Shown here: positions 1 to 64,000 of the stretch, in pieces
Layout of the letters: each line of letters opens with the position of its first letter
Numbering within the stretch: the first letter of the stretch is position 1
Origin: an archaeon
GTDB lineage: Archaea > Nanobdellota > Nanobdellia > Pacearchaeales > GW2011-AR1
Length of the DNA stretch: 64,000 nucleotides
Reading direction: 5' to 3'
NCBI GenBank assembly: GCA_018651605.1
Contig: JABIDS010000010.1
Location: 32,053 to 96,052 of the forward strand
The notes under the pieces: model-generated
Told to the model about the DNA's origin: nothing
Seen by the model: the letters and a program-made list of their open reading frames with translations, nothing else
The model's database searches: none
Made by a program: the position numbers and the translations under genes

Positions 1-32
1 TAACCTTAAGTCTTTCTCTTTTCCTTGCCATT

Positions 33-725
33 TTATTTCCTTGTAAGTTTCACCACCCCATACAAAAACAACACAAAAACAACAATATTAATAAGATAAA
101 CATTCAACAAAATCCCCTTATTCCAACTAAGATAATTCGCCAAAATAGCATTTAATATCCAAGCAGTCAAACTCAACAACATTGCTATAAAATAAAACTT
201 CAAAAACCTATGCTTATCTCCTTTCATTTTGTAGTTCCTATAACTAATAATACTTGCAATTAAAAACAAAATTATCTGAACTAAAAACATAAACAAGTAA
301 GTATCCCATAATGAATCCAACATCGCAATTAATAAAGACATAACATAAAACACCAACATCTTAAAATTAAACAACGAACTCAAAGAACCTTTATCAGATT
401 TTTCAAACCTTTTCCAAACTAAACTATAAAACAAAGAAAAACCTGCCATGATAAGAAAAAATTCAAACAAAATTATAATTATAAAATAATTTTCACTACC
501 TATAATAAATTGTGAAATCCAACGAGAACCAAGAACATACCTAAACAAAAAAGCAATTCCAAAGAAAAAGAAGGCATTTCTAAAATAACGAATCCCCTGA
601 TGCAAACTTAATTTAAACAACTTATGTGTCTTCAAAACAATAACTGCGCAGATAAACACAACTATAAACGAATAAATAAATTTAAACAACTCCATGTTCC
701 CACTAATTAAACTATAATCAAACAT
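33..725 (-). CDS. Hypothetical polytopic membrane protein (230 aa)
   Basis: The 230-aa ORF is intact. The translation is dominated by F/I/L-rich hydrophobic segments of about 20 aa separated by short basic loops. I recognise no catalytic motif. Confidence 0.5.
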   Translation of the reverse strand: MFDYSLISGNMELFKFIYSFIVVFICAVIVLKTHKLFKLSLHQGIRYFRNAFFFFGIAFLFRYVLGSRWISQFIIGSENYFIIIILFEFFLIMAGFSLFYSLVWKRFEKSDKGSLSSLFNFKMLVFYVMSLLIAMLDSLWDTYLFMFLVQIILFLIASIISYRNYKMKGDKHRFLKFYFIAMLLSLTAWILNAILANYLSWNKGILLNVYLINIVVFVLFLYGVVKLTRK

Positions 726-897
726 AAAATTATTTCCTTTCTAACTTATTTAAAGGTTTATATTCACCACTATATAGGTATTCTATCTATTTTCACTTCT
801 CACGCTTTATAAAGAAAATTTCACTTAATAAATTACAATAATCATAATAATATTAGCTATAAAGTCTGGCCAGTTTTTATAACTAATATTTTAAGAA

Positions 898-3800
898 TTA
901 ATTTTTCTTCAAAGCTTCAAAAATCTCTTCAAGCATTTCTTCATCTGAATCAAAATTCTTTTTTAGTATTTCTTTATTATTAATAATAACTTTTCCACCA
1001 TCCTTAGTAATTTTAACTAATTCCTTTAGTCCTCCAACATACCCCAATCCCGCATCAATAAATTCCCTATCTTTAGTAATCCACCTTCCCAACCCATCAT
1101 TAAAATTATATTTATAATAAGTACGTGAACCAAAAAATAACCACGCAGGATTGTAAAGAGTTATTCTAACTCCTTCCCTTAACATCTCATCAGACCAAAC
1201 AATTTTAGTTTCAATAACTTCTTCTCCCCCTTCAACTACCTCTTCTTCTCCACTAACCTCCTCCCCTTCAACCACCTCATCTCCGACCTCTCCACCATCA
1301 ACTACCTCTCCTTCCACAACCTCATCTCCACCAACATCTAAATCCCCTCCACTATCACTAACAACTTCTCCATCATTCAAATCCTCAGAAGTATCTTCAA
1401 TCCATCCATCATTTCTAATCTCAACATCCAAAAGGTTTGAAGCAACTTTATTGTAAAGTTTACCAAACCAATAAAGCCCCCGAGCCCTATAAACATTATT
1501 CACACCAAGTTCAGTCAAAAGTTCCAAATCATCAACAATACTTTTAATTTTTTCTTCAACACTTGCCTCACTCTCTCCTTTTTTAATAATCAAACCATTC
1601 ACAGAACTTTCAATTTTATTAGCCAAACTTGCACTTTCAGAACCAACAAGATAATCAACATCTCCAAAAATATCTTTCAATTCAACATTCTCTAAAATTT
1701 CATTTTCAATCCCCTTATCTCTAACAACATCTTTAACAGAATCACTATCCAACCAACATTTAACAGAAGGATCATCACAATAACCAACTTCTTTCCACCT
1801 ACTAGAAAGAGAAGACTCCTCACGATATTCTCCATTAGTAACTTGTTTACCAGGATTATCTGTAGCACAAACCCTTATAATCCCTCGAGAATAAAGTTCA
1901 GAATTCAAAAAATCCTCAACACCTGCTTGAATATTGGGATTAATCAAAGAAAGCGCAGAAGGAGTTCCAGCAACACAATTTTTCTCAGAAATAATATTAG
2001 CATCAATCTGTCCTTGAACATATTCATCATTTATTCTATTAATTGCATAAGAAGTTGAAACCTTACCAAAACCACATTCCTCACGACCATTAACACTAAC
2101 ACACAATTGTTTAAATCCCGTAGGAGCACTAAAATCTCTTGTCTTATCAACCTGACCCCCCCTTGCAACATAACCTCTATCAACATTATAATATCCAGTC
2201 GTATGAACACTGCCTGCAGAAGTAGGCAAGTCCTTCAAATAAACATTATATTGAGCACCAATATCTTTTCCAGCAAAAATATGAAAGTAAACCTTATAAT
2301 GAGAAAGGGCAGGAACAGTTGCACTAGTTAATTGACTTTCACTAAACCAAGCATGATATTGAACAGGACTATCTGGTTCTATTAGTGCCTCAAAAAAACC
2401 AGCAGAGCCAGGAACAGTTTGAGAAATAAAAGACTTGCAAACATCACTTCCTATTTCAGTTGTTGAACGAGCATTAAATGCTCTCACAGAATTAACAGCA
2501 TATTCATTTTTGAAATATCCAATAGCATTCTGAGTATTTTGCCAAGCAGATTGAATAACACTATATTCTCCACCACCACGAACCTGCCCATATGCTCCAG
2601 CAAGCAATCTTGGAACCAAAACTTCTAAAAAAGGTGCAGCTTGTTTCCAAAAAAATTCACAAACATAAATACTTTTAATTTCATCACAAACTCCAATATT
2701 CCTTCCAGTATTAACACTTTCATTTAAACAATCCACAGTTGAATTCAAAATACTTATGTAACCTTCTAATCCTGCATGAACACCTGTTAAACAAATAGGA
2801 ACAGCAATACCTTCCTTATAATTTGGCAAACATAAAACCAAACTTCCAATAATTCCTGTTTGCATTACATTATCTACCCTATATTTTCCTCCCAAATCAC
2901 ATCTTGAAGCAGGACAAACAACAGGATCACAAACATTAAACAAAAGATTACAATCAGAAATACTCATGAAATCTGTACACCTCCCAGATTCACCACCAAA
3001 AGAAGTCCCACTATCAAAAGTTTTACCATTAATTGTAATTCTCTCTCTTCCATATTGTTTAGCAGCCTCTGCAATAGCTCTCTGCGCTTTATCAATCAAT
3101 TTTTTAGAATCTCCAATACTCATTCCAGGAAAATTAATCTCTGCACCAGTTCTTTCATTATAATATCTACAAACATCATCTCCACTTTTCTTAAACTCAA
3201 TTAAACCATTCTCACCAACATTACAAATATAATAATTAACAACTCTTCCAGACTCGTCATAAGGTTTTCCAAAACCACTCAAAACATAAGTCATTTCAAC
3301 ATACCAACCATTCTCAACATCAAAAGGAACTTCTGCAGGCAAACCTTTATACGGTTCTCTATCAAAATATTTAACTTTTAACCTATCCACACCCTGAATC
3401 CTATTATTATAACCAATATCATTATCTTGTTTTAATCTATCCATTCCAGCTAAACTCATATAATCTCTAACAGATTTTTCAGCATCTCCTTCAAGTTTCT
3501 CTCCAGTTGAGACAATATAAATATCTCCTTCAGGATGATATTCTCCACCAGCCCTTTCAACCCTATTAACTTCAACAATAACTTCCTTACCACTCACAGT
3601 TTCATTAGCCGTAAAAATCTCCTTACCAAAAACTTTACTCGAAGGAATATAAATCCTCACAACCCTATTTCCAGTTTCAAAATTTTTATAAATATCATGA
3701 CTTTTATCTCCCTTAGTAATTGTTTTAATATCTCCATAAGTTACAGAATCTCCAAAAGCATTAGTCGCCTTAATCCCTAAATTTTTATAATTCTCATTAG

Positions 3801-6612
3801 CCCCTTGAGTTTTAATCGCATCGGTATTCTCCTCATAATTTTTGCCCATTAAAACCATCCTTCCCAATTCTTTATCTCCCATGTTCTTCAAAACCTCACT
3901 TCCAGAATCCTTGACATTTGACAAAGTCATTATATTTCTTCTTTGTTCATGAGTCAAACTATCCCAACTACAAATACCATTTTCACCATTAAATGAAACA
4001 CTTTTTCCACCCTCTCCAGGTAAATCAACACTTCCACCCTTACCTTTGCACCATTCATCAAATTTCACCTTAAATTTATCTTCGACTTTTTTAGTATCAA
4101 CCCTTCCTTCAAAATCCAAAAAATCACTCCTCTCAATTCCAACCTCATTCTGAATTCCTTTCAAAATATCATTAGTTTTCTTTATTTCATCAGAATAAGT
4201 TTTAACATCACTTTCAATCTCATTTTTCTTATCCAACAAACATTGTTGCAAACTAACATATTCTTTATCATTAACTAACTCCTCACATTTTTCATTCCAA
4301 CCACCAAGATTCGTCATCAAATCATTTCTCGCAATAGATTCTCCATTTAATCCAGAAAATAAACTCTTAGTAGTCAACAATGCAGACGTAGCAAAACACG
4401 CAGTCTTCATAACCTTAACCACATTACCCAATTGCGCATTAATTTTATTTAATTTCTCAATACTCTCGATTAAATCCTCTGCCATTTCCTTAGCTTTTTC
4501 AGGACTTAATTGAATAGCTCTTTTTTCAATTCCAATCCTAAATGAAAATTTCGCATTAGTTCTAGCCCCATAATCAACAGGCTGAACACTTACCTTAACC
4601 TGCTTTTTAATATTTATTCCAATCAACCTAATTCTAACCCCATTCAAATCAATTTGATTATTATCCAAACTTAATCTATGACTCTTAACATCCTTATTTC
4701 TTCGAGATTTAATAATTACATAATTTGTATCAACTTTTTCAAGTTCAATAGTTTGCTTCACATCAGCATTACTTCCAACACTTTCAACATCACCCAACCC
4801 TAAAGTTTTCTCACTTGCATCAATCATCAAAACAGCGCCAGCATCACTCTTACTAGGCCTTTTAAAATCCAATAAATCAATAAAATGTTGCTCTTCATTT
4901 ATTGAAACAACAGCCTTAGAATTACTATTATCATACTTAACCAACAAATCTTTATTCCTTTTTGCATCTCTCGCAGCAGATGAATCAGGATAATCTCTAA
5001 TAATCTGATCATAAAAATTCAAAGCCCTAGCATTCATCCCAAATTGCCGAGACAACTGTGCAGCCTCAAATAAACCATTAGCAGCATAAGCATCTTTCTC
5101 AGGCCCCTTTTCATTAGGATAAATATCAACCAAATCTCCATATTTTTGAATAGCCAAATCATAATAGTCTTTTGCTAAAAGCTCATCTGCACCAATATCT
5201 TCAACAGCCCAATTTTTATCAACCATTGCAGAAACAAAATCCAATTTAATCCCCGAATAACTATCTCCTTCTTTCAAAACCGCAACTTTTACATTATCCT
5301 CTAAAACTGCAATTTGTTCTTTAGTTAACTTTTTCTTATACCCATTTTTAATTCCTCTCTCAATCTCACTTTTCAATTCCCCAATATTCTTAGAATTTTC
5401 TTTAATTATTTCATCGACAATAGAATTAACTCCTTTCTCAACAAAATCCTTTTCAGTTCTAGAAAATTCATCCCCCACCAAAACAACATACTTTTTATTA
5501 CTCTTATCTTGCCCAAGATAAGCCAAATAAATATTCTTATTAGCATCCACTCTTTCATTAACTATAACTCTTTCTTTTATCTCATTCCCTAAACTAAATT
5601 CTGCTGCACCAGGATTTAAATCTAAAACAAATTTCCCCCCAGCCCCTGAACAACTAACACTTAACTTGCCTCCAACTCCATTTGTATCCAAACCACTAAC
5701 ACTACACTTCCCATTCAAAAACTTATCTCCTTTTGAAACCCAAGTTTGTTTATCATCAATTTGAATCAAAGCACTATCAACAGGAGCACGAATATCTTCT
5801 ACCTTAATTTTCATCCCTGCAGAACAATAATATCCATCCAAATGAATCTCCCCAGAAGTCTCACCATTCTTTAAAGTAACAGAAGTTTGCCGACTATCTG
5901 CATCCCTATAAATTCCAATTGTAGCTCCATCTGAATCAATAGATTCTGCCCGAACATACGCCTTACCATTCCAAAAACCATTCTCCAGATATTCTCTCAA
6001 CCATTCCTTATCATTCATCTCATCAATATAAAAATCACTATTCCCAATACCAAAACTCCCTTCACTATCATAATCAATAGTCGCAGTAATATTCCCCTCA
6101 ACAAAATCCGGCATATCTCTTTCAAGCGCTTGCCTTGAAACTACAATAACCAAATAACCCAAATCATTATTAACAAGAGAATCCAAAACATTAGGTTGAT
6201 TATATCTATCTGTTCTTCTTACAGCAGCCTTAGAAGGAAAATAACTAACACCTGAAACACCTTTAGGATACTCTCCCTTAAAATGTAAACTCCTAATTCT
6301 TGAAACATCAATTAAAGGATTTATCTGAATAGATCGAACCTTACAAAAAACAGGAACATTTTGCTCTTCCAATAAATCAGACCGAACAACTGCAGGACTA
6401 CAACTTCCAGGAATTATCTGCATAATTATATCCCCCCCAGATTGGCACATAGATTTATCAAAAGTCCCTCCACCAACATATCCAGAACCATAACTAGGGT
6501 TAGTAAATTGAGGATTAACAGATGAACCATAAACATTATAATCATTAACACTAACAACAAAACCAACTTGCATAAACAAAACTATTACAAATAAAAAACA
6601 AATCTTTCTCAT
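898..6612 (-). CDS. Giant (1904 aa) secreted cysteine-rich surface protein with acidic V/E/G C-terminal repeat
   Basis: The 5.7-kb ORF is uninterrupted. It has a signal-like N-terminus (MRKICFLFVIVLFMQVGFVVSV), a TPR-like helical stretch (YYDLAIQKYGDL...FYDQIIRDYPDSSAARDA), a dense Cys cluster in the C-terminal half and an acidic degenerate repeat near the end. Its start overlaps the upstream stop by 4 nt. Confidence 0.75.
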   Translation of the reverse strand: MRKICFLFVIVLFMQVGFVVSVNDYNVYGSSVNPQFTNPSYGSGYVGGGTFDKSMCQSGGDIIMQIIPGSCSPAVVRSDLLEEQNVPVFCKVRSIQINPLIDVSRIRSLHFKGEYPKGVSGVSYFPSKAAVRRTDRYNQPNVLDSLVNNDLGYLVIVVSRQALERDMPDFVEGNITATIDYDSEGSFGIGNSDFYIDEMNDKEWLREYLENGFWNGKAYVRAESIDSDGATIGIYRDADSRQTSVTLKNGETSGEIHLDGYYCSAGMKIKVEDIRAPVDSALIQIDDKQTWVSKGDKFLNGKCSVSGLDTNGVGGKLSVSCSGAGGKFVLDLNPGAAEFSLGNEIKERVIVNERVDANKNIYLAYLGQDKSNKKYVVLVGDEFSRTEKDFVEKGVNSIVDEIIKENSKNIGELKSEIERGIKNGYKKKLTKEQIAVLEDNVKVAVLKEGDSYSGIKLDFVSAMVDKNWAVEDIGADELLAKDYYDLAIQKYGDLVDIYPNEKGPEKDAYAANGLFEAAQLSRQFGMNARALNFYDQIIRDYPDSSAARDAKRNKDLLVKYDNSNSKAVVSINEEQHFIDLLDFKRPSKSDAGAVLMIDASEKTLGLGDVESVGSNADVKQTIELEKVDTNYVIIKSRRNKDVKSHRLSLDNNQIDLNGVRIRLIGINIKKQVKVSVQPVDYGARTNAKFSFRIGIEKRAIQLSPEKAKEMAEDLIESIEKLNKINAQLGNVVKVMKTACFATSALLTTKSLFSGLNGESIARNDLMTNLGGWNEKCEELVNDKEYVSLQQCLLDKKNEIESDVKTYSDEIKKTNDILKGIQNEVGIERSDFLDFEGRVDTKKVEDKFKVKFDEWCKGKGGSVDLPGEGGKSVSFNGENGICSWDSLTHEQRRNIMTLSNVKDSGSEVLKNMGDKELGRMVLMGKNYEENTDAIKTQGANENYKNLGIKATNAFGDSVTYGDIKTITKGDKSHDIYKNFETGNRVVRIYIPSSKVFGKEIFTANETVSGKEVIVEVNRVERAGGEYHPEGDIYIVSTGEKLEGDAEKSVRDYMSLAGMDRLKQDNDIGYNNRIQGVDRLKVKYFDREPYKGLPAEVPFDVENGWYVEMTYVLSGFGKPYDESGRVVNYYICNVGENGLIEFKKSGDDVCRYYNERTGAEINFPGMSIGDSKKLIDKAQRAIAEAAKQYGRERITINGKTFDSGTSFGGESGRCTDFMSISDCNLLFNVCDPVVCPASRCDLGGKYRVDNVMQTGIIGSLVLCLPNYKEGIAVPICLTGVHAGLEGYISILNSTVDCLNESVNTGRNIGVCDEIKSIYVCEFFWKQAAPFLEVLVPRLLAGAYGQVRGGGEYSVIQSAWQNTQNAIGYFKNEYAVNSVRAFNARSTTEIGSDVCKSFISQTVPGSAGFFEALIEPDSPVQYHAWFSESQLTSATVPALSHYKVYFHIFAGKDIGAQYNVYLKDLPTSAGSVHTTGYYNVDRGYVARGGQVDKTRDFSAPTGFKQLCVSVNGREECGFGKVSTSYAINRINDEYVQGQIDANIISEKNCVAGTPSALSLINPNIQAGVEDFLNSELYSRGIIRVCATDNPGKQVTNGEYREESSLSSRWKEVGYCDDPSVKCWLDSDSVKDVVRDKGIENEILENVELKDIFGDVDYLVGSESASLANKIESSVNGLIIKKGESEASVEEKIKSIVDDLELLTELGVNNVYRARGLYWFGKLYNKVASNLLDVEIRNDGWIEDTSEDLNDGEVVSDSGGDLDVGGDEVVEGEVVDGGEVGDEVVEGEEVSGEEEVVEGGEEVIETKIVWSDEMLREGVRITLYNPAWLFFGSRTYYKYNFNDGLGRWITKDREFIDAGLGYVGGLKELVKITKDGGKVIINNKEILKKNFDSDEEMLEEIFEALKKN

Positions 6613-8483
6613 CCAAACGCCACCCCCACATTTCCATCTTTAACTCTCTGATAATTACCTTGCAAATCTTCAACCTTTGAAGGAATACCAAAATCATCAA
6701 CACTAAGAATCAATTTATTAGAACCACTCAACTCACTTTCACTAACATAATAATTATTAGTTCCCCCTCCAGAAATACCGCTCTCAATATTTTGCTCAGG
6801 AACTTCCATATTAAAACATTTTTCTTCCGTAAAACCAAACACTCCTGCAACACCACTTTTAGGAACATCAACACATTTCAAACTACTATCTCCTTCTAGC
6901 TTCATATTAACATCACTATAAACATAAACTTGAACTTCATACTGCCCACCTGACAATTTAATCTTTTTTTGTTCAGGATATGCAAGAGTAACTTTACTCT
7001 CTCCATCAAATGTAACAATAGCCCGGCTATTTGAACCAATATTCATTTCTAAATCCAACTCATATTCTTTATCCAATACAATATCTACAACACCACCCTC
7101 AACACTATCCATTAAATATTTTTCAGTTTTGTAACCCTCTGCACTAGCAATTAAATAACCATTAACACATTGAGGAAACTTTTCAGTCAAGATAGCATTA
7201 TCACCAACAATCTTGCTCTCACCAATCTCACAACTACTATCAAAACACTTAAACTTAATTCTTGCCTCCACAGGCTCCAAATTACTATTATAAGTATAAA
7301 CATCAAATTCACTATTCTTATGTTCACATAGTTCTGGAATAACGTCAGGCAATCCTTCAACATCTAATGCTTCTCTTGGTTTATTTTTATCAATCATAAC
7401 AACAACTGGAAACTGAAACATTTCATTTCCTGAATACAACTGAACCAAAACTGGAAAAGCAAAATCATAAACAAAATGATAAGGAGCATAACAAAAGCCC
7501 ATCATTTCCAAACCTTCTTGATTTCCAATAGGATCTGCTCGGATAATTCCTCCATCAGAAGGCCAAACTTCCATTTTCATAGGCCAATTAGGTGAATACA
7601 TGAAATTAACATTAGTATCAACATCCTCTCCAATATCTCTAACAAAATATTTATTTTCAGAAGATTTCAAATCATAATAATCTCCTTTAATTTTAATTGC
7701 AGGAACATTTGCTTCCAAAGCATCAATCATTCCCCTTCTCACTCCATCAACCTCCCAAATTTTTGGAACACAACTAATTTCAGTTCCATCAACAGGAGCA
7801 TACAATCTCAAAATATCCACACCATAATTCTCCAAAAACATTTCATCTTTATTATTCAAATAAATCTTCTTAGCTAAATCATAAAACTTACCAATGCTGG
7901 ATTGAACATTATCTGAATGACTCTCCCCAGTCCAACTACTTTCACCAAAACTAATCTTTATCCTTTGCTTAACTTCAAAATTAATTTTATCTTTATCTAT
8001 CTCAATATCCACTCCAACTTTTTCATTATCTAATTCAACCTCAAACCCATTTTTTTCAAAATAACTAAAATCACAAAGAACAACACCGCCTTCAACAAAA
8101 TCTTCTAATTGACTCTCCATTTTACCTTCACTAGGAATTTGCTCTTTTTTAATTCCGTTTCCAGAAACATAATACCAATAAGGAATTCCCAAACCCATAA
8201 AACCTAAATGAGATGAAAAAGGCATATACTCACTTCCTGGAGAAAAATCAGGACTTTCAATATAACCTCCTTGTTCCCCCAAAATCCTAGCACCATTAGA
8301 AACTTCATTTTCAATACAACTTAAATAATAATTATAAACAGGCTCTAATTCTGCAGGAACATTAGCAAAAGAAAAACTAGCCCTAAAAATAAAAAATAAA
8401 ACAATCCCAGTAACAATAACTAATGCAAGAATAATAAAAACACTCACTTGCCCCTTAGAATCTTTCATTTTCAAATCACGCAT
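6609..8483 (-). CDS. Large extracellular protein with class III (type IV pilin-like) N-terminal signal
   Basis: The ORF-track start at 8513 is a TTG, so I prefer the ATG at 8483. The N-terminus MRDLKMKDSKGQ/VSVFIILALVIVTGIVLFFIF is a basic leader, then KG, then a roughly 20-aa hydrophobic helix. The rest of the protein is soluble and beta-rich in appearance. Confidence 0.7.
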   Translation of the reverse strand: MRDLKMKDSKGQVSVFIILALVIVTGIVLFFIFRASFSFANVPAELEPVYNYYLSCIENEVSNGARILGEQGGYIESPDFSPGSEYMPFSSHLGFMGLGIPYWYYVSGNGIKKEQIPSEGKMESQLEDFVEGGVVLCDFSYFEKNGFEVELDNEKVGVDIEIDKDKINFEVKQRIKISFGESSWTGESHSDNVQSSIGKFYDLAKKIYLNNKDEMFLENYGVDILRLYAPVDGTEISCVPKIWEVDGVRRGMIDALEANVPAIKIKGDYYDLKSSENKYFVRDIGEDVDTNVNFMYSPNWPMKMEVWPSDGGIIRADPIGNQEGLEMMGFCYAPYHFVYDFAFPVLVQLYSGNEMFQFPVVVMIDKNKPREALDVEGLPDVIPELCEHKNSEFDVYTYNSNLEPVEARIKFKCFDSSCEIGESKIVGDNAILTEKFPQCVNGYLIASAEGYKTEKYLMDSVEGGVVDIVLDKEYELDLEMNIGSNSRAIVTFDGESKVTLAYPEQKKIKLSGGQYEVQVYVYSDVNMKLEGDSSLKCVDVPKSGVAGVFGFTEEKCFNMEVPEQNIESGISGGGTNNYYVSESELSGSNKLILSVDDFGIPSKVEDLQGNYQRVKDGNVGVAFG

Positions 8484-8610
8484 TTTTCTTACCCTTTTTA
8501 ACCTTATTTTCAATTAATTTAATAATTTCAGTATTAATATCTTTTTCATTACTATCTTTAAACTTTTCCCATAATTCAGAATCTTCTATCAAAAGCAAAT
8601 ATTTTTTCAT
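8476..8610 (-). CDS. Small ribbon-helix-helix (CopG/Arc-like) protein, 44 aa
   Basis: This ORF is below the ORF-track cutoff. The ATG is at 8610, and the TGA at 8476-8478 overlaps the downstream ATG (ATGCGTGA). The translation is MKKYLLLIEDSELWEKFKDSNEKDINTEIIKLIENKVKKGKKNA, which fits a beta-strand plus two helices. It is a paralog of the ORF at 32825-32965. Confidence 0.45.
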   Translation of the reverse strand: MKKYLLLIEDSELWEKFKDSNEKDINTEIIKLIENKVKKGKKNA

Positions 8611-8787
8611 TTTAGTCTTTTCAAAATGTTAGCATTTTACACCCCAATTCCCCTTTTCTTTTTCATTTTACACCCAATCTCCCTTTTTCTTTACATTACT
8701 AAAAACATACACTATTTAAATCTTTCTTATTAACTTAGTAACTTACTTAGTAACTAAGAACAACATAAGAAACCTAAAAAGAATAAA

Positions 8788-8858
8788 TGGTCCTACCAAG
8801 AATCGAACTTGAGATTTATCCACGTCAAGGATACGTTTTGCCACTAAACTATAGGACC
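8788..8858 (-). tRNA. tRNA-Val (anticodon GAC)
   Basis: The reverse complement folds as a cloverleaf: acceptor GGTCCTA/TAGGACC, D stem GTTT/AAAC, anticodon stem TATCC/GGATA with loop TTGACGT, and T arm TCAAG-TTCGATT-CTTGG. CCA is not encoded. Confidence 0.85.
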
Positions 8859-8898
8859 CTATTATAGGATTAAAATCTTAATTTTTAAAACCTTTGTT

Positions 8899-9180
8899 TT
8901 AAATCCTTCTCTTTCCAATTTTCCCACCTTTAACCTGCCCCCAATTCCCTCTAACAAACTCAACATCCAATTCTCTAACATCAATCTTAGCCAACCTACA
9001 TAAATCTTCAAAAAATTCCGCATCCATCAATCTCCGCTCAACATAATAATTTTTCAAACTAGAATATTTAACATCAAAACCAAACTGTAAAATTCCTCTC
9101 AATGAAATACAACCCAATCTAGCCACAACTAAATCCAAAAATTTTCTCTGCATTCCTTTCTTAAACAACACTCTATCCAT
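8899..9180 (-). CDS. Hypothetical small protein (possible HTH)
   Basis: The ORF-track start at 9273 would overlap the divergent L44e gene, so I chose the internal ATG at 9180 (MDRVLFKKGMQRKF...). There is no diagnostic motif. Confidence 0.45.
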   Translation of the reverse strand: MDRVLFKKGMQRKFLDLVVARLGCISLRGILQFGFDVKYSSLKNYYVERRLMDAEFFEDLCRLAKIDVRELDVEFVRGNWGQVKGGKIGKRRI

Positions 9181-9248
9181 AAATAACTCCGACACCATCA
9201 ACATCCAAAACTTTAAAAACCCTTTCATCAACCAATTATTATACGAAA

Positions 9249-9563
9249 ATGAAAGTACCAAAAAAAACACCAAGATTTTGCCCCAAATGCAAAAAAAGAA
9301 CAGAACAAAAAATAGACTTAGTTAGTACAGGTGGTAAAAGAGGAACTTTAAAACGAGGTTCAATCGCACGTTCAAAATTAAGAAACGCTTCACCAGGTAA
9401 AGGAAACCAAGGAAAAAGAAGTAGAAAAGCAATCAAAAACTGGAAAAGAAAAACAAAAACAACTACAAGAAAAGTTTTAATCTATACATGTCAAGAATGC
9501 AAAAAATCAAAACATGCTAAAAAATCCAGAAGAGTATCTAAATTAATTGTAGGAGATAAATAA
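9249..9563 (+). CDS. rpl44e: 50S ribosomal protein L44e (eL42)
   Basis: The protein is very basic. It carries the zinc-ribbon pairs CPKCKK...CQECKK and the N-terminus MKVPKKTPRFCPKCKKRTEQKI typical of L44e. Confidence 0.85.
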   Translation: MKVPKKTPRFCPKCKKRTEQKIDLVSTGGKRGTLKRGSIARSKLRNASPGKGNQGKRSRKAIKNWKRKTKTTTRKVLIYTCQECKKSKHAKKSRRVSKLIVGDK

Positions 9564-9645
9564 GATGATATTAAAATATAGGAGAACCATACAAACTTCG
9601 AAGAAGCTTTCTTTAGGGAAGATATATAAACTAAAAGGAGGATGC

Positions 9646-9671
9646 ATCCAAGGAACCTTGGTTCCTTGGAT
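9646..9671 (+). promoter_or_regulatory. GC-rich nested palindrome/hairpin in the S3Ae leader
   Basis: ATCCAAGGAACC-TT-GGTTCCTTGGAT has perfect 12-nt arms. It is preceded by the overlapping palindrome GGATGCATCC and lies 15 nt upstream of the S3Ae ATG. Confidence 0.35.
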
Positions 9672-9686
9672 TAGGTGTCTTAGATA

Positions 9687-10646
9687 ATGGCAAAAAAACC
9701 AAAAACAACAAAAGTAATATCAAGAAGAAAAAAATTCATAAAAGTAGAAGTTCCCTTAGCAAAATCAACAATTGAACTAATTGGTTCATCACCTGAAGAA
9801 ATTCAGGGAAGAACAATAAAACTAGACTTAACAAGACAATTAAAAGGAAAATCAGTAGAAGCAACCGTTAAGATAAAAACAGAAAACGAAAAACCGATAG
9901 CAAAACCAATCAAACTAAAGCTTATGCCTTATTTCATAAGAAGAATGATAAGAAAAAGAATAAGCTATGTTGAAGATTCTTTTGAAACACCTTCACAAGA
10001 AAGCATGATAAAAATAAAACCTTTCCTAATCACAAGAAAAAGAGTATCAAGAGTTGTAAGAAAAACTCTCAGAAATAAATGTAAAAACTGGATAGAAGAT
10101 TACATTGCAGAAAGAAAAGACGACGAAATTTTCAACGAAGTTTTATCAAATAGAATGCAGAAACCATTATCTCTAATGTTAAAGAAAACATATCCTCTTT
10201 CGCTATGTGAGATAAGAGTTTTAGAAGTAAAAAGAACCTTAGAAAAAGATGAAATACCAAAAATAAAACCAAAACCAAAAAAAGTAGAACAAAAAGAAGA
10301 AATAGAACAAGGTTTAGATCAATTAGCAGAAATAGAAGAAGAAAAAAAGAAAGCAGAAGAAGAAATAAAACAAGCTCAAGAAAAAGCAGTTAAAAAGGAA
10401 GAACAAGAAGAGAAAGATAAAATAACAGAAGTAAAAGATTCTGCAAAATTACTTACTTCAGAATCAGCGGCGCTTTCAGAATCCAAAAAGGATTCTGAAC
10501 ACAAATCAGATTCTGAACCAGCTACTAAAGAAATAAAAGAAGCTAAAGAAAAAACTAAAGAAAAAGAAACTACCACTAAAGAAAAACCTAAAAAAGAAAA
10601 AACACCTGCAGGTGTACCTTCTGAAGGCAAGGAGAAAAAAGAATGA
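9687..10646 (+). CDS. rps3ae: 30S ribosomal protein S3Ae (eS1) with ~130-aa K/E-rich C-terminal extension
   Basis: The N-terminal roughly 185 aa (KKFIKVEVPLAKSTIELIG...IKLKLMPYFIRRMIRKR...CEIRVLEV) match the S3Ae family pattern. A long lysine/glutamate tail follows and ends in TPAGVPSEGKEKKE. Confidence 0.85.
   Translation: MAKKPKTTKVISRRKKFIKVEVPLAKSTIELIGSSPEEIQGRTIKLDLTRQLKGKSVEATVKIKTENEKPIAKPIKLKLMPYFIRRMIRKRISYVEDSFETPSQESMIKIKPFLITRKRVSRVVRKTLRNKCKNWIEDYIAERKDDEIFNEVLSNRMQKPLSLMLKKTYPLSLCEIRVLEVKRTLEKDEIPKIKPKPKKVEQKEEIEQGLDQLAEIEEEKKKAEEEIKQAQEKAVKKEEQEEKDKITEVKDSAKLLTSESAALSESKKDSEHKSDSEPATKEIKEAKEKTKEKETTTKEKPKKEKTPAGVPSEGKEKKE
10602..10631 (+). repeat. In-frame 30-nt module copy 1 (TPAGVPSEGK) in S3Ae
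   Basis: The sequence is ACACCTGCAGGTGTACCTTCTGAAGGCAAG. The first 14 nt are a perfect palindrome. Confidence 0.8.
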
Positions 10647-11122
10647 TAGAACAAACATTGGTCTTAATAAAACCTGATGGAGTAGCAAGAGGATTGGTTG
10701 GAGAAATAACAAAAAGATTTGAACAAAGAGGATTAAAAATAGTTGGATTAAAATTAACCCAAATAAATGCTGATTTTTCAAAAAAACATTATGCATCTCA
10801 TGTAGATAAAGATTTTTACAAAGGTTTAGAAAAATATATTCTTTCAGGACCAATTGTTGCAATAGCAATCGAAGGATTACATGCAGTAGAAACTGTAAGA
10901 AAAATAGTCGGAGGAACTGCTCCAAAAGATGCATTTGTTGGAACAATCAGAGGAGATTTTGCACATGTTTCATTCGAACATGCAGACAAAGAAAAAAAAT
11001 CAGTAGCAAATTTAATCCATGCTTCAGGAACCCTAGAAGAAGCAAAAGAAGAAGTAGCCTTATGGTTTTCAATAGATGAATTACATTCTTACAAAAGAAC
11101 TGATGATGATCATGTTTTATAA
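10643..11122 (+). CDS. ndk: Nucleoside diphosphate kinase
   Basis: MIEQTLVLIKPDGVARGLVGEI...GTIRGDF...N.IHASG is the classical NDK signature. The start overlaps the S3Ae stop (ATGA). Confidence 0.9.
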   Translation: MIEQTLVLIKPDGVARGLVGEITKRFEQRGLKIVGLKLTQINADFSKKHYASHVDKDFYKGLEKYILSGPIVAIAIEGLHAVETVRKIVGGTAPKDAFVGTIRGDFAHVSFEHADKEKKSVANLIHASGTLEEAKEEVALWFSIDELHSYKRTDDDHVL

Positions 11123-11165
11123 CGAATCAAAAATCTTTTAAACCCTTATTCTTATACTAAATCAT

Positions 11166-11237
11166 GCCTCTATAGCTCAGTGGTAGAGCAACTGATTTGT
11201 AATCAGTAGGTCGTCGGTTCAAATCCGGCTAGGGGCT
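11166..11237 (+). tRNA. tRNA-Thr (anticodon UGU)
   Basis: The cloverleaf has acceptor GCCTCTA/TAGGGGC, D arm GCTC-AGTGGTA-GAGC, anticodon stem ACTGA/TCAGT with loop TTTGTAA, and T arm GTCGG-TTCAAAT-CCGGC. Confidence 0.85.
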
Positions 11238-11288
11238 TAAAGAGGGCTGAAAGCCCTCATTAATTTCTAAATAGATTTGATGCCGCCC

Positions 11289-11369
11289 CGTCGGTTCAAA
11301 ACCTCCAAAAGCAACGGCTTTTGGATGGATCAAAAATCTTCGATTTTCTGAGTCGTCTAGGGGCTTAAA
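11289..11369 (+). repeat. Degenerate duplicate of the tRNA-Thr 3' portion (two matching blocks split by ~56 nt)
   Basis: CGTCGGTTCAAA at 11289-11300 repeats 11212-11223. CTAGGGGCTTAAA at 11357-11369 repeats 11229-11241. A perfect 9-bp hairpin (TCCAAAAGC-AACG-GCTTTTGGA) lies between the two blocks. Confidence 0.6.
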
Positions 11370-11426
11370 ACCTCCCAATATCAAACCTTCTCAAACCTTA
11401 TTAACTCCTATCTCTACAATTCAACA

Positions 11427-12209
11427 ATGCAACATATAAGTGAACTAAAAGAAGTGAAACACATTAATTTAATAGTTTTTGATGTGGATGGAGTTATTGT
11501 CCCAAGAGGAACAGAAATTATAGAATCAGGTTCTTCAGTAACTTTTAATCTAAAATTTCCTCCAAAAAAATTTATTGAAACAACAAAAGAACTTCTTAAT
11601 TATTCAAATGTAGCAATATCTTCAGGTAGAAGCATGTTAACACTAAAAACAATGTTCACTGAACTTTTTGGAGAATATAAAAATAATAACCATTTCATTC
11701 TTCAAGCAGAGAATGGGGGAAGAATTAGTATAGGTCCTGAAGAAATAGGGGCAGGACACAACCCAGATTATATAAAATCATTATCAACTTTAAGGGCAGA
11801 ATTAAGAAAAGTCCAACATCAACACATCAAAGGATTTGAACCAAAAGAAACTTTTTTAACAATCCACTGCCAGGACAGAGTTCCACAAATAGAAGAGATT
11901 ATAGACAAAAATAATTATTATCTCATTTGGAATGGTGAAGCATATGATATTGGCGACCCGAATATAACTAAAGGAACAGGACTTCAGAGAATCAAAGAAT
12001 TATTATCTCAAAGAACAGGAAAACCTATCAATGCAATAGCAATCGGAGATCGTCAAAATGATATAGACTTACTTCAGCAAGCAGACATAAGTGTTTCAGC
12101 AGATGCAAAAGTATTAACAGAAGCAAATTATTATGTACCAGATGACAATGAAACACTGCCAGGATTAATTCTTGCAAAACATCTTCTTGAAAGATTTAAA
12201 GAAAACTAG
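11427..12209 (+). CDS. HAD-superfamily hydrolase (Cof/IIB-like phosphatase)
   Basis: The protein has the DxD nucleophile motif FDVDGVIV near the N-terminus and the C-terminal motif GDRQNDIDLL. Its length is typical for HAD-IIB. Confidence 0.65.
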   Translation: MQHISELKEVKHINLIVFDVDGVIVPRGTEIIESGSSVTFNLKFPPKKFIETTKELLNYSNVAISSGRSMLTLKTMFTELFGEYKNNNHFILQAENGGRISIGPEEIGAGHNPDYIKSLSTLRAELRKVQHQHIKGFEPKETFLTIHCQDRVPQIEEIIDKNNYYLIWNGEAYDIGDPNITKGTGLQRIKELLSQRTGKPINAIAIGDRQNDIDLLQQADISVSADAKVLTEANYYVPDDNETLPGLILAKHLLERFKEN

Positions 12210-12272
12210 GTTATCTCAAAATTCTTCTTCCACCTACACAAAACTTTTAAACACTTAATCCTTCACAAAAAC

Positions 12273-12692
12273 ATGACAGAAAAAAACCAGGTTTACAAAT
12301 GCGAAATATGCGGAAACATAGTTGAAGTTTTACATGAAGGCAATGGAACATTAGTTTGCTGTGGAAAACCTATGAAACTCCAACAAGAAAACACAATTGA
12401 TGCTTCAACAGAAAAACATGTCCCAATAATAGAAAAAATAGAAGAAGGCAAAATATCCATAAAAGTAGGTTTAATCCCACATCCAATGGATCCAGATCAT
12501 TACATAGAATGGATAGAAAAAGATGTCGACGGAAAAATATGCAGAAAACAACTTAAACCTGGAGAAGAACCAGAAGCCAAATTCTGTCTCAAAGATCCTA
12601 ATGCAAAAGTAACTGCAAGAGAATATTGCAATTTACATGGACTATGGAAATCAGGAAAATCAGAAACAAAAGAGGAACCACAAGAAGAATAA
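12273..12692 (+). CDS. dfx: Desulfoferrodoxin (2Fe superoxide reductase)
   Basis: [29 protein letters not shown] is the desulforedoxin-like domain. EKHVPII...HPM...HYIEWIE...[11 protein letters not shown] is the SOR centre II pattern. Confidence 0.85.
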
Positions 12693-12693
12693 A

Positions 12694-13266
12694 ATGAACC
12701 AAACACTAATCAACCTAACTAAAGCATTCATAGGAGAATCTCAAGCTAGAAATAGATACACATTCTATGCAAAAATTGCTAAAAAAGAAGGATACGAACA
12801 AATAGCTGCAATATTCTCACATACAGCAGACCAAGAAAAAGCTCACGCAAAAAGATTATTTGAACATATTCAAGAATTAAAACAAGACAACGAAGAAATA
12901 AAAATAGAAACCTCTGCACCAACAATTTATGAAACCACAATAGAAAATCTTAAGGCTGCAATCAATGGAGAAAACTATGAACACACTCAAATGTATCCAG
13001 AATTTGCCGAAACAGCAGATAAAGAAAACTTATCAAAAATCGCAGCAAGATTCAGAGCAATTGCAAAAGCAGAACAACATCATGAAGAAAGATACAAAAA
13101 ACTTTTAACTCAATTAGAAAACAATACTATCTTCAAAAAATCAGAAAAGACTCAATGGTTTTGCAGAGAATGTGGCTACATTCACGAAGGAGAAGAGCCA
13201 CCTGAAAAATGCCCTTCTTGTGACCATCCAAAGGCTTATTATCAAGTTAAGTGCGAAGAGTATTAG
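12694..13266 (+). CDS. rbr: Rubrerythrin
   Basis: I use the ATG at 12694 (MNQTLINL...). The four-helix diiron motifs are present (ESQARNRY, EKAHAKR, ENYEHT, EQHHEERY), followed by a C-terminal rubredoxin CRECGY...CPSC. Confidence 0.9.
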   Translation: MNQTLINLTKAFIGESQARNRYTFYAKIAKKEGYEQIAAIFSHTADQEKAHAKRLFEHIQELKQDNEEIKIETSAPTIYETTIENLKAAINGENYEHTQMYPEFAETADKENLSKIAARFRAIAKAEQHHEERYKKLLTQLENNTIFKKSEKTQWFCRECGYIHEGEEPPEKCPSCDHPKAYYQVKCEEY

Positions 13267-13325
13267 GATGCAAGATTAGCAACCACACAACACTCCAATC
13301 AATTTCAACAAATCTTAAAAATAAT

Positions 13326-14069
13326 TTAACTTTCCTTCTTTAATTCACCCTCTTCACTTGCAATATCCCACAATTTATCAAAATAACTTTTATATGCTCT
13401 TGCAACTGCTGCATTTTCTATAACAACCCCCTCAGGTTCATCAGTATAAATAATAATTGCAACTTTATCACCATAAATATCCGTTATCGCTGGACTTGAT
13501 TCAACATTAGACATCCACCTATAGGTTCCTTGAGTCATACATTTTTCAAATTTTCCTTCTCGGATAATTACTTTAGTTTTTATCCCTTTTTCTTTTTTCA
13601 ATCTATTGTGTATAAGTGCAAATTCAGGCATTTCCTCAACAAATTGCCCCTCAGAACCAAAAACATAATTATTCTTACCTGTTTCAATTATGTCCATGTA
13701 AATGCTTTTAATCCCCCTAATCCCCTTAAATAATTTAACCTGCCCCTCTAAAACTCCCTTCTTACGCCTTTCGATAAGTTCAGGTAACATTGATTTGATA
13801 TCTTCCTCCTGTTCTTTTATATATTCAATAAATCTTGCAGGATCAGAGACTTGAAATCTTTTAATTTTTCCAATAGTAACATAACTAACAAATCCTTTTT
13901 CAATTAAAGATTTTAATGAATTATAACAACTACTTCTATCAATTTCTGATGTCTTTGAAATCTTTCCAGCCTTAGCAGATCCTAATCTATTTAAGATAAG
14001 ATAGACTTTTATTTCATTAGGGCTAAATCCTAACTTCTCTAACACTTTAACAATTTTAGGATTATACAT
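13326..14069 (-). CDS. TrmB-family transcriptional regulator
   Basis: The N-terminal winged helix LEKLGFSPNEIKVYLILNRLGSAKAGKISKTSEIDRSSCYNSLKSLIEKGFV is typical of TrmB. It is transcribed divergently from a sugar-acid gene pair. Confidence 0.7.
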   Translation of the reverse strand: MYNPKIVKVLEKLGFSPNEIKVYLILNRLGSAKAGKISKTSEIDRSSCYNSLKSLIEKGFVSYVTIGKIKRFQVSDPARFIEYIKEQEEDIKSMLPELIERRKKGVLEGQVKLFKGIRGIKSIYMDIIETGKNNYVFGSEGQFVEEMPEFALIHNRLKKEKGIKTKVIIREGKFEKCMTQGTYRWMSNVESSPAITDIYGDKVAIIIYTDEPEGVVIENAAVARAYKSYFDKLWDIASEEGELKKES

Positions 14070-14101
14070 ACAATATTAAGGGTTTTATAGATTATATAAA
14101 C

Positions 14102-14164
14102 ATGTTGTAGAAAACTCTACAACATAGTTGTTGTAGAACAAACATCACCTAACTTGTTGTAAGG
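14102..14164. promoter_or_regulatory. Candidate operator: perfect inverted repeat plus direct repeats of TTGTTGTA(G/A)
   Basis: ATGTTGTAGA-AAAC-TCTACAACAT lies at 14102-14125. It is followed by TTGTTGTAGAA (14128-14138) and TTGTTGTAAG (14154-14163). All sit in the divergent intergenic region next to A/T-rich TATA-like boxes. Confidence 0.45.
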
Positions 14165-14209
14165 GAATCATCAACTAAGATATATCAATTAATTTTGCTT
14201 TAGATTATT

Positions 14210-15139
14210 ATGAAAAACAAAACACTAGATTCTATTGGTTTTATTGGACTTGGAAAAATGGGTTACAATATGGCCAAATTAATTAAAAAAAAATCAGAGA
14301 TTAACGTATATGGATTTGATAAAGATGAAAAAGTTAGAAAATCAATAAAAGAGTTTGGAGCTGTTTCTGTAAATTCCTTAGATGAAATGGTTGAACAGTT
14401 AGGAGAAGATCAATTAAATTTTTGGATGATGCTCCCATCAGAACATACCAGTAAAACATTTAATCTACTGGTAAGGAAAATAAAAAATCAAGGAGATCAG
14501 CAATTCATTATAGATGGAAGCAATAGCAATTTTAAAAAAACAATTAAAAGACACAAAAAAGCAAGAAAACACGGGATTGGAATGTTAGATGTTGGTGTTT
14601 CTGGGGGAATTCTGGCAAGAGAGACAGGTTATCCAATGATGATTGGAGGAGATAAAGATATTTATGAATATGCAAAACCCTTATTTTCTTCACTTGCAAA
14701 CAAAGAAAGCTTTGGAAGGGTAGGAGAAGCTGGGACAGGCCATTATTTAAAGATGGTACATAATTGGATTGAATATGGGATTATGGAAGCTCTTGGCGAA
14801 GGCGTAAACCTATTATTTAATGGACATTATAAAAATAGGCTGGACATCGTTGAAGGATTTAGAATTTTTACAAATAACACTATAATTGATGGAACCCTTA
14901 CTAATGTTACCTATAATGCACTATTAAAAGACCCAAATTTAGAATCAGTTAAACCCTATGTGGAAGAGAACGGTGAAGGTTATTGGGCATCACTCGAAGC
15001 ATTAGAAAATGAAGTTCCCTCAGTTGTCAATTCTTATGCAGTAAGTTCTAGAAGAATTTCTCGTGGAAAGGACGACCCTAAACATAAAATTATCGCTTTA
15101 ATGAGAAAAGGTTTTGGAGGTCATGATACTAAAAAATGA
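14210..15139 (+). CDS. 6-phosphogluconate dehydrogenase-like NAD(P) oxidoreductase (short Gnd/YqeC type)
   Basis: It has the Rossmann motif IGFIGLGKMGYNM and the motif GHYLKMVHNWIEYGIMEALGEG, which resembles the 6PGDH signature GHxVKMVHNGIEYG. Confidence 0.65.
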   Translation: MKNKTLDSIGFIGLGKMGYNMAKLIKKKSEINVYGFDKDEKVRKSIKEFGAVSVNSLDEMVEQLGEDQLNFWMMLPSEHTSKTFNLLVRKIKNQGDQQFIIDGSNSNFKKTIKRHKKARKHGIGMLDVGVSGGILARETGYPMMIGGDKDIYEYAKPLFSSLANKESFGRVGEAGTGHYLKMVHNWIEYGIMEALGEGVNLLFNGHYKNRLDIVEGFRIFTNNTIIDGTLTNVTYNALLKDPNLESVKPYVEENGEGYWASLEALENEVPSVVNSYAVSSRRISRGKDDPKHKIIALMRKGFGGHDTKK

Positions 15140-16335
15140 AATTAGGACTAAGGCATTACGGAGTTAACGACGAATTTCCTATAGAAAGTCTGGAAAAAGT
15201 AGGAGCCGAATTCGTAGTAACTCTTGTTCCAAATAAAAAAATTGGAGAGGTTTGGACAAAAAATGATATAGTGTCAACAAACTTCCCAATAAAAAAGAAA
15301 ACAAATATTGAATGGAAAGTTTGTGAAAGTATCCCAATTCATGAAGACATTAAACTAGGAACAAAAAATTTTAAAGAATATACAAAAAATTTTATCGAAT
15401 CAATGAAAGAATTAGCAGAAGTGGGCGTCGAGATAATTTGCTATAATTTTATGCCTGTTGTTGACTGGACAAGAACCAGTGTAGATTACAAACTTCCAAA
15501 TGGCTCAAAAACTCTTAGATTTGATTCAGAGATATTTAGTGTTTTTGATTTATTTATTTTAGAAAGAAGTAATGCCTTAGAACAATATTCAAAGTCAGAA
15601 ATAAAAAGGGCAGGAGAAATATTTAGTGAAATGAGTGAACAATCAAGAAAAGATTTAACAAAGATTATTTCCACAGGGCTTCCAGGATCAGTCGCAGAAT
15701 CTCATGATATAGAAGGTTTAAGAAAAACAATTGATAGATATAAGGGATTATCTAAAGGTTATTGTCAAAATAACTTAAAGAATTTTTTAAATACCGTTCT
15801 TCCGGTTGCTGAAAGTTTAGGAATTAAATTAGCAATGCATCCTGACGACCCGGCATTAAATATATTTGGATTACCGAGATTAATGTCTACCGAAGACGAT
15901 ATTAAATATCTTCTAGATATTTCAGACTCACCCTCAAATGGTTTAACTGTTTGCACAGGCTCATTTGGTTCTAATAAAAATAATGATTTAGGACGCATTA
16001 CAAAAACTTATTCAGACAAAATATATTTTGCACATTTAAGAAATATTAAAAGAGGTCCAGGAAATTCATTTTATGAATCCGGACATATTACTGGAGATTT
16101 AAATATGAGTGAAATTGTTCATAATTTAATATCTGGAGAAAATAAGAGGAAAACAAAAGAGGGATTTGATTGGGAAACTTATGTTAGACCAGATCATGGT
16201 TTAGATATCTTAGGAGACTCTAGTTGCAATCAACCAGGATATCCCTTATGGGGAAGAGCATTAGGGCTTGCAGAGCTAAAGGGATTAATGAAAGGAATAA
16301 ATTATTTAGAAGAAATATATAATTCTAATAAATAA
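15136..16335 (+). CDS. uxuA: Mannonate dehydratase
   Basis: By recall, ESIPIHEDIKLGT and CYNFMPVVDWTRTSVDYKLPNGSKTLRFD closely track E. coli UxuA (ESVPIHEDIKT, CYNFMPVLDWTRTDL...DGSKALRFD). The start overlaps the upstream stop (ATGA). Confidence 0.8.
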   Translation: MKLGLRHYGVNDEFPIESLEKVGAEFVVTLVPNKKIGEVWTKNDIVSTNFPIKKKTNIEWKVCESIPIHEDIKLGTKNFKEYTKNFIESMKELAEVGVEIICYNFMPVVDWTRTSVDYKLPNGSKTLRFDSEIFSVFDLFILERSNALEQYSKSEIKRAGEIFSEMSEQSRKDLTKIISTGLPGSVAESHDIEGLRKTIDRYKGLSKGYCQNNLKNFLNTVLPVAESLGIKLAMHPDDPALNIFGLPRLMSTEDDIKYLLDISDSPSNGLTVCTGSFGSNKNNDLGRITKTYSDKIYFAHLRNIKRGPGNSFYESGHITGDLNMSEIVHNLISGENKRKTKEGFDWETYVRPDHGLDILGDSSCNQPGYPLWGRALGLAELKGLMKGINYLEEIYNSNK

Positions 16336-16408
16336 GTTTTACAAACAATCATCTTATTTAAATTAAGAAATAAAAAAAAACCACCCAAAACAACCTCCAA
16401 AATAAAAA

Positions 16409-16591
16409 TTAAATTCTAACAATGTATTTTCCAATACCTTTTTTCCAATCAACTACTTTTTTCCAAGTAGCATGAGGATATTTTTTCATGATGTCTTCAA
16501 TAATACTGTATCGCTTTTCTAGTCCAAAGTTAACTCCACCAACTAACGCAAAAGATAGCTCAATAATCATTTTTTTCCTCCACTTATACAC
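16409..16591 (-). CDS. Small hypothetical protein
   Basis: This is an ORF only, with no motif. It occupies an otherwise empty gap. Confidence 0.25.
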   Translation of the reverse strand: MYKWRKKMIIELSFALVGGVNFGLEKRYSIIEDIMKKYPHATWKKVVDWKKGIGKYIVRI

Positions 16592-16711
16592 TTTAATATA
16601 TACTTTCCTTTAAATATAATTAGTCACAACAATGCATATTTTTCACTAAACTCATCTTTATAAATCAGAAATCTAAAAAGTAGTTACAAGTAATTCTAGA
16701 GTAGTTCTAAA

Positions 16712-17113
16712 CTAATTTTCTTCCCTTATCAGTTCAGAAGAAGACTGTATTTTCTCTCCCAAACCATCAACAATTTCAATCCCTAATTCTTTACAAACAG
16801 GAGTTTCAGGGATTTCATAAGCAAATCTATCTCCCCCTTTAGCAAGAATATCCGGCCTCACAGCCCTCAAACTCTTACAAACACTCTTATCTTCATCAAT
16901 ACTGACAAAAACCTCATCAACCATCTCCAAAGCCTCCAAAATAACTTTCCTCTCCTCCAAGGGCATAAATGACTTCCCCTTTTTCAAAACAGCCTGCTTA
17001 TCATTATTCAATATAACAATTAGTTTATCTCCCAAAGCCCTAGCCAACCTAAAACACTCAATATGTCCAACATGCAAAGGATCATAATAACCAGAGACAA
17101 CCACAACTTTCAT
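16712..17113 (-). CDS. Cytidylyltransferase-family nucleotidyltransferase (HxGH)
   Basis: I use the ATG at 17113 (MKVVVVSGYYDPLHVGHIECF...). The HxGH motif and the roughly 130-aa size fit the TagD/RfaE-II/RibL-like fold. Confidence 0.7.
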   Translation of the reverse strand: MKVVVVSGYYDPLHVGHIECFRLARALGDKLIVILNNDKQAVLKKGKSFMPLEERKVILEALEMVDEVFVSIDEDKSVCKSLRAVRPDILAKGGDRFAYEIPETPVCKELGIEIVDGLGEKIQSSSELIREEN

Positions 17114-17223
17114 TTTAAAAACTAGGGACAAATCCTTTTAAATCTTAAGTATTCAAAATAATCAATTAAACATAACAAAGTTTTTGCTATAATCCTTATA
17201 AGCTTATTTTAATTAATGAAGTA

Positions 17224-17949
17224 ATGACTAAAAAAGATAAGATAAAAAGAAGATTAATAAGGGCAGAAAAGAAAAGAAAAAAACAAATTCCTGAGCCCAA
17301 AAGTTGGGTATTTGGTTTTGATGAAACAAATAATGGTTTTCATATAAAACCCAAAAACCCCTACTTTAAAACATCTCTAGTAGTAACTGGATACGCAACA
17401 GAAGATTTAGGGAGGGCAAATTATGGAAGCGAACCTTATGAACGAAAAGGCCACAATTATACAAAAAGAAATCTTCCAAAAACATTAGAAAAATGTAGAG
17501 AATATTTATCAAAACATCCAACATTTCTTTATACAACTATCTCAAAAGAAAATGCAAAAATTTATCCATTATCCAGACTAAAAGCTGACGCAATAGCACT
17601 TTTAACCCTAAGTTTATTTTTAAAATATCCCACAATAGACCCACAAAGAACTAAAATAATTATGGATGAGATGGGGGGAAGAAAAAGTTCAGAAGAAGTT
17701 GATCAAGGATTAGAACAATGGCTTAAAAAAACAGAATTACAAATACCTCACAAGATAAAAAGAGAAGCAGACGAAAAGACTATTGCAGTTAGGAAAGCAG
17801 ACAGAATAGGACATTATATCACTGCAATACATCATTTTGGAACAAACAATAAATGGCCCTATAGAAACAAAAGAATATCTTTTGATTCATTAGGAGAAAC
17901 AATAATAAGATTTTTAGAAAGAGACGAAATAGACTATCCTGAACCATAG
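17224..17949 (+). CDS. Hypothetical protein, weak RNase H-like (RNase HII/DUF3800-like) motifs
   Basis: GFDETNNG, IIMDEMGG and EADEKTIAVRKADRIGHY loosely recall the DE...D...AD carboxylate pattern of RNase HII/DUF3800. The similarity is not strong. Confidence 0.4.
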   Translation: MTKKDKIKRRLIRAEKKRKKQIPEPKSWVFGFDETNNGFHIKPKNPYFKTSLVVTGYATEDLGRANYGSEPYERKGHNYTKRNLPKTLEKCREYLSKHPTFLYTTISKENAKIYPLSRLKADAIALLTLSLFLKYPTIDPQRTKIIMDEMGGRKSSEEVDQGLEQWLKKTELQIPHKIKREADEKTIAVRKADRIGHYITAIHHFGTNNKWPYRNKRISFDSLGETIIRFLERDEIDYPEP

Positions 17950-17991
17950 AAATCTTTTTAACACCTACTTTTTTCTCTAAACTACTAAAAG

Positions 17992-19617
17992 GTGAAAATG
18001 GCAATCTACTCTCATTCAAAATTATCTTCATTTGAACAATGCCCTCTTAAATTTAAATTCAGATACATAGAAAAATTAAAACCAGACATTGAAAACACAA
18101 TAGAAGGATTCTTAGGAACAAAGGTTCACGACACCTTAGAATGGATTTACAACGAAATATTAAAGAATCAACATAAAGAATTTGAATTAGATGAAATAAT
18201 AAAATATTATGCAATTTCATGGAACAATGATTACACAGAAGACATAAAAATAGTAAAAAAAGAATTCACAACAGAACATTATTTCAACAAAGGAATAAAA
18301 TTCTTAATTGATTATTTCACTACTCATAAACCCTTCAAAGACAATACAATAGAAACAGAAAAAAGAATATTCTTAACATTAAATGATGGAAACAAAATAA
18401 TAGGATACATAGATAGACTCACACACAATAGGGAAACAAACATACTAGAAATTCATGATTACAAAACCTCAAACTCAATGAAATCTCAAACAGAATTAGA
18501 CAAAGACCGACAACTAGCACTTTATTCCTTGGCAATAAAACAATTATTTCCAAACGCAACAGATGTTCATCTGGTTTGGCATTTCTTAAATTTCAACAAA
18601 AAAGTAACTTCAAAAAGAACTTACGAACAATTAGAACAACTAAAACAAGACATAATACAATTAATTAAAAAAATAGAATCAACAACAGAATTTCCTCCTT
18701 GTAAGAGCGCATTATGTGGATGGTGCGAATACCAAAGTTATTGCCCACTAATACAACAAGAACAAATAATGCAACAAGAGAATAAACAAAAAGAATTTCA
18801 AAAAACATTAGATCTCTCTTCAAAAATAAATTTAAAAAATCCTAAAATCCTAGTAGCAAGTCCAACTTATGATGGCATGGAATATTGTCACAACGAATTC
18901 TTTAATCAAATAAAAAATTTAGATTATAAAAATTACGACCTATTAATAATAGACAATTCCAGAAACAATAAATATTTCAAGAAATTAAAAAAAGAAAATA
19001 TTTTAACAATAAAAGACAACACTCAAGAAGATAAGAATTCTTTGAGATTAGTAAGTAGCAGAAATAAAATCCTAAAATATGCTCAAGAAAATAGATATGA
19101 TTACATCCTAATGCTAGATTCAGATGTAATTCCTCCAAAAAATATAATAGAAGGATTATTAGAATGCAAAAAAGACATCGTTAGTGGGATATATTTTAAT
19201 CAGTTTAATGTTTCAGGAAAACCAGAAATTCATCCTGTTGCATATAAGTGTTTAACAGAGGAAGAATTTGAAGAAATGAAAGAAAAAGTAAACTTCCCTC
19301 CCAATGTTAAATCCCATTTAGATATAAAATATCATTTGACAAAAGAAGATACAGACAGCAAGAAGCTCCTAGAAGTCTTTATTCCTTCTGCAGGTTGCAT
19401 GTTAATTTCAAGGAAAGTTTTTGAAGAAGTAAGATACGGCCTAGTAGACACTACCAATGCAGACAATATACAAACAAGCGACGATATATATTTTATGTTA
19501 AGGGCAAAGGAATTAGGATTTAAAATTTACTGCCATACAGGATTAAAATGCGAACATTTAGTAGAAGGAAAATTCAGAAAAGATAAAAATAAATTAGTTC
19601 ATCCATTTTACGATTAA
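17992..19617 (+). CDS. Fusion protein: Cas4/RecB-like PD-(D/E)XK nuclease (N) + family-2 glycosyltransferase (C)
   Basis: The N-terminal half has YSHSKLSSFEQCPLKFKFRYI, GYIDRL...ILEIHDYKTS (D..ExK), RQLALYSLA and the CGWCEYQSYCP Cys cluster. The C-terminal half has ILVASPTYDG...LLIIDNS...MLDSDVIPP...SDDIYF, a GT-A/DxD pattern. It is one continuous ORF. Confidence 0.7.
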   Translation: MKMAIYSHSKLSSFEQCPLKFKFRYIEKLKPDIENTIEGFLGTKVHDTLEWIYNEILKNQHKEFELDEIIKYYAISWNNDYTEDIKIVKKEFTTEHYFNKGIKFLIDYFTTHKPFKDNTIETEKRIFLTLNDGNKIIGYIDRLTHNRETNILEIHDYKTSNSMKSQTELDKDRQLALYSLAIKQLFPNATDVHLVWHFLNFNKKVTSKRTYEQLEQLKQDIIQLIKKIESTTEFPPCKSALCGWCEYQSYCPLIQQEQIMQQENKQKEFQKTLDLSSKINLKNPKILVASPTYDGMEYCHNEFFNQIKNLDYKNYDLLIIDNSRNNKYFKKLKKENILTIKDNTQEDKNSLRLVSSRNKILKYAQENRYDYILMLDSDVIPPKNIIEGLLECKKDIVSGIYFNQFNVSGKPEIHPVAYKCLTEEEFEEMKEKVNFPPNVKSHLDIKYHLTKEDTDSKKLLEVFIPSAGCMLISRKVFEEVRYGLVDTTNADNIQTSDDIYFMLRAKELGFKIYCHTGLKCEHLVEGKFRKDKNKLVHPFYD

Positions 19618-19618
19618 A

Positions 19619-21541
19619 ATGTGGTCATTATATAAAAACAATCAATTACTACCTCCTCTAAAATTTTCAAACAACAAAACTCAGGAAGATTTAGTAAAAG
19701 AAATAATAACTGCAGTTGAACAAGGAAATAAAATAATTTTTCTAAAAGGAATGTGTGGAACAGGAAAATCTGCAATCGCATTAAATCTAGCAAGGCATTT
19801 TGGTAAAACATCTATCGTAGTTCCAATAAAATCTCTCCAAGAACAATACACAAAAGATTATACTAAAAATATGCATGTTCTAGATAAAAACAATGAACAA
19901 AAATTAAAAATATCATCAATATTTGGAAGAGCAAATTTTAAATGCAAATTTTTAGAACAAAATGCTCCTCCAGATATAAATAGATATTACAAAGAAAAAA
20001 ACACAAAACTCAGCGATATATTCGCAGGAGTAAATATCAAACAAAGTAATGAAAAGGACAAATCTTGTAACAACAATTTTCTTCCGTGCAAAATAGAAAT
20101 AAAAGAAAAAAATCTCCCAAGAATAAAAGATTACCTTAAACAAAATCCCTCAGTAAGTATAACTAATTTTGATTCAATTTCAGATGTAAAAAGAATGACT
20201 ATCGCCCCTGTCTGCCCATATTGGTCACCAATATTTCCAGACGATTTTGAAATCAAAAAATTCAAAGATGCAAATAAAATAAAATACAAAGGACTTAATG
20301 GAAAAAACTTCACAATTTATCAAAGAAAACCTGGTTGTGGATATTATGACCAATATGCAACTTACGACAACTCAGATGTATTTATCTTCAATAGTCCAAA
20401 ATACAAGGTAGAAACACTCATGAACAGAAAACCTGCAACAGAACTTGAAATAATAGACGAATGTGATGAATTTTTAGACAGCTTCGCAAACATAGAACAA
20501 ATAAATCTAAGCAGACTTTTATTCGCACTAGGATTTGTTTTTGCAGATGATGAAGAATCAAAAGGAATAATCAAAGATTTAGAATACATAACAAATCAAC
20601 TAAAAAAACAATACAGAGAACCTACAACAGAAATAAACGAAATCAAAAATACATTAATTTGCGATTTACTCAAAAAAATACTAAAAAACAATTCCCTTTT
20701 AGATGAAATAGAAATCGACGACTCCAACTATCTCTATCACTTAGATGAAGTCGCAAGAATTTTTATGGAATTCTTAAATGAAACATTTTTTTCAATAGAA
20801 AAAAGAGATAATGATATAATAATCCAATTAGTAACAACAAATTTAGAAAAAAGATTCAAAGAATTAACAGAAAAAAATAAAGTTTTCATAATGATGAGCG
20901 GAACAATTCATTCAGAAAATGTTTTAGAAAATATTTTTGGTATAACTGATTTTAAGATAATTGACGCAGAAACAGAGCATCAAGGCGAATTAATTCCCTG
21001 CAGACACGGATATGAGATAGATTGCAAATACGCTAACTTTCAATCACAAAAAGTTTCAAGAGAACAATATCTTAAGGCCCTATCAAAAACAATAACTTGT
21101 GCAAAAAAACCAGCATTAGTTCATGTAAATAGTTTTTCAGATCTTCCAACAGATATAGAAAAAATAAACCTCAACATAGATAACTTACCAACCTCTCATG
21201 AACTAATAACAAAACAATCTCAAGATCCCTTAGGACAAAGAGTAATTGACTTCAAAAACAAAAAAATAAACATATTATTCACAACAAAATGCAACAGAGG
21301 TGTAGACTTCCCAGGAGATATTTGCAACAGTATAATCTTAACAAAATTCCCCTATCCAAACATCTCTTCAATATTCTGGAAAGTTCTAAAAAGAAACAAA
21401 CCAACTTACTTCATGAGTTTTTACATGGATAAAGCAAGAAGAGAACTACTCCAAAAAGTTTATAGGGGTTTAAGATCAAAAACAGACAGAGTTTATCTTC
21501 TTTCTCCAGATAGCAGAGTTTTAGATGCTAAAATAAACTAA
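19619..21541 (+). CDS. XPD/Rad3/DinG-family helicase-like protein
   Basis: It has Walker A GMCGTGKS, the DEAH-like box IIDECDEF and four Cys between motifs I and II (CKF..CNNNFLPC..CPYW), which could bind an Fe-S cluster. It also has MMSGT, RGVDFPGD and YRGLRSKTD. The gene starts 1 nt after the upstream stop. Confidence 0.7.
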   Translation: MWSLYKNNQLLPPLKFSNNKTQEDLVKEIITAVEQGNKIIFLKGMCGTGKSAIALNLARHFGKTSIVVPIKSLQEQYTKDYTKNMHVLDKNNEQKLKISSIFGRANFKCKFLEQNAPPDINRYYKEKNTKLSDIFAGVNIKQSNEKDKSCNNNFLPCKIEIKEKNLPRIKDYLKQNPSVSITNFDSISDVKRMTIAPVCPYWSPIFPDDFEIKKFKDANKIKYKGLNGKNFTIYQRKPGCGYYDQYATYDNSDVFIFNSPKYKVETLMNRKPATELEIIDECDEFLDSFANIEQINLSRLLFALGFVFADDEESKGIIKDLEYITNQLKKQYREPTTEINEIKNTLICDLLKKILKNNSLLDEIEIDDSNYLYHLDEVARIFMEFLNETFFSIEKRDNDIIIQLVTTNLEKRFKELTEKNKVFIMMSGTIHSENVLENIFGITDFKIIDAETEHQGELIPCRHGYEIDCKYANFQSQKVSREQYLKALSKTITCAKKPALVHVNSFSDLPTDIEKINLNIDNLPTSHELITKQSQDPLGQRVIDFKNKKINILFTTKCNRGVDFPGDICNSIILTKFPYPNISSIFWKVLKRNKPTYFMSFYMDKARRELLQKVYRGLRSKTDRVYLLSPDSRVLDAKIN

Positions 21542-22164
21542 CTCTCTCCAACATTATCCTCAGAATTAAAAAATTGCCCAATAGAATAAAATCCCCTTAA
21601 AACAAATTCAACAATAAAGATAAATACAATAAACATCAAAATATTATTAAACAAGGCAGGAATCTCCACAATCTTTGCAATCAAATTACTTACATCAAAA
21701 AAGTTTTCACCTAAAATAAAAGTAGCCAAAACAGTAAATGGCAAAATCTTAGCCAAATCTTTTGATAAATCTTCACTAACATAAGCAGTTATTCTTGTGG
21801 ACGCAATTATCGCCGCACTAACTAAAAGAACTTGTTCAGCACCTTGTTCAGATAAAAGCAATAAAAACAAAGAAAGTATTGCAAACCAAAACAAAACCAA
21901 AAAAGGAAGTATCACTAAATACTCCACAGTATAAAGTCCAATAGCAAAAAACTTCTCTAGACCTGGATGATTAGAATAATTATACTGTTTCAAATTCAAT
22001 TGAATAATCTCCTTACTCGCAAGAAACTTATAAAATTTCCAAATAAAAATCGCATAAAGCGCAATAAAAATAGTATAAAGCAAAAGACTAATCAGAACCT
22101 TATAATCCTCTGGCACACTATCAAAGATAGATTGAATATAATTTGAAATAAAATCTAATATCAT
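21538..22164 (-). CDS. Hypothetical membrane protein (208 aa)
   Basis: It has several long hydrophobic segments. Its end overlaps the helicase gene convergently by 4 nt. Confidence 0.5.
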   Translation of the reverse strand: MILDFISNYIQSIFDSVPEDYKVLISLLLYTIFIALYAIFIWKFYKFLASKEIIQLNLKQYNYSNHPGLEKFFAIGLYTVEYLVILPFLVLFWFAILSLFLLLLSEQGAEQVLLVSAAIIASTRITAYVSEDLSKDLAKILPFTVLATFILGENFFDVSNLIAKIVEIPALFNNILMFIVFIFIVEFVLRGFYSIGQFFNSEDNVGES

Positions 22165-22225
22165 GTTTGCACCTCTTAAAGTATAAAATAAATCTTTAGT
22201 TATAAATGTTTCTTAAAATAAAATC

Positions 22226-22636
22226 TTATCTAAACGACTTCTGCCTTTTCTTTCTAGCCTTTGAATCACCAGGTTTATTCGCTTCTTTTCTTCGAGTATC
22301 TGCAACCATTAAATTCTTATCATATCTAACATACGTCTTTTTTAATTCATCAGATTTTGTAAATGCAACAATAGCTCTTGCAATAGCTAAACTAGAAGCT
22401 TCAATTCTACTTTCAGAACCTCCACCACGAACATTAACAGCGATATCAAAATCAACCTTACCCAAAACTTTCTTAGCAATTTCCAAAGGCTCCTGAATCA
22501 TTAATTTCTTAAAAAAATCCAAATTCTCATAAGGAATCTTATTAATCGTAACTTTTCCATCACCTTTCTTAATCATAGCTTTTGCTATAGCAGTTTTTCT
22601 CTTTCCACTCACAACAAGATTTTTTTCAATTACCAT
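22226..22636 (-). CDS. rps9: 30S ribosomal protein S9 (uS9)
   Basis: GKRKTAIAKA...VNVRGGGSESRIEASSLAIARAIV...RRKEANKPG...KSFR is the S9 signature. Confidence 0.9.
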   Translation of the reverse strand: MVIEKNLVVSGKRKTAIAKAMIKKGDGKVTINKIPYENLDFFKKLMIQEPLEIAKKVLGKVDFDIAVNVRGGGSESRIEASSLAIARAIVAFTKSDELKKTYVRYDKNLMVADTRRKEANKPGDSKARKKRQKSFR

Positions 22637-23040
22637 TATAATTTCTCCACCAACTCCTTTAATGTAATATATTTTAATTTATTAGGTGCACTAATTTTCA
22701 TCATTTTCTTATCTTTAAATTCTTCAGGAATACCATCATGACATTTAACCCTCAAAAAAGCTTGCTTTCCAATTCCTCTTCTATGGTCTGGCAACATTCC
22801 TCGAATTCCTCGCTTTAACAACATATATGCAACTCTTCCATGCTTAGGCCCTTTTTGCGAATGCCCACCTTTAGCTTTTAAAACTCTATATTTCTCAATA
22901 GTATCTTTTTTATTTCCAGTAATAATAACTTTCTCAGAATTCACAATAACAATCTCCCCACCTTCCAAAGCTTTCTTAGCAACAAAGCTACAAAGTCTTC
23001 CAAAAACTGCCCCACTTCCATCAATAATTATCTCACTCAT
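22636..23040 (-). CDS. rpl13: 50S ribosomal protein L13 (uL13)
   Basis: IIDGSGAVFGRLCSFVAKKAL...KGGHSQKGPKH...LKRGIRGMLP matches the L13 pattern, and the gene is syntenic with S9. Confidence 0.9.
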   Translation of the reverse strand: MSEIIIDGSGAVFGRLCSFVAKKALEGGEIVIVNSEKVIITGNKKDTIEKYRVLKAKGGHSQKGPKHGRVAYMLLKRGIRGMLPDHRRGIGKQAFLRVKCHDGIPEEFKDKKMMKISAPNKLKYITLKELVEKL

Positions 23041-23420
23041 ATTACTTCAACCCCTTCCAATTTATTATTACTTTCAATCTCATCCTTAATACTCTTAACC
23101 TCACATCCAGCCTTTTTCAACTTTTCTCTTGCTTGTTCTGAAAATCCAAGAGCACTAACCTTAATCTTTCTATTAACTTCACCTTGCCCCAAAACCTTTC
23201 CAACAACCATAATCTTATCAGTCTTGCCCTCAGAGGGTACACCTGCAGGTGTGGCATCATTCAATCCATCCAAATTAATCTTAGTATACTGACTAGCCGG
23301 TGCACTCAATCTTTTACCTAAATCCAAAAGCCCATGTTTCTTAGCCAACAAAACAGTCTCAACTATTTCAGGATTCCGTTTCTTCTTTAATCTTTTATCT
23401 ATTTGTGTTTTTGATATCAT
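23037..23420 (-). CDS. rpl18e: 50S ribosomal protein L18e (eL18) carrying a ~10-aa insertion
   Basis: KTQIDKRLKKKRNPEIVETVLLAKK...INLDGL[NDATPAGVPSEGKTDK]IMVVGKVLGQGEV matches L18e. The position between RpoD and L13 fits the conserved archaeal order. Confidence 0.85.
   Translation of the reverse strand: MISKTQIDKRLKKKRNPEIVETVLLAKKHGLLDLGKRLSAPASQYTKINLDGLNDATPAGVPSEGKTDKIMVVGKVLGQGEVNRKIKVSALGFSEQAREKLKKAGCEVKSIKDEIESNNKLEGVEVI
23223..23252 (-). repeat. In-frame 30-nt module copy 2 (TPAGVPSEGK) in L18e
   Basis: The coding-strand sequence is ACACCTGCAGGTGTACCCTCTGAGGGCAAG. It is 28/30 identical to copy 1. Confidence 0.8.
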
Positions 23421-23552
23421 ATTGTAAATTTAACAGAAAAAATATTTTCCTGCTAACGCGAATTGTCCATCTCTGAATCACTCGCAGGTTATGATTTTGA
23501 AAGATAATTAAGGTTTTTAAATCTTCGCTTTTATGGTTTGAAAAGAGAATGA

Positions 23553-23580
23553 GTTAAAAATTTCATTAGAAATTTTTAAC
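23553..23580. promoter_or_regulatory. Perfect 12-bp-arm palindrome in divergent intergenic region
   Basis: GTTAAAAATTTC-ATTA-GAAATTTTTAAC lies between the L18e start (23420, minus strand) and the ORF start at 23640 (plus strand). Confidence 0.3.
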
Positions 23581-23639
23581 GGTTTGTATGTAAACCAGAG
23601 AATAGAAAATAATAAATAATGACAATGTGATACCTTAAA

Positions 23640-24200
23640 ATGGATTTTGATGAGATAGATGAAGATGAGCTTTTGGATTTAGGAATCTATGATCCTAAGA
23701 TAAGTCTAGATGAAAAAGCAAAACTTTTATATAATCATGGAGCAAGTTATGAAGAAATTTGCAGTGTTCTTTATTCTTCAACAGACCATAATCTTTCAGT
23801 AATTGGGGTTGCAAAAAGTTTGCATAACTTTGGAGCAGATTGTTCTCAGATTCCTGAGGCATTTACAAGATTCTGTCTTACACCTTATTCAGGTCTGTGT
23901 GAAGGAGAATATTCTTATAGTTATAAAGATCTTACAAAAGCATTAAAGACACTTGATTACAGTCCTAGAGAAATAATGACTAGCTTAACAAGAAGTTTCC
24001 CAGTAGATTATAATTTAGATTCATATTATTCAGAATTAGATCTTAATCATTTAGAAGAGATTTTATTCTCACTAGGAGTTACAGATTTTAATGAACTAGT
24101 AACAGAATTACAATGTATTGGTTTTAGAAAACAAGATATTAAAATTCATTTAAGAGAAATTGGTCATTATCCTGGAAGGATTTTTGCAGAACCAATTTAG
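23640..24200 (+). CDS. Hypothetical acidic helical-repeat protein
   Basis: The 186-aa ORF has an acidic N-terminus (MDFDEIDEDELLDLG) and four loosely repeated units of about 35 aa (..L...G.S..EI...L..). It lies antisense-oriented inside the r-protein/RNAP cluster. Confidence 0.45.
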   Translation: MDFDEIDEDELLDLGIYDPKISLDEKAKLLYNHGASYEEICSVLYSSTDHNLSVIGVAKSLHNFGADCSQIPEAFTRFCLTPYSGLCEGEYSYSYKDLTKALKTLDYSPREIMTSLTRSFPVDYNLDSYYSELDLNHLEEILFSLGVTDFNELVTELQCIGFRKQDIKIHLREIGHYPGRIFAEPI

Positions 24201-24207
24201 TTAAAAA

Positions 24208-24291
24208 TGCAGGAAACAGGATTCGAACCCATGTAGGCACTAAGCCAATGCGACCTTAACGCATCCCGTTTGACCACTCCGGCATTCCTGC
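24208..24291 (-). tRNA. tRNA-Leu, class II; anticodon reads AAG by canonical numbering
   Basis: The fold has acceptor GCAGGAA/TTCCTGC plus discriminator A, a 3-bp D stem, anticodon stem ATGCG/CGCAT with loop TTAAGGT, a long variable arm and T loop TTCGAAT. It aligns position-for-position with the tRNA-Leu(CAA) at 50805. Confidence 0.75.
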
Positions 24292-24336
24292 ATAAAAACA
24301 ACCAAGATTCAACTTATAAAAACTTATCCCCAAGAA

Positions 24337-24996
24337 CTACTTAACAACCTTACCCAACTCTTTCAAATTCCCATCCAAAGCTTCAATAGCTTTCAAAAAA
24401 ATATCCTTACTATCTAACTGCCCCCAACTCTCAATCTCAAAAATCAATTCATCATTCCCTTTTGCTTTCTTAACCTTTTCAACAATCTCTTCACTAATCC
24501 CTTTCAAATCTTCATCATCATAATTAACTTTTCCTTCAGCATCAACATAAACAACATTCAAAACATCTTCATCAAGATTGTGCTTATAGTAAACCAAACC
24601 AGGAGAATACTTAATATGATCAATCCCCTTACCAAGTTTAGCATCTGCAACAATTTCAAATTCCTGCCCATCAGCTAAAATAACAATCGGCAATTTCAAA
24701 TCAGTTCCAATAGACGGACTCATATCAGTCGCATAAACAGTATTAGGCCCTTTAACTTTCAACTTAAATTTCAATTCCTTACTTGCCTTATCCATCTTAA
24801 TAGGAATCAAACCAATTCTATGAGCAATTATTTCATCATACAATGCAGAATCATTTTTATAAATCTCAACTTCATCAATAGCCAAAACCGGAATCTCCAA
24901 AACACTCCTACGAATAGCATTAGCCAAATAAACAGGCATATCGGTAACAAAACTCAACTTCAGCTTTTCTTTATTATAATTTTCTGTTTTTATCAT
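24337..24996 (-). CDS. rpoD: DNA-directed RNA polymerase subunit D (Rpo3), cysteine-free
   Basis: VYLANAIRRSVLEIPVLAIDEVEIYKNDSALYDEIIAHRIGLIPI is the RpoD/alpha-like motif, and the gene is syntenic after S11. The sequence contains no Cys, so it has no Fe-S domain. Confidence 0.85.
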   Translation of the reverse strand: MIKTENYNKEKLKLSFVTDMPVYLANAIRRSVLEIPVLAIDEVEIYKNDSALYDEIIAHRIGLIPIKMDKASKELKFKLKVKGPNTVYATDMSPSIGTDLKLPIVILADGQEFEIVADAKLGKGIDHIKYSPGLVYYKHNLDEDVLNVVYVDAEGKVNYDDEDLKGISEEIVEKVKKAKGNDELIFEIESWGQLDSKDIFLKAIEALDGNLKELGKVVK

Positions 24997-25032
24997 TTTA
25001 ATTGTTATTTTTTTAGGTTTTTAAGGTTATCT

Positions 25033-25584
25033 CTAAACCCTCCGCCCCCTTCTACCACCCTTCTTCTTCGGCCCACCACGAGCAATCCTTGTTGTATCCA
25101 TTATTGACAAAATCTTAAAACCTGCACGAGTCAAAGATTTAATAGCAGCATGAGCTCCAGGCCCAGGATTATTCTGCCCAGTCTTAGCTCTTATCTTAAC
25201 ATAAAATCCAGTAATCCCATTATCCCTAGCCTCTTCAGCAACTCTCTGCGCAATAAACATCGCAATAGTTGGATTCGCCTTCAATCTATCCTGCTTAGTC
25301 GACTGCCCACCAGAAAACTTCGCCAAACTCTTCCCAGACATATCAGTCAAATTCATAACAGTATTATTAAAAGTCGTATAAATATTCAAAACACCAATCC
25401 TATCATCTTTTCTCTTGCCCCCAGAGGGTACACCTGTAGGTGTAGGAGCTTTTCTCTCTTCTTTAACTTCTTCCTTTTTCTCTTCAACAACTTCATTCTT
25501 CGTATCTTCTTTGGTTTCAACTACTTCAGGTTTTTCTTTAGTATCTTTTACTTCTTCAACAACTTTCTTTTCTTTTTCTACCAT
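25033..25584 (-). CDS. rps11: 30S ribosomal protein S11 (uS11) with ~55-aa K/E-rich N-terminal extension
   Basis: The core is GVLNIYTTFNNTVMNLTD...GPGAHAAIKSLTRAGFKI...D.T.IARGG..KKGGRRGRRV. It is preceded by a lysine/glutamate-rich tail ending in TPTGVPSGGK. Confidence 0.9.
   Translation of the reverse strand: MVEKEKKVVEEVKDTKEKPEVVETKEDTKNEVVEEKKEEVKEERKAPTPTGVPSGGKRKDDRIGVLNIYTTFNNTVMNLTDMSGKSLAKFSGGQSTKQDRLKANPTIAMFIAQRVAEEARDNGITGFYVKIRAKTGQNNPGPGAHAAIKSLTRAGFKILSIMDTTRIARGGPKKKGGRRGRRV
25414..25443 (-). repeat. In-frame 30-nt module copy 3 (TPTGVPSGGK) in S11
   Basis: The coding-strand sequence is ACACCTACAGGTGTACCCTCTGGGGGCAAG. The arms ACACCT/AGGTGT are retained. Confidence 0.75.
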
Positions 25585-26207
25585 TATTCTTTATCCTCAC
25601 TTTCATTTACTTCTTTGCCCTCATCAGGTACGCCTTCAGGTGCAACTTCTTCAGCCTTCTCTACTTTTTTCAAATCTTCAACCACTTCACCTTCAATTCC
25701 TTCCTCCAAAACCTCTTTCTTAATTTTCTCAATCTTAGACTTCTTATTATCAGGAATTTTCATAACTAAATTCAACTTAACCTCTCCTTCTTCAACCATT
25801 CCAACTTGATAAGACGGAACATTAACAATCTGGTTACCAATCGCAACATGTTTATGAGTAATCAATTGTCTAGCTTGTTTAGGAGTATTAGCAAATTTCT
25901 TAGCAACAACAATTGTCTGCAATCTTCTCTTTAACCAATCTTCTTTATCCAAAGCCAAAGCATCAGCAATACTCTCAACAGGAAAACCCTTCTTCTGATA
26001 TCTCTCAATAAAACCACTCTTCTCTTCATCACTTGCAGTAATCAATTTCTTCGCAAGATTCCTAACTCTCTTAATAGCAGCATCAGCTTTCCAAATCTCT
26101 CTCTTAGTTTTCAAACCATATTTCTCCCTAAGAACATTCTCTTCATCTATTCTTGCCTTATCAAAAGGTTTCTGCGGTCGCGAATATTTTTTCTGTTGTT
26201 TTTTCAT
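25584..26207 (-). CDS. rps4: 30S ribosomal protein S4 (uS4) with acidic C-terminal extension
   Basis: KKYSRPQKPFDKARIDEENVLREKYGLKTKREIWKA matches S4, and the S4 RNA-binding domain follows. The tail is ...EEVAPEGVPDEGKEVNESEDKE. Confidence 0.9.
   Translation of the reverse strand: MKKQQKKYSRPQKPFDKARIDEENVLREKYGLKTKREIWKADAAIKRVRNLAKKLITASDEEKSGFIERYQKKGFPVESIADALALDKEDWLKRRLQTIVVAKKFANTPKQARQLITHKHVAIGNQIVNVPSYQVGMVEEGEVKLNLVMKIPDNKKSKIEKIKKEVLEEGIEGEVVEDLKKVEKAEEVAPEGVPDEGKEVNESEDKE
25614..25643 (-). repeat. In-frame 30-nt module copy 4 (APEGVPDEGK) in S4
   Basis: The coding-strand sequence is GCACCTGAAGGCGTACCTGATGAGGGCAAA. This is the most diverged copy. Confidence 0.65.
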
Positions 26208-26224
26208 TTTGAATTCTTAAGAAG

Positions 26225-26704
26225 TTATTTCTTCTTCTTAACCCCCACTGCTTTCTTCTTACCCTTAGCTCTAAAGTGTGCTTTAGTCCTCTGTCCTCTA
26301 GCAGGATGCCCAAACGCATGTCTAAGTCCCCTATAAGAACGAATTTTCTTCAAACGTCTAATATCAAACTCTTTCTTCATATCAAGCTTAGTTCCAACCA
26401 AATGCGAATCCTCACCAGTTTCAAAATCTTTTCTCCGATTAACTAAATGTGAAGGCAAAGAAGGATTATCTAAAAAATCAGTTATCTTTTTAATTTCCTC
26501 ATCACTTAAATCTGCAATCTTTCTATTTACATCAAAATTTAACAATTTACAAACAGCATTTGAAATAGTCCAAGAAATTCCTTTAATATAAGTCAAACCA
26601 GTCAAAAGATTTTTATTCCCAGGAATATCTGTTTGCAGAATTCTAATTATTGAAAAGTATTCTTTTTTCTTATCTGGTCTTTCTTGTTTTGTTTCTTGTT
26701 CCAT
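26225..26704 (-). CDS. rps13: 30S ribosomal protein S13 (uS13)
   Basis: RILQTDIPGNK...LTYIKGI...YRGLRHAFGHPARGQRTKAHFR is the S13 pattern. It is the first gene of the S13-S4-S11-RpoD block. Confidence 0.9.
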   Translation of the reverse strand: MEQETKQERPDKKKEYFSIIRILQTDIPGNKNLLTGLTYIKGISWTISNAVCKLLNFDVNRKIADLSDEEIKKITDFLDNPSLPSHLVNRRKDFETGEDSHLVGTKLDMKKEFDIRRLKKIRSYRGLRHAFGHPARGQRTKAHFRAKGKKKAVGVKKKK

Positions 26705-26749
26705 TTTCTATTAATCACCTAAATCTCAAATAGCCAAAGCTAATGCTTT

Positions 26750-27289
26750 CTATTTCCCCATAAATAAATAATATTTCTCCTTACCCATTATTTCATCCCA
26801 AAGTCTTTTCACAACAGCTTTCTTAGGATCTGGCAAATTTGAAACTCTTTTCTTCAAATCTTCTAAAGTCTCAAATCGTTTTTTATTTCTTTCATCTAAA
26901 ATTGACTCAGTATGCTTCTTTCCAAAACCAGGCAATAATTCAAACTGGTGCAACCTAGTATTTATCGCTTCAGCATCATTAAAAAAACTAACAATCATTT
27001 CTTCTTTCTCTCCAACATGTTTTTCAATAAAATCATTCAATTGCATCTTAGAAGTCTCGGTTAATTTATGTTCAGGAATTTTCCCAAGAATATAATAAAT
27101 CTTTTCTCTCTTGCCTTCTCCAATATAAACTTTTTCATCAACTTCTAACTTCATTCCTCTTCTAGGAACTAATTGCAATAAAGTAAAATTTCTAACTCCA
27201 ATAGCTTGAGCTACAGGCATCATTTTATTTTCTAAAGGATAACCATAAGGTAAAAAATCCAAAACTATCGCGTGTTCTTCTTTTTCCAT
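26750..27289 (-). CDS. DUF655-family putative RNA-binding protein
   Basis: AIVLDFLPYGYP...LLPGFGKKHTESIL (HhH) matches the family. The gene holds the conserved archaeal position after L21e-RpoF. Confidence 0.7.
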   Translation of the reverse strand: MEKEEHAIVLDFLPYGYPLENKMMPVAQAIGVRNFTLLQLVPRRGMKLEVDEKVYIGEGKREKIYYILGKIPEHKLTETSKMQLNDFIEKHVGEKEEMIVSFFNDAEAINTRLHQFELLPGFGKKHTESILDERNKKRFETLEDLKKRVSNLPDPKKAVVKRLWDEIMGKEKYYLFMGK

Positions 27290-27290
27290 T

Positions 27291-27623
27291 TTATTTACTG
27301 TTCTTCACAATCTCAAGAACTTTATTTACTTCTTCCTCAGACAAACTAACATCTACAAAAATCTTATTCAAATCACTTGCATCCTTTGGAAGCAAATCAA
27401 CAATCTTAACCAAATGCTCTCTTTTCATCTTCAACAAATCAAGATCCTCCAAATCCTCCTTAATCTTCTTTGCCTGAGCAGGTTTAGTCTTTAAAAATTT
27501 CTTCATATAAGCTTCCATCTCTTCCTTTTTCTCACTATCCTCAATATCTTTAAGTAACTCTTGTACTTCATTCAAATTTAATGGTGTTCTGTCTAATATC
27601 ATTTTACGAAATTTGCCCTGCAA
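27291..27623 (-). CDS. rpoF: DNA-directed RNA polymerase subunit F (Rpo4)
   Basis: The protein is 110 aa and helical. LNLNEVQELLKD...VKIVDLLPKDASDLNKIF fits RpoF, as does the synteny between L21e and DUF655. Confidence 0.6.
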   Translation of the reverse strand: MQGKFRKMILDRTPLNLNEVQELLKDIEDSEKKEEMEAYMKKFLKTKPAQAKKIKEDLEDLDLLKMKREHLVKIVDLLPKDASDLNKIFVDVSLSEEEVNKVLEIVKNSK

Positions 27624-27654
27624 ATGAGTATTTGAAAATTTTTAATTTTCATAT

Positions 27655-27906
27655 TTATTTTAATTTCCTCAAATGAACAGGATGAATAATATATGATTTA
27701 TCCTTATTTAAATCTTTTATTTCAACAATATACGAATTTCCTCGCTTACTTGCAACAACTCCACTTCTACCTTGCAACTGCTTTGGAAACTTCGGCCTTT
27801 CAGCTAACTCTCTCACAACTGCAACCCTATCTCCAGCCTTAAACTCTTGAAAGTAATTACTAAGCTTAATCTTTCCATGGTCTTTCATTTTTTTTCGCTT
27901 ATTCAT
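27655..27906 (-). CDS. rpl21e: 50S ribosomal protein L21e (eL21)
   Basis: I use the ATG at 27906. FKAGDRVAVV...GRSGVVASKRGNSYIVEI...HPVHLRKL is the L21e SH3-like pattern. Confidence 0.8.
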   Translation of the reverse strand: MNKRKKMKDHGKIKLSNYFQEFKAGDRVAVVRELAERPKFPKQLQGRSGVVASKRGNSYIVEIKDLNKDKSYIIHPVHLRKLK

Positions 27907-28042
27907 TTTAAAATCTAAACTAAGAACTAATTTTAATATTATTAGTGCTCTTAGGTCATTTAAGATGATATTGTATATCATCCACTAATTTACTTTCTCT
28001 CTAATTTTCTTAGAAATAACACCTTTAAAAAGGTTTGTATCA

Positions 28043-28207
28043 CTAAATCCGACTCTGTTCCAAATCACCTCTATCCTGTGCCTCTTCCATATTAGAAACA
28101 ATTGCCTCAAACATCCTATCTCCAAAAACCCCTTTTCCACATCGCTCACAAAAATCTATAACACTTTTATCAGCAACCTCACATTTACAGTAGATACATT
28201 TTTTCAT
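28043..28207 (-). CDS. Small zinc-ribbon protein (54 aa)
   Basis: This ORF is below the ORF-track cutoff. The translation is MKKCIYCKCEVADKSVIDFCERCGKGVFGDRMFEAIVSNMEEAQDRGDLEQSRI, with CxxC...CxxC. It lies directly downstream of the beta-propeller gene. Confidence 0.45.
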   Translation of the reverse strand: MKKCIYCKCEVADKSVIDFCERCGKGVFGDRMFEAIVSNMEEAQDRGDLEQSRI

Positions 28208-28276
28208 AATTTTACCTCTTTTAAATTTATAAAATTATTTATCAAAAAGAGTTTATAAATTTATATGTGAAAAATC

Positions 28277-30478
28277 TCAAAAAACCAACTCACCAACACT
28301 TCCCAAACCCTCCAACAAATTCATCCCAATTTTTTTATCAGAAAAAGTATACAAAATATCTCCAATATACAAACTCCTTCTAATTGCAGAACTCCCTCTA
28401 AAATAATATCCACTTTTCTTAAACTCATCATCATTATCATAATGACTCACACGACCCTTTAACTCAAATCCTTCATCTAAACTAAGCCCATAAACATAAG
28501 CTCCTTGAAAAACAAAATCCCCATATTGATTAGCTTCACTCTTCTCACCTTTAATTTCTGCCAAAGTAATCGGCAAAACCAACAATTCTTTCTCTCTATC
28601 AAACAAAAAAGCCTTATGATTATGCAAAGCTTCTGAATCAGTTCCCCTATCTCCAATAACAACCTTATGCAACTCTATAGGATTCTCAACATCACTCACA
28701 TCAAACAAAGCCATCTTAACTCCTTGATACCATGCAAAATCCCTAAACTCTCCCTCAGCCTCAACAGCCTCCTTACCAATACCAATAATGTGATTTTCAT
28801 CATAAGGATGTAGATAATCAGAATAACCCGGTATTTTCAACTTCCCCAAGATAACTGGATTATCCTCAGAAAAATCAATCACAAACAAAGGATCAACTTT
28901 CTTAAATGTAACAACATATCCTTTCTCCCCCATAAACCTAACAGAATAAATACTTTCTCCAGGAGCCAAATCTTCCAACTCTCCAATAACATTCAAATCA
29001 GAATCAAGAACATAGATATTATTCACAGATTTTTTCTCACTATCCCAAACTTGCCCAACAGTCGTCGCAATTCTAAAATTTCCTTCAAACTCATCCATTG
29101 AAAACTGATTCAAAATATGCCCCTTAACCTCACCACTACTAACAAATTTAATATCTCCCTCATCCAAAGAAAATTTACTAACAACAGTCTTCTCACGAGA
29201 ATTTTCACTATCAATCAAACCTCCAACCCTATAAACCGGCCATGAAGTCTGAGCAATATACAAATTCTCTAGAGACGCATAAACATTCTGTCCATTTCCA
29301 ACAATAACTTCTTTCACAATCTCCCTATCTTCATCATCCATTGAAATAGAAGCCATTGTTATAAAACTCTGAGCCTGAATAGGTTGAATATAACCAATAT
29401 CAACACATCTAGCAATAGGCATCATCTCACCACCATTTTCACTATATTGAGGAACAACCTCCAAACAAGAACCTTTATCATAAAAACGAGGATAAGAATT
29501 CATAACAAAATAAACATCACTACCAATTTTACGAGAAGTCAAATAATTCCCTTCAAAATCAATACCTCTCAATAATTCAGGTTCACCCTTATCACTAACA
29601 TCAAATAATTTAACAGATGTAAAATCAAACCGAGGATATCTATCCGGAGCAAAACCAATCTCTTCTTCAGGAAAACCTGTCTGAATTTCTTGAACACTCC
29701 TACCAAAAATCAACAATCTATCATCATCAATAAAAATCTCAGAACCATAAAAATCCTCAAACTTAGTAATACTCAAGATTTCTGCATCACCAACAGGATA
29801 AGCCTTAGCAATAATCAACTTACCTTCAGCAATAGCATAAATATATTCTCCATCTGTTTTAATAATATCTGCCTCATCAACTCCTGCAACTTGCACATTA
29901 GTTTCAGAATAACTTGCAGATTCATCCCCACCAAAACTCTTAGCAGTATTAGCAACAGCCATATCCATCTCCATTATCCCGCCTCCAAAACCTCCACGCC
30001 CCTGAACATTCTCAAAAGCCTTAATCAATTCATCTCCAGACTCAAACCTCAAAAGACCTCCATCTCTAACATCAACACCCTCATCATTAATCATATCTAC
30101 AACAAACAACAAAACTAACGCAAGAACAATCACAGGCAAAATCCCTTTCAAATAACTAAGACTTGGTTTTCTTCCAGGAGAAATTATAATATGTTTTCGA
30201 GCTAACTTATACATATTAATTTTCCGACCTTTAACACTCCAGAAAAAATTCTTAGCTTTCTCAACTAAACCAGCCTTAATCAAATTTTTAATATTATAAC
30301 CAACAGTATTCATAGCAATACCTGTCCCATCTGAAATCTCCTTCTCACTCGCCTCTTTAACATCTCCCAAATAATCAATTATCTTTTTACATGTTTTATT
30401 TTTAAGAACTTCTGCAACCTTTCCAGAACGCTCGTCATTCAAATCCATTAATATAAATTTGTCATCCATAAAAAACAT
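28277..30478 (-). CDS. Membrane protein: N-terminal winged-helix (ArsR-like) + TM + extracellular beta-propeller domain (COG4880-like)
   Basis: The N-terminal HTH is KVAEVLKNKTCKKIIDYLGD..ASEKEISDGTGIAMNTVGYNIKNLIKAGLV. A single TM segment (ILPVIVLALVLLFVV) follows. The remainder contains GVDEADIIKTDGEYIY and repeated blade-like segments. Confidence 0.65.
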   Translation of the reverse strand: MFFMDDKFILMDLNDERSGKVAEVLKNKTCKKIIDYLGDVKEASEKEISDGTGIAMNTVGYNIKNLIKAGLVEKAKNFFWSVKGRKINMYKLARKHIIISPGRKPSLSYLKGILPVIVLALVLLFVVDMINDEGVDVRDGGLLRFESGDELIKAFENVQGRGGFGGGIMEMDMAVANTAKSFGGDESASYSETNVQVAGVDEADIIKTDGEYIYAIAEGKLIIAKAYPVGDAEILSITKFEDFYGSEIFIDDDRLLIFGRSVQEIQTGFPEEEIGFAPDRYPRFDFTSVKLFDVSDKGEPELLRGIDFEGNYLTSRKIGSDVYFVMNSYPRFYDKGSCLEVVPQYSENGGEMMPIARCVDIGYIQPIQAQSFITMASISMDDEDREIVKEVIVGNGQNVYASLENLYIAQTSWPVYRVGGLIDSENSREKTVVSKFSLDEGDIKFVSSGEVKGHILNQFSMDEFEGNFRIATTVGQVWDSEKKSVNNIYVLDSDLNVIGELEDLAPGESIYSVRFMGEKGYVVTFKKVDPLFVIDFSEDNPVILGKLKIPGYSDYLHPYDENHIIGIGKEAVEAEGEFRDFAWYQGVKMALFDVSDVENPIELHKVVIGDRGTDSEALHNHKAFLFDREKELLVLPITLAEIKGEKSEANQYGDFVFQGAYVYGLSLDEGFELKGRVSHYDNDDEFKKSGYYFRGSSAIRRSLYIGDILYTFSDKKIGMNLLEGLGSVGELVF

Positions 30479-30530
30479 AAAACTAATTACTATTTAAATA
30501 CAGCGAAGAGTTCGAACACATTAGAACTTA

Positions 30531-31415
30531 TCAATACTTCTCTCTTCTTTTCTTCTTCTTCCACCTTCTCCAAAACCACCAACCAACACCCAAAACCACC
30601 AAACCAATAATAACATTCCTCAAAGTCTGACTCTTAACCTTTCCTAAATCTTTTCCACTATGCATAGTCAAAACTGCTGCAACCTCGTCCTCAATAGGAT
30701 TATTCATAGCATCCTTATAAGTAATTTTCAAAGGAATCAAAACCTCATCATTACCCTTCACTTTAATCCTATAATCAACAGACTCAAAATCATCAGAATC
30801 CAAATCACCAACATAAACTTTCTTCGGAGACAAAATCTTATACCTCTCAGATTCTTTTAACTCAACAGTCAAAAATTTAATATCTGCAACATTATTATTA
30901 ACAAATTTAACACTTATCTCTCCCAACTTTTTACCTCTATAAACATCACTCTCCTCAATCTGAACATACATCTTTGGTTTACTCTTAACAATTATAGAAA
31001 TTTTATATTCATCATTTCTCTCCTCACCAATATGGTTAATATAATCAACACTCAAATTAGCAACATAAATTCCTTCAGAAATTCCTGGCAAAGCAATGAT
31101 ACTAAACTCCATTACCCCACTACCTTCTGAAACTAATTTAAAAATCTTTTTTTGAGAAACATCATTAAACATCCCAATCTCATCAGGAAGTTTTAATTCT
31201 GCCCTAATATCTTTAGTAAATTCATTTCCCTGATTACTTATCTCTGCCCTCAATATTGCAGCAACACCAGGCTCAATAGTCGCAGGCTCTGTTTCCAAAC
31301 CATCAACAACAATTACATGTCCAAAATTCAATCTCTGCCAATTATCTGTATCTAATGCACTTACTCCAGCTACAAAAAATACAACCATTACAATCAAAAT
31401 TAATTTCATCCTCAT
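30531..31415 (-). CDS. Secreted, C-terminally anchored Ig-like/CARDB-like surface protein (COG1361-like)
   Basis: It has a signal peptide, two beta-rich modules, the motif YVGDLDSDDFESVDYRIKV, and a C-terminal TM plus polybasic tail WWFWRRWKKKKRREKY. It is a paralog of 47201-48079. Confidence 0.6.
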   Translation of the reverse strand: MRMKLILIVMVVFFVAGVSALDTDNWQRLNFGHVIVVDGLETEPATIEPGVAAILRAEISNQGNEFTKDIRAELKLPDEIGMFNDVSQKKIFKLVSEGSGVMEFSIIALPGISEGIYVANLSVDYINHIGEERNDEYKISIIVKSKPKMYVQIEESDVYRGKKLGEISVKFVNNNVADIKFLTVELKESERYKILSPKKVYVGDLDSDDFESVDYRIKVKGNDEVLIPLKITYKDAMNNPIEDEVAAVLTMHSGKDLGKVKSQTLRNVIIGLVVLGVGWWFWRRWKKKKRREKY

Positions 31416-31451
31416 TTTTATATTATATCAATAACACTCTCCTTTAAAAAG

Positions 31452-32666
31452 TTACTCATACCTCAAAGCATCCACTGGCCTTAATTTACTTGCTTGATAA
31501 GAAGGTAAAAACCCCGCCAACACACCAACAACAAAAGCAAAAGCCAATGAACCAAAGATAATCATAGGGTCCATAGATGCCCTCAACATATCCACACCAA
31601 AAACAACCCTCGCAGTATATTCAATTCCTTTTGAAATAATAATCCCCACAATAACTCCCAAACCCCCTCCAACCAATCCAAGAATCCCAGATTCAATAAC
31701 AAAAATACTAAGTATATCTTCATTCCTCGCACCAACAGCCTTCATAGTTCCAATCTCCTTCTGCCTCTCTAAAACAGAAGTATACATAGTATTAGCAATT
31801 CCAATCCCTCCAACCAACATAGAAATAGCCCCAATACCCAAAAGAAAACCAATCAAAATATTAAACACCATTCCAAAAGTTTCCATAATTGCTTCAGGAG
31901 TCAAGATAGAAAAATCAACAGTCTTCTCATCAACATCTCTAAAATTCATTAATTTTTTCTTAACTCTTGCAGAGACTTCACTCATATCCTCACCTTCCTT
32001 AATCTCAATCCAAAGCATATCAACTCTATCTCCAGAATCAAACAATTCCTGAAAATCATTAAAATTAATATAAACCTGCTGATCATCTCCAGGATTCCCA
32101 ACCTCACTAACAATCCCTGCAACCTCAAATTCAATATCATTAACTTCAACACTATCTCCAGGTTTAACATTCTTACCCATTAGTTTTCTATGCCCATAAT
32201 TATAACCCATAAGAATCTTTTTACTATCACTATCTTTCAAAAATCTTCCATCTTCTACTTCAATCCCAGAAGCTTCAAAAACTAATTGAGCTTCTTTTTC
32301 ATCTTCAGGCAATCCAAGAACAAAATAATATCGCGTTTTTTCATTAAACTCCATTTTTCCATTTCCAATAACAAAATATGTCACATCCTCAATACCTTTA
32401 ATTTTTTTAACAATTTCATAATCATCTAAAGTTAATTCAACAGCACCCTCCCCACCAAAACCACTTGCTGAACCTTTGGGCTGTATAAAAAATTTATTCC
32501 CTCCCAACATTTCAAATTGGTCATCAACAAAATCCTTCAAACCCAAAGACAAACTCAACAAAACAAAAATCGTAACAATAGCTAAAAAAATCCCCAAGAT
32601 AGTTAACACACTTCTAGCTTTTCTTTCAACCAAACTTCTAATCGAGAGTCTTAAATAATCATGCAT
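31452..32666 (-). CDS. ABC transporter permease, FtsX/MacB type
   Basis: The N-terminus is SIRSLVERKARSVLTILGIFLAIVTI. A large extracytoplasmic domain follows, then C-terminal FtsX helices with GIANTMYTSVLERQKEIGTMKAVGA and a RPVDALRYE ending. Confidence 0.8.
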   Translation of the reverse strand: MHDYLRLSIRSLVERKARSVLTILGIFLAIVTIFVLLSLSLGLKDFVDDQFEMLGGNKFFIQPKGSASGFGGEGAVELTLDDYEIVKKIKGIEDVTYFVIGNGKMEFNEKTRYYFVLGLPEDEKEAQLVFEASGIEVEDGRFLKDSDSKKILMGYNYGHRKLMGKNVKPGDSVEVNDIEFEVAGIVSEVGNPGDDQQVYINFNDFQELFDSGDRVDMLWIEIKEGEDMSEVSARVKKKLMNFRDVDEKTVDFSILTPEAIMETFGMVFNILIGFLLGIGAISMLVGGIGIANTMYTSVLERQKEIGTMKAVGARNEDILSIFVIESGILGLVGGGLGVIVGIIISKGIEYTARVVFGVDMLRASMDPMIIFGSLAFAFVVGVLAGFLPSYQASKLRPVDALRYE

Positions 32667-32824
32667 TTTAATTCAACACCTTTTATAACATATTATCTAA
32701 AGGAGACTTTATATTTTTAATTGTTCCAACAGAGCCTTATACCATATAAAATTTCAAGACAAAAACATTTAAATACTAAGTAAAGCTAAGTAATAATAAA
32801 TCACAATAAGTATTACTAAGTAAA

Positions 32825-32965
32825 ATGAAAAAAGAGGAAAAACTGAAGAAATTTTTATTAGAAATTCCTGAAGAAATATGGGAAAAATGGAAGCTCACAG
32901 TTCCTCGTTCTATTTCATTAAATAAAGCATTAATAGAGTTATTAAAAAAGGAAGGAAAAAAATGA
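32825..32965 (+). CDS. Small ribbon-helix-helix (CopG/Arc-like) protein, 46 aa
   Basis: This ORF is below the ORF-track cutoff. The translation is MKKEEKLKKFLLEIPEEIWEKWKLTVPRSISLNKALIELLKKEGKK. Its TGA overlaps the ATG of the 1311-aa gene (ATGA at 32962-32965). Confidence 0.5.
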   Translation: MKKEEKLKKFLLEIPEEIWEKWKLTVPRSISLNKALIELLKKEGKK

Positions 32966-35900
32966 AATTTAAAATTATTTTGTTTCTTTTTGCACTTATC
33001 TTTTCATTAAATTTAGTTTCAGGGTTTTTAATCTCAGATCAAGGAACCAATGTAATAAACTTAACTTCAGGAAATTTAACAATATTAGCTAATTTAACAA
33101 TTAGTATATATGATAATGTCACTGGAGGAAATTTAGTCTTTGAACAAAATTTCAGCGATGGAATAGCCAATGGTTCCTGGAATGTAATGATTGATCCAAC
33201 CCTAGAATACGGAATAAGTTATTATAAAGATTATAAAATAAATAACGAAGACCTTGATTTTGATGGTAATGAAAGACTAGAATTTCAATCATCAGTTGGA
33301 GAAATTAATAATGTTTCATTTATTAATTTCTCAATAATAAACTCATGTTCTGCTGGAAGTTCAATAAGATTAATCTATGAAAATGGTAGTGTAGAGTGCG
33401 AGTCAGATGATGATTCTGGAAGTTTAAATATTACAAATTATGCATTAAAAAATCAATCAGAAACATTTACAGGCAATATCACAACTTCCCAAACAGGATT
33501 CTTTGGCTGGCTTGGAAGTTTAACTTCACGAATAACAAAATTATTCGCACAAGATATTAATTTCAATGGAACAATTAATGGAAGTGGGAATATAAATATT
33601 ACAGGAAATGTAACTGCAGAGTATTATTATGGAGATGGTTCACAATTATCTAATCTTCCTTCAACAGCAGGTGAAGGAATATATAATTCAACTTCATGGA
33701 ATAGGACTGAAGGAAACGTAACTCTAGCTAATCCTGGAGATTATGTTGGTATAGGAACAACAACACCAAACAATTTATTACAGGTAGAGGGATTAATTAA
33801 TTTTGAACCGGTTAGTTATAATATTGGATTAGGAATTTCAACACTTGCAGAATTAACAACCGGACTTAGAAATATTGCTATTGGAAGTGAAGCAGGAGAG
33901 AAATTAACAGAAGGGAATAATAATGTTTTTGTTGGAGATAAGGCAGGAGAAGAAACCACAACAGGAGATAATAATATAGCCTTTGGAAGAAATGCTCTTA
34001 CTGAGAATGTAGATGGTTATAGAAACTTTGCTATAGGTGACGGGGCTCTTTCTTCAAGTGCTACTACTTCTGATAATATGGGATTAGGACTTAATTCATT
34101 AGGTTTTTTAATTTATGGAACGCAAAATACCGCGATTGGGGGTTCTAGTTTAAGATTTACAGCAAAAGGAGATAGTAATGTAGGGATAGGTTATAGGGCA
34201 GGGAAAGGTATAGAAGGAGATTCTAATAAAAGCGACAATGTTTTTATAGGGCACGAAAGTGCATTGGATGTTTTATCAGGTGCAGATGAAAATGTAATAA
34301 TTGGTTCTTCATCAGGTGCTGGATTAACAACAGGAGCAAGTAATATATTTATAGGATATAAATCAGGATTTAATCAAAATACAAGTTCAAATACTTTAAT
34401 TATAGATAATCAGGATAGAGGAAGTATTATTAATGAAATAAGTAAATCCTTGATTTACGGAACATTTGATGCAGACCCTAATAATCAAAATTTAACTTTT
34501 AATGCAAATGTAGGTATAGGAACATCCTCACCAAACCAAAAACTAGAAGTCAATGGTTCAGGAAACTTTTCAGGTAATGTTTCAGCAGACTATTTCTGTA
34601 ATTCAACAGGAAGTTGTTGGAATACTCAAGGTGGTGCAAGCGGAGGTGATGCAAACTACCAATTCACAGATAATAATTTTAATGGGAGTGGAGATTTTAC
34701 AACAACTGGGGAAATTATTATTGAGGAAGACAACAAAAAACTATTATTAGGTGCAGGACAAGATGCTTCAATATTTTATAATGGTTCTGATATGATTATA
34801 AATCCTCAAGAGGTAGGTGATGGAGATTTACTTTTAACAGATGGTTCAAATACTTTAAGAAATACTTTAACAGGAACAAGGTATGTTTATAATTATGATG
34901 GAACTCAATATGATTTCCAAATAAATGGAACAAGTCATTTTAAAGTTACTTCAGCTACAAGTGGGATTTCAGTTGGTGACCAAGTTGAAGATTCTTTTAT
35001 AACTATGGGATCAGGTAATTATTTCACCTGGGATGCTGATGAAGATAGAATTAAAACTATTGGTGACTTTGGAATTTCAAGCACCTTTTCTTTTACTTCA
35101 AACACAGGATATCCTGATTATTTTGAACATATAGATATTGAAGAAGGTGATAAGTATTTAAAATGGAATATGAATAATTCAAATTATTATAATTGGTATT
35201 TTGATGAAGAAGAATTTATGAGATTAGATAGTATAGGGAATTTTACTATTCAAGGAAACATAACTGCAGACTATTTCTGTAATTCAACAGGAAGTTGTTG
35301 GAATACTCAAGGTGGTGCAAGCGGAGGTGATGCAAGTTACCAATTCACAGATAATAATTTTAATGGTTCAGGTAATTTTACAACTTTAGGAAATGTTGGA
35401 ATTGGAACTAATACTCCTAGTGACTTATTAAGTCTCAGTGCTTTAAATCCTACTTTTAAAATTTATGCTGATGGTGGTGGTGAAGCTAGGATTTGGATGC
35501 GTTCTAATAATGCAAATGAACAATCAGAAATTAAAATGCTTAGTGGAGGATTATGGGAATTTAGACATTTAGGTGAGGATGAAGATATTGTCTTTAGTGT
35601 TAATGATGGTGGTGTAGATACCGAATCTATGAGAATACAGGGAGATTCAGGTAATGTTGGAATTGGAACTGATAATCCTAGTGAATTATTACATTTATCT
35701 GCAGATAACCCAGTTCTTAGATTATCTGCAGAAACAGGTAGTTCAGCAACTATTAATCTGAGAGGTAATAATGCTAATGAAAATGCAACTATAACTATGT
35801 TGAATGATGGAGAATGGAGTTTTAAACATTCTGGAGAGGATGAGGATATTGTCTTTAATGTTAATGATGGTGGTGTGGATACAGAAATTATGAGGATAGA

Positions 35901-36897
35901 GGGAGAATCAGGTTATTTAGGTATTGGAACTGATAATCCTAGTGAATTATTACATATTAACGGAACGCAAGAAATGACTATGGATGGAAATTCTATTAAT
36001 TTTTTAAATAATGGAACAGCATTTATAAAAGCAACAGACCCTATTGGTGATTTATATTTAGGTACAGGAGGGGCTTCTAATACAATGATTATGCGTTCAA
36101 CAGGAAATATTATATTTAATGAAGCGAGTTTAGACGCAGATTTTAGAATTGAGGGTGATGATGATGCTTATACTTTTTTTATTAAAGGTTCATCAAATAA
36201 TGTTGGTATTGGAACAAAATTCCCAAGCCAAAAACTAGAAGTTAATGGTTCAGGAAACTTTTCAGGTAATGTTTCAGCAGACTATTTCTGTAATTCAACA
36301 GGAAGTTGTTGGAATACTCAAGGAGGTGCAAGTGGTGGAGATGCAAACTACCAATTCACAAATAATAATTTTAATGGGAGTGGAAATTTTACAACTTCTG
36401 GAAGAATTGGTATTGGGACAGATAGTCCATGGACTTCATTGGACATTAAGACTGATGCAACTGATGCAGTGCATGATGATAGTGATATGATGACAATACC
36501 TGATGCATCAGATGCATTATTTATACACAACGAAAATACTGCAGCCAACTTTGTAGGGTTGATATTAAGAAATCGTGTTGGTGGGGCTTCAGTTTGGGGA
36601 ATTTTTAATGAACACCAAGGCATAGATTATGGAGACTTAGTGTTTAGAGGGCGAAGGTCAGGCGGTTCTAAAGAAGTAATGAGATTAGAAGCTGATACAG
36701 GCAACGTCGGAATCGGAACAACAACCCCAACCCAAAGACTAGAAGTTAATGGAACCATTAATGTTACAGAAGATATCATCGCAAGCGGAGATATTAATGC
36801 AACAGGAAATATAACAACAACAGACACTTTCTGCTTTACTTCAGATTGCTCAGCTAAAATGTATCATAATGGTACTGGAATAATAATCTCTAGTTAA
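32962..36897 (+). CDS. Giant (1311 aa) secreted, sequon-rich repeat protein (fibre/adhesin-like)
   Basis: It has a signal peptide (MKFKIILFLFALIFSLNLVSG) and many N-x-S/T sequons. It has degenerate N-x-A-I-G repeats and eight copies of the motif (N/Y)(V/L)GIGT..P...L.(V/L). A 40-58-aa module occurs three times. Confidence 0.75.
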   Translation: MKFKIILFLFALIFSLNLVSGFLISDQGTNVINLTSGNLTILANLTISIYDNVTGGNLVFEQNFSDGIANGSWNVMIDPTLEYGISYYKDYKINNEDLDFDGNERLEFQSSVGEINNVSFINFSIINSCSAGSSIRLIYENGSVECESDDDSGSLNITNYALKNQSETFTGNITTSQTGFFGWLGSLTSRITKLFAQDINFNGTINGSGNINITGNVTAEYYYGDGSQLSNLPSTAGEGIYNSTSWNRTEGNVTLANPGDYVGIGTTTPNNLLQVEGLINFEPVSYNIGLGISTLAELTTGLRNIAIGSEAGEKLTEGNNNVFVGDKAGEETTTGDNNIAFGRNALTENVDGYRNFAIGDGALSSSATTSDNMGLGLNSLGFLIYGTQNTAIGGSSLRFTAKGDSNVGIGYRAGKGIEGDSNKSDNVFIGHESALDVLSGADENVIIGSSSGAGLTTGASNIFIGYKSGFNQNTSSNTLIIDNQDRGSIINEISKSLIYGTFDADPNNQNLTFNANVGIGTSSPNQKLEVNGSGNFSGNVSADYFCNSTGSCWNTQGGASGGDANYQFTDNNFNGSGDFTTTGEIIIEEDNKKLLLGAGQDASIFYNGSDMIINPQEVGDGDLLLTDGSNTLRNTLTGTRYVYNYDGTQYDFQINGTSHFKVTSATSGISVGDQVEDSFITMGSGNYFTWDADEDRIKTIGDFGISSTFSFTSNTGYPDYFEHIDIEEGDKYLKWNMNNSNYYNWYFDEEEFMRLDSIGNFTIQGNITADYFCNSTGSCWNTQGGASGGDASYQFTDNNFNGSGNFTTLGNVGIGTNTPSDLLSLSALNPTFKIYADGGGEARIWMRSNNANEQSEIKMLSGGLWEFRHLGEDEDIVFSVNDGGVDTESMRIQGDSGNVGIGTDNPSELLHLSADNPVLRLSAETGSSATINLRGNNANENATITMLNDGEWSFKHSGEDEDIVFNVNDGGVDTEIMRIEGESGYLGIGTDNPSELLHINGTQEMTMDGNSINFLNNGTAFIKATDPIGDLYLGTGGASNTMIMRSTGNIIFNEASLDADFRIEGDDDAYTFFIKGSSNNVGIGTKFPSQKLEVNGSGNFSGNVSADYFCNSTGSCWNTQGGASGGDANYQFTNNNFNGSGNFTTSGRIGIGTDSPWTSLDIKTDATDAVHDDSDMMTIPDASDALFIHNENTAANFVGLILRNRVGGASVWGIFNEHQGIDYGDLVFRGRRSGGSKEVMRLEADTGNVGIGTTTPTQRLEVNGTINVTEDIIASGDINATGNITTTDTFCFTSDCSAKMYHNGTGIIISS
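34531..34703 (+). repeat. Intragenic near-identical DNA repeat R1 (173 nt)
   Basis: It encodes PNQKLEVNGSGNFSGNVSADYFCNSTGSCWNTQGGASGGDANYQFTDNNFNGSGDFT and is nearly identical to 36223-36395. Confidence 0.85.
35266..35385 (+). repeat. Intragenic repeat R2 (120 nt, shorter copy)
   Basis: It encodes ADYFCNSTGSCWNTQGGASGGDASYQFTDNNFNGSGNFT and matches the distal part of R1 and R3. Confidence 0.85.
36223..36395 (+). repeat. Intragenic repeat R3 (173 nt)
   Basis: It has the same 173-nt unit as R1, with only a handful of substitutions visible by eye. Confidence 0.85.
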
Positions 36898-36898
36898 A

Positions 36899-39800
36899 AT
36901 GGAATTAGAATTAAATAAAAAAAAATTTATTTTGCTTGTATTGTTGCCGACAGTTATATTTTTTAATCTTTTTCTACCCTTTGTAACAGCTGTAGCAGAA
37001 ATTTGTGAAGGATGCGGTGTATTTATGGGAACTAATGATACTGTCGGAACTGATTTCAATGCTGATGATACTTATTCTGCATTAAAGTGGTCAACTCAAG
37101 ATTATGATGATAATCATCTTACATACTCTGCAGGTAATCCAACCAGAATCGAAGTTGACACCACTGGTGATTATTTTATAGCATTAAATTTGCCACTTAT
37201 TGATTTATCTTATTCTGGTTCAAATGATCAGAGAGCAGCTATTGAAGCTGCTGTTTATGTCGATGGAACAATAGTTCCTGTTGGAACAGGACGAGGTTCT
37301 TATATGAGGGGTACTGACGGAAGTTATGATCATTTTCAAACAGGATCTAATCTTAATGTTTTAGTTCCAGATGTTAGTGCTGGAAGTTATATTGAAATAT
37401 ATGTTAGAGGAGTAGCAGAAACAAATGAAGCAATTGGAGCAAATGATATGTTTGCATTATATGTTGAATATATACAACCAGAAGAAGAAATTTTCTTTGC
37501 AACAGGTACAACTTCAACAGCTCCCTCATCTAATACTGACCTGAATCAAGATGCTACTTGGGCATATGATATGGAATGGACAGAGTATAGGAAAGATAGT
37601 ACTTTTACCCACGATGATGTTACAGATTCCAATGTTATTACCTTAGCTGATATTGGTTATTATTATGTTACTGTAAATATTCCACAAGGAGCAGCAGCAA
37701 CTAGAAGTAATGTTGGAGGCAGAGTTGAATTAGATGACACTATTGTTGATGGCGGAACATTTATGCAAGGTTATATTCGTAATACTGATTCTCCAGCACA
37801 TCAAGATAGTAGTGTACATTGGGCAGGTTTAGTAGAAACAACTAGTACTAACCAGGATTTAACTATTGGAATAAATCGAATGACTTCAACTACAACCACC
37901 ATTACAACCGACGGTTTAAACGCTACTGTTTATGTTAAAAAAATAGCAAATGGAAATACAGGACTTTTTCATTCCATTACTACAAATGTAACAGGAGCTG
38001 CTCCTGATGACTGGAATCCTGCAACTACTCAATATGCCATATGGTCTACTGATAATGAGAAAGACACTGATTATTATACTCATACAAATGGAGAGGAAAA
38101 CATAACAGTATTACAAGAGGGTTATTATTTGATAAGTTTTAATAGTCCGCAAACAGTTCCTTCTGGTTTAAGGTCACACCCTCAATATGATATTAGAGTT
38201 AATGGAGCAACTATTGATGCTGGAAGAACTGGTTCATCTTATATGAGAGATTCAGGTGGTCATGACGAATCAACTACTATGATAACCTACTTTGCTAATC
38301 TTTCTGCAGGAGATAATGTTTCAATTAGTGTGGTTGAAGGAGACTCAACTTTAGGAAGCACAGTTTCTGATGCTGACGAAGGAGTTATCTTAATAGAATA
38401 TAAAGAAAAGGGCTCCAATGTAGAATGGAGTATTCCCACCTTAGATATGGGTGCAAAACTTCAAGCAAATGGGAATATTACAGGTTATGTAAATGTTACT
38501 GCTTCAGGAGATCAGAATGAGGTGAATGTTACTTGCGAGTCAGGAAACTGCACAGAAATAACATCTAATTGGACAAATGGAATTGATATGACTAATGGAC
38601 AAATAATTTTAACAGAATTCACATGTTCAAATTCAACAATAGGAAGCCTATCTGCTTATTTCAATATTACTTCTTTAAATGATACTGAACCAAATCAAAT
38701 TAATGGTTTATGTATTATAAGTAATCAACAAACTGTTATCTGGAATCAAACAAGCTTTGATTTAGGGAATGTTTATGATGGAATGGAAACAAATTCAAAT
38801 GCAAGTTTTGATGTTGCTGGCACTAATGAAGATATAACTATTAATGAATTAGAAGGAGATGGAATTAGTTTTATGTCAACAATACCTACTTATGTCGGAA
38901 CTTTGGCAGGAGGCTCTAATCAAGAAGTATTGTTCAATTGCTCTCCTCCTGCAGGACAATCTCCCGGAGAGTATCAAGTTATTTATAATGTTAATTCAAC
39001 AGAAGATTCTGTTGGAAGCAATATAACTATCAATTGCACTATTGCTGCTTCTACTGCTGTCTGGGATTTAGCAACATTGGATTTAGGAAATGTTTATTCA
39101 GGAAATAGTGTTAATTTAGATGAAGGAATAATCTCCACAGGTTTTAATGTTGATGTTGCTGTAAGTGAGTTAGGTGGAGATGGTATTAGTTTTATGTCCG
39201 CAAATACTTCAAGCATTGGAAATATGACTGATGGTTCTTCTTATGAAGTTAAATTTACTTGTTCGCCTCCTGAAGACCAGGCTGCTGGAAGTTATAATGC
39301 AATTTATAATGTCAACACAACGCATAATGCAACAGGCAGGAATATAACTGTAAGTTGCGATGTTTTAGCTGCTTTAATAGAATGGAATCAGAGTTCTTTG
39401 GATGTAGGTTATGGAAATTTGAATGAAGGGAATTTCAGTACAATTATTAAAATAAACTCAACTGGAATAAGCAATAACACAGAAGTAAATTGCGTTTCAG
39501 GAGATTGTTCTGTAATATCACAAAATTACGCAAATGGTGTTAATTTCAGCGACGGAGATTTTGAAGTAATAAACTTTACTTGCGATGATGCAGTTGTTGG
39601 AAGTTATTCTGCAAACTTTAAAGTTAATTCCACACAAAATGCAGCAGGAGATACAGCAACTATAACTTGTAAAATCTATCAAACATATAGTTTATTAAAT
39701 ATTTCTTTACTAGCACCGAATATATCTGAAATAACAAATGTAACTCAGGATCAAACTTTTTGGGTCAATGCAACAGTGAATTGTGTTGGAACAGTTGGAT

Positions 39801-41386
39801 CTTTTTGCGGAAATATTTCAGGAGTTGTGAGAGACAATTCCACAAATCCATTTGGAGATGGGTCTGAGGGAGAATTAAATGTAACATATTTTGATACAGT
39901 GATTAATAATTATACTTATTTAACTATTAATGCAAGTATTGGGACTTCTAATATCAATATTAGTAATGCTTCTGAATTCTCTCCAGGAGATGAAATTTTA
40001 ATTATACAAATTCAAAATTATTCTGGAGGAATGGCAGGAACTTATGAATTTGTGACAATTTCGTCTATTGATGGGCAAAATATTACATTAAATAGGGTTC
40101 TTGAAAACAATTATTATACAGGAGTATTTAATCAGACAAATGCAACAGTTAGCCAAATTGTAAAAATTCCCCACTATACAGATGTTAATATTAATGGTTC
40201 TATTGTTGCTCCTGCTTGGAATGGTTATATTGGAGGAATTGTTGCATTTAAGGCTAATGGAAGTATTAATTTCACAGGTGGAAGTGTCAATGTCAGTGAG
40301 AGAGGTTATAGGGGAGGAGATTGTAATGGTGGAGGGAATAGTGCTTGGGGAGATCAAGGAGAAGGTTTTCTCGGATTAGGAATAGGAACTTTGGATGCTA
40401 ATGCTAATGGTGGTGGTGGAGGTTATGGTCCAAGCGGATATAATGGTGAGCCTGGTGCAGGAGGAGGGCATGGAACTGCTGGAGGAATTGGCGACTCTAC
40501 TGATGGTTATCCCTCTGATGGAGGGTCTGTAGCTGGAACTGAAAATTTAAATTTAATATTTTTTGGAGGTGGAGCAGGTGGAGGAGGAGATAATGATGGT
40601 TGCAATCCCTTTCCAGAATATGTTGATGGCGGAGGAATTGCTATTGTGATTGGAAATAAAATAATAAATGCAACAATAAATGTAGATGGAGAAAAAGGAA
40701 TAGGTAATATTAGTTGCGGAGGTTCAGGAGGTTCAGGAGGAGGAGCAGGTGGAACAGTATGGTTAAGAGCTTTAAATATTACTATAAACAATGTGAGTGC
40801 ATTGGGAAAATTGGGAGGAGTAGCTTCTGACGATACAGGAGGAGCAGGAGGAGATGGAAGAATAAGATTGGATTTTATTACATTTACTGGAAATTCCCCA
40901 GACCCTGTTTCAGGTTATAACGGAACATTGGAAAATATGTATCAAATTAATGAATCCTCTGGAAATCCTTTTTATTCAATTAGTAGTCAATCGCAAGATT
41001 GCGGTTATATGGATTCATCTTCTTCTACATGTCAATTAAATTGGAGTGTAAATGCAACCGGAAATTCAAACTCCTTATGGGAATTTGATGTTTTGTTCTT
41101 TTCAAATATAAGTCAAGTTAATTCAAATAATACAAATAATTCTATTGTTAGAATCTTAGCAGGAGCAGCAATAGACACTTGCACACCTACAGCTGGAAAC
41201 TGGGAAATTGATTGTTCTGATAATTGTGTTAAAAATACTGATTTTACTGTTCCAGATAATATCACTATGACTGGCTCAGGAACACTAACCTTGAATGCCA
41301 ATATGACTTTTACTAAAGCACATTGGAAAATTTATAAAGAAGATAATTGCGAAATAATAATTAATCCTGGAGGAAGTATAAAATGA
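36899..41386 (+). CDS. Giant (1495 aa) secreted modular protein with Gly-rich beta-helix-like region
   Basis: It has an N-terminal hydrophobic signal/anchor. Three N-terminal modules of about 160 aa follow (...YY.T.N.P...SYMR...), then at least four CARDB-like modules ending F(N/T)CSPP..Q..G.Y..IYNVN(S/T)T...G.NIT(I/V).C. A GGxGG-rich segment lies near the C-terminus. The gene starts 1 nt after the upstream stop. Confidence 0.75.
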   Translation: MELELNKKKFILLVLLPTVIFFNLFLPFVTAVAEICEGCGVFMGTNDTVGTDFNADDTYSALKWSTQDYDDNHLTYSAGNPTRIEVDTTGDYFIALNLPLIDLSYSGSNDQRAAIEAAVYVDGTIVPVGTGRGSYMRGTDGSYDHFQTGSNLNVLVPDVSAGSYIEIYVRGVAETNEAIGANDMFALYVEYIQPEEEIFFATGTTSTAPSSNTDLNQDATWAYDMEWTEYRKDSTFTHDDVTDSNVITLADIGYYYVTVNIPQGAAATRSNVGGRVELDDTIVDGGTFMQGYIRNTDSPAHQDSSVHWAGLVETTSTNQDLTIGINRMTSTTTTITTDGLNATVYVKKIANGNTGLFHSITTNVTGAAPDDWNPATTQYAIWSTDNEKDTDYYTHTNGEENITVLQEGYYLISFNSPQTVPSGLRSHPQYDIRVNGATIDAGRTGSSYMRDSGGHDESTTMITYFANLSAGDNVSISVVEGDSTLGSTVSDADEGVILIEYKEKGSNVEWSIPTLDMGAKLQANGNITGYVNVTASGDQNEVNVTCESGNCTEITSNWTNGIDMTNGQIILTEFTCSNSTIGSLSAYFNITSLNDTEPNQINGLCIISNQQTVIWNQTSFDLGNVYDGMETNSNASFDVAGTNEDITINELEGDGISFMSTIPTYVGTLAGGSNQEVLFNCSPPAGQSPGEYQVIYNVNSTEDSVGSNITINCTIAASTAVWDLATLDLGNVYSGNSVNLDEGIISTGFNVDVAVSELGGDGISFMSANTSSIGNMTDGSSYEVKFTCSPPEDQAAGSYNAIYNVNTTHNATGRNITVSCDVLAALIEWNQSSLDVGYGNLNEGNFSTIIKINSTGISNNTEVNCVSGDCSVISQNYANGVNFSDGDFEVINFTCDDAVVGSYSANFKVNSTQNAAGDTATITCKIYQTYSLLNISLLAPNISEITNVTQDQTFWVNATVNCVGTVGSFCGNISGVVRDNSTNPFGDGSEGELNVTYFDTVINNYTYLTINASIGTSNINISNASEFSPGDEILIIQIQNYSGGMAGTYEFVTISSIDGQNITLNRVLENNYYTGVFNQTNATVSQIVKIPHYTDVNINGSIVAPAWNGYIGGIVAFKANGSINFTGGSVNVSERGYRGGDCNGGGNSAWGDQGEGFLGLGIGTLDANANGGGGGYGPSGYNGEPGAGGGHGTAGGIGDSTDGYPSDGGSVAGTENLNLIFFGGGAGGGGDNDGCNPFPEYVDGGGIAIVIGNKIINATINVDGEKGIGNISCGGSGGSGGGAGGTVWLRALNITINNVSALGKLGGVASDDTGGAGGDGRIRLDFITFTGNSPDPVSGYNGTLENMYQINESSGNPFYSISSQSQDCGYMDSSSSTCQLNWSVNATGNSNSLWEFDVLFFSNISQVNSNNTNNSIVRILAGAAIDTCTPTAGNWEIDCSDNCVKNTDFTVPDNITMTGSGTLTLNANMTFTKAHWKIYKEDNCEIIINPGGSIK

Positions 41387-43059
41387 AACAATTAAAAAAA
41401 ACCCAAGTTTTATTTATCTTAATTTTATTTATCACAATTCTCTTTATTCAAAATATATCTGCACTAACTGCAAATTCTTCATCATATTCAGTAAGCATGT
41501 TTGGAACAGGAATGGCAACAGCAACACCTTCTTCAACAAATTATAATCCCACTACATTAACAGAAGCCAAAGGAACAACAAGAAATGCAGAAGGCATAAC
41601 CTATACAGGAAATATCGGATTTTTCAGCAACACCTCTTACCATAAAACAGTGAGTATAACTTCTTACACAATTTATCCAACTTCTGCTGTCCAAGGTTCA
41701 ATAATAAGATTATCAATTTCTGCATTAAATGCTCAATCAACTTGGGCAGTATTAACACTTCCAAATAGCACAGAAAAAACTATTTCCTTAACTAACAATG
41801 GGGACTCATATTATACTGGAAATGATGTTGGAACTTATACTGTAACCTTTTATGCTAATAGTTCATCAGGAAGTCTTGCATCAGCAATAGACACATTTGA
41901 AATAACCTCTCCAACATCAACTACAACCCCTTCTTCTGGAGGAGGAGGTGGCTCAACCACAATAATAGAAAAATGCACTTATGTCTGGGATTGTAGTTCA
42001 TGGAGTATTTGTTCAGATAAATATCAAATAAGAGAATGTAAAAATACAGGAAACTGCAAAGGAATAGAAGGAAAACCAATAGAAAAGAGAATTTGTTCAG
42101 ATGCTTTATTTGATGTAACTATAAAATTTACTGATTTAATAATTACTAAAGAAGATACCTTAGAGTTTAATGTTAATCTAATAGAACAAGAAGGAATAGA
42201 GAAGGTTGATGTTCAGATAAAATACACAATTATAGATAGTAAAGATAATGAAATTTTTAGTCAAATAGAAACAAAGGCAATACAAGAAGAATTAAATTAT
42301 GATAAAGAAATAAAAGAACTTAAATTAGTAGATGGAGAATATATTTTGAGAGTAGACATTCTTTATGGGAATCTTCAAAGGGCATTTGCTGAGCAAAAAT
42401 TTAAAATAAAAAAAGGAGAGCTAGGAACCACCTCAATAGGAGAATTTACAGATAAGTTATTAATAATCCTTGCAAGTTTAATAATCTTATTAATTTTAAT
42501 TATCTTTATCTTATTAAAAAAGAGAAAGAAAGAAGAAAGAAAGCCAAAAACTCATAAGGAATATAAAAATAAAATTAAACAAAACTTGAAAAAGATTAAA
42601 TCTAAAAACACCCTAATTGTCCTTGCAGGTTTTATGTTAATAGGAATTTTATCTATTAGAAAAAATAACATAACAGGATTTATTATAAGAAATACAAATA
42701 TGATTGAAAATAATTTGAATATTTTTTGGATTAGTTTAATATTAGGAGTATCAGGAGTTTTAGTTTTTACTTATAGGAAAAATATTATAGAAAAGATTAA
42801 AACTAAAATGATGAATAAATTTCCAAAAAATAGCCTTAAAGGATTAATAAAAAAGAAGGTTTACCTTGAAGAAGGAAATCTTATTGGAAAAGTTGATGAA
42901 GTTTTTTTGAGTGAAAACAAGATAGATAGTTTAAAGATTAAATTAAATAAGAAACAGAAATACAAGGTTAAAGGAATTATTGTTAAATATAGTTATGTAA
43001 AAAATATAGGACATATTGTTATTATAGATGAAAGAATTTTAGAAAAGTTAAATATATAA
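41383..43059 (+). CDS. Secreted/TM protein with Cys-rich WSxW-like motif and C-terminal PRC-barrel-like domain
   Basis: It has a signal peptide, an Ig-like region, an S/T/G linker, the motif CTYVWDCSSWSICSDKYQIRECKNTGNC and two TM segments. The C-terminus is GKVDEVFLSENKIDSLKIKL...GHIVIIDERI. The start overlaps the upstream stop (ATGA). Confidence 0.6.
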   Translation: MKQLKKTQVLFILILFITILFIQNISALTANSSSYSVSMFGTGMATATPSSTNYNPTTLTEAKGTTRNAEGITYTGNIGFFSNTSYHKTVSITSYTIYPTSAVQGSIIRLSISALNAQSTWAVLTLPNSTEKTISLTNNGDSYYTGNDVGTYTVTFYANSSSGSLASAIDTFEITSPTSTTTPSSGGGGGSTTIIEKCTYVWDCSSWSICSDKYQIRECKNTGNCKGIEGKPIEKRICSDALFDVTIKFTDLIITKEDTLEFNVNLIEQEGIEKVDVQIKYTIIDSKDNEIFSQIETKAIQEELNYDKEIKELKLVDGEYILRVDILYGNLQRAFAEQKFKIKKGELGTTSIGEFTDKLLIILASLIILLILIIFILLKKRKKEERKPKTHKEYKNKIKQNLKKIKSKNTLIVLAGFMLIGILSIRKNNITGFIIRNTNMIENNLNIFWISLILGVSGVLVFTYRKNIIEKIKTKMMNKFPKNSLKGLIKKKVYLEEGNLIGKVDEVFLSENKIDSLKIKLNKKQKYKVKGIIVKYSYVKNIGHIVIIDERILEKLNI

Positions 43060-43348
43060 ATAAAAGATCCCTAATAAAAATATCTAAAGGAGGCTGAAAA
43101 TCGAAACAAAAAAAGAATTATTAACTAGCTCAAAATTAAAGATTTTGAAAAAAGAATTTGAAAGAATTCAAAAAGCTGGAAAGTATTTAGAAGGAGAAAG
43201 AAAGAAATTAATAAGAGAAAAAGAAAAGATTAGAGCTAAAATAAGAAAAGAAAAAGAAATTCTTAGATTAAAGAAAAAGATTAAAAATATAAAAAGTAAA
43301 AAATTCTAAACAAAAACATTTAAATATTGTTATATCCATTGATATAAC

Positions 43349-43624
43349 ATGGAAATAAAACAAATATTAAGATATCCAAGACTCGACACAGTATTAATGG
43401 TAGAGAAAGCCATAAAAGATTTTGATGGAGAATTCAAAAAAAGAGCATTATGGGAAAATCTTCCAAAGAAAATGATGTATCAAACTTTTTGTGTTGTTAT
43501 AGATTATTTACTTTACTCAAGAAAAATCTCTGTAGATTCTGAAGGCAAGATTGGCTGGATATTTTATCCTGAAAATAAAAACGAACATATAAAAAACAAA
43601 AAACTTTTTTGGAATCTAAGATGA
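43349..43624 (+). CDS. Hypothetical small protein, possible antitoxin partner
   Basis: The 91-aa ORF overlaps the downstream RelE-like ORF by 16 nt. There is no diagnostic motif. Confidence 0.35.
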   Translation: MEIKQILRYPRLDTVLMVEKAIKDFDGEFKKRALWENLPKKMMYQTFCVVIDYLLYSRKISVDSEGKIGWIFYPENKNEHIKNKKLFWNLR

Positions 43625-43956
43625 AATTACCTTCAAAAGTAAGATTTAGAGATAATAAAATACAAAAAGCATTTGAAGAATTATTAAAATCTCATTCAGA
43701 TGAAAAGAAAATATATAATTGGTTGGTAAGGGCATTCAAAGATATAGAAGAAAATGCTTTCTGTGGGATTCAAATCCCTAAGAGATTAATTCCAAAACAT
43801 TATATAAATAAGTGCAAAATAAATAATCTTTGGAAATACAATTTACCAAATGCTTGGAGATTGTTATATTCTGTAGAGAATCAAGAAATATTTGTGGTCT
43901 CAATTATCCTCGATTGGATGGACCATAAAACTTATGAAAGAACTTTTAATTATTAA
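43609..43956 (+). CDS. RelE/ParE-superfamily toxin-like protein
   Basis: The C-terminal pattern LWKYNLPNAWRLLYSVENQEIFVVSIILDWMDHKTYERTF resembles the RelE-fold consensus (..yRl.Y.v.....i.v..i..H..Y). The two-gene overlapping layout also fits. Confidence 0.5.
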   Translation: MESKMKLPSKVRFRDNKIQKAFEELLKSHSDEKKIYNWLVRAFKDIEENAFCGIQIPKRLIPKHYINKCKINNLWKYNLPNAWRLLYSVENQEIFVVSIILDWMDHKTYERTFNY

Positions 43957-43959
43957 CTT

Positions 43960-45180
43960 TCAACCCCTCAACGCATCAACAGGTCTCAATTTACTTGCCT
44001 GTACAGAAGGAACTAAACCTGAAAAAATTCCAATTAAAAATGAAAACATAATAGCAGAAAAAACCAAAGCATAATTAATTTCAACAGCAATTATCTTTAA
44101 ACCCAAAGCACTATTAGCAGCAGAAGCTGCACCAAAAGATAAACCAACTCCAATCAAAACCCCCACAATCCCTCCAACCAAACCTAACAAACCAGATTCA
44201 ATTAAAAACAACATCAAGACATCAGAGTTCTTAGCACCAATAGCCTTCATCGTCCCAATCTCCTTCTTTCTCTCCAAAACAGAAGTATACATAGTATTAG
44301 CAATCCCAATTCCTCCAACAAGTAAAGATATCAATGCAATACCTACAACAACAACATTAACAGAATTAATAATGTCTGTAACAGCACCAACAGCTTCCAA
44401 AGGCGTCTCAACAGCAAAATCATCATCATCATCTTCGCCAATATTCCTATCACTTCTAAACGCTTTTTCAATTCTTTCTGCAACTTCTCTAATCTCTTTA
44501 GGCTCTTCAACTTGTGCAACAATCAAATCATATTCATCATCAAGATCCAATATATTTTTCAAATCATCCTCCATCAACAAAACAATTCCATTAACCTGAA
44601 AATTCCCACTCTTTTTCAAAATCCCAACAACCTCAAATTCCTGCCCCTGAATCTTAATACTTTTACCAACCTTAACCTCTTTATCAAATACAGATTTCTT
44701 AACCAAATCCTTTCCTAAAACAACCTTCCCAGAATCACCAGAATAAATAAGTCTCCCCTCCCCTGTCTTCAAACCCATTGCCTCATAAGCCAAATCCGCC
44801 TTCTCCTTTTCCTTAAGAATACTCGTAGCAAAAGTAAATTTAGCAGCATCATTATATTCTAATTTAACCATTCTCAACAACCTAGGAATAACCATATCAA
44901 CACCTGCAACATCTTCAATCAAATCCAAATCATGTTCATTTAATTTATCAACAACAGTACTTCCAGGAGGTCCCATTCCAGTACCAGCATTTTGAATAGT
45001 TAATTTATCCGTAGATAAAGTAGCAAATTGCGCAGTTACCGCACTCTGCAAACCCTGCCCCAAGGAAATCAAAGAAACAACTGCAGCAATTCCAATAAAA
45101 ATCCCAATCATCGTCAACCACGAACGAAGCTTCCGTCTACGCAAATTATTAAACCCAATTCTAAAATAATCTTTTATCAT
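43960..45180 (-). CDS. ABC transporter permease, FtsX/MacB type
   Basis: It has NLRRRKLRSWLTMIGIFIGIAAVV, then GIANTMYTSVLERKKEIGTMKAIGA and an RPVDALRG ending. Confidence 0.8.
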   Translation of the reverse strand: MIKDYFRIGFNNLRRRKLRSWLTMIGIFIGIAAVVSLISLGQGLQSAVTAQFATLSTDKLTIQNAGTGMGPPGSTVVDKLNEHDLDLIEDVAGVDMVIPRLLRMVKLEYNDAAKFTFATSILKEKEKADLAYEAMGLKTGEGRLIYSGDSGKVVLGKDLVKKSVFDKEVKVGKSIKIQGQEFEVVGILKKSGNFQVNGIVLLMEDDLKNILDLDDEYDLIVAQVEEPKEIREVAERIEKAFRSDRNIGEDDDDDFAVETPLEAVGAVTDIINSVNVVVVGIALISLLVGGIGIANTMYTSVLERKKEIGTMKAIGAKNSDVLMLFLIESGLLGLVGGIVGVLIGVGLSFGAASAANSALGLKIIAVEINYALVFSAIMFSFLIGIFSGLVPSVQASKLRPVDALRG

Positions 45181-45235
45181 CTTTTTACAAGATAATACGT
45201 AAAATAGACTTTATATTTTTAATTGAAAAGAATAA

Positions 45236-45940
45236 CTACCTAACAAACTTCCCATCCTTCAACTTATAAATCTTATCAGCATGCTTTGCAACATACATAT
45301 CATGAGTTACCAAAATAATTGTCTTACCCTCATCACTTAATTTATTAAACATTTGAGCAACTTCTTCTCCCCTCTTAGTATCTAAATTTCCAGTTGGCTC
45401 ATCAGCCAAAATAACTTCAGGATTATTAGCAAGCGCACGAGCAACAGCAACCCTTTGCCTCTCCCCTCCAGACAACATATTGGGTAAATGCGTTAACCTA
45501 TGACTCAAATCAACCTTCCCTAACAATTCTTTTGCCCTCTCAACTCTATCCTCATAAGGAACTCTTTGAAAAACCATTGGCAACATCACATTCTCCAAAG
45601 CAGTCAAAGTAGGAATTAAATTAAAAGTTTGAAAAACAAAACCAATCTTACGCCCCCGAATCTGAGCCAAATCAGACTCATGTAATTTTTCAATATTAAT
45701 ACCATCTAAAAAAATATCTCCCTTTGTTGCAATATCCAAAGCACCAACCATATTCATTGCAGTCGACTTCCCACTCCCCGAAGGACCAACAATCGCAACA
45801 AACTCCCCCTTATGAATCACAATATCAATCCCATCCACAGCCTTAACAATCTCATCCCCAGCCTTATACCATTTAGCAACATTCTTCAATCTAATTATCT
45901 CGTCCTTTCTATCTACTTTTTTAGTTTTCTTCTTTTCCAT
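45236..45940 (-). CDS. ABC transporter ATP-binding protein (MacB/LolD-like)
   Basis: It has Walker A GPSGSGKST, the Q-loop, the signature LSGGERQRVAVARAL, Walker B ILADEPTGNLD and the H-loop VTHD. Confidence 0.9.
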   Translation of the reverse strand: MEKKKTKKVDRKDEIIRLKNVAKWYKAGDEIVKAVDGIDIVIHKGEFVAIVGPSGSGKSTAMNMVGALDIATKGDIFLDGINIEKLHESDLAQIRGRKIGFVFQTFNLIPTLTALENVMLPMVFQRVPYEDRVERAKELLGKVDLSHRLTHLPNMLSGGERQRVAVARALANNPEVILADEPTGNLDTKRGEEVAQMFNKLSDEGKTIILVTHDMYVAKHADKIYKLKDGKFVR

Positions 45941-45980
45941 TTTAATATATCTCCAATATACTATAAAAATTTATGTCTTC

Positions 45981-47192
45981 TCACTCATATCTAAGCGCAT
46001 CCACTGGTTTCAATCTACTAGCTTGCAAAGCAGGCAAAATTCCTGACAAAGTCCCAATTACAAATGAAAATATCAACGCTCCAACAAGTATAACAGGATC
46101 CATACTCGCCTGAAGCAAAGGAGTTCCAATATATAATCCTGCAAGATATTCAGCGCTCTTGGCTAATCCAACCCCAATCGCAACACCAATCAAACCACCA
46201 ACCAAACCTAACAAACCAGACTCAATTAAAAATAACAACAAAATCTGAGAATTCCTTGCACCAATCGCCTTCATAGTCCCAATCTCTTTAGTTCGTTCTA
46301 CAACTGAAGTATACATAGTATTCATAATTCCAATTCCTCCAACCAACAACGAAATAGCTGCAATCCCAACTAAAACTCCTTGAACAACCGCAAAAATATT
46401 TTGAAAAGTATTCAACAATTGTTCAGAAGTCTGAACATTAAAAGTCTCTTGCTTCTCCCGCTCACCACGAGATTTCCTCAATTTTCTTTCAATAGTATCT
46501 GCAACTTCTTCAGTATCAAAACCAGGAGCTGTCTTAACCATTATCTGACTCTCTTCATCTTCAACACTTAAAATATCTTTCAACACATCCTTATCAACAT
46601 GAAGCAAACCATCATCAATAGGATTTCCAATTTTTCCCATAACTCCAACAATCTTAAACTCATGCCCTTCAATTTTAATCTTACTACCAATTCTCAAAGG
46701 TTTATCCCAAATATCTTTGTGAATATGATTATAGCCCACAACAACCTTAAACTTATCCCCTTTTTTTAAATTCCTTCCTTCAATGATTCCCCATCCTTGA
46801 AGCTCATTCAAGGTTTTTCTATCTTCCGGAGTTAATCCAGACGCAAAACCAATCCCAACTTCATCACCAACACTTGCTTGCCCTTGTTTAAGCAACATTC
46901 CAACTGCCCATTCAACACCCCGAACATTTTTAATAACTCTTAAATCCTTGCTTGTTAAAATCAAACTACCTCCTGCACTTCCAGGAGGACCCATACCTTT
47001 TGGTTGAATAATAATTTTATCACTTCCCAATTTTTCAAATTCATCACTAATGTAATTTTGCAACCCCTGCCCCAAAGACATCAAAGCAACAACAGCCGCA
47101 ATTCCAATAAAAATCCCAATCATTGTCAACCATGACCGAAGCTTCCGCCTCTTAAGATTGTTCAAACCCAATACAAAGAAGTCACGTAACAT
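45981..47192 (-). CDS. ABC transporter permease, FtsX/MacB type
   Basis: Its architecture and motifs (GIMNTMYTSVVERTKEIGTMKAIGA, LKPVDALRYE) match those of 43960-45180 and 31452-32666. Confidence 0.8.
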   Translation of the reverse strand: MLRDFFVLGLNNLKRRKLRSWLTMIGIFIGIAAVVALMSLGQGLQNYISDEFEKLGSDKIIIQPKGMGPPGSAGGSLILTSKDLRVIKNVRGVEWAVGMLLKQGQASVGDEVGIGFASGLTPEDRKTLNELQGWGIIEGRNLKKGDKFKVVVGYNHIHKDIWDKPLRIGSKIKIEGHEFKIVGVMGKIGNPIDDGLLHVDKDVLKDILSVEDEESQIMVKTAPGFDTEEVADTIERKLRKSRGEREKQETFNVQTSEQLLNTFQNIFAVVQGVLVGIAAISLLVGGIGIMNTMYTSVVERTKEIGTMKAIGARNSQILLLFLIESGLLGLVGGLIGVAIGVGLAKSAEYLAGLYIGTPLLQASMDPVILVGALIFSFVIGTLSGILPALQASRLKPVDALRYE

Positions 47193-47200
47193 TTTAACCC

Positions 47201-48079
47201 CTAAAAATCATCATCCTCAACTTTCAACTTTTTCCTTTTCTTAAATTTTTTATAACCAAAATAAACCACAACTAAAACAACAATTAAACCAAAATAAAAA
47301 CCAACTCGACTCTTTTCAATCAAACCCAATTTAATCGCTTCATCCCGACTATAAACACTAACTGCAACATTAAAATCCTCACTATAAACTTCATTAATTC
47401 CATCCTTGTAAATCACACGAATAGGCAAATTAATTTTCTCCTTAGCATCCTCATCAAAATAAATCTTAAATTTCACAGCATCAAAATCATCACTATCAAT
47501 ATCTCCAATATAAAAATTCTTAGAACCAAAAATATCAAAACCACTAGAATCCCTAATCTCAACTTCCACAAACTTCGCATCACTCAAACCCTTATTAGTA
47601 ACCTCTACCAAAACCTCATTCTCCTTATTCTTCAACAATAATTTATCCTCAACACTCACACCAATAACAGGCTCAGAATTAACAGTAATACTTATCAAAG
47701 AATTCTTAACCTTCTCAACATCTTCCTCAAGATAATTAATCACAATAGGAATTTTATAAATTCCAGACTCTGCATCAGTTAATGCAATCACCCTGAAAAT
47801 CGCACTATCATCATCGTCCTCATCCAAATCACCAATATCATAATCACTTGCAGAATTATGAGGTGCAAAAGGAACATTCGCAAAATCCAAACTCACACTA
47901 ACATCTTCCAAATCATTTTCACCATTATTTTCAATCTCAATTTTAATTGTAGCACTATCTCCAGGAGCAACCTCATCAGGAGTCATAGAAACAGAATCTA
48001 TAATTAAAGCAGAACTCAAATTAATAAGACTAACTAAAACCAAAATTCCAAAGATTAAACTTAACATTTTTTTATCCAT
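47201..48079 (-). CDS. Secreted, C-terminally anchored Ig-like/CARDB-like surface protein (COG1361-like)
   Basis: It has a signal peptide, the motif YIGDIDSDDFDAVKFKIYF and a C-terminal TM plus KKFKKRKK tail. It is a paralog of 30531-31415. Confidence 0.6.
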   Translation of the reverse strand: MDKKMLSLIFGILVLVSLINLSSALIIDSVSMTPDEVAPGDSATIKIEIENNGENDLEDVSVSLDFANVPFAPHNSASDYDIGDLDEDDDDSAIFRVIALTDAESGIYKIPIVINYLEEDVEKVKNSLISITVNSEPVIGVSVEDKLLLKNKENEVLVEVTNKGLSDAKFVEVEIRDSSGFDIFGSKNFYIGDIDSDDFDAVKFKIYFDEDAKEKINLPIRVIYKDGINEVYSEDFNVAVSVYSRDEAIKLGLIEKSRVGFYFGLIVVLVVVYFGYKKFKKRKKLKVEDDDF

Positions 48080-48500
48080 TTTTTTGTATCCTCACCATTA
48101 AATCTATGCACTCTCCTTGAACCTCATCCAATTCTTGTTCTAATGATTTTTTTAATTCCTCCATACCCCGATAGTACATAGTTTCCTGAGCTTTAATACG
48201 ACACTCTAACATGCATAATTTATACGCATCTTCAAATGTTTTAATTTTATGTTTCCTTTGAAAATTTTCAATATAACTATTCTCAGGGCGATATAATGTA
48301 GAAATCTTTCTAATTTCAAAAGAAAAAAAAGGACCCTTCAGAGTAGACAACCTATTTTGATTCTGTCTTGATACATTAGATTTTCTAGAATTATCTTTCA
48401 AAGGATTTTTCAACTCAAAATGGCCTTGCAATGTGTTTGAACGACTATACATATTTTTCATTTTAATCAACATCTCAGAAAATCTGAGGCAACACCTCAA
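48072..48500 (-). CDS. Hypothetical protein (start uncertain)
   Basis: This is an ORF only, with several candidate Met starts. It overlaps the downstream gene start by 8 nt. Confidence 0.3.
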   Translation of the reverse strand: MRCCLRFSEMLIKMKNMYSRSNTLQGHFELKNPLKDNSRKSNVSRQNQNRLSTLKGPFFSFEIRKISTLYRPENSYIENFQRKHKIKTFEDAYKLCMLECRIKAQETMYYRGMEELKKSLEQELDEVQGECIDLMVRIQKNG

Positions 48501-48566
48501 TTAACTCAAAAGAATTCTCTTTAAAAGCATTATGTAACAGAAATCACTATATTTGAGAACATATTT

Positions 48567-49517
48567 CTAAACCAACCCCTTCATCAACCTCTCAATCTCC
48601 TCAAAAGATTTAACCTTATTCAACTCCCTTCTCAACTCCACACTCCCCTTCAAACCCTTTGTAAACTCCTGTGCCTTCAACTTTGCATCAACAACAGAGA
48701 ATATTCCAAATTTCTTACACAACTTAATATAATTAAAATAATCTTCAACCTTCTCACTAGAAGATTGCTCAATCATCTTTTCTTTATCCAAAAACATCTT
48801 CACAGACTTAAACACAAAAGGATTTCCAATAGCACCCCTACCAATCATAACATAATCACAACCAGTTTCATCAATCATCCTCTTAGCATTCTCTCCATTC
48901 CAAACATCACCATTTCCAATAACTGGAATCTTAACAGCCTCCTTAACTTCTTTAATCACATTCCAATCAGCTTTACCACTATAACCTTGCTCAACACTTC
49001 GAGCATGAACAATAACTGCAGAAGCTCCACTGGACTCACAAATCTTCGCAATCTCAACAGCTCGATTACGACCATCAATACCACTTCTTATTTTAACTGT
49101 AACAGGAATCTTCACTACATCAACTAATGCCTTAACAATTTCTCCAACCTTCCCAGGCCTTCTTAACAATGCCCCACCCGAACCCTGCCCCATTATTTTC
49201 TTAGAAGGACAACCTAAATTAAAATCAATCAGATCAAAACCTTGTGATTCCAAAAATTTCCCAGCCTTAACAACATTCTCAATCTTTTGCCCAAAAATCT
49301 GCCCAACAACAGGCTTCTCACTTTTATCATTCAAAGCCAATTTCTCCACAGCACTATTTCCACGAGCCAAAGCATTAGCACTCAAAAGTTCTGTACTAAC
49401 CATAGAAGCCCCATATTTCTTACACAAAACTCTAAACGCAACATTAGTTATATTATGCATCGGAGCCAAAACAACTCGCGATTTCAACTTAGGAAATTTT
49501 TTTCTAACCATAAACAT
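48567..49517 (-). CDS. dus: tRNA-dihydrouridine synthase
   Basis: VVLAPMHNITNVAFRVLC...DFNLGCP...VTVKIRSG...VHARS...GNGD is the Dus TIM-barrel signature. Confidence 0.85.
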   Translation of the reverse strand: MFMVRKKFPKLKSRVVLAPMHNITNVAFRVLCKKYGASMVSTELLSANALARGNSAVEKLALNDKSEKPVVGQIFGQKIENVVKAGKFLESQGFDLIDFNLGCPSKKIMGQGSGGALLRRPGKVGEIVKALVDVVKIPVTVKIRSGIDGRNRAVEIAKICESSGASAVIVHARSVEQGYSGKADWNVIKEVKEAVKIPVIGNGDVWNGENAKRMIDETGCDYVMIGRGAIGNPFVFKSVKMFLDKEKMIEQSSSEKVEDYFNYIKLCKKFGIFSVVDAKLKAQEFTKGLKGSVELRRELNKVKSFEEIERLMKGLV

Positions 49518-49544
49518 TTATATAATTACTCCCTTAATAACTTT

Positions 49545-49808
49545 ATGAAACAACCAAAACTATCAAAACAAGAAGCAGAACAACAAATTCAAGAAACCTT
49601 CAACAACAATCCAACACCAAAACAAATCAAAAAAGCAAAAAGATTAGCCATGTCTAAAAATATCCAACTCAAACATTACAGAAAAAAATTCTGTAAAAAA
49701 TGCCTTACATTATTCAAACCCAACAACCATCAAATAAGAATAAAAAAACCACATAAAATAATCAAATGTAAAACTTGCAAACATATTTCAAGATACAAAT
49801 TAACCTAA
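49545..49808 (+). CDS. rnp4: RNase P protein component 4 (Rpp21/Rpr2 family)
   Basis: I use the ATG at 49545. AKRLAMSKNIQLKHYRKKFCKKCLTLFKPNNHQIRIKK.HKIIKCKTCKHISRY has the zinc ribbon typical of Rpp21. The upstream part of the ORF-track ORF is antisense to dus. Confidence 0.7.
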   Translation: MKQPKLSKQEAEQQIQETFNNNPTPKQIKKAKRLAMSKNIQLKHYRKKFCKKCLTLFKPNNHQIRIKKPHKIIKCKTCKHISRYKLT

Positions 49809-50273
49809 TCTCTCAATAACATCACTACTAGAATAACCTTCAACCAAATCCAAACAAATCATCTTTCCGCCATAACTTTCAACAAATTCTTTCTCAGCCC
49901 TAATCCTTTCACCAATTCCAGCCCCACCCTTAACAAAAAAATCCGGCTTCAACTCATCCAACAATTTCAAAGGATTATCTTCTTCAAAGATAACAACATA
50001 ATCAACCCCCTTAATTCCAGAAACAACAAACGCCCTATCCTCCTCATTATTGATAGGTCTACCTTCTCCCTTAAACTTCTTAACCGAAGAATCAGAATTC
50101 AACGCAACAATAAAAACATCTCCAAATTCAGACATCTTCCTCAAAATATCTATATGCCCTCGATGAATCACATCATAACATCCATTGGTCATAACAACCT
50201 TTTTTCCAATAGAACGCGCCCTCAAAACAATCCATTTCAATTCATTCAATTCTTTTAAGACCATAAAAAACAA
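49800..50273 (-). CDS. Cytidylyltransferase-family nucleotidyltransferase (RfaE domain II-like)
   Basis: VVMTNGCYDVIHRGHIDILRKM...VALNSDSSVKKFKGEGRPI matches the HxGH nucleotidyltransferase pattern. Confidence 0.75.
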   Translation of the reverse strand: MFFMVLKELNELKWIVLRARSIGKKVVMTNGCYDVIHRGHIDILRKMSEFGDVFIVALNSDSSVKKFKGEGRPINNEEDRAFVVSGIKGVDYVVIFEEDNPLKLLDELKPDFFVKGGAGIGERIRAEKEFVESYGGKMICLDLVEGYSSSDVIERLG

Positions 50274-50346
50274 ACAAACAAACCATTTATTAAGATTATG
50301 TAATTAAAATCCTCAAAAGAAAGTTTTGAACGAGTTAAAAAATTCA

Positions 50347-50544
50347 TCAGAATTTTTTAAATTTATTAATCAACTCTAAATTATCAACTTGCCCTAAGAA
50401 CATAGCCCTGCAACAATACCTATCAACACCTAAACTATCAAGAACCTTTCCACCTTCTTCACCTTTCTCAGTTCTTTCCTTAAATTCTTCCCACAGGTGC
50501 CCAATTGGCTTCCCACAACTTATACATCTTATTGGTATTATCAT
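50347..50544 (-). CDS. rpoN: DNA-directed RNA polymerase subunit N (Rpo10)
   Basis: I use the ATG at 50544. MIIPIRCISCGKPIGHLWEEF...LGVDRYCCRAMFL is the RpoN zinc-bundle signature. Confidence 0.85.
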   Translation of the reverse strand: MIIPIRCISCGKPIGHLWEEFKERTEKGEEGGKVLDSLGVDRYCCRAMFLGQVDNLELINKFKKF

Positions 50545-50584
50545 TTTTCTATTTTTATCCTTTTCTCCTAAAAGAAAATAGGTA

Positions 50585-50698
<114 letters not shown>

Positions 50699-50804
50699 AA
50701 TTATACCTAAAAACAACCCTTTATAAAACTTTTTATCAACTAAAATTCCTAAATTTTAATCCTAACAAGATTTTTATACCCTTAATTACTAAAAAAACCA
50801 TAAT

Positions 50805-50888
50805 GCAGGGGTTCCTGAGTGGTCAAAAGGGCAGGACTCAAGATCCTGTGGTTTAGTACCTTCGCAAGTTCGAATCTTGTCCCCTGCA
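50805..50888 (+). tRNA. tRNA-Leu (anticodon CAA)
   Basis: The fold has acceptor GCAGGGG/CCCCTGC plus A, anticodon stem CAGGA/TCCTG with loop CTCAAGA, a long variable arm and T loop TTCGAAT. Confidence 0.9.
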
Positions 50889-50917
50889 TTTTTATCCTAA
50901 GGAAATTATTCTTAACC

Positions 50918-51202
50918 TCAACTAACCAAACTAAAAACACCCTTTTGCAACAAAAACAAACAAACAATTATCACAATTATATTCGGCAAATCAGCTCCGC
51001 CCCCGCTAGACAAAAGAACCAACCCAATAATAATATCCAAAAAACTCATAAGACTAAAACCACTAATAAAAACAATCCCTTTAATCAATAAAATAATTCC
51101 CAACAACAAAACAATCTCACTACTTCCAAAACCCAAAATTCCAAATAACCAAAACAACAATCCTGTCAATATATCAATTACACCCAAAATTTTTATAATC
51201 AT
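50918..51202 (-). CDS. Small hypothetical membrane protein (94 aa)
   Basis: It has three hydrophobic segments. The ORF fills the gap between tRNA genes. Confidence 0.4.
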   Translation of the reverse strand: MIIKILGVIDILTGLLFWLFGILGFGSSEIVLLLGIILLIKGIVFISGFSLMSFLDIIIGLVLLSSGGGADLPNIIVIIVCLFLLQKGVFSLVS

Positions 51203-51241
51203 ACATTTTTTAAACCCTATCTCATTTAAAAATTTAACTAA

Positions 51242-51316
51242 GCGCTCGTAGCTCAGCTGGATTAGAGCGATTCCCTCCTAAGGAATAGGTCGCAGGTTCA
51301 AGTCCTGCCGAGCGCG
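51242..51316 (+). tRNA. tRNA-Arg (anticodon CCU)
   Basis: The fold has acceptor GCGCTCG/CGAGCGC plus G, D arm GCTC-AGCTGGATTA-GAGC, anticodon stem ATTCC/GGAAT with loop CTCCTAA, and T arm GCAGG-TTCAAGT-CCTGC. Confidence 0.9.
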
Positions 51317-51358
51317 TTTCAATAAACTTTAAAAACACCTTAAAACTACTAGAATTAA

Positions 51359-51430
51359 GCGCTGGTGGTCTAGTGGTTATGATCTTTGGCTTCCAACCAA
51401 ATGACCCGGGTTCAATTCCCGGCCGGCGCA
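51359..51430 (+). tRNA. tRNA-Gly (anticodon UCC)
   Basis: The fold has acceptor GCGCTGG/CCGGCGC plus A, anticodon stem TTTGG/CCAAA with loop CTTCCAA, and T arm CCGGG-TTCAATT-CCCGG. Confidence 0.9.
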
Positions 51431-51497
51431 TAAAAAATGTGACGGACGGCACTAAGAATCTTTGATTCTTTCAGTCTGAAGGTTCGTGAGAATCGAA

Positions 51498-51536
51498 AAT
51501 TCAGAAATTAAAAATTTCTGAATTGGCCGGCGCATA
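51498..51536 (+). repeat. Perfect 12-bp hairpin followed by a direct repeat of the tRNA-Gly 3' end
   Basis: The hairpin AATTCAGAAATT-AAA-AATTTCTGAATT lies at 51498-51524. It is followed immediately by GGCCGGCGCATA (51525-51536), which is identical to 51421-51432. Confidence 0.6.
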
Positions 51537-51566
51537 TTCCAAATCTAAAAAAAAGACCAAAACAAA

Positions 51567-51713
51567 ATGCCAGCAAAACTTGATAGATGTGTAAAAGAAG
51601 TAGAAAAGAAAATAAAAAAACAGGAAATCAAAAAAACCTACAAGGAAAAAGGTAAACGAAAAAAAACAAATGCCTGGGCAATTTGCAAAGCAGCTCTTTC
51701 TAAAAAGAAATAA
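51567..51713 (+). CDS. Small basic hypothetical protein (48 aa)
   Basis: This ORF is below the ORF-track cutoff. The translation is MPAKLDRCVKEVEKKIKKQEIKKTYKEKGKRKKTNAWAICKAALSKKK. It fills the gap before secF. Confidence 0.3.
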   Translation: MPAKLDRCVKEVEKKIKKQEIKKTYKEKGKRKKTNAWAICKAALSKKK

Positions 51714-51758
51714 ACCCACTCCAAACTTTTAAAAACCCCTTTTCAATCAATTTATTAT

Positions 51759-52838
51759 ATGACAACAGAAACTGCAGAAAACATCGTAACAGAATTAAAA
51801 GAAAAAAAGTTTGCAAATTGGTACAACAAGAACTACAAACTATTACTTCTAATCCCATTAATATTAATAATTCTATCTCTAGCCCAATTAGCAATCTTCT
51901 ATCAACAGAATAATGACTTCATTTTAAAAGACGTTTCATTAACCGGAGGAATTTCAATAACAATTTTTCCAGAACAAGAAATAAATCTCAATGAATTAAG
52001 AACACACTTAGAAAAAACACAAGAAGATTTCGCAATAAGAGAACTTTCAGACTTTCGTTCAGGAAATCAAAAAGCAGTTGTCATTGAAAGCCCAATAGAA
52101 CCAGAAGAAGTAGGAACATTAAAATCAGAAATAACCGATTTTCTCAACTACGAACTAACAAACGAAAACTCAAGCATTGAATCAACAGGCTCAACATTAA
52201 GTCAATCATTCTACACACAATTACTTTACGCAATAATTTTATCTTTCTCTTTTATGTCATTAGTAGTTTTATTTATCTTTGGCTCAGGAAGAAAATTAAA
52301 ACTAACCTTAACAGCAATCATAATAATTCCTGCAATTTTATTTTTCGCAGGAAGACTTCCAATAAACCTAGCAATAATCTCAGGAATCCTAGCCCTATTA
52401 ATCAATCTAGGTTTCTATTTCAAATACAGCATTCCAAGCGCCGCAGTAGTCATTTCAGCATTCGCAGACATCCTAATGACATTAGCATTAGTAAACTTTT
52501 TAGAAATAAAACTATCAACAGCAGGAATCGTAGCATTCTTAATGCTTATTGGTTATTCAGTAGACTCAGACATAATGCTCACAACAAGGTTATTAAAAAG
52601 ACACGGAAATGTAAATAAAAATCTAGCAGGAGCATTCAAAACAGGAATAACAATGACCCTAACCTCAATAGTCGCAATAACAACAGCCCTAATAATAACA
52701 CAATCATTTTCATTAATCTTAAAACAAATATTTACAATATTATTAATCGGTTTAATATTTGACATTCCAAACACATGGATAACAAATGCATCAATATTAA
52801 AATGGTATATGGATTCCAAGGAAGGTAAAATTAAATGA
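51759..52838 (+). CDS. secF: Protein-export membrane protein SecF
   Basis: It has an N-terminal TM, then LTGGISITIF, then six C-terminal TM helices with GYSVDSDIMLTTR. It overlaps secD by 4 nt. Confidence 0.75.
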   Translation: MTTETAENIVTELKEKKFANWYNKNYKLLLLIPLILIILSLAQLAIFYQQNNDFILKDVSLTGGISITIFPEQEINLNELRTHLEKTQEDFAIRELSDFRSGNQKAVVIESPIEPEEVGTLKSEITDFLNYELTNENSSIESTGSTLSQSFYTQLLYAIILSFSFMSLVVLFIFGSGRKLKLTLTAIIIIPAILFFAGRLPINLAIISGILALLINLGFYFKYSIPSAAVVISAFADILMTLALVNFLEIKLSTAGIVAFLMLIGYSVDSDIMLTTRLLKRHGNVNKNLAGAFKTGITMTLTSIVAITTALIITQSFSLILKQIFTILLIGLIFDIPNTWITNASILKWYMDSKEGKIK

Positions 52839-54337
52839 ACTGGAAAATATGGCTCCTAATAGTTTGCGTCCTAGCTTCCCTATTAGCAATCTTTCCCTTA
52901 AACTTTTCAGAGGGACTCCAAATAGTTTCATTAGACCAAAACTCAACAGAATTTGAACAAGGTTTAAGACAAGGGCAAATAATTACTGCAATAAATGGAG
53001 AATCAATAAACACCTTCAATGATTACACAAATGCAATAAACAAATTCTTCCCAACAGAAGAAAAAATAAAATTAACAATAACAACCACACAAGGAGAAGT
53101 CTTATTATTCACAGATACAATCCCAGAACTATCTGTTAAAGAAATTCCAAAAACAAGAATAAAAACAGGATTAGATTTATCAGGTGGAGCAAGAGCATTA
53201 GTGACTGCAGAAGAAAAAGATTTATCTGACACAGAATTAATGGATTTAATTGCAGTAACAAATGAAAGATTAAATGTCTATGGATTAAAAGATGTTCAAA
53301 TAAGGAAAGTAACAGATTTATCTGGAAAAAATCACATGTTAATTGAAATAGCAGGCTCAACACCAAAAGAATTAGAAGATTTAATAGCAAAACAGGGGAA
53401 GTTTGAAGCAAGAATAGGAAATGAAACCGTATTCTCAGGCGGAGACAAAGATGTAACCTATGTGGCAAGAACAGGAGAACAATCAGGAATCTACAAATGC
53501 GGAAAAGCAGAACAAGGAGAAATATGCCAATTCAGATTTTCAATTTCACTAAGTGAAGCTGCGGCAAAAAGACACGCAAAAATCACAGACGCTTTAGGAA
53601 TAAGCCCTGAAAACCCACAATACTTAGACCAAAAATTAGAATTATTTTTAGATGACCAACTAACAGATTCATTATTTATAGGAAGAGATCTAAAAGGTTC
53701 AGAAACAACTCAGATATCTATCTCAGGCTCTGGAGCAGGCGCAACAAGAGAAGAAGCTTACAATGATGCTGTAAGAAACATGAAACAACTCCAGACAGTA
53801 ATGATAACTGGCTCACTACCTTTCAAATTACAAATAGAAAAACTAGACACAATCTCACCATTACTAGGAAAAGAATTCATAAACACAATTTTAATAGCAG
53901 GAATAGCATCAATCTTGGCAGTAGGATTAATGATATTTTTGAGATATAGAAAAATAAAATTATCTCTTGCAGTAATATTAACAAGCTTATCAGAAGTTGC
54001 AATCATCTTAGGAGTTTCAGCATTATTCAGCAGAAACTTAGACTTACCTTCAATCGCAGGAATCATCGCAGCAATTGGAACAGGTGTAGACTCACAAATA
54101 ATAATCTTAGATGAAGCCCAAACCTCCTCAATCTCATTAAAACAAAGAATCAAAAGGGCATTATACATAATTTTAGGAACTTACATAACAACCTTATTCG
54201 CCCTATTACCTTTAATGTGGGCAGGAGCAGGACTTTTAAAAGGATTCGCAATCACAACTATAATCGGAATTTCAACAGGAGTATTTATAACTCGTCCTGC
54301 ATTCTCAGAAATAGTTAAAAGGATATTGAAAGAATAG
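52835..54337 (+). CDS. secD: Protein-export membrane protein SecD
   Basis: It has the GLDLSGGARALV motif, a large extracytoplasmic domain and C-terminal TM helices with GTGVDSQIIILDE. Confidence 0.75.
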   Translation: MNWKIWLLIVCVLASLLAIFPLNFSEGLQIVSLDQNSTEFEQGLRQGQIITAINGESINTFNDYTNAINKFFPTEEKIKLTITTTQGEVLLFTDTIPELSVKEIPKTRIKTGLDLSGGARALVTAEEKDLSDTELMDLIAVTNERLNVYGLKDVQIRKVTDLSGKNHMLIEIAGSTPKELEDLIAKQGKFEARIGNETVFSGGDKDVTYVARTGEQSGIYKCGKAEQGEICQFRFSISLSEAAAKRHAKITDALGISPENPQYLDQKLELFLDDQLTDSLFIGRDLKGSETTQISISGSGAGATREEAYNDAVRNMKQLQTVMITGSLPFKLQIEKLDTISPLLGKEFINTILIAGIASILAVGLMIFLRYRKIKLSLAVILTSLSEVAIILGVSALFSRNLDLPSIAGIIAAIGTGVDSQIIILDEAQTSSISLKQRIKRALYIILGTYITTLFALLPLMWAGAGLLKGFAITTIIGISTGVFITRPAFSEIVKRILKE

Positions 54338-54802
54338 GTGAACATGCTAACAAAATACCACATAACAATCGGGGCAATAGCCTCAATAATCCTCTACTTA
54401 ATTTTCCAACTAACACCCTTACAAACCCTAATAATATTCTTAGCTTCATTCCTAATCGACGTAGATCATTATCTATATTACATCTTCCACAAAAAAAATC
54501 TAAGTCTCAAAAACGCACATCATTGGTTCATAGAAAAAAGAAAAAAATGGGTTAAACTCACAAGAAAACAAAAAGAAGAACACAAACACGTAATAATTAT
54601 TTTCCATGGAATAGAATATTTAATAATCCTCATATTCTTATCTTTCTACAACCCAGTATTCACATTCATCATAATTGGAACCTTAATACACTTAGTTTTA
54701 GATTACATAGATTTATACTATCACAAAGAAAAATTACATTCTAAATTCTCACAAATCTATACTTACATAAAAAATAAAAACAAAAATAAGTTTTTAATCT
54801 AA
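54338..54802 (+). CDS. Membrane-bound metal-dependent hydrolase-like protein (DUF457/YdjM-like)
   Basis: The small polytopic protein has FLIDVDHYLYY and HLVLDYID His/Asp motifs. Confidence 0.5.
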   Translation: MNMLTKYHITIGAIASIILYLIFQLTPLQTLIIFLASFLIDVDHYLYYIFHKKNLSLKNAHHWFIEKRKKWVKLTRKQKEEHKHVIIIFHGIEYLIILIFLSFYNPVFTFIIIGTLIHLVLDYIDLYYHKEKLHSKFSQIYTYIKNKNKNKFLI

Positions 54803-54824
54803 TTTATTTTTCCAAACCTCTTCA

Positions 54825-55028
54825 TTATCTTTCTTCCCCATTCCCATTTTTCCCTTTATCCCCATCGCATAGAATTATTGCATCAAAATCCCCATAAGGT
54901 CTACGATATCTATGAATATTAATATTACCCACTCCGACTATTTCTTCCCTACATTCTGTATCAAATTTTTTACAATAACTTACTCCTTGTATAGTTTCAC
55001 AATCAGGACATTTATCTTCTAATCTCAT
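54825..55028 (-). CDS. Small cysteine-containing hypothetical protein (67 aa)
   Basis: This is an ORF only. It has CPDC...C...C and a G/N/K-rich tail, and it sits directly downstream of the GT2 gene. Confidence 0.3.
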   Translation of the reverse strand: MRLEDKCPDCETIQGVSYCKKFDTECREEIVGVGNINIHRYRRPYGDFDAIILCDGDKGKNGNGEER

Positions 55029-55031
55029 TTT

Positions 55032-55739
55032 TCAAATCCTCCTAAACCTATACGCAATAATCATAAAAATCATCCTCATTCCCAATTTAAATGTTTTAAA
55101 AAAATCTGTGGTAATTGTTGAATCTCCAATCCTTTCTCTGTAGTTTACAGGAATTTCCACACACCTTAATTTACTTCTTACACAAATAACCATAAATTCT
55201 GGGGAAAACCAATTTCCTCCAACCGAAAGTTTATTTTTTATCCAATTATAAGATTCTCTTTTTATTAATTTCATAGTACATCCAACATCAGTTAAACAAG
55301 GGCCCCCATGCAAATACTCTAATAGTTTCGCAACCGCAATATTCCCCCATCGATTAAACAAATTCATTTTAGCACCAGGACCTATAAGTGCCTTCGAAGT
55401 TCTTGTTCCAAAAACAACATCAAAATCATCAGAATACAAAAGAAGCTTAATCACATCCTTGCCAATAAAACTATTATCAGGCTCCGCAGTTATAATTATA
55501 TCCCCTGTTGCTTCCATCATGCCTCTCATCAAAGCATTACCATAACCCTGCTTTGTTTCTAAAACATAAACAGCCTCGGTTTTTCTAATTTCCTCCGAAG
55601 AATCATCTTTAGAATTATTATCTACAACAACAATTTCATCAATATATTTAACAGATAAAAAATCTTCAATCGCTCTCTTTACATTAATCCCCTCATTATA
55701 ACAAGGAAATATTACTGATACTTTTTTCCCATTCCACAT
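55032..55739 (-). CDS. Family-2 glycosyltransferase (dolichyl-phosphate sugar synthase-like)
   Basis: VSVIFPCYNEGINV...IVVVDNNSKDDS...AEPD is the GT-A/DxD pattern. It has a C-terminal amphipathic/TM tail. Confidence 0.8.
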   Translation of the reverse strand: MWNGKKVSVIFPCYNEGINVKRAIEDFLSVKYIDEIVVVDNNSKDDSSEEIRKTEAVYVLETKQGYGNALMRGMMEATGDIIITAEPDNSFIGKDVIKLLLYSDDFDVVFGTRTSKALIGPGAKMNLFNRWGNIAVAKLLEYLHGGPCLTDVGCTMKLIKRESYNWIKNKLSVGGNWFSPEFMVICVRSKLRCVEIPVNYRERIGDSTITTDFFKTFKLGMRMIFMIIAYRFRRI

Positions 55740-55798
55740 AAATTATAAGATTTATTGACATTTAAAAATGTTTGTTTACTAGAAAATATAATAATATT

Positions 55799-56728
55799 TT
55801 ATCTATTTAATTTTTCAAGAAGTTTATCAGACCATTCATTACCAAAATTATGATGTCCATATAAAACTAAACCTCCTTGGGCAGAAGGACAATAGGGGAT
55901 AGGATGAGTTTTATTAGCAAGATAATCAAATAATTCTCCTTCCATAGCAGGAGCAAATACAACTCCTATTGCATCATTTGATCTATTTTCATAAGAAACA
56001 TTTTGCATCCTTTCTTGTATTAATTTTGATTCTAAATTAACTGGAATCCACCCAACTAAATCAGGCTTATCAAGTAATTGTTCTTTATCAACAATAATTC
56101 CTCCAAAACTAAATGCTTCAGGATTATAATCTTTTATCTCAATATGAGTCTCGTCAAACATTTCTCCTTGTTGGTGTTTAGAAATATTTGTATCTGGAAA
56201 TAAAGGATTACCTCCTTGCCCATAAAGTCTTCCAGGATATATATTAGTTTTTGGTCCACGAATAGTTAAAGTTATTTGATTATCTTGGGTAAGTGCATAT
56301 GTGCAAATAGCTAAAGCAGGTCGAGGTTTATTTATTCTTTGTTCCTCATACAATTTAGAAACTTTTTCATTTTTAAGACCTTCAATAAATGGAAAATAAG
56401 TTTGTCCAACTAATAGTTCAATTCCATAATCCGATTCTTTAATATCCTTAAGTGAAACAACCGGTCCTGGCCACATTTTTAATTCATTTTTTTCATACAA
56501 TGCACTTAATGGTTGAGCAGAATTATCTAAGTGATAAGGAAGAATCTCAGTACTAATATTATCTTTTGCAAGTTGTCTTTGTTTTAATTCTAATTGATTA
56601 TTCCAACCTATCCTAATAACATCTTCAACCCCATTTGGCATTTCTAGAACAGATTCTATAAAATTAATTTGTTTAACATTTTTAGGTTCATCAAAAATAC
56701 ACAATGTTTCCCAAGTTCTTGTTTCCAT
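55799..56728 (-). CDS. Hypothetical protein (309 aa)
   Basis: The ORF is intact and I recognise no motif. Confidence 0.4.
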   Translation of the reverse strand: METRTWETLCIFDEPKNVKQINFIESVLEMPNGVEDVIRIGWNNQLELKQRQLAKDNISTEILPYHLDNSAQPLSALYEKNELKMWPGPVVSLKDIKESDYGIELLVGQTYFPFIEGLKNEKVSKLYEEQRINKPRPALAICTYALTQDNQITLTIRGPKTNIYPGRLYGQGGNPLFPDTNISKHQQGEMFDETHIEIKDYNPEAFSFGGIIVDKEQLLDKPDLVGWIPVNLESKLIQERMQNVSYENRSNDAIGVVFAPAMEGELFDYLANKTHPIPYCPSAQGGLVLYGHHNFGNEWSDKLLEKLNR

Positions 56729-56852
56729 ATAAAAAAGGCTAATAAATTCTTTTTAAATTTTTATATTATGCCATATACAATTAAATAAGTCTAATCCCCT
56801 ATAAAATCATAATAATCCTTATAAACTCCTAAACCAAAAATATATTATAAAA

Positions 56853-57860
56853 ATGGATGAGAAAATACTTGTAACAGGGGGAGCAGGATTTATAGGAAGT
56901 CATATCGTAGACGAACTAATAGAACAAGGCAATAATGTAATAGTCTTAGATGATTTAAGTGGAGGATTTATAGAAAACATAAATACTCAAGCCGAATTTG
57001 TAAATGGGAGTATAGAAGACACAAGATTAGTTCAAAAAATTTTCAGGGAAAACAAAATAAGTCATGTTTTTCATTTAGCAGCTTATGCAGCAGAAGGATT
57101 AAGCCATTTTATCAGGAGATTTAATTATAAAAATAATTTATTAGGGAGCATTAACTTAATAAACGAATCAATAAAAAATAAAATCAAATGTTTTGTTTTC
57201 ACTTCCTCAATTGCAGTATATGGAAAAAATCAGTTACCTATGAGGGAAGATATTGTCCCAACACCTGAAGACCCTTATGGGATTGCAAAGTTAGCAATAG
57301 AACAAGATTTAAAATGCGCTAAAGAATTATTCGGATTAGATTATATTATTTTTAGACCACATAATGTTATTGGAGCTCGTCAAAACATAAACGACAAATA
57401 TCGAAATGTTTTAGGAATTTTTATCAACCAAATTAAAAGAAACTTACCAATAACAATTTTTGGAGATGGAGAACAAACAAGGGCATTTACAGGAGTAAAA
57501 GACATTGCACCAGTAATAGCAAATTCAATTAAAAATCAACAAGCATACAATCAAATATATAATATTGGAGCAGATAAACCATACACAGTAAATCAATTAA
57601 CAGAAATAGTAAAAAGAGCAATGAACAAACCAGAACATGAGGTAATTTACCTAGAAGCAAGAAAAGAAGTAAAAGATGCTTATTCAGACCACAATAAAGC
57701 CAAAGAAATTTTAGGATATCAAGATACTACTTCTTTTGAAGAAGGAATTAAAGAAATGATTGAATGGGCAGAAAATGCAAGTATTAGGGAAACAGAAGAA
57801 TTCAAAAATATTGAAATAAGAGAAAATTTACCTAAGAGTTGGAGAAGCAAGGAAGAATAA
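56853..57860 (+). CDS. NAD-dependent sugar epimerase/dehydratase (extended SDR)
   Basis: It has ILVTGGAGFIGSH and the catalytic YGIAK (YxxxK). Its size is typical of the GalE/UDP-sugar epimerase family. Confidence 0.85.
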   Translation: MDEKILVTGGAGFIGSHIVDELIEQGNNVIVLDDLSGGFIENINTQAEFVNGSIEDTRLVQKIFRENKISHVFHLAAYAAEGLSHFIRRFNYKNNLLGSINLINESIKNKIKCFVFTSSIAVYGKNQLPMREDIVPTPEDPYGIAKLAIEQDLKCAKELFGLDYIIFRPHNVIGARQNINDKYRNVLGIFINQIKRNLPITIFGDGEQTRAFTGVKDIAPVIANSIKNQQAYNQIYNIGADKPYTVNQLTEIVKRAMNKPEHEVIYLEARKEVKDAYSDHNKAKEILGYQDTTSFEEGIKEMIEWAENASIRETEEFKNIEIRENLPKSWRSKEE

Positions 57861-57933
57861 TGCAATCTATTTTTAACATAAATAAAAATTCCCACTCCTA
57901 AATCTTTTTAAATAATATGTCATAAAATATTAA

Positions 57934-59589
57934 ATGAAAAAAACTACATTAATACTAGGATTTATAATTTTGCTTCATTTAACCTTTGTAATTTTATCTG
58001 CGGACCAATTATATTATGGGGATGAAGTGGTATTTTTAACTGCTGCAAAAGAAATAGCTTCTGGACAAATTTCTGGAAGTTTTGGATATGAGGAGGGAGT
58101 TTTAATAAAAGATAAATCCATAATGCTTTATCATCCCCCAACCTATATTTATCTTCTTTCATTAATAATATTTTTATTTGGAGAATCAACCTATTCAGTA
58201 AGAATAGTTTCATTACTATTTTCAATAGGTTCAATAATCTTAGTTTATTTAACCTCAAAAAAATTACTTGAAAAAAAAGAATTAGAAAACATAAAATATT
58301 GGTCATTATTTGCTGCATTTTTATATGCAATTAATCCTGTAACCATTCAAAATATAATTTTAATTGAAATTAACGGAGGGTTACTTAATTTCGCTCTTCT
58401 TTTATTTATTTATTTATATATTTCAGGTAAGCCATTTAAATATCTTATTCCTTCACTATTTCTCATATTTGCTTCAAAATTAACTGGAATAACAATTCTT
58501 TTTGTAACATTAATTATCACAAATATCTTAACAAAAAACTTTAAAGAACTTTTCAGAGTAATCAAACTTCATATAATAACAGGCATATTATTCTCATTAA
58601 TTTTCATTATCTATGTTAAAATATTTGATTTAAATTTTTATTATTTATTTTTTCATAATTCATTTTTAGGAGTTTTACAAAACTTTTTGACTAATCCTTC
58701 AGCCATACTTCGTTCCTTATGGGCATTCAGAACATTTTTTTATTTTACAACACCTTTTTTTGTATTTTTATTTATTTTAATTTCTTTTAAGATAATAATA
58801 AATGTCCTAACAAAAAAAGAATATGTCTCCCAAAATAAAGGCGCAATCTTATTGTTCTTATATTCTTTAGTAATTTTAGCATTTAATTTAATGCTTGGAC
58901 AAAGTGCTATGAATTTTGTTAAATATTATTCAATAATTATTGCTCCAATAACTATTTTATTAATTTATTTTACTCCAAAAAAAATCAGGAATTTTAAAAA
59001 AATAGTTCTTCCATTATTCTTCACATCTCTTCTTATTCTATCATATTTTATAATTTTTTTACATGACCCTCTAATACCTGAAGTACAAGGGAGAGTAAAT
59101 ACCTTAGATATCATTGAAGTCATAAAACTTGTTTTAATAAGAAGCACGCTATATGCAATAATCCCTTTATTTTTATGTTTTATCTTATTTAATAGGATTC
59201 CAAAAAAGAAATTATGGCTTATTTTAATATTTCTATTTATTCTTACATCCATTTATTTAAATATCTTACATACAAGGGCAGATTATTCAACTCATAATAT
59301 GTATGGAGATAGAGGCCTTGAAGATACAATTAGTTATTTAAAAGACAAACCTCCTGAAAACGTTCTTTGTTATATTCATTTATGTTATTTTTTAGATTAT
59401 AAAAAATCATTAGAACTTACAACCCTTTTTCGCGATATGGATAAACTAGATAAAAGTATAACCGAAAGAAACATACAATATATGGTGATATACAAAAAAG
59501 ATTTTGATATCCTTCCAGAAAACATTTTAAAAAAATTCAATATAGAAAAACAAATTGAAGATTATATCATCCTCAAAAGAACAACTTAA
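57934..59589 (+). CDS. GT-C fold glycosyltransferase (ArnT/PMT family 39-like)
   Basis: It has about 12 or more TM helices. The first loop carries YYGDEVVF (a DE motif). Its size fits this family. Confidence 0.6.
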   Translation: MKKTTLILGFIILLHLTFVILSADQLYYGDEVVFLTAAKEIASGQISGSFGYEEGVLIKDKSIMLYHPPTYIYLLSLIIFLFGESTYSVRIVSLLFSIGSIILVYLTSKKLLEKKELENIKYWSLFAAFLYAINPVTIQNIILIEINGGLLNFALLLFIYLYISGKPFKYLIPSLFLIFASKLTGITILFVTLIITNILTKNFKELFRVIKLHIITGILFSLIFIIYVKIFDLNFYYLFFHNSFLGVLQNFLTNPSAILRSLWAFRTFFYFTTPFFVFLFILISFKIIINVLTKKEYVSQNKGAILLFLYSLVILAFNLMLGQSAMNFVKYYSIIIAPITILLIYFTPKKIRNFKKIVLPLFFTSLLILSYFIIFLHDPLIPEVQGRVNTLDIIEVIKLVLIRSTLYAIIPLFLCFILFNRIPKKKLWLILIFLFILTSIYLNILHTRADYSTHNMYGDRGLEDTISYLKDKPPENVLCYIHLCYFLDYKKSLELTTLFRDMDKLDKSITERNIQYMVIYKKDFDILPENILKKFNIEKQIEDYIILKRTT

Positions 59590-59596
59590 CTTCAAT

Positions 59597-59610
59597 AATC
59601 TTTATATAAT
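59597..59610 (+). promoter_or_regulatory. TATA/BRE-like promoter box AATCTTTATATAAT
   Basis: The TATA-like box ends about 20 nt upstream of the ATG at 59630, which is consistent with a leaderless transcript. An identical 14-mer lies at 63666-63679 upstream of the paralog. Confidence 0.5.
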
Positions 59611-59629
59611 CAATTTCAATTCCAAAAAC

Positions 59630-61228
59630 ATGAAAATCCTTTTAGTAATTCCAAGATACGCTTTAACAAATAAAAGAAATTATGAATATACATTCCCACT
59701 AGGTTTAGCCTATATTTCTTCTGTAATGAAAAAAGAAGGTTACGATGTAGACTGTCTAAATTTAAATCATTACAATGGAACCACTAATCAAATATTAAAT
59801 AAAAAATTAAATTCAAAAAAATATGATATTGTATGTTCAGGGCACATAGGAATAGGATATTCAATTATAAAAAAAATAACTAATATCTCAAAATCACATC
59901 CAACCAAACCTCTAGTGATTATCGGAGGAACAATAATAACAAGTGAACCAAAATTAATGTTTGAATCTCTTAAACCAGATTTTGCAGTAGTTGGTGAAGG
60001 AGAAATAACAATAATAGAATTATTAGATACAATAAAAAATAATAAAGATTTATCCAAAGTTAACGGAATAATCTATCGGAAAAATAATAAAACAGAATTC
60101 ACAAGTCCAAGAAAAGTAATTGAAAATATAGATAATCTTCTAATTCCGGATTTTGAAAGTTTAAATTTTGAAAAACAATTAGAAAATAGGGCGGGTAATT
60201 CAATCTTCGATTATCCTAGGATTTATCCAATTATGTGTAGTAGAGGTTGCCCATTTCAATGTACCTTTTGTTATCATTGTTTAGGCTTCAAATACAGAGA
60301 ACGTTCAATAGAAAATGTAATGGAAGAATTAAGAAAAAATGTTAAAAAATACAAAATAAATATAATTAATATTTATGATGATTTATTTTCTATAAATAAA
60401 AAAAGACTTTACAAATTCTGTGATGAAATAAAAAAACTAATAGGCGAATTAGATTGGGAATGTAAATGGACCTGCCAACTTTCAGTAATAAATGTAGATA
60501 AAGAAATGCTAAAAAAATTAAAATCCTCGGGGTGTTATGCAGTAAGCTTTGGTTTTGAAAGTTATAGCCAGAAAGTTCTAGATAGCATGAGAAAACCAAT
60601 AACTCCAAAATTAATAGACAATGCAATTAGATTAGTTTTTGAAGAGAAAATGCCTTTGATGGGTAACTTCATATTTGGTGACAGGGCAGAAACAACAGAA
60701 ACAGCAAAAGAAACCTTAGATTATTGTAAAAAATATTGCAATGGACAGATAAAAATTTATTTTATTCAACCATATCCCGGAAGTGAAATATATAACCATT
60801 GTATAAAAAAAGGAATCATAAAGGACAAACTTAATTTCATAAAAAACGAAATAAGCCATATCACTTGGTATAACATGACAGATAAAATGACAGATAAGGA
60901 AGTTTTACAATTAAAAAAAGAGATTCTAAAAACAAGAAGAAAATATTTCAAACACATCATACCTTTCAAATTAAAAAGAGAAAAAAAATCCAATAAATTT
61001 TCTATCCACACTAAATGCCCTTATTGCAATAAAAAAATCCAATACAAAAACTGCATTATAGAAAATCCTTTTTATTATACAATCCAATTACATTGCAGAG
61101 AATGTTCAATGGGTTATTATGCAGTAAGCAGACCCTATAAAATAAGCACAGATTATTATGACGAATTAGATTATTTAAGAAAAAAATATCTTTTCATAAG
61201 AGACAATATTAGAAAGAAAAAAATATAA
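59630..61228 (+). CDS. B12-binding-domain radical SAM protein (class B)
   Basis: I use the ATG at 59630. MKILLVIPRY...FPLGLAYISSVMKKEGYDV is the cobalamin-binding-like N-domain, and CSRGCPFQCTFC is a CxxxCxxC radical SAM cluster. Confidence 0.8.
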   Translation: MKILLVIPRYALTNKRNYEYTFPLGLAYISSVMKKEGYDVDCLNLNHYNGTTNQILNKKLNSKKYDIVCSGHIGIGYSIIKKITNISKSHPTKPLVIIGGTIITSEPKLMFESLKPDFAVVGEGEITIIELLDTIKNNKDLSKVNGIIYRKNNKTEFTSPRKVIENIDNLLIPDFESLNFEKQLENRAGNSIFDYPRIYPIMCSRGCPFQCTFCYHCLGFKYRERSIENVMEELRKNVKKYKINIINIYDDLFSINKKRLYKFCDEIKKLIGELDWECKWTCQLSVINVDKEMLKKLKSSGCYAVSFGFESYSQKVLDSMRKPITPKLIDNAIRLVFEEKMPLMGNFIFGDRAETTETAKETLDYCKKYCNGQIKIYFIQPYPGSEIYNHCIKKGIIKDKLNFIKNEISHITWYNMTDKMTDKEVLQLKKEILKTRRKYFKHIIPFKLKREKKSNKFSIHTKCPYCNKKIQYKNCIIENPFYYTIQLHCRECSMGYYAVSRPYKISTDYYDELDYLRKKYLFIRDNIRKKKI

Positions 61229-62332
61229 TTAAATAAAATTCTTAAATCTTTCTTCAGAAGGTTTAAATCTTTCTAAATCTTCAAAATTCTCAATTAGATT
61301 CTTACATAAAAGATTTCGAGAATCATAAGTGCAATGATGCCTACAAGCAAATTTTGGATTTAAGGTCTCAAAAATTCTCTCAGCCTCTTCACTAAACCAT
61401 AAATCCCTAAAACTCCTTTCTTTCAAACTACCTAACATTCCATGTTTTGTATAAGTTTTATCATGACAAAAATAAACACAACTATCTGCCCCAATGACTG
61501 GAACAGTTTGCATTATAAAACATTTATCATATCTTCTTTCATTCACACTAGTTAATTCAAAATCATTTTCATAAGTATCATAAATAATAAAACCCTCACC
61601 ATCAAAATCATCTCTAGCCCTTTTTAATTGCTCCAAAACAGATTCTTTAAAAGGTTCATGATAACCAAAAAAATCAGTATGCATATAAACCGGAGTAAAT
61701 TTTATATGATTAACTCCAAGCTCCTTAAAATATTTAGCCGCCTCATAAACATTCATATAATTTTTATCAGTAACAACGTAATTAATTCCTAATTCACAAT
61801 CAGGACTCTTTATTTTTGAAAATTCTTTTATATTTTCTCCAAGTGAATAAAACCATTCTTTAGGTCTCTTACGAACAACTTCAAAAGTTTCAGCATCAAT
61901 TTCTCCTGCAGAGATTCTAACCCATGCAGAATCTTTCAAAACCTCTGCCTTCCCCCCCTTTAATTCCTGCCCATTTGTTATAATAGAAATTTCAATATCT
62001 AATTCCTTAGCCTTTCTCATAACTTCAACAATATGTGGATAAATTAAAGGCTCTCCGCCTCCAGAAAACGTAATAGCCTTAACTCCTATCTCTTTAAAGT
62101 CGCTTAAGATTTCCAACAACTTTTCTCTAGGAATTTCATCCATAAAATTAATCTCCTCTGAAACAGGACAATCATTTCCAGGAACATAAGAACAATAAAA
62201 ACACCTATGATTGCATTTATTTGTCGGCTTTATCCGAACATAAATTGGCGCACTAATTTTCCCCCTATAAAAATCATTTAATTTCCTTCCATGAAATGCT
62301 AATTTTGAAGCATTATAAACATTTTTTACCAT
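61229..62332 (-). CDS. Radical SAM protein with SPASM/twitch-like C-terminal Cys cluster
   Basis: I use the ATG at 62332. It has TNKCNHRCFYCSY (CxxxCxxC), GGGEPL, and the C-terminal cysteines CFIMQ...CVYFCHD...CRHHC. Confidence 0.75.
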   Translation of the reverse strand: MVKNVYNASKLAFHGRKLNDFYRGKISAPIYVRIKPTNKCNHRCFYCSYVPGNDCPVSEEINFMDEIPREKLLEILSDFKEIGVKAITFSGGGEPLIYPHIVEVMRKAKELDIEISIITNGQELKGGKAEVLKDSAWVRISAGEIDAETFEVVRKRPKEWFYSLGENIKEFSKIKSPDCELGINYVVTDKNYMNVYEAAKYFKELGVNHIKFTPVYMHTDFFGYHEPFKESVLEQLKRARDDFDGEGFIIYDTYENDFELTSVNERRYDKCFIMQTVPVIGADSCVYFCHDKTYTKHGMLGSLKERSFRDLWFSEEAERIFETLNPKFACRHHCTYDSRNLLCKNLIENFEDLERFKPSEERFKNFI

Positions 62333-62468
62333 TTTTAAAATCCTAAAACCACTCACTTTAATAAGGGTTATTTTGGAAATCTCTAAAAACAAAAATATTG
62401 TTTTTAGGATGTTTTAAAAACCATTAAATCATTTATAAATTCTACTATAGTAAAATATATAAATTTAC

Positions 62469-62873
62469 TTATTCAAAAATCTTTTCCTTAAACTCATTAA
62501 GGAAATCAATAATAACTTTTGGAACCCTATCTAATTTCATAATCTCATCAAAACTAAAAAACTCTATTTTTTGTCCCTCATTTAATTCCAATTCATCTAA
62601 TCTTGAATCTATCTTAGCCAAATAAACTACAACATCATTTCCAACACAATCATCAAATTTTGTAACCAAAACAGGATTTTTAACATCAAAATTAATCTCT
62701 TCTTTTACTTCCCTTTTCAATGCGTCAGAAACACTCTCCCCCTCATCAATATGCCCTCCAATAAATCCCCAAGTATTTGGACTTTGGATATCAGGTTTGT
62801 CATCCCTAAGATGAAGCAAAATTTTTTTATCATTATTAACAAACACTACTGAAGCAACTTTTCCTCTTTGCAT
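62469..62873 (-). CDS. NUDIX hydrolase
   Basis: It carries the Nudix box GGHIDEGESVSDALKREVKEEINF. Confidence 0.8.
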   Translation of the reverse strand: MQRGKVASVVFVNNDKKILLHLRDDKPDIQSPNTWGFIGGHIDEGESVSDALKREVKEEINFDVKNPVLVTKFDDCVGNDVVVYLAKIDSRLDELELNEGQKIEFFSFDEIMKLDRVPKVIIDFLNEFKEKIFE

Positions 62874-62910
62874 AAATAATCCAGATAACTGCTCTTTAAA
62901 TAAGTTTAGG

Positions 62911-63600
62911 TTAATATTTCATCCTACTTATTAAAATTTCATCAACCATTAGACTCTCCTTGCTCTTACTCAAATCATAAACTACCTCCGCAACTTCAGA
63001 AGGTTCCATACAATTTGTTGCATCAGCTCCAGTTAATGTATACATGTCCGTTTTCATACCACTTAAATGAACACCAATCACTCGCACACCATTTTCTTTT
63101 GCTTCATATCTTAAAGCATCTGTAAATCCCCTCAAACCATATTTTGTTGAACAATAAATACTTTGGTTTCGGCTAGGCTTTAATCCTCCCATACCATTGA
63201 TATTAATTATTATTCCTGATTTTCTTTTTGCAAAATAATCATAAATTTTTTTTGTTAAACTTATGGGTGCAAATAGGTTAACCTCTAAATTATTTTTAAT
63301 TTCTCGTTCATTTAATTCATCAAATGGCTTAATAAGACCCATGGCAGCGTTATTTATAAGAATAAAAATATTTTTTCTGATACTTATTTCAACTAGTTTT
63401 TCAATAGTTTCATCTAAAATTAAATCTCCTCCAACAACTTCACAATCAACACCCCTATTAAAAATTTCATCACGAACAATTTTCAAATCTTCTGATTCTC
63501 TACCATGAATTATAATATTATATCCTCTTTCAGCAAAAACTATTGCCAATTCTTTTCCAAGACCCCTACTAGATCCAGTTATTAAAATCCATTTAGTCAT
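62911..63600 (-). CDS. Short-chain dehydrogenase/reductase (SDR)
   Basis: It has ILITGSSRGLGKE (TGxxxGxG), NNAA and YCSTK (YxxxK). Confidence 0.85.
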   Translation of the reverse strand: MTKWILITGSSRGLGKELAIVFAERGYNIIIHGRESEDLKIVRDEIFNRGVDCEVVGGDLILDETIEKLVEISIRKNIFILINNAAMGLIKPFDELNEREIKNNLEVNLFAPISLTKKIYDYFAKRKSGIIININGMGGLKPSRNQSIYCSTKYGLRGFTDALRYEAKENGVRVIGVHLSGMKTDMYTLTGADATNCMEPSEVAEVVYDLSKSKESLMVDEILISRMKY

Positions 63601-63665
63601 AATTCTTCTTAGATTAAACCATTTTTAAAATTTATTATTGATAATTATATAAATCTTAACTTAAC

Positions 63666-63679
63666 AATCTTTATATAAT
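63666..63679 (+). promoter_or_regulatory. TATA/BRE-like promoter box AATCTTTATATAAT (second copy)
   Basis: It is identical to 59597-59610 and has the same spacing to its ATG at 63699. Confidence 0.5.
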
Positions 63680-63698
63680 GAAGTATAATTTCAAAAAC

Positions 63699-64000
63699 AT
63701 GAAAATCCTTTTAATAATTCCAAGATATTTGCTAACAGACAAACCTAATTATGAATATTCCTTTCCACTAGGATTAGCTTATATTTCTGCATCAATGAAA
63801 AAACAAAGGTATGAAGTAGATTGTTTAAACCTGAATCACCTTAATGGAAAAATAGATAAAATATTAACACGAAAATTAAAACTTAAAAATTATGAAATAA
63901 TCTGCACAGGACACATAGGAATAGGATACAGGGTTTTAGAAAAAATAATACAAACAATAAGGGATTATTCTTCAAATTCAAAAATAATTCTCGGAGGGGC
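63699..64000 (+). CDS. B12-binding-domain radical SAM protein, paralog (partial, runs off window)
   Basis: MKILLIIPRYLLTDKPNYEYSFPLGLAYISASMKKQRYEVDCLNLNHLNGK... is collinear with the N-terminus of 59630-61228. Confidence 0.7.
   Translation, partial: MKILLIIPRYLLTDKPNYEYSFPLGLAYISASMKKQRYEVDCLNLNHLNGKIDKILTRKLKLKNYEIICTGHIGIGYRVLEKIIQTIRDYSSNSKIILGG

Follow-up and report, generated by a model that had tools for sequence, protein, structure and literature searches.

The 64,000-nucleotide stretch analysed here (the window) carries at positions 9687-10646, on the forward strand, the gene for ribosomal protein S3Ae (eS1), whose homologs contain Pfam PF01015. Its product of 319 aa ends in a long K/E-rich C-terminal tail. 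Five codons upstream of the stop, positions 10602-10631 (+) read ACACCTGCAGGTGTACCTTCTGAAGGCAAG and encode TPAGVPSEGK. The initial annotation had singled out this segment as a 30-nt module whose first 14 nt are a palindrome and which recurs in three further ribosomal-protein genes. Both observations hold. The palindrome, ACACCTGCAGGTGT, is exact at 10602 and at 23239 and has one mismatch at 25430, against 0.02 matches in shuffled sequence. The motif GVP..GK occurs four times in a six-frame scan of the window, always in a ribosomal-protein gene (S3Ae, L18e, S11 and S4), and a covariance-model scan with filters off returns exactly four copies. In the S3Ae copy two stems can be drawn, stem 1 (ACACC/GGUGU, with the loop UGCA) and stem 2 (CCUU(C)/(G)AAGG).

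The other three copies lie on the reverse strand, as do their host genes. In L18e (23037-23420) the 30-mer recurs at 23223-23252 as ACACCTGCAGGTGTACCCTCTGAGGGCAAG with two mismatches (0 expected), in a surface loop; stem 2 remains paired despite the two changes (CCCUC/GAGGG). Ribosomal protein S11 (uS11, 25033-25584) holds a copy at 25414-25443, ACACCTACAGGTGTACCCTCTGGGGGCAAG, in its K/E-rich N-terminal extension; it encodes TPTGVPSGGK and its stem 2 includes a U.G pair. The copy in the acidic C-terminal tail of S4 (uS4, 25584-26207) lies at 25614-25643, GCACCTGAAGGCGTACCTGATGAGGGCAAA, and encodes APEGVPDEGK. It is the most diverged of the four, with both stems weakened and non-standard pairs; S4 proteins of distant lineages (L035/L036, L040/L045 and L109) have related copies in their tails. 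Six residues are the same in all window copies: Pro, Gly, Val, Pro, Gly and Lys. The string IPSEGK in the ORF at 6609-8513 is a coincidence, being written in different codons. A further 9 kb or so of the same genome beyond the window contain no additional copy. At Rfam gathering scores the window yields only a 5S rRNA and six tRNAs, and no hit coincides with any of the four copies.

The codons of the module had been called unusual for this genome, and this is correct for GGC but not for AAG. GGC accounts for 4.1% of Gly codons, GTA for 18% of Val codons and CCC for 8% of Pro codons; the first two are present in all four window copies and the third in two. AAG, at 27% of Lys codons, is not really unusual. 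GGC precedes Lys only six times in 95 cases in the window genes, and four of the six are module copies, which rules out a codon-context effect.

The suspicion that the module might be an insertion is supported by comparison with the closest orthologs, in which both S3Ae and L18e show a 27-nt gain. For S3Ae, the two closest orthologs with comparable DNA (L123 and L122) have empty sites with identical flanks. The difference between filled and empty sites is exactly 27 nt, and no flank is duplicated beyond a 1-nt ambiguity. The L18e copy is likewise a 9-aa (27-nt) insertion, giving a protein of 127 aa where all orthologs have 118-119 aa. The 30-nt sequence is thus present as described, but the inserted unit in S3Ae is shorter: it comprises only 10602-10628, ACACCTGCAGGTGTACCTTCTGAAGGC. 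The AAG that ends the 30-mer (10629-10631) is native and part of the AAGGAG upstream of ndk. The native 3' flank (10629-10645, +), AAGGAGAAAAAAGAATG, has the same letters in the relatives' empty sites and looks like a Shine-Dalgarno sequence followed by the ndk start codon, the start overlapping the S3Ae stop. The identical S3Ae gene, module included, is found in five independent ENA/Logan assemblies, so the module is not an assembly artefact. Judged from these alignments, the S3Ae copy is a recent 27-nt gain in the tail, missing in the two closest relatives with comparable DNA.

A dispersed family of double-hairpin repeats

The S3Ae module belongs to a dispersed family of GC-rich double-hairpin repeats, with a core of 27-33 nt, within coding genes of Pacearchaeota/Woesearchaeota-type DPANN archaea. 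A covariance model (R1) was built from 33 copies in other genomes, without any window sequence; it comprises two 5-bp stems, a spacer A and a 3' GGCAAR. This model of foreign copies scores the S3Ae copy at 35.4 bits (E = 6.9e-9), confirming that the recurrence is more than local low complexity. Model scores for the L18e, S11 and S4 copies are 36.6, 31.4 and 29.1 bits. No match to the strict window-type DNA pattern turned up in metagenome contigs or genome contigs. Relaxed by one codon and run as a degenerate pattern against 185,579 species genomes, the pattern gave 32 hits. Of these, 29 are archaeal loci (31 copies) in about 20 Woese-, Pace- and Nanoarchaeota genomes (MAGs), several with three to five copies each, and the other three are bacterial and look like chance matches. 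Viral contigs searched with the pattern gave no match. The census is biased by the search pattern, which forces stem 1 and the 3' end, and each genome was represented by 8-kb pieces. Typical copies elsewhere are 33 nt long (GCACCYAARGGTGTACCCTCTNNNGAGGGCAAA); the 30-nt form, one codon shorter, is lineage-specific and common to the four window copies and an L122 copy. The element is found across at least two orders, with copies of 48-67% GC in genomes of 27-38% GC. No earlier account of this element turned up in the literature searched.

Membership of such a family changes how the absence of the module from orthologs should be read. The initial annotation had named orthologs without a conserved module, together with a similar frequency in random K/E-rich proteins, as what would refute the finding, and the motif is indeed absent from 119 of 120 S3Ae homologs. 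A dispersed repeat, however, predicts precisely this absence, so the test would mislead.

A rival explanation would be chance, the palindrome and its recurrence being by-products of a Pro/Gly peptide in K/E-rich tails. The peptides T-P-x-G-V and P-S-E-G alone fix four of the five base pairs in each stem, and single-copy folds are no better than those of synonymous resamples. Yet shuffled sequences give 0-0.02 matches where two to three are observed, the rare GGC is in all copies, the gains are clean insertions, and the 29 further loci are limited to one clade among all the genomes searched. We consider that chance can be dismissed for practical purposes.

The proposal that the segment forms an RNA hairpin survives at the level of the family and not at that of the single copy, which cannot be separated from its peptide. 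The S3Ae hairpin is marginally more stable than shuffles (z = -1.7) but shows no extra stability given its peptide and the genome's codon usage (P = 0.36). Resampling of synonymous codons was not significant for any single copy (P = 0.08-0.36), the 30-nt form of the window folds weakly (about -9.5 kcal/mol), and the L18e copy does no better than shuffles. The single-copy argument is therefore dropped in favour of covariation across the family. In stem 2, two synonymous third positions pair as C-G in 21 copies, as U-A in 7-8 and as a wobble in two, and are mismatched in two (Fisher P = 3e-4). At the pair next to it, 24 copies have U-A and six have C-G, the former giving Ser/Glu and the latter Pro/Gly (Fisher P = 3e-5). 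Altogether stem 2 has 14 double-sided changes against 4.6 +/- 1.6 in shuffles, and none of 500 shuffles reaches the observed score. In stem 1 one compensated pair is seen, C-G to U-A in the L122 copy (Pro/Gly to Ser/Asp); elsewhere stem 1 is fixed by the search pattern.

These data also bear on whether the peptide itself is the conserved object, a short linear motif [TA]P.GVPS(.)EGK on flexible ribosomal-protein tails that recruits, or is modified by, a common partner, the DNA similarity reflecting only recent copying. In keeping with such a motif, the four window copies and all 31 strict-pattern copies use one reading frame, their positions are exposed tails or loops, and the six window residues named above do not vary. 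The paired changes nevertheless swap Ser/Glu for Pro/Gly, or Pro/Gly for Ser/Asp, keeping the stems and not the residues. Genuine copies are read in other frames with their hairpins kept, giving unrelated peptides such as HRSVYPK..GAK and TRGRTSEGG, and nested long forms give quite different peptides again. Synonymous third positions covary, and the rare codons GGC and GTA are retained in all copies, even between lineages with about 30% difference in their S4 core proteins, where synonymous sites should be saturated. The peptide reading is largely refuted, and we think it very improbable. Since stem 2 covaries, loops are variable and genome-specific while stems are conserved, variants share their ends and other frames are used, the conserved entity is the nucleic-acid double hairpin of two adjacent 5-bp stems, with TPAGVPSEGK as its by-product.

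Longer variants of 36-84 nt share both ends with the core, and tandem and nested copies are present. All delimited lengths are multiples of three (27, 30, 33, 36, 42, 51, 54, 66, 69 and 84 nt), and every variant is free of stops in the frame in which it is read; the boundaries of one weak match, 59 nt long, are uncertain. Lengths in multiples of three without in-frame stops are the signature of translated sequence. This matters for the idea of a small intervening sequence, an archaeal bulge-helix-bulge intron or a translational-bypass element that is spliced out or skipped and so absent from the protein. A GC-rich structured insert in AT-rich coding sequence does recall mitochondrial bypass elements, which, reportedly in work of Lang et al. 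from 2014, derive from GC clusters, and DPANN archaea are known for unusual tRNA introns. The lengths in multiples of three, where such an intron would be free of the reading frame, and the predicted fold, two separate hairpins and not a bulge-helix-bulge, speak against it. The idea was rejected on these two grounds, and although the absence of splicing is only inferred, we can give it scarcely any credence.

Host genes, orientation and possible mechanisms

Ribosomal-protein genes, which by our own estimate make up some 5% of coding DNA, host about 37% of copies (11-12 of 31 unbiased hits). They include S3Ae, S4, S11, L18e, L3, L13, S17 and P0/P1. Other hosts are an MBL-fold hydrolase, GatA, PolD, FtsY, an Obg-like GTPase, FKBP, Rrp4, DUF2779 and large surface proteins; the element is not specific to ribosomal proteins. 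The insertions occupy tails and loops of variable length.

All copies with E < 1e-3 are located in ORFs, and all of the approximately 40 copies within ORFs are sense-oriented, in the window for genes of both DNA strands. The single possible non-coding copy is L122:14399-14425, an element-like intergenic stretch that matches no tRNA and no known Rfam family. GC skew says nothing about replication direction, since gene strand dominates it. Were the repeat merely selfish DNA, it should be found in intergenic and antisense positions too, yet the copies are essentially all sense within ORFs; read in reverse complement it would give LPS.EGTP.G, a peptide just as harmless. The sense-only location in ORFs means that a function or mechanism at the mRNA level fits at least as well.

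We favour, with some reserve, a dispersed intragenic repeat, comparable in its behaviour to Rickettsia palindromic elements or mitochondrial GC clusters, that spreads within genomes by an unknown mechanism tied to the direction of transcription, without excluding a cis-acting role in mRNA. Spread within genomes is in line with the loop codons, whose similarity is 0.65 within and 0.48 between genomes (permutation P = 0.001). Resident copies would be duplicated by transposition-like insertion or ectopic conversion. They would survive only where a Pro/Gly-rich hydrophilic peptide of 9-11 residues is harmless, presumably in the disordered Lys/Glu-rich tails and surface loops that are abundant in the ribosomal proteins of these organisms. 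The hairpins may be recognised on the sense strand, as mRNA or non-template DNA, by the copying machinery or by a binding factor; such recognition would account for the orientation that all coding copies share with their host genes. The S3Ae insertion is most probably a passenger that the protein tolerates, lengthening a flexible tail by TPAGVPSEG. The host genomes (available as 8-kb pieces) showed neither a mobilising enzyme nor terminal inverted repeats nor target-site duplications, and no transposase was seen when the window was inspected by eye. The copying step is hence pure inference.

The same orientation data could instead reflect a host-selected cis-acting mRNA element, a double hairpin bound by a trans-acting protein or RNA that places the stability, processing or translation of mRNAs of the translation apparatus under common control. 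As these compact genomes have almost no untranslated regions, such an element would be placed in coding sequence. Evidence in its favour can be summarised as (i) ORF copies are sense without exception, including those in window genes of opposite strands; (ii) translation-related hosts are enriched (ribosomal proteins, P0/P1, FtsY, Obg-like GTPase, Rrp4 and GatA), and the ribosomal-protein enrichment could denote function instead of tolerance; (iii) covarying stems with genome-specific loops are expected if the element co-evolves with one binding partner; (iv) the element is conserved over at least two orders; (v) presumed orthologous copies keep their hairpins by compensatory change, in the stalk protein P1 (L103 and L105) and in the MBL-fold hydrolase (L095 and L107), which suggests constraint in place rather than a dead insertion in decay. 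Against this, the distribution is very patchy. Close relatives, at 85-91% protein identity, are without the copies in S3Ae and L18e, and those in S4 and S11 are missing from L009, a relative at a somewhat greater distance. The stems of the window S4 copy have decayed, and the weak fold of the 30-nt form is a further difficulty. Unrelated genes serve as hosts too (large surface proteins, MBL-fold hydrolase, PolD and DUF2779), the tandem, nested and length-variant copies resemble insertion dynamics, and a binding partner is not known. We regard such a regulatory element as rather unlikely, and prefer the dispersed repeat.

A bolder possibility, doubtful but worth stating, is that the repeat is propagated through RNA or acts through it; it would then be a kind of element unknown in archaea. 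In one version a small structured RNA would be inserted into abundant mRNAs, or copied by one of the reverse transcriptases that these lineages carry, and would return to the genome by recombination. Spread by way of RNA would explain both the sense-only orientation and the bias to highly expressed translation genes. In another version the repeat would be a clade-wide tag in coding sequence, placing the mRNAs of ribosomal proteins and other translation genes under one trans-acting factor, a prokaryotic analogue of a ribosomal-protein mRNA regulon.

Two further candidates were set aside by eye. With the Shine-Dalgarno/anti-SD region or the 16S decoding site, no more than 5 nt can be paired. A CRISPR repeat, the target of a diversity-generating retroelement (DGR) or a restriction site (SbfI, PstI or AarI) misfits copies that are dispersed singly in ORFs and whose stems covary.

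Comparison with known repeats, and consequences

Small non-autonomous stem-loop repeats with many copies per genome are familiar as REPs and MITEs (PMC3184786, PMC3733652, PMC10969869). REPs are extragenic and tied to RAYT transposases, whereas the confident copies of the DPANN element all lie in ORFs. MITEs, usually 50-500 bp long, carry terminal inverted repeats and target-site duplications, features not found in the DPANN element; its ends, RCACC... and ...GGC(AAR), do not form an inverted repeat. Being strictly intragenic and oriented by transcription, it misfits REP, MITE and IS200-type models, which points to an unknown copying mechanism or to a function at the mRNA level. PARCELs, in Mollicutes and others, are palindromic DNA translated within proteins and spread across lineages; they are tandem intragenic repeats that build surface-protein domains, in contrast to a single dispersed unit in housekeeping genes (PMC2996958).

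Rickettsia palindromic elements (RPEs) are multi-copy palindromic repeats of a symbiotic or parasitic lineage with reduced genomes that have repeatedly inserted in-frame in unrelated functional protein genes (PMC10969869). Like them, the DPANN repeats are in-frame and add a conserved peptide at positions tolerated by the fold (PMC10969869). RPEs are bacterial, about 100-150 bp long, fall into ten sequence families and occur between genes too, whereas the archaeal element, with its 27-33 nt (84 at most), is essentially confined to genes, always sense and enriched in ribosomal-protein genes. Its size and its restriction to DPANN archaea exclude it from the RPEs; only the in-frame insertion behaviour is common to both, and kinship of sequence would not be expected.

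There is a resemblance, too, with mitochondrial GC clusters and double-hairpin elements (yeast GC42; var1/rps3), short GC-rich hairpin repeats of sporadic occurrence in an AT-rich compact genome (PMC4478555). These share with the DPANN element conserved stems, variable loops and merged or nested variants with one common terminus, and in var1/rps3 a copy likewise sits within a ribosomal-protein gene (PMC4478555). They are organellar, mostly intergenic and flanked by short direct repeats; the DPANN copies are in archaeal genomes, intragenic and without flanking direct repeats. The DPANN element does have the traits of a GC-rich palindrome in an AT-rich genome, conserved stems, variable loops and merged variants, but this is a resemblance in kind only.

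Universal, highly conserved DPANN genes are growing longer through a structured repeat of 27-33 nt, a concrete way in which the so far unexplained tails and insertions in the ribosomal proteins of these archaea can arise. The repeat would, to our knowledge, be among the shortest dispersed repeats reported. Such insertions can confound the ribosomal-protein alignments used for archaeal phylogeny and can mimic shared 'signature insertions'. The covariance model makes a census of every DPANN genome possible, and the tryptic peptide TPAGVPSEGK, together with RNA-seq junctions, could show expression of the element directly.

The S3Ae module and its copies in the window

The module in the S3Ae tail is a recent copy of an intragenic, in-frame, GC-rich double-hairpin repeat family of Pace- and Woesearchaeota. 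The S3Ae gene (9687-10646) encodes 319 aa with a long K/E-rich tail, and the element at 10602-10631 (+), ACACCTGCAGGTGTACCTTCTGAAGGCAAG, encodes TPAGVPSEGK, with the stop five codons further on. Both the 30-nt module and the palindrome described in the initial annotation were located at 10602. The 14-nt palindrome is exact there and at 23239 and occurs with one mismatch at 25430 (0.02 matches in shuffles); the whole 30-mer has a second occurrence at 23223-23252 (-), with two mismatches. A six-frame scan of the window found GVP..GK four times, in S3Ae, L18e (23037-23420), S11 (25033-25584) and S4 (25584-26207) and nowhere else, as the claimed recurrence in three other ribosomal-protein genes would predict. 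Since the nine ribosomal-protein genes of the window (our own gene calls) amount to only ~4.5 kb, or 7% of its DNA, placement of all four copies in such genes is unlikely by chance (probability ~2e-5).

GGC and GTA are present in all four copies; across the window GGC makes up 4.1% of Gly, GTA 18% of Val and CCC 8% of Pro codons. GGC is therefore unusual, as originally suggested, but AAG, thought to be equally so, supplies 27% of Lys codons and is not. A Gly-Lys codon-context effect behind GGC is excluded, since window genes contain six GGC-AAR pairs and the modules themselves account for four. Five ENA/Logan samples independently yielded assemblies of an identical S3Ae gene, module included, so the module is not an artefact.

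Alignment with S3Ae orthologs, the check for an insertion that had been proposed at the outset, gave a clear answer. The set of 120 closest S3Ae proteins is Pacearchaeota-like throughout, and in it only the window protein has the motif; the homolog P0005 has a related 'ASKDVPSEGK'. When the 3' end of the gene was aligned with loci L123 (encoding P0003) and L122 (encoding P0005), both ~85% identical in protein, the window showed a clean 27-nt gain at 10602-10628. Its two flanks are the same in all three sequences (AAAAAAGAAA[A/T]A and AAGGAGAAAAAAGAATGATAG), which makes the final AAG of the 30-mer native. No target duplication is visible at the S3Ae insertion in this alignment. L18e has 127 aa in the window, whereas every close ortholog has 118-119 aa; the excess corresponds to a 27-nt block, placed in a loop that carries other indels in other lineages. 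In the relative L009, whose L18e is 80% identical, S4 and S11 lack the module.

The cistrons concerned are tightly coupled. At 10643-10646 (ATGA) the S3Ae stop and the start ATG of ndk overlap, and the S11 start and S4 stop share one base at 25584. The next start codon lies 12 nt downstream of the S3Ae copy and 30 nt downstream of the S4 copy. Many S3Ae tails end in KKPRKKKxEEKxE.

A clade-wide family of double hairpins

A strict first DNA pattern gave no match beyond the window's own strain. In a survey of eighty S4 loci from metagenomes, module-like DNA was found in the S4 tails of only two distant lineages, L035/L036 (ACA CCC GCA GGT GTA TCC CCT AAA GAG GGC AAA) and L040/L045 (GCA CCC TCT GGT GTA CCT TCT GAG GAA GGC AAA). 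GGT GTA and rare GGC recur in both, and each is one codon longer. Other short motifs, which may be peptide motifs or further DNA repeats, also recur in Pacearchaeota-like uS4 tails (L020, L031, L032, L034, L055 and others): I[QP]TPEEI lies within the tail, whereas KPIEV[KI]A forms the extreme C-terminus.

A relaxed pattern with the extra codon, CACCYNNNGGYGTAYCYN{3,6}GRRGGCAAR, matched 32 stretches in 185,579 species genomes and none in viral contigs. Twenty-nine lie in genome bins (MAGs) of Woesearchaeota, Pacearchaeota or Nanoarchaeota; the other three are bacterial, in high-GC genomes, two with a length that is not a multiple of 3. All 31 archaeal pattern copies are 33 nt long (consensus GCACCYAARGGTGTACCCTCTNNNGAGGGCAAA, encoding AP[KES]GVPS.EGK), in-frame, sense-oriented and within long ORFs, and several genomes hold 3-5 copies each. 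The suspicion that the recurrence was more than low complexity is thus upheld by a match to a clade-wide, multi-copy family. Ribosomal-protein genes host ~11-12 of the 31 unbiased matches (estimated share of coding DNA ~5%). Hosts confirmed by Pfam are L3, L22, L10/P0, P1, L31e, S17, S6e, L13 and S4, together with an MBL-fold hydrolase, an Rrp4-like protein, FtsY, an Obg-like GTPase, FKBP, a GatA-type amidase and DUF2779; S11, S5, PolD and large acidic surface proteins were assigned by eye.

R1, a covariance model built from non-window copies only, recovered with filters off exactly the four window copies (36.6, 35.4, 31.4 and 29.1 bits). In other loci it added a tandem partner inside the L107 MBL-fold hydrolase and variants of 36, 42, 51, 54, 66, 69 and 84 nt, which share a 5' end, GCACCYAARGGTGTAC, and a 3' end, GRGGGCAAA, with extra hairpins nested within loop 2. 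All lengths that could be delimited are multiples of 3; one more weak match spans 59 nt with uncertain boundaries. Some copies are read in other frames with stems intact, such as L095:3112-3147 (GCACC GCUC GGUGU A CCCCA ... UGGGG CAAA, translated HRSVYPKISGAK).

The structure, two 5-bp stems with 4-nt loops, was evaluated on 33 copies, in which 97.9% of all cells pair. In stem 2 the third positions of the Pro and Glu/Gly codons form C-G 21 times, U-A 7-8 times, a wobble twice and a mismatch twice (Fisher P = 3e-4), and at the adjacent pair 24 copies have U-A and 6 have C-G, corresponding to Ser...Glu versus Pro...Gly (Fisher P = 3e-5). Stem 2 has a covariation score of 0.159, which 0 of 500 shuffles reach (0.102 +/- 0.009 in shuffles), and pairing is lost when partner columns are slid. 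Stem 1 is uninformative in pattern-derived copies, as the search pattern fixed its sequence. The L122 S3Ae copy (GCAUCUAAGGAUGUA), found later by the model (36.2 bits), carries a double change in stem 1 from C-G to U-A, with APKGV becoming ASKDV. Such stem-preserving residue swaps, and the copies read in other frames, speak against the peptide; the conserved entity is the double hairpin.

The predicted fold of the 33-nt form is the expected double hairpin (-15 kcal/mol) and that of the long form has three to four hairpins (-30 to -32 kcal/mol, z ~-2.7); the 30-nt form of the window folds less stably (~-9.5 kcal/mol). Four of the five pairs in each stem are already set by the peptides T-P-x-G-V and P-S-E-G. 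Single copies fold no better than synonymous-codon resamples, so the structural case rests on the family. The RNA hairpin first read from the S3Ae copy is therefore supported by covariation at family level and not by that copy alone.

The long (~84 nt) subfamily has both ends as in the 33-nt element, two or three hairpins more and the peptide APKGVHQGGASTSSRPR..S.E.ST.GKK. It occurs in tails of uL5, eL32, uS17 and uL22 (L108:6016-6099, L108:3024-, L116:6436-6519, L102:4241-, L110:4746-), one copy being read in another frame. In three genomes the element occupies one loop of the MBL-fold hydrolase, after WLGHAGFLI (L092:4775-4807, L095:5373-5405 and L107:3265-3336, the last a tandem pair), representing either a hot spot or an old insertion whose hairpins have been retained. 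Very large window ORFs (1904, 624, 1311, 1495 and 558 aa) form two clusters at 898-8513 (-) and 32962-43059 (+). These are probably surface proteins, with signal-peptide-like starts judged by eye, and contain no element copies, although similar large acidic proteins elsewhere carry two or three.

Probable spread within genomes and relation to known repeats

The pattern of copies bears signs of within-genome spread. The two loop codons are more similar within than between genomes (0.65 versus 0.48, permutation P = 0.001), with genome-specific choices such as TCG/GCA in CSMAG_1761, AAG/AAA in binchicken_co136_1 and GAA/GAA in BMS3Abin17. The L122 copy has the derived 30-nt form in common with all four copies of the window, and the S3Ae and L18e copies differ solely by one compensated pair. 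The S4 copy has decayed stems and has diverged furthest, and S4 tails of other lineages also bear the element, so S4 may be its oldest site in the window lineage. Independent insertions have struck the same gene at more than one position. In S3Ae, the window and L122 carry the element at separate points of the tail, and S17, L22 and S3 give further cases in other genomes.

Palindromic repeats translated within genes are already known as a kind. Rickettsia palindromic elements also insert in-frame into multiple genes, but are ~150 bp and bacterial (PMC10969869). Mitochondrial GC clusters, or double-hairpin elements, are likewise GC-rich hairpins in an AT-rich genome, with conserved stems, variable loops and merged variants with a common terminus, and one lies inside var1/rps3; they are, however, mostly intergenic, organellar and flanked by short direct repeats (PMC4478555). 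The element meets neither the extragenic location required of REP nor the terminal inverted repeats and target duplication required of a MITE. No transposase was found, nor were terminal inverted repeats or a target duplication. None of the four window sites matches an Rfam family, and full-text literature searches turned up no account of an element of this type from DPANN archaea; the insertions in DPANN universal proteins treated in a 2026 preprint are different ones that define clades. The family is apparently undescribed so far. What is unusual is its extreme shortness, its ORF-only and sense-only placement and its bias to ribosomal-protein genes.

Element sites are tails and variable loops, and sense orientation in ORFs holds on both DNA strands. 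We propose that the element would be copied from resident copies, with its stems as the feature recognised on the sense strand, and would be retained where a short Pro/Gly-rich hydrophilic peptide does no harm. The chief puzzle is the restriction to sense orientation: no antisense copies were seen, though the peptide that the reverse complement would encode, LPS.EGTP.G, is equally mild. This speaks for a connection with transcription or mRNA, through the copying mechanism or through function.

Two observations in L122 are leads only. The region between tRNA-Val and S3Ae (L122:7265-9448) holds a reverse transcriptase (RVT_1 Pfam match), 2.4 kb upstream of the S3Ae copy, and a LAGLIDADG endonuclease ORF; judged by eye, the reverse transcriptase looks DGR-type (motif LGNLTSQFFANLYL...YVDD). 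Both are absent at the matching place in the window (~8513-9249). An element-like core, GCACCGAAGGUGUACUCUUCGAGCAAA (16.5 bits), lies within a GC-rich intergenic stretch, L122:14375-14445 (-), that folds well (-29.3 kcal/mol, z = -2.4). The stretch matches no tRNA and no Rfam family; it is the sole non-coding element-like copy seen, and might represent a small RNA or a source copy. In the window, a 186-aa ORF of unknown function (23640-24200, +) separates L18e from the gene for RNA polymerase subunit D; a relative has DUF2080 and LAGLIDADG ORFs at the matching place, so the intergenic slot between these two genes is variable.

What the first reader, a model, noticed from the sequence alone, without database searches (positions are those of the whole stretch)
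17224..21541. Cas4-like PD-(D/E)XK nuclease fused to a GT2 glycosyltransferase, coupled to an XPD/DinG-like Fe-S helicase and a weak RNase H-like ORF
The ORF at 17992-19617 has a complete Cas4/RecB-type nuclease core: N-terminal Cys, GYIDRL...EIHDYKTS, QxxxY and CGWCEYQSYC. It continues without a stop into a GT-A glycosyltransferase domain (IIDNS, DSD, SDD). I know of no described nuclease-glycosyltransferase fusion. One nucleotide downstream starts a 640-aa superfamily-2 helicase with DECD, a four-Cys insert and RGVDFPGD, which fits the XPD/DinG type. Upstream is a 241-aa protein with DE/D/AD carboxylates reminiscent of RNase HII/DUF3800. Nuclease plus helicase gene pairs are the core of many anti-phage or repair systems. 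An attached sugar transferase raises the possibility of nucleic-acid glycosylation or self/non-self marking. A more mundane alternative is an accidental fusion of a repair gene with a cell-wall gene.
Basis: partly seen in the sequence, partly recalled or inferred. Interest (0 to 1): 0.62.

Follow-up and report, generated by a model that had tools for sequence, protein, structure and literature searches.

The report
Sugar-transferase gene inserted into repair operon
In one population of a tiny symbiotic archaeon (Pacearchaeota), an ordinary free-standing sugar-transferase gene has recently landed between a DNA nuclease gene and its partner helicase gene and now reads through as one nuclease-sugar-transferase protein; the fusion is real, but it looks like a young accident and not a new DNA-marking system.

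Summary
ORF 17998-19617 (539 aa from its ATG) joins a complete Cas4/AddB-type Fe-S PD-(D/E)XK nuclease to an intact GT-A glycosyltransferase. A DinG/XPD-type Fe-S helicase starts 1 nt after its stop. The upstream 241-aa ORF is a divergent RNase HII-like protein.

The functional reading is not supported. No other nuclease-GT fusion appeared among 5.8 billion protein clusters or 48 congeneric genomes. The nuclease is in 47 of 48 congeners and the helicase in 45 of 48, usually adjacent and sometimes fused (about 920 aa, the "EndoDinG" architecture). The two closest relatives have nuclease, an 8-nt spacer and helicase, with no GT. The GT belongs to a family of more than 150 stand-alone 255-300-aa Pacearchaeota/Nanoarchaeota proteins. 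Congeners that have it carry it at other, mutually different loci. The same spacer holds unrelated inserts in seven other congeners.

Best reading: a conserved repair or replication module (RNase HII-like, nuclease, helicase) with a recent passenger insertion of 772 nt bounded by TAAAAT.

Earlier notes of this scan described EndoDinG fusions on other DNA. None described this fusion.

The parts
17224..17949 (+). orf241: divergent RNase HII-like protein (D33-E34, D148, D183; RKAD193). Accessory first gene of the module.
   Evidence: No Pfam, NCBIfam, PHROG or PADLOC hit. A family of about 65 representatives exists. The family profile hits RNase HII 1eke at E=9.5e-8 with catalytic motifs aligned. 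Foldseek on a weak model (pLDDT 61) puts 1eke at rank 2, E=0.033. The gene is present in 8 of 49 genus genomes, always immediately upstream of the nuclease.
17998..19617 (+). Chimeric ORF, 539 aa: nuclease + linker + glycosyltransferase. An alternative GTG start lies at 17992.
   Evidence: The exact 539-aa sequence is on record on further contigs.
17998..18756 (+). Cas4/AddB-type PD-(D/E)XK nuclease domain with a four-Cys Fe-S signature (C15, C240, C243, C249).
   Evidence: PDDEXK_1 4e-32, Cas_Cas4 9e-7. Cas4 models 8e-12. Motifs located. 59-76% identical to the stand-alone or helicase-fused nucleases of 47 of 48 congeners.
18757..18837 (+). Low-complexity Q/K/N-rich linker derived from the nuclease tail. 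...NKQKEFQKTL aligns with the tail ...NKKRTAQKTL* of G070. The only in-frame ATG is at 18769 (codon 258).
   Evidence: GC content is 21%. The GT family's own start codon is missing: a TTA sits at that position.
18837..18848 (+). AAATCCTAAAAT: 12 nt identical to the spacer plus start-codon context of the GT-less relative G070. The same bases encode the conserved N-P-K-I of the GT N-terminus. This is the 5' junction microhomology.
18849..19620 (+). Inferred inserted segment, 772 nt: the GT ORF from about its 4th codon through its stop plus 1 nt. TAAAAT bounds it at 18843-18848, and it ends in TAAAAT at 19615-19620.
   Evidence: Comparison with the empty site in G070...TAAATCCTAAAATGTGGTC.
18838..19617 (+). 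GT-A fold glycosyltransferase domain (GT2/Anp1-like; DSD at aa 374-376).
   Evidence: Glycos_transf_2 at 29.6 bits. 60% identical to stand-alone 255-300-aa GTs. All family invariants are kept. AF2 model pLDDT 92. Foldseek PDB hits: COLGALT1 2e-11 and Mnn9 5e-10. Foldseek BFVD hit: a small viral GT at 3.7e-20.
19619..21541 (+). DinG/XPD-family SF2 helicase, 640 aa. Walker A at aa 47-51, DECD at 280-283, four Cys (109, 150, 157, 199) that mark a putative Fe-S domain.
   Evidence: Helicase_C_2 9.5e-16 and ResIII 5e-7. PADLOC DinG model 1e-38. YoaA 3e-12 and DinG 1e-9, both below cut-off. phrog_2488 3e-37. Orthologue in 45 of 48 congeners. It is the only Helicase_C_2 protein in the genome.

Best explanation
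The locus is a conserved Pacearchaeota DNA-processing operon. A Cas4/AddB-type Fe-S nuclease and a DinG/XPD-type Fe-S helicase are its core, and in a subset of lineages an RNase HII-like paralogue precedes them.

In some relatives the nuclease and helicase form one polypeptide, which is the 'EndoDinG' architecture. By analogy they most likely act together: the helicase unwinds 5'-3' and the nuclease cuts the displaced strand or flap, and the RNase HII-like protein deals with RNA-DNA hybrids. This role is inferred, not shown.

In the window's lineage only, after it split from relatives about 76-80% identical, a stand-alone accessory glycosyltransferase ORF was inserted into the roughly 8-nt nuclease/helicase spacer. 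The join was probably made by illegitimate recombination at a 12-nt microhomology (AAATCCTAAAAT). The insert lacks its own start codon and no stop remains upstream, so the nuclease now reads through a 27-residue low-complexity linker into the GT. The helicase start is kept 1 nt after the GT stop.

Both halves look catalytically intact. The GT is most probably a passenger that still does its usual non-DNA sugar transfer, or is on its way to being lost. It is probably not a new nucleic-acid-glycosylating partner of the nuclease.
For: The fusion is real.
- The identical 539-aa ORF sits on two further assemblies made with different assemblers, and both cross both junctions.

The fusion is unique.
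- No hit covers more than 53% of the fusion among the listed hits from 5.8 billion clusters.
- In 48 congeners the nuclease and GT matches are never contiguous.

An empty site exists in the closest relatives.
- The JGI contig with an orf241 80% identical has CTP-transferase | orf241 | nuclease 267 aa | helicase 640 aa | membrane protein | S9 | L13.
- G070 has nuclease-TAA-ATCCTAAA-ATG-helicase.

The module is conserved.
- Nuclease in 47 of 48 congeners and helicase in 45 of 48.
- In about 30 congeners the two hits lie 270 nt or less apart on one strand.
- Fused forms: G009 and P0002-P0010, about 900-930 aa.

The GT is an independent family.
- More than 150 stand-alone 255-300-aa proteins.
- In congeners it lies at other loci, in contexts that differ from genome to genome.
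- G000 has no second copy.

The spacer is an insertion hot spot. It holds a half MFS gene, an RT plus an unknown gene, a GMP-synthase C-terminal fragment, a small ORF, and non-coding inserts in G003, G033, G064, G022, G032, G024 and G025.

The genome context fits housekeeping.
- No NurA, Dna2, canonical XPD N-domain or Cas1 was found in the genome, which is 84% complete.
- This is its only XPD-family helicase.
Against: - Both domains of the chimera keep every catalytic and family-invariant residue, so there is no sign of decay.
- The reading frame is open over a fragile A/T-rich linker in all three assemblies.
- The GT has lost its own start codon, so its expression now depends on the nuclease ORF or on the ATG at codon 258. 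That could be read as a selected fusion.
- The GT's nearest structural neighbours include small viral GT-A proteins of unknown acceptor, so a DNA acceptor is not excluded.
- The ancestral state of the linker cannot be reconstructed exactly, because G070 is only about 76% identical.
- No reads, RNA or protein data were available.
- The repair role of the nuclease-helicase pair rests on analogy with EndoDinG, Dna2 and AddAB and on gene content. No experiment supports it.
Confidence: 0.75

Rival explanations
1. Functional neofusion. The GT is tethered to the nuclease/helicase machine so that it can glycosylate nucleic acid (self/non-self marking or damage tagging) or its protein partners. That would make a new kind of DNA-modifying or defence module.
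For: - Both domains are intact.
- The GT lacks its own start, so it is made as a fusion.
- The helicase stays translationally coupled, with TAA-A-ATG.
- There are weak sub-threshold hits to TET-associated GT (E=0.0096) and to a phage HMC glucosyltransferase PHROG (5.8e-4).
- The closest structural neighbours include small viral GTs.
Against: - The fusion is a singleton in one population. It is absent from 48 congeners and from the closest relatives, which share the same synteny.
- The GT family is otherwise stand-alone and never lies next to nucleases, helicases or base-modification genes in the contexts examined.
- The same spacer collects obviously irrelevant gene fragments in other congeners.
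- The TAGT hit (16.3 bits) is far below its 27.5-bit cut-off.
- The top PDB neighbours are protein and polysaccharide GTs: COLGALT1, Mnn9, GalNAc-T2.
- No PADLOC system was detected.
Confidence: 0.08
2. Artefact. The fusion comes from an assembly chimera, or from a consensus error that hides a stop or frameshift between two ordinary genes.
For: - The linker is A/T homopolymer-rich.
- One fewer T in AATTTAA would recreate an in-frame TAA (inference).
- The independent contigs have only about 3x coverage.
- A 921-bp ENA contig (P0246) diverges from the window at codon 258.
Against: - Three assemblies (the 129-kb contig, a SPAdes contig and a MEGAHIT contig) give the identical ORF across both junctions.
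- Nuclease and GT are in the same frame, so a single indel cannot explain the fusion.
- A chimera would need two precise mis-joins inside an 8-nt spacer.
- The GT has no start codon of its own.
Confidence: 0.05
3. The locus makes three separate products in practice. The GT is translated independently from the internal ATG at 18769, or a fraction of ribosomes or transcripts slip on the A-runs and release a stand-alone nuclease. The covalent fusion would then be a minor or irrelevant species.
For: - An in-frame ATG lies at codon 258, 23 codons upstream of the conserved NPKILV. Some family members have N-terminal extensions of similar length.
- The other two frames hit stops within a few codons in the linker.
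Against: - No recognisable ribosome-binding or promoter signal was tested or seen.
- The nuclease ORF still has no stop of its own, so the full fusion must be made whenever the nuclease is translated in frame.
- Nothing was measured.
Confidence: 0.12

Closest known systems
EndoDinG subgroup of DinG-like helicases (review PMC11981726; Finegoldia magna FmaDinG, PDB 9KQH, PMC13650095)
   Same: An N-terminal PD-(D/E)XK nuclease works with an XPD-family SF2 helicase that carries a four-Cys Fe-S domain. Congeners (G009) and metagenomic relatives (P0002 and others, about 920 aa) have exactly this single-chain order. FmaDinG is an Mn-preferring endonuclease plus 5'-3' helicase and is proposed to be a coordinated DNA-processing machine.
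   Different: - Here the two parts are separate genes, with a GT inserted between them.
- The nuclease is a larger (about 255 aa) Cas4/AddB-type domain with its own four-Cys cluster. FmaDinG's nuclease domain is small, with catalytic residues at 40-90, and the only Fe-S site described lies in the helicase.
- No sequence match to any PDB chain was obtained with phmmer or a family profile. Common descent with bacterial EndoDinG is therefore not shown.
- The host is a DPANN archaeon. The family was defined in bacteria.
Solo-Cas4 / pfam12705 Cas4-like nucleases of DPANN archaea (Hudaiberdiev et al. 2017, PMC5704561)
   Same: A PD-(D/E)XK nuclease with the Cas4 four-Cys signature, encoded outside any CRISPR locus. 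That paper notes that most DPANN genomes encode solo-Cas4, and that pfam12705 nucleases are repeatedly linked or fused to helicases.
   Different: The helicase partners described there are UvrD-like SF1 and YprA-like SF2. No DinG/XPD partner is mentioned ('DinG' occurs 0 times). No glycosyltransferase fusion is described.
Dna2 and AddAB-type nuclease-helicase machines
   Same: An Fe-S PD-(D/E)XK nuclease is combined with a DNA helicase. For Dna2 the order is also nuclease then helicase. NCBI names one homologue 'Dna2/Cas4 domain-containing protein'. The RNase HII-like neighbour recalls the RNase H2/Dna2/Fen1 division of labour in primer removal; this last point comes from established knowledge and is an inference.
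   Different: The helicase is SF2 XPD-family, not SF1. The Pfam Dna2 model finds nothing in the genome.
Stand-alone GT2/Anp1-like glycosyltransferases of Pacearchaeota/Nanoarchaeota (annotated 'glycosyltransferase', 'GT2 family')
   Same: The C-terminal half is 48-61% identical over its full length to these 255-300-aa proteins. It keeps all their invariant residues and the DSD motif.
   Different: All of the more than 150 relatives are free-standing with their own Met. Only this copy is fused, and it has lost its start codon.
Archaeal RNase HII (M. jannaschii, PDB 1eke)
   Same: The orf241 family profile aligns over about 165 residues and includes GIDExxxG, the central D and the KAD motif.
   Different: The Pfam RNase_HII model finds no hit in orf241. 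The genome has a canonical RNase HII elsewhere. The family is small, about 65 clusters at 50% identity, and in the loci examined it is tied to the nuclease gene.

Membership tests
EndoDinG | PD-(D/E)XK nuclease domain and DinG helicase in one polypeptide, nuclease N-terminal | tested here: not met
   In the window a stop (19615-19617) and a separate ATG (19619) split them, and a GT lies between. The feature is met in congener G009 (923-aa frame) and in P0002-P0010 and P0023.
EndoDinG | XPD/DinG-family SF2 helicase core (Helicase_C_2, Walker A, DExx box) | tested here: met
   PF13307 9.5e-16, above its cut-off. PADLOC DinG model 1e-38 over aa 16-637. GTGKS and DECD located. NCBIfam YoaA and DinG hits are far below their equivalog cut-offs.
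EndoDinG | Four-Cys Fe-S domain inserted in motor domain 1 | tested here: met
   C109, C150, C157 and C199 lie between Walker A and DECD. The corresponding four Cys are invariant in the 8 fused relatives. This is sequence evidence only; cluster binding was not tested.
EndoDinG | Detectable homology to the type member FmaDinG (9KQH) or other solved DinG/XPD | tested here: inconclusive
   phmmer and a profile of 8 fused relatives found no PDB chain at E<=0.01, and only P-loop noise up to E=10.
EndoDinG | Small nuclease domain (H/E/D/E-x-K) without its own Fe-S cluster, as in FmaDinG | tested here: not met
   The window nuclease is a full-length PDDEXK_1 domain (aa 7-252) with C15 + C240xxC243x5C249.
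Cas4 (CRISPR-associated, TIGR00372) | Score above the equivalog cut-off | tested here: not met
   43.4 bits against a cut-off of 65. Pfam Cas_Cas4 scores 29.5 against 22.7, over the C-terminal part only.
Cas4 (CRISPR-associated, TIGR00372) | Encoded in a CRISPR-cas locus with cas1/cas2 | tested here: not met
   No Cas1 (PF01867) was found anywhere in the 84%-complete genome. The neighbours are r-protein, sugar-metabolism and membrane genes.
Glycosyltransferase family 2 / GT-A fold | Pfam GT2 above gathering score, DxD motif, GT-A fold | tested here: met
   PF00535 at 29.6 bits against 23.3. D374-S-D376 is invariant in the family. The AF2 model has pLDDT 92 and matches GT-A enzymes at E down to 2e-11.
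DNA-base glycosyltransferases (TET-associated GT PF20691; phage HMC glucosyltransferases) | Family score above cut-off, and linkage to base-hypermodification genes | tested here: not met
   TAGT scores 16.3 bits against a cut-off of 27.5. phrog_842 gives only 5.8e-4. No such neighbours appear in five contexts of family members. The top structural matches are protein and polysaccharide GTs.
RNase HII (PF01351) | Match to the family model, and the four catalytic carboxylates | tested here: inconclusive
   The Pfam model gives no hit for orf241 or for 45 relatives. The family profile hits 1eke at 9.5e-8, with DE, D and (K/E)AD aligned. The structural support is weak. orf241 is a homologous but distinct family.
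Known anti-phage defence systems (PADLOC-DB v2) | Hits to a defined multi-gene system | tested here: not met
   Only stand-alone Cas4 and type-IV DinG models are hit. orf241 has no hit. No Cas1 is present.

The most novel reading that the evidence does not exclude
The covalent nuclease-GT join is adaptive. The GT, whose nearest structural neighbours include small viral GT-A proteins of unknown acceptor, is delivered by the nuclease/helicase machine to DNA ends or flaps and glycosylates nucleic acid or the repair proteins. That would be the first nuclease-tethered glycosyltransferase.

A milder novel reading has odds of roughly 0.3. The RNase HII-like + Cas4-type nuclease + XPD-type helicase trio would be the DPANN stand-in for Dna2/NurA-HerA-type end and flap processing. 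None of those was detected in this genome.
Probability: 0.07. Interest if true: 0.8.

Novelty: new variant of a known kind. Interest (0 to 1): 0.3.

Why it matters
The headline, a nuclease-glycosyltransferase enzyme, would be exciting if it were functional. The evidence says it is a snapshot of gene birth by accident: an ORF-only insertion into an 8-nt spacer that fuses two unrelated enzymes at once, in a genome so compact that there is no slack.

That snapshot has three uses.
1. It is a clean natural example of how multidomain proteins arise, with the empty site available in a close relative.
2. It shows that the linker between the nuclease and helicase modules of EndoDinG-like machines tolerates splitting, fusion and large insertions.
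3. It points to an archaeal (DPANN) branch of nuclease + DinG/XPD modules. This branch has a Cas4-type Fe-S nuclease and, in some lineages, a dedicated RNase HII-like partner. It may be the main DNA-end or flap-processing system in genomes where no NurA, Dna2 or canonical XPD was found.

Tried and rejected
Independent public assemblies were used instead.
- DNA of the closest GT-less relative (JGI 3300072015): it could not be fetched. The file was too large, and two metagenome scans found nothing. G070 from the genus search served as the empty site.
- Solved structures: PDB sequence searches with the nuclease, the helicase and a fused-family profile gave nothing useful.
- Phages: tblastn of the helicase against phage genomes gave no match, despite the PHROG profile hits.
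- Joint alignment of the fusion with nuclease and GT homologues, for a whole-protein model: MAFFT misaligned the nucleases onto the GT half. It was discarded, and only the GT part was modelled.
- orf241 AF2 model: poor (pLDDT 61), with no significant Foldseek hits. The RNase HII call rests on the profile search.
- Literature: a search for Cas4-glycosyltransferase fusions returned only irrelevant CRISPR reviews.
- Assembly chimera: considered and rejected, because it would need two exact joins in an 8-nt spacer, replicated in three assemblies.
- Ancestral presence of the GT with loss elsewhere: considered and rejected, since 47 congeners lack it at this site.

Full report
**What is there**

The window comes from a roughly 1-Mb, 84%-complete genome of a low-GC DPANN archaeon. 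Source names on homologues say Pacearchaeota/Nanoarchaeota.

Four plus-strand features lie between a cytidylyltransferase-like gene (16712-17131, minus strand) and a membrane protein followed by the S9-L13-L18e ribosomal genes (21538-23420, minus strand):
- orf241, at 17224-17949.
- A 539/541-aa ORF, at 17998 (ATG) or 17992 (GTG) to 19617.
- A 640-aa ORF, at 19619-21541, starting 1 nt after the preceding stop (TAA-A-ATG).

**Domain checks**

Nuclease half of the long ORF:
- It is a full-length PDDEXK_1 domain (aa 7-252, E=4e-32). It also hits the Cas4 models of Pfam, NCBIfam and PADLOC.
- It carries the D139 / E151-D154-x-K156 / QxxxY motifs and the Cas4/AddB four-cysteine signature C15 + C240xxC243x5C249.

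GT half of the long ORF:
- It passes the Pfam GT2 threshold (29.6 against 23.3 bits).
- It is 48-61% identical over its whole length to more than 150 stand-alone 255-300-aa proteins, annotated at most as 'glycosyltransferase'.
- It keeps every invariant residue of that family, including the DSD motif.
- It folds with pLDDT 92 into a GT-A domain.
- Its best solved neighbours are protein- and polysaccharide-directed enzymes: COLGALT1 2e-11, Mnn9, GalNAc-T2, TarP.
- Its best viral neighbours are small GT-A proteins of unknown acceptor, at 3.7e-20.

Helicase:
- It matches Helicase_C_2 (9.5e-16), a PADLOC DinG model over its full length (1e-38), and YoaA/DinG models below their cut-offs.
- It has GTGKS, DECD and four cysteines between them. 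These cysteines are invariant in relatives.

orf241:
- It hits no curated family.
- A profile of 45 members of its small family (about 65 clusters) matches M. jannaschii RNase HII at E=9.5e-8. The GIDExxxG, central Asp and KAD motifs align.
- The genome has a canonical RNase HII elsewhere, so orf241 is a paralogous family.

**Is the fusion real?**

The exact 539-aa protein is nevertheless encoded on two other public contigs:
- ERZ4200981 NODE_7995 (SPAdes, 3683 bp), covering window 17196-20878. Its only three mismatches lie near its end, inside the helicase.
- ERZ27237544 k141_69298 (MEGAHIT, 2107 bp), covering window 17571-19677 at 100% identity.

Both cross the nuclease-to-GT linker and the GT-to-helicase junction. 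The nuclease and GT are in the same frame, and the other two frames close at once. A single indel error therefore cannot create the fusion. I take the fusion as genuine at consensus level.

One loose end remains. A 921-bp ENA contig encodes the nuclease identically up to codon 258 and then diverges (LLL) at its end. It is either an assembly tip or a strain variant.

**Is the association conserved? No.**

- Among the best hits from 5.8 billion protein clusters, none covers more than 53% of the fusion.
- The nuclease is in 47 of 48 congeneric genomes and the helicase in 45 of 48.
- The GT is present in only four congeners (G005, G018, G027, G065). There it lies on another contig or more than 60 kb from the nuclease.
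- GT contexts differ from genome to genome: between SecY and a YidC-like gene, next to an ABC transporter, next to a sugar epimerase, or beside unknown genes.
- The window's genome has no second GT copy.

**The ancestral arrangement**

Relatives show [orf241] - nuclease (253-296 aa, own stop) - short spacer - helicase (MWS...), often directly beside the same membrane-protein and S9 genes.
- In about 30 congeners the two hits are 270 nt or less apart on one strand.
- In G009 and many metagenomic relatives the two are one 900-930-aa protein.

The two closest relatives have the same synteny without the GT:
- A JGI contig whose orf241 is 80% identical: CTP-transferase | orf241 | nuclease 267 aa | helicase 640 aa | membrane protein | S9 | L13.
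- G070, with nuclease 76% and helicase 78% identical...QKTL-TAA-ATCCTAAA-ATG-TGG....

**The junctions**

- The window's nuclease tail ...NKQKEFQKTL aligns with the G070 tail ...NKKRTAQKTL*.
- The window then continues DLSSKINLK, and then NPKILVASPTY, which is the conserved N-terminus of the GT family (M-x-N-P-K-I/V-L-V-A-S-P-T-Y).
- The 12 nt AAATCCTAAAAT (18837-18848) are identical to G070's spacer plus the first bases of its helicase start. The same 12 nt also encode N-P-K-I of the GT.
- At the other end, GATTAAAATGTGGTC shares TAAAATGTGGTC with G070.
- Relative to a G070-like ancestor, the window therefore carries a 772-nt, ORF-only insert (18849-19620) bounded by TAAAAT on both sides.
- The GT's own Met codon is absent; a TTA sits at that position. 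No stop remains upstream.

This points to illegitimate or microhomology-mediated recombination. The exact ancestral linker cannot be reconstructed at 76% identity, so the mechanism is an inference.

**The spacer is an insertion hot spot**

In other congeners the same nuclease/helicase spacer holds:
- a 185-aa half MFS transporter (G003);
- a reverse transcriptase plus an unknown 278-aa gene (G033);
- a 100-aa GMP-synthase C-terminal fragment (G064);
- an 80-aa ORF (G022);
- 0.3-0.5 kb of non-coding DNA (G032, G024, G025).

Three congeners have the helicase inverted. Two carry a LAGLIDADG intein in its Walker A motif. Gene fragments cannot be functional partners, so the GT is best seen as one more passenger at a permissive site.

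**What the module probably does**

- The nuclease + DinG/XPD combination has the architecture named EndoDinG. That lead came from earlier notes of this scan, and I checked it in the papers.
- The review PMC11981726 defines EndoDinG as a DinG with an N-terminal PD-(D/E)XK endonuclease and a four-Cys Fe-S domain.
- PMC13650095 shows that FmaDinG (PDB 9KQH) is an Mn-preferring endonuclease plus a 5'-3' helicase.
- The Pacearchaeota proteins share the order and the helicase features. They differ in having a larger Cas4-type nuclease with its own cluster.
- I could not show sequence homology to any solved DinG/XPD. I therefore call this 'works like EndoDinG', with membership unproven.
- Hudaiberdiev et al. 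(PMC5704561) had noted that most DPANN encode solo-Cas4 and that pfam12705 nucleases pair with UvrD- or YprA-like helicases. They did not describe a DinG partner.
- The genome shows no NurA, Dna2, canonical XPD N-domain or Cas1, and this is its only XPD-family helicase. It is 84% complete, so these absences are provisional.
- The module is near-universal in the genus and sits next to the ribosomal operon. This favours a housekeeping end-, flap- or hybrid-processing role over defence.
- orf241 is present in 8 of 49 genus genomes, always immediately upstream of the nuclease. The same adjacency appears on two metagenomic contigs. A dedicated RNase H-type partner is therefore plausible.

**Verdict**

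- The functional interpretation (DNA glycosylation or defence) is not supported.
- The fusion appears undescribed as a protein architecture. It is a single-population event with no evidence of selection.
- I class the locus as a new variant of a known kind: a split EndoDinG-like nuclease-helicase module with a passenger GT and an RNase HII-like accessory gene. I score interest at 0.3.

Noticed in passing
L032 (G023:C19) 1936-5220; L035 (G015:C10) 1061-4390: The orthologous DinG-like helicase carries a ~450-aa LAGLIDADG intein inserted in the Walker A motif (GTGK|C...). Pfam: Intein_splicing 9e-25, LAGLIDADG_3 7e-15.
   Followed up: partly
L031 (G033:C20) 2469-3473 and 3799-4635: A reverse-transcriptase gene (RVT_1, 1.8e-23) and an unknown 278-aa gene sit between the nuclease and the helicase in one congener. 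The RT type (group II intron, retron or other) was not determined.
   Followed up: no
L030 (G003) 1721-2278; L034 (G064) 2542-2844: Gene fragments occupy the same nuclease/helicase spacer in other congeners: the first half of an MFS transporter and a GMP-synthase C-terminal domain. The reason this spacer collects inserts is unexplained.
   Followed up: partly
L033 (G025:C6) 3731-4330; P0243 (L037 2873-4105): A second 'G-x-DES-x-x-G' protein family sits upstream of the nuclease in G025. In P0243 it occurs as the C-terminal half of a tandem orf241-like protein. It may be another RNase H-like partner.
   Followed up: no
ENA 921-bp contig encoding P0246 (not fetched); corresponds to window ~17998-18771: A 261-aa product is identical to the window nuclease up to codon 258 and then diverges (LLL) at the contig end. 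It is either a strain variant or an assembly tip near the linker.
   Followed up: no
L015 (G005:C1) 5633-8238 vs G000 C4:26500-27750: The slot between SecY and the YidC/EMC3-like gene holds the GT in G005, starting right after the SecY stop. In the window's genome the same slot holds an unrelated ~200-aa ORF. The GT family gene sits at a different locus in nearly every genome that has it.
   Followed up: partly
L036 (G070:C3) 8225-10049: In the closest congener about 1.8 kb lie between the helicase and the membrane-protein gene, which abut in the window. The content of this stretch was not examined.
   Followed up: no
window 18795-18806: An A6 run (CAAAAAAC) lies in the linker. Both alternative frames reach a stop within a few codons, so slippage there would release a stand-alone nuclease of about 280 aa. 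This is purely a sequence observation.
   Followed up: no

Follow-up and report, generated by a model that had tools for sequence, protein, structure and literature searches.

A 27-nt in-frame double-hairpin cassette in four ribosomal-protein genes of an uncultured DPANN archaeon: a candidate miniature mobile element

Four ribosomal-protein genes in the 64-kb stretch of archaeal DNA analysed here (the window) carry related 27-nt cassettes. The S3Ae gene (9687..10646, plus strand; Pfam PF01015) contains ACACCTGCAGGTGTACCTTCTGAAGGC at 10602..10628, translated as TPAGVPSEG within its C-terminal K/E tail. The other three hosts lie on the minus strand. The L18e gene (23037..23420; Pfam PF00828, Ribosomal_L27A, with eL18 chains in PDB) has ACACCTGCAGGTGTACCCTCTGAGGGC at 23226..23252, encoding the same TPAGVPSEG as residues 57-65 of an internal loop. 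The S11 gene (25033..25584; Pfam PF00411) has ACACCTACAGGTGTACCCTCTGGGGGC at 25417..25443 (TPTGVPSGG), where the N-terminal K/E tail meets the core. The S4 gene (25584..26207; assigned by alignment and by PF01479 in its orthologues) has the divergent variant GCACCTGAAGGCGTACCTGATGAGGGC at 25617..25643 (APEGVPDEG) in its C-terminal tail. Each cassette adjoins a Lys codon, which was already present next to the S3Ae cassette (10629-10631, plus strand); those in L18e, S11, and S4 are at 23223-23225, 25414-25416, and 25614-25616, all on the minus strand.

A preliminary description had reported these four in-frame copies, and their positions and frames were confirmed; the window holds no further matches of this kind. 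With up to three mismatches, the 30-mer formed by a cassette and its Lys codon matches three times in the window versus none in 100 dinucleotide-preserving shuffles. The peptide pattern P.G[VIL]P..GK has four six-frame matches in the 64 kb, all within ribosomal-protein ORFs (S3Ae, L18e, S11, and S4). In covariance-model searches the S4 copy scored 40.9 bits, and with filters switched off no further copies were detected on either strand of the window. As had been proposed, the copies do not descend from a shared protein ancestor. They are not limited to one assembly, since the L18e allele with the insert also occurs on contigs of three other ENA assemblies; an L18e variant of 99% identity has the insert as well.

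Comparison with the nearest relatives places the inserted unit at 27 nt (nine codons), directly 5' of a pre-existing Lys codon. Of the 30-nt module described earlier, 27 nt were inserted, the final Lys codon being older. The L18e, S11, and S3Ae copies are missing in sister genomes, and filled and empty sites of these genes differ by exactly 27 nt, with an ambiguity of at most 1 nt. In S3Ae, a clean insertion is observed relative to L104 (P0243, 85% at the amino acid level), the empty site being ...GAA ATA / AAG GAG AAA AAA GAA TGA. In S11, the insertion is equally clean: the window has GCT CCT, the 27 nt, and AAG AGA, whereas in L101 and L100 GCT or GCC CCT is followed directly by AAG or AAA. 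The S11 site is thus empty in L100 and in the closest relative, L101 (S4 core 90.7% at the amino acid and 89% at the nucleotide level); in the more distant L097 it is occupied by another variant. The L18e insert is missing in the 118-aa orthologues P0002 (91% at the amino acid level over the aligned 118 residues) and P0003, as well as in L099 and 118 other homologues among the matches listed. The codons flanking the L18e insert also differ from those of relatives, so a conversion tract would explain that site equally well. In S4, none of L005, L097, L100, and L101 has the motif in its tail, and the tails diverge too much for the boundaries of this copy to be fixed. About 115 of 120 homologues of each host family are without a cassette. 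No target-site duplication was found in the comparison of filled and empty sites. Judging by these alignments, the four window cassettes of this uncultured DPANN archaeon appear to be recent insertions.

Related cassettes were found in the S11, S3Ae, L13, L5, and PEP synthase (PpsA) genes of other Nanoarchaeota, which gives ten copies in total, distributed over S3Ae, L18e, S11, S4, L13, L5, and PpsA. The unit is 27 nt long, except for two copies of 30 nt. Copies of one variant are identical at 25-26 of 27 nt. Variant A (GCA TCW AAG GAT GTA CCC TCT GAG GGC; ASKDVPSEG) is 26/27 identical between S11 of L097 and S3Ae of L102/L103, although the S4 and S11 cores of these genomes are only about 80-86% identical in nucleotides. 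The peptide of the S4 copy in the window shares eight of nine residues with the L5-copy peptide of L096. The L071 and L011 copies were found through the peptide pattern only; a covariance model built from the eight others recovers both (3e-5 and 3e-4, respectively) and nothing else in the window or in 1.14 Mb of relatives' loci. These sequences contain no intergenic or tandem copies, and no intergenic or antisense copy was seen in the 64 kb together with about 1.2 Mb. Across the family, cassettes with 63% GC lie in DPANN genomes of about 30-35% GC (Nanoarchaeota, Woese-/Pacearchaeota-like). Reverse transcriptases adjoin ribosomal-protein loci in a sister genome.

The ten copies follow the same rule of orientation, phase, and target: all are in sense orientation and in phase 0, followed by AAR and a purine-rich tract. 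Purines make up 85% of the 12 nt downstream, with AA in every copy at positions +1 and +2; read on the bottom strand, the cassette is always preceded by YYTT. Orientation tracks the direction of the gene (plus at 10.6 kb, minus at 23-25 kb) and not one DNA strand. The antisense phase-2 reading, PSEGTPAGV, would be equally benign but is never seen. A conserved GTAC tetranucleotide lies in the middle of the unit.

One may ask whether the cassette reaches the protein at all. It might be removed as a bulge-helix-bulge (BHB) mini-intron or skipped by translational bypassing, as in mitochondrial byp elements and T4 gene 60. Nanoarchaeota have unusual RNA splicing, and the 27-nt size, GC-rich hairpin, and optional presence resemble byp elements. 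The latter are reported to derive from GC clusters (PMC4464245). However, the length is always a multiple of three, with no stop codon and a single phase, which would be unnecessary in a removed segment. Take-off and landing codons do not match (GCC, CCT, AAA, and GTT upstream versus GGC as the last codon), and the putative gap holds neither a stop nor a frame break. On inspection of the sequence, no 4-nt upstream exon segment complementary to the cassette 3' end was seen, such as would be required for the 4-bp exon-intron helix between the two 3-nt bulges of an archaeal BHB intron. We consider an untranslated cassette highly improbable.

The cassettes are conserved at the nucleotide level and not at the peptide level. 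In the window, which has 31.6% GC, GGC makes up 5% of Gly codons, AAG 25% of Lys, CCC 10% of Pro, and GTA 19% of Val, and the earlier remark that GGC and AAG are atypical was correct. GGC (usage 5-11%) and GTA (13-27%) are fixed in all ten copies. Variation is about equal among the three codon positions (4/9, 4/9, and 6/9 variable sites for positions 1, 2, and 3), and positions 1 and 2 are as variable as expected of unconstrained sequence. Nucleotides A15 and C27, both unpaired in the structure described below, are invariant in all copies. The translated consensus is [TA][PS]x[GD]VPx[EG]G, with non-conservative changes in variant A (Pro to Ser and Gly to Asp).

These data bear on a docking or modification peptide, one of the explanations first offered. 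A short linear motif, [TA]PxGVPxxGK, would be displayed on ribosome-surface tails and bound or modified by a lineage-specific partner, and the copies would resemble one another in DNA only because the motif had been gained through recent copying. The constant reading frame, the location always in tails or loops with charged, disordered flanks, the invariant V-P and G-K, and the enrichment in ribosomal proteins all suit such a motif. Nevertheless, the residues that never change are encoded by rare codons that never change either, and the pattern of a motif, a kept peptide with drifting synonymous positions, is not what is seen. P2 and G4, constant in most copies, give way to S and D in variant A, and these are the very positions at which pairing is restored. 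Presence is patchy even between sister species, almost all orthologues are without the motif, one copy lies in a metabolic enzyme, and the S11 copy of L005 is decayed or expanded. We regard selection for the peptide as quite unlikely.

The restored pairing belongs to a double hairpin. In helix 1, positions 1-5 pair with 10-14, and in helix 2, positions 16-19 pair with 23-26. In this register, 95.8% of cells are paired, compared with 26-51% when the register is slid. Compensatory change is seen at three pairs, one case being the Pro-to-Ser with Gly-to-Asp replacement, and the covariation score, based on about seven independent sequences, is 0.286 versus 0.197 in shuffles, of which 3/500 reach it. 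The loops are variable at 6/7 positions and the stems at 8/18; the 3-nt length variants have an extra codon in loop 2. The ACACCT/AGGTGT arms reported earlier are indeed present in three window copies. Part of the self-complementarity follows from the codons for T/A-P-x-G-V and P-S-E-G. The folding of RNA around the copies, which had been suggested as a check, gave predicted energies for 50-nt contexts that are not better than those of shuffles (z from -1.8 to +0.6), and minimum-energy folds differ from copy to copy. At the gathering threshold, Rfam has no match at the cassettes, and none was obtained at E <= 5 in 23000-26300.

A hairpin of this kind could also act in cis, as an RNA or DNA element. 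The cassette would then be a double-hairpin tag of highly expressed, mostly ribosomal-protein, mRNAs, recognised by a trans factor or nuclease, for example in co-regulation, processing, or stabilisation of operon transcripts, and gene-to-gene copying would be secondary. Such a tag would account for nucleotide-level conservation that extends to both unpaired nucleotides, A15 and C27, and to the AA after the cassette, for covarying hairpins with G.U pairs on the sense strand, for the strictly sense orientation, and for enrichment in ribosomal-protein genes. In the window, the S3Ae copy (before ndk) and the S4 copy (before S11) precede the next start codon by 12-60 nt, and the L096 copy starts at codon 2 of L5. 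On the other hand, the cassette has no constant position with respect to start and stop codons (it is internal in L18e, PpsA, and L13), the Shine-Dalgarno- or anti-Shine-Dalgarno-like letters of helix 1 are lost in variant A, the folds are no more stable than those of shuffles, and Rfam has no match. A needed regulatory site would be more stable, so the patchy presence, with orthologues of the nearest relatives lacking the cassette, counts against this explanation, which we find rather unlikely.

The association with ribosomal proteins noted in the preliminary description holds in the window, where the cassette is present in four of nine ribosomal-protein genes and in none of 46 other genes (Fisher p = 3.7e-4), but its exclusivity was overstated: one of the ten sampled copies is in a PEP synthase gene, and the share of nine ribosomal-protein copies has to be read with the choice of relatives' loci, most of which were selected around S11. 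The bias may be explained in large part by K/E-rich tails, which here are mostly ribosomal-protein tails; those of S3Ae, S11, and S4 hold 68% of the K/E/D-rich residues of the window. In the AlphaFold2 model of L18e, host of the remaining window copy, the insert is the only segment with pLDDT < 50, a predicted coil between helix 50-55 and strand 69-77. It forms an alignment gap relative to solved eL18 chains, as does the PEP synthase copy relative to solved PEP synthase chains.

With moderate confidence, we propose that the cassette is a miniature mobile double-hairpin element that is tolerated in disordered tails and loops and is not a conserved protein motif. The element would be a nucleic-acid unit of two adjacent short hairpins, mobile by copy-and-insert or by short-tract ectopic conversion and essentially selfish or neutral. 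It would be copied as sequence into coding DNA, in sense and phase 0 and without target-site duplication, directly 5' of a Lys codon (AAR) that opens a purine-rich tract. Owing to this orientation and phase, it would be read through as a flexible nine-residue peptide, presumably harmless in disordered K/E tails and surface loops, in this genome mostly those of ribosomal proteins. An in-frame palindromic mobile insertion had been listed among the first possibilities, and it fits best with the clean presence and absence, the near-identical nucleotides including rare codons, the occurrence of one variant in different genes and genomes, and the compensatory hairpin changes. The lack of any intergenic or antisense copy is unusual for a selfish element and counts against mobility, as do the predominance of ribosomal-protein hosts and the lack of terminal inverted repeats and of target duplication. 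To our knowledge, no prokaryotic transposable unit as small as 27 nt has been described, whether autonomous or non-autonomous. Among the window ORFs scanned, no transposase, reverse transcriptase, or nuclease able to move the cassette was found.

Mobility and function might also be combined. A sense-specific, phase-locked RNA or DNA module, moving between highly expressed genes possibly via an RNA or single-strand intermediate, could serve as a common structural tag through which a single trans-acting factor is linked to ribosomal-protein mRNAs. We think this improbable; if true, it would be an archaeal counterpart of a ribosomal-protein mRNA regulon whose signal spreads by transposition.

If the miniature mobile element is confirmed, it would be the smallest in-frame mobile element described and, as far as the literature was searched, the first of the Rickettsia palindromic element (RPE) or GC-cluster type in Archaea. 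Identical short peptides could then arise at non-homologous sites of essential conserved proteins without selection on the peptide, which calls for caution in motif discovery and in the use of ribosomal-protein insertions as DPANN phylogenetic markers. At a fine scale, the pattern of presence and absence can serve as a strain marker. The strict rule of orientation, phase, and target would suggest that streamlined symbiont genomes have an undescribed mechanism of insertion or conversion.

Several classes of known elements can be compared with the cassette. It resembles short linear motifs in being a conserved stretch of nine to ten residues in disordered charged tails of functionally related proteins; however, its synonymous sites are constrained, its peptide changes where pairing is kept, and orthologues are usually without it. 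MITEs differ in their terminal inverted repeats and target-site duplications: the 27-mer is unlike its reverse complement end to end and contains two separate internal palindromes. REP/RAYT and hairpin-ended IS200/IS605 derivatives share the 20-40 nt size class, imperfect palindromes, and strand-specific, target-adjacent insertion without target duplication. Insertion of this type would suit a single-strand hairpin-recognising enzyme. The window showed neither a Y1 transposase nor a RAYT gene. REPs lie outside genes and have GTAG or CGTC as a tag at their 5' end (PMC3733652), whereas the cassette is always intragenic, with GTAC mid-unit.

RPEs, as summarised in PMC10969869 from Ogata et al. 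(2000, 2002), are bacterial elements of about 100-150 bp in ten families, which also occur in intergenic regions. The same summary describes palindromic repeats that are scattered over a reduced genome and conserved as nucleotide sequence. In unrelated protein-coding genes they keep the frame and are translated as additional residues, at sites that the fold of the host protein can accommodate. The ten copies likewise are nucleotide-similar, dispersed, and in frame in unrelated genes. The cassette differs in being archaeal and far below the RPE length at 27 or 30 nt, outside any described family, and, in the sample, coding-only, sense, in phase 0, and next to AAR.

Among mitochondrial elements, yeast mtDNA has mobile GC clusters, optional ones of which lie in the ribosomal-protein gene rps3/VAR1 (PMC4464245), and GC42 (PMC4478555); double-hairpin elements are reported from Allomyces mtDNA (Paquin, Laforest and Lang 2000, as cited in PMC4478555 and PMC2800124). 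These elements are 30-80 bp long, organellar, mostly intergenic, and often in tandem arrays, with a reported target dinucleotide AG and duplication-like footprints; the cassette, in an archaeon, has no intergenic copy, no array, and no duplication. Like the cassette, they are short GC-rich units that form one or two hairpins and reside in a compact, AT-rich genome; in both, the stems are under more constraint than the loops, and a short target is preferred. Either kind can lie inside a ribosomal-protein gene and lengthen its product. Both are also optional at a given site among close relatives, as the cassette is in S11 (L101/L100), L18e (L099), and S3Ae (L104). Of the classes compared, the RPEs of Rickettsia and these mitochondrial elements, GC clusters and double hairpins alike, come closest to the cassette.

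The window has a GC content of 31.6%. The four 30-mers named in the preliminary description were found on the coding strands of four ORFs, assigned by Pfam matches: at 10602–10631 in the S3Ae gene (9687–10646, plus strand), 23223–23252 in the L18e gene (23037–23420, minus strand), 25414–25443 in the S11 gene (25033–25584, minus strand), and 25614–25643 in the S4 gene (25584–26207, minus strand). The 30-mer with up to three mismatches gave three matches in the window versus none in 100 shuffles, and a six-frame search with the peptide pattern P.G[VIL]P..GK returned exactly four matches. A covariance model built from eight 27-nt cassette copies and run with filters off returned the same four copies and antisense echoes of their palindromes, with no fifth copy in the 64 kb. 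The cassette is present in four of the nine ribosomal-protein genes of the window (S3Ae, L18e, L13, S9, S11, S4, S13, L21e, and a weak L44e) versus none of the 46 other genes (Fisher p = 3.7e-4). Contigs from three other assemblies have the insert-bearing L18e allele as well, and a variant with 99% identity also carries the insert; therefore, the cassette is no assembly artefact, nor is it limited to this assembly.

Comparison with relatives delimits the unit as 27 nt located directly 5' of a Lys codon. The S11 gene of the window reads AAA GCT CCT / ACA CCT ACA GGT GTA CCC TCT GGG GGC / AAG AGA AAA GAT GAT, whereas the empty sites read AAA GCT CCT / AAG AGA AGG GAT GAT in locus L101 and GCC CCT / AAA AAG AGA in locus L100. 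In S3Ae, GAA AAA / 27 nt / AAG GAG AAA AAA GAA TGA corresponds to GAA ATA / AAG GAG AAA AAA GAA TGA in L104, and in L18e, GAT GCC / 27 nt / AAG ACT GAT AAG corresponds to GAA GTT / AAA GGA GAT AAA in L099, where the codons beside the insert also differ from those of the window. These filled and empty sites indicate that the Lys codon 3' of the cassette was pre-existing, and no target duplication is seen in S11, S3Ae, or L18e. The closest relative obtained, L101 (S4 core 90.7% amino acid and 89% nucleotide identity; S11 core 98% amino acid identity), lacks both the S11 and the S4 copies. The L18e insert is present in none of the 118 other L18e homologues listed. The S4 copy is missing from L005, L097, L100, and L101, the tails being too divergent in the alignment for insertion boundaries.

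Relatives were covered by eighty S11-centred loci (1.08 Mb) taken from GTDB species representatives with the names Nanoarchaeota, Woesearchaeota, or Pacearchaeota. In these, a loose peptide pattern revealed just two further copies, both in ribosomal proteins: the S11 N-tail of L011 (APRGVPLAGG-K) and an L13-like ORF of L071 (APKGVPSGEG-K). A metagenome scan with a degenerate DNA pattern gave five matches, two of them credible: at the N-terminus of L5 (L096, M-APEGVPQEG-K) and in a PEP synthase (L093, TPSGVPQGG-K), where the insert is an alignment gap relative to the solved enzyme 8a8e. The remainder are two high-GC chance matches and one uncertain match on a phage baseplate contig with 34.7% GC (L092:4499–4528, minus strand). 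This 30-mer scores 27.3 bits and reads DTPDGVPMGG-K within a 410-aa ORF whose immediate downstream neighbours are baseplate-wedge genes. It has a perfect helix 1 and a partial helix 2 of the cassette structure, and could be a chance or viral copy. A scan of viral contigs with a gapped cassette pattern matched only a phage protein family with no relation to the cassette (SGAPLGVPATQANG) and, by chance, one non-coding sequence.

Searches with S11 and S3Ae added two copies of another sequence variant, hereafter variant A (GCA TCW AAG GAT GTA CCC TCT GAG GGC, peptide ASKDVPSEG). It occupies exactly the window's filled S11 site in the homologue P0122 (L097), and it is found in the S3Ae tail of P0245 (L102–L103) at a place that differs from that of the window's S3Ae copy. 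P0245 and P0124 share one 192,558-bp contig, syntenic with the window; therefore, L101 and L102 represent one sister genome. In total, ten cassette copies can be counted, corresponding to no fewer than eight or nine separate events. In L005, the N-tail of S11 (10121–10180) has a cassette-like start (ACA CCT AAG GAT GTA CCT) and end (GGC AAA) with about 33 nt between them, scores 18.3 bits with the model, and may be a decayed or expanded copy. In the sister genome, an intergenic structured stretch (L102:14350–14480, minus strand; −37.7 kcal/mol, z = −2.35) contains 27 nt, GCACCGAAGGTGTACTCTTCGAGCAAA, that are laid out in two hairpins like the cassette. The weak covariance-model match there (14399–14425, 18.9 bits) was treated as chance, as it has no homologue elsewhere; for the whole stretch, no Rfam family, tRNA, or homologue in the window was found.

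The core pattern GTACCY-N3(N3)-GRR-GGCAAR occurs on the sense strand of genes only and in one phase only, over the 64 kb and about 1.2 Mb. Orientation tracks gene direction (plus at 10.6 kb, minus at 23–25 kb), not one DNA strand. The observed sense phase 0 encodes TPAGVPSEG, sense phase 1 contains a stop codon, and sense phase 2 reads KHLQVYPLRA. On the antisense strand, phase 0 yields the Cys-rich ALRGYTCRC, phase 1 runs into a stop codon in the context tested, and phase 2 yields PSEGTPAGV, which is as benign as the observed form and was never found; thus, peptide selection alone does not account for the orientation. AA-R follows every copy, purines make up 85% of the 12 nt downstream, and a pyrimidine precedes eight of ten copies.

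The sequences point to conservation of the cassette at the nucleotide level, not at the peptide level. The last Gly codon is GGC and the Val codon is GTA in all ten copies, including the two found by the peptide pattern alone, with a usage of 5–11% for GGC and 13–27% for GTA. Variant A is identical at 26 of 27 nt between S11 of L097 and S3Ae of L102, for which the background nucleotide identity is 80% (S4 core) and 86% (S11 core); at these values, we estimate the probability of at most one difference in 27 sites at about 0.02–0.07. The codons shared by S11 of the window and L097 were rejected as independent evidence of nucleotide-level selection, because these two genomes already use the same codon at a background fraction of 0.65–0.71. 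In the aligned copies, 4/9, 4/9, and 6/9 sites vary at codon positions 1, 2, and 3, and 6/7 loop positions vary versus 8/18 stem positions.

The layout is that of two hairpins: ACACC-TGCA-GGTGT, an unpaired A15, CCCT-CTG-AGGG, and an unpaired C27. Standard pairs fill 95.8% of cells in the eight 27-nt copies versus 26–51% in registers slid by 1–3 nt, and three base pairs are changed on both sides. The covariation score of 0.286 (0.197 in shuffles) was reached by 3 of 500 shuffles, on a small sample and with a structure derived from the same sequences. The L18e and S3Ae copies differ only by C18→T and G24→A, the partners of one pair. Variant A is the strongest case: C4→T and G11→A preserve pairing and change the peptide (Pro→Ser and Gly→Asp), which speaks against a docking or modification motif, the least supported of the readings put forward in the preliminary description. 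Both 30-nt copies carry the extra codon in loop 2, and although excluded from model building, they were recovered by the model at E = 3e-5 and 3e-4. On the other hand, T/A-P-x-G-V and P-S-E-G are inherently self-complementary at their first two codon positions, and for a stretch encoding TPAGV, codon usage alone yields a perfect 14-nt palindrome with an estimated probability of about 0.13. For contexts of 50 nt, minimum-energy folds are no more stable than shuffles and differ among copies. The cassette matches no Rfam family and resembles neither the 5S rRNA nor any of the six tRNAs of the window; the loci examined contain no 16S or 23S rRNA for comparison with rRNA protein-binding sites. A hairpin of the SD/anti-SD type (CACCU/AGGUG) was dropped, as variant A has CAUC/GAUG instead, with pairing preserved.

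Possibly, the hairpins act in mRNA. This would account for the sense orientation and for the invariant unpaired bases, A15 and C27 being third codon positions with zero variation in the aligned copies; however, it fits poorly with the rapid turnover of the cassette.

As for the host proteins, three window copies lie within or at the edge of K/E-rich tails. Given that the tails of S3Ae, S11, and S4 hold 194 of the window's 286 K/E/D-rich residues, much of the ribosomal-protein bias could arise because purine-rich DNA coding for tails tolerates the cassette or is preferred by it. In L18e, the copy is a 7-residue gap relative to solved eL18 chains. The AlphaFold2 model of this protein has a mean pLDDT of 77.8, and the copy, a coil between helix 50–55 and strand 69–77, is its sole segment with pLDDT below 50.

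These sequences show the pattern expected of a repeated nucleic-acid cassette copied into new sites. Spreading by copying is suggested because sites identical among relatives are either filled or empty, one site carries different variants, one variant occurs in different genes of different genomes, and the window shows a four-copy burst versus one copy per sister genome. The cassette would be copied into new sites and would persist where its single benign reading is tolerated. Candidate movers are a single-strand hairpin-recognising enzyme, an RNA intermediate, or ectopic conversion of short tracts between tail-coding sequences that are rich in purines and have a 3-nt periodicity, a process that would preserve frame and orientation. 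Of the readings in the preliminary description, the mobile in-frame palindromic insertion fits best. No candidate mobilising enzyme was found in the window. BHB intron and translational bypass readings were rejected, and a Walker-A resemblance (GVPSEGKT) is true of one copy only.

A diversity-generating retroelement (L102:6185–9448) lies directly upstream of the L44e-like and S3Ae genes of the sister genome. It comprises an 88-nt repeat pair with 84% identity, differing at adenines of the template copy (7155–7242) and with the variable region (6764–6851) as its other copy, at the 3' end of a 266-aa ORF, an RVT_1 reverse transcriptase (7265–8389), and, after it, a LAGLIDADG_3 protein (8393–9448, minus strand). 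It was rejected as the driver, its VR-flanking hairpin being unlike the cassette, and it is missing at the equivalent place of the window (~8513–9687). The 192-kb contig (JGI 3300072015) carries another RVT_1 gene, some 7 kb upstream of S13-S4-S11. Within the conserved S13-S4-S11-RpoD-L18e-L13-S9 cluster, the sister genome (also L101:3676–3993) contains extra small genes missing from the window, among them a 105-aa ORF separating S13 from S4 and, between S11 and RpoD, regulators of the HTH_5/TrmB type. In the window, two large adjacent ORFs of 1904 and 634 aa (898–8513, minus strand) have no Pfam match and are conserved in the sister genome at 1914 and 621 aa. A 541-aa ORF (17992–19617) combines a PD-(D/E)XK/Cas4-like nuclease (residues 7–252) with a family-2 glycosyltransferase domain (302–480); its counterparts in relatives (267–269 aa) have the nuclease domain only. 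The 5S rRNA gene (50584–50698, minus strand) adjoins the RpoN gene (50347–50592) and is followed by tRNA genes at 50805–50888, 51242–51316, and 51359–51430; several mechanically listed ORFs in 50584–51430 overlap these RNA genes.

No published description of the cassette was found in the literature searched. Two kinds of known system come closest: Rickettsia palindromic elements inserted in frame (PMC10969869), and mobile hairpin elements, rich in GC, that occur in AT-rich mitochondrial genomes. Among the latter are GC clusters optionally present within rps3/VAR1, a ribosomal-protein gene (PMC4464245), GC42 with its constrained stems (PMC4478555), and double-hairpin elements of Allomyces (cited in PMC4478555 and PMC2800124). 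The cassette resembles these elements in the way it works but belongs to none of them. Unlike them, it is 27 nt long, has an archaeal host, lacks intergenic copies, terminal repeats, and target duplication, and follows a strict rule of phase and orientation.
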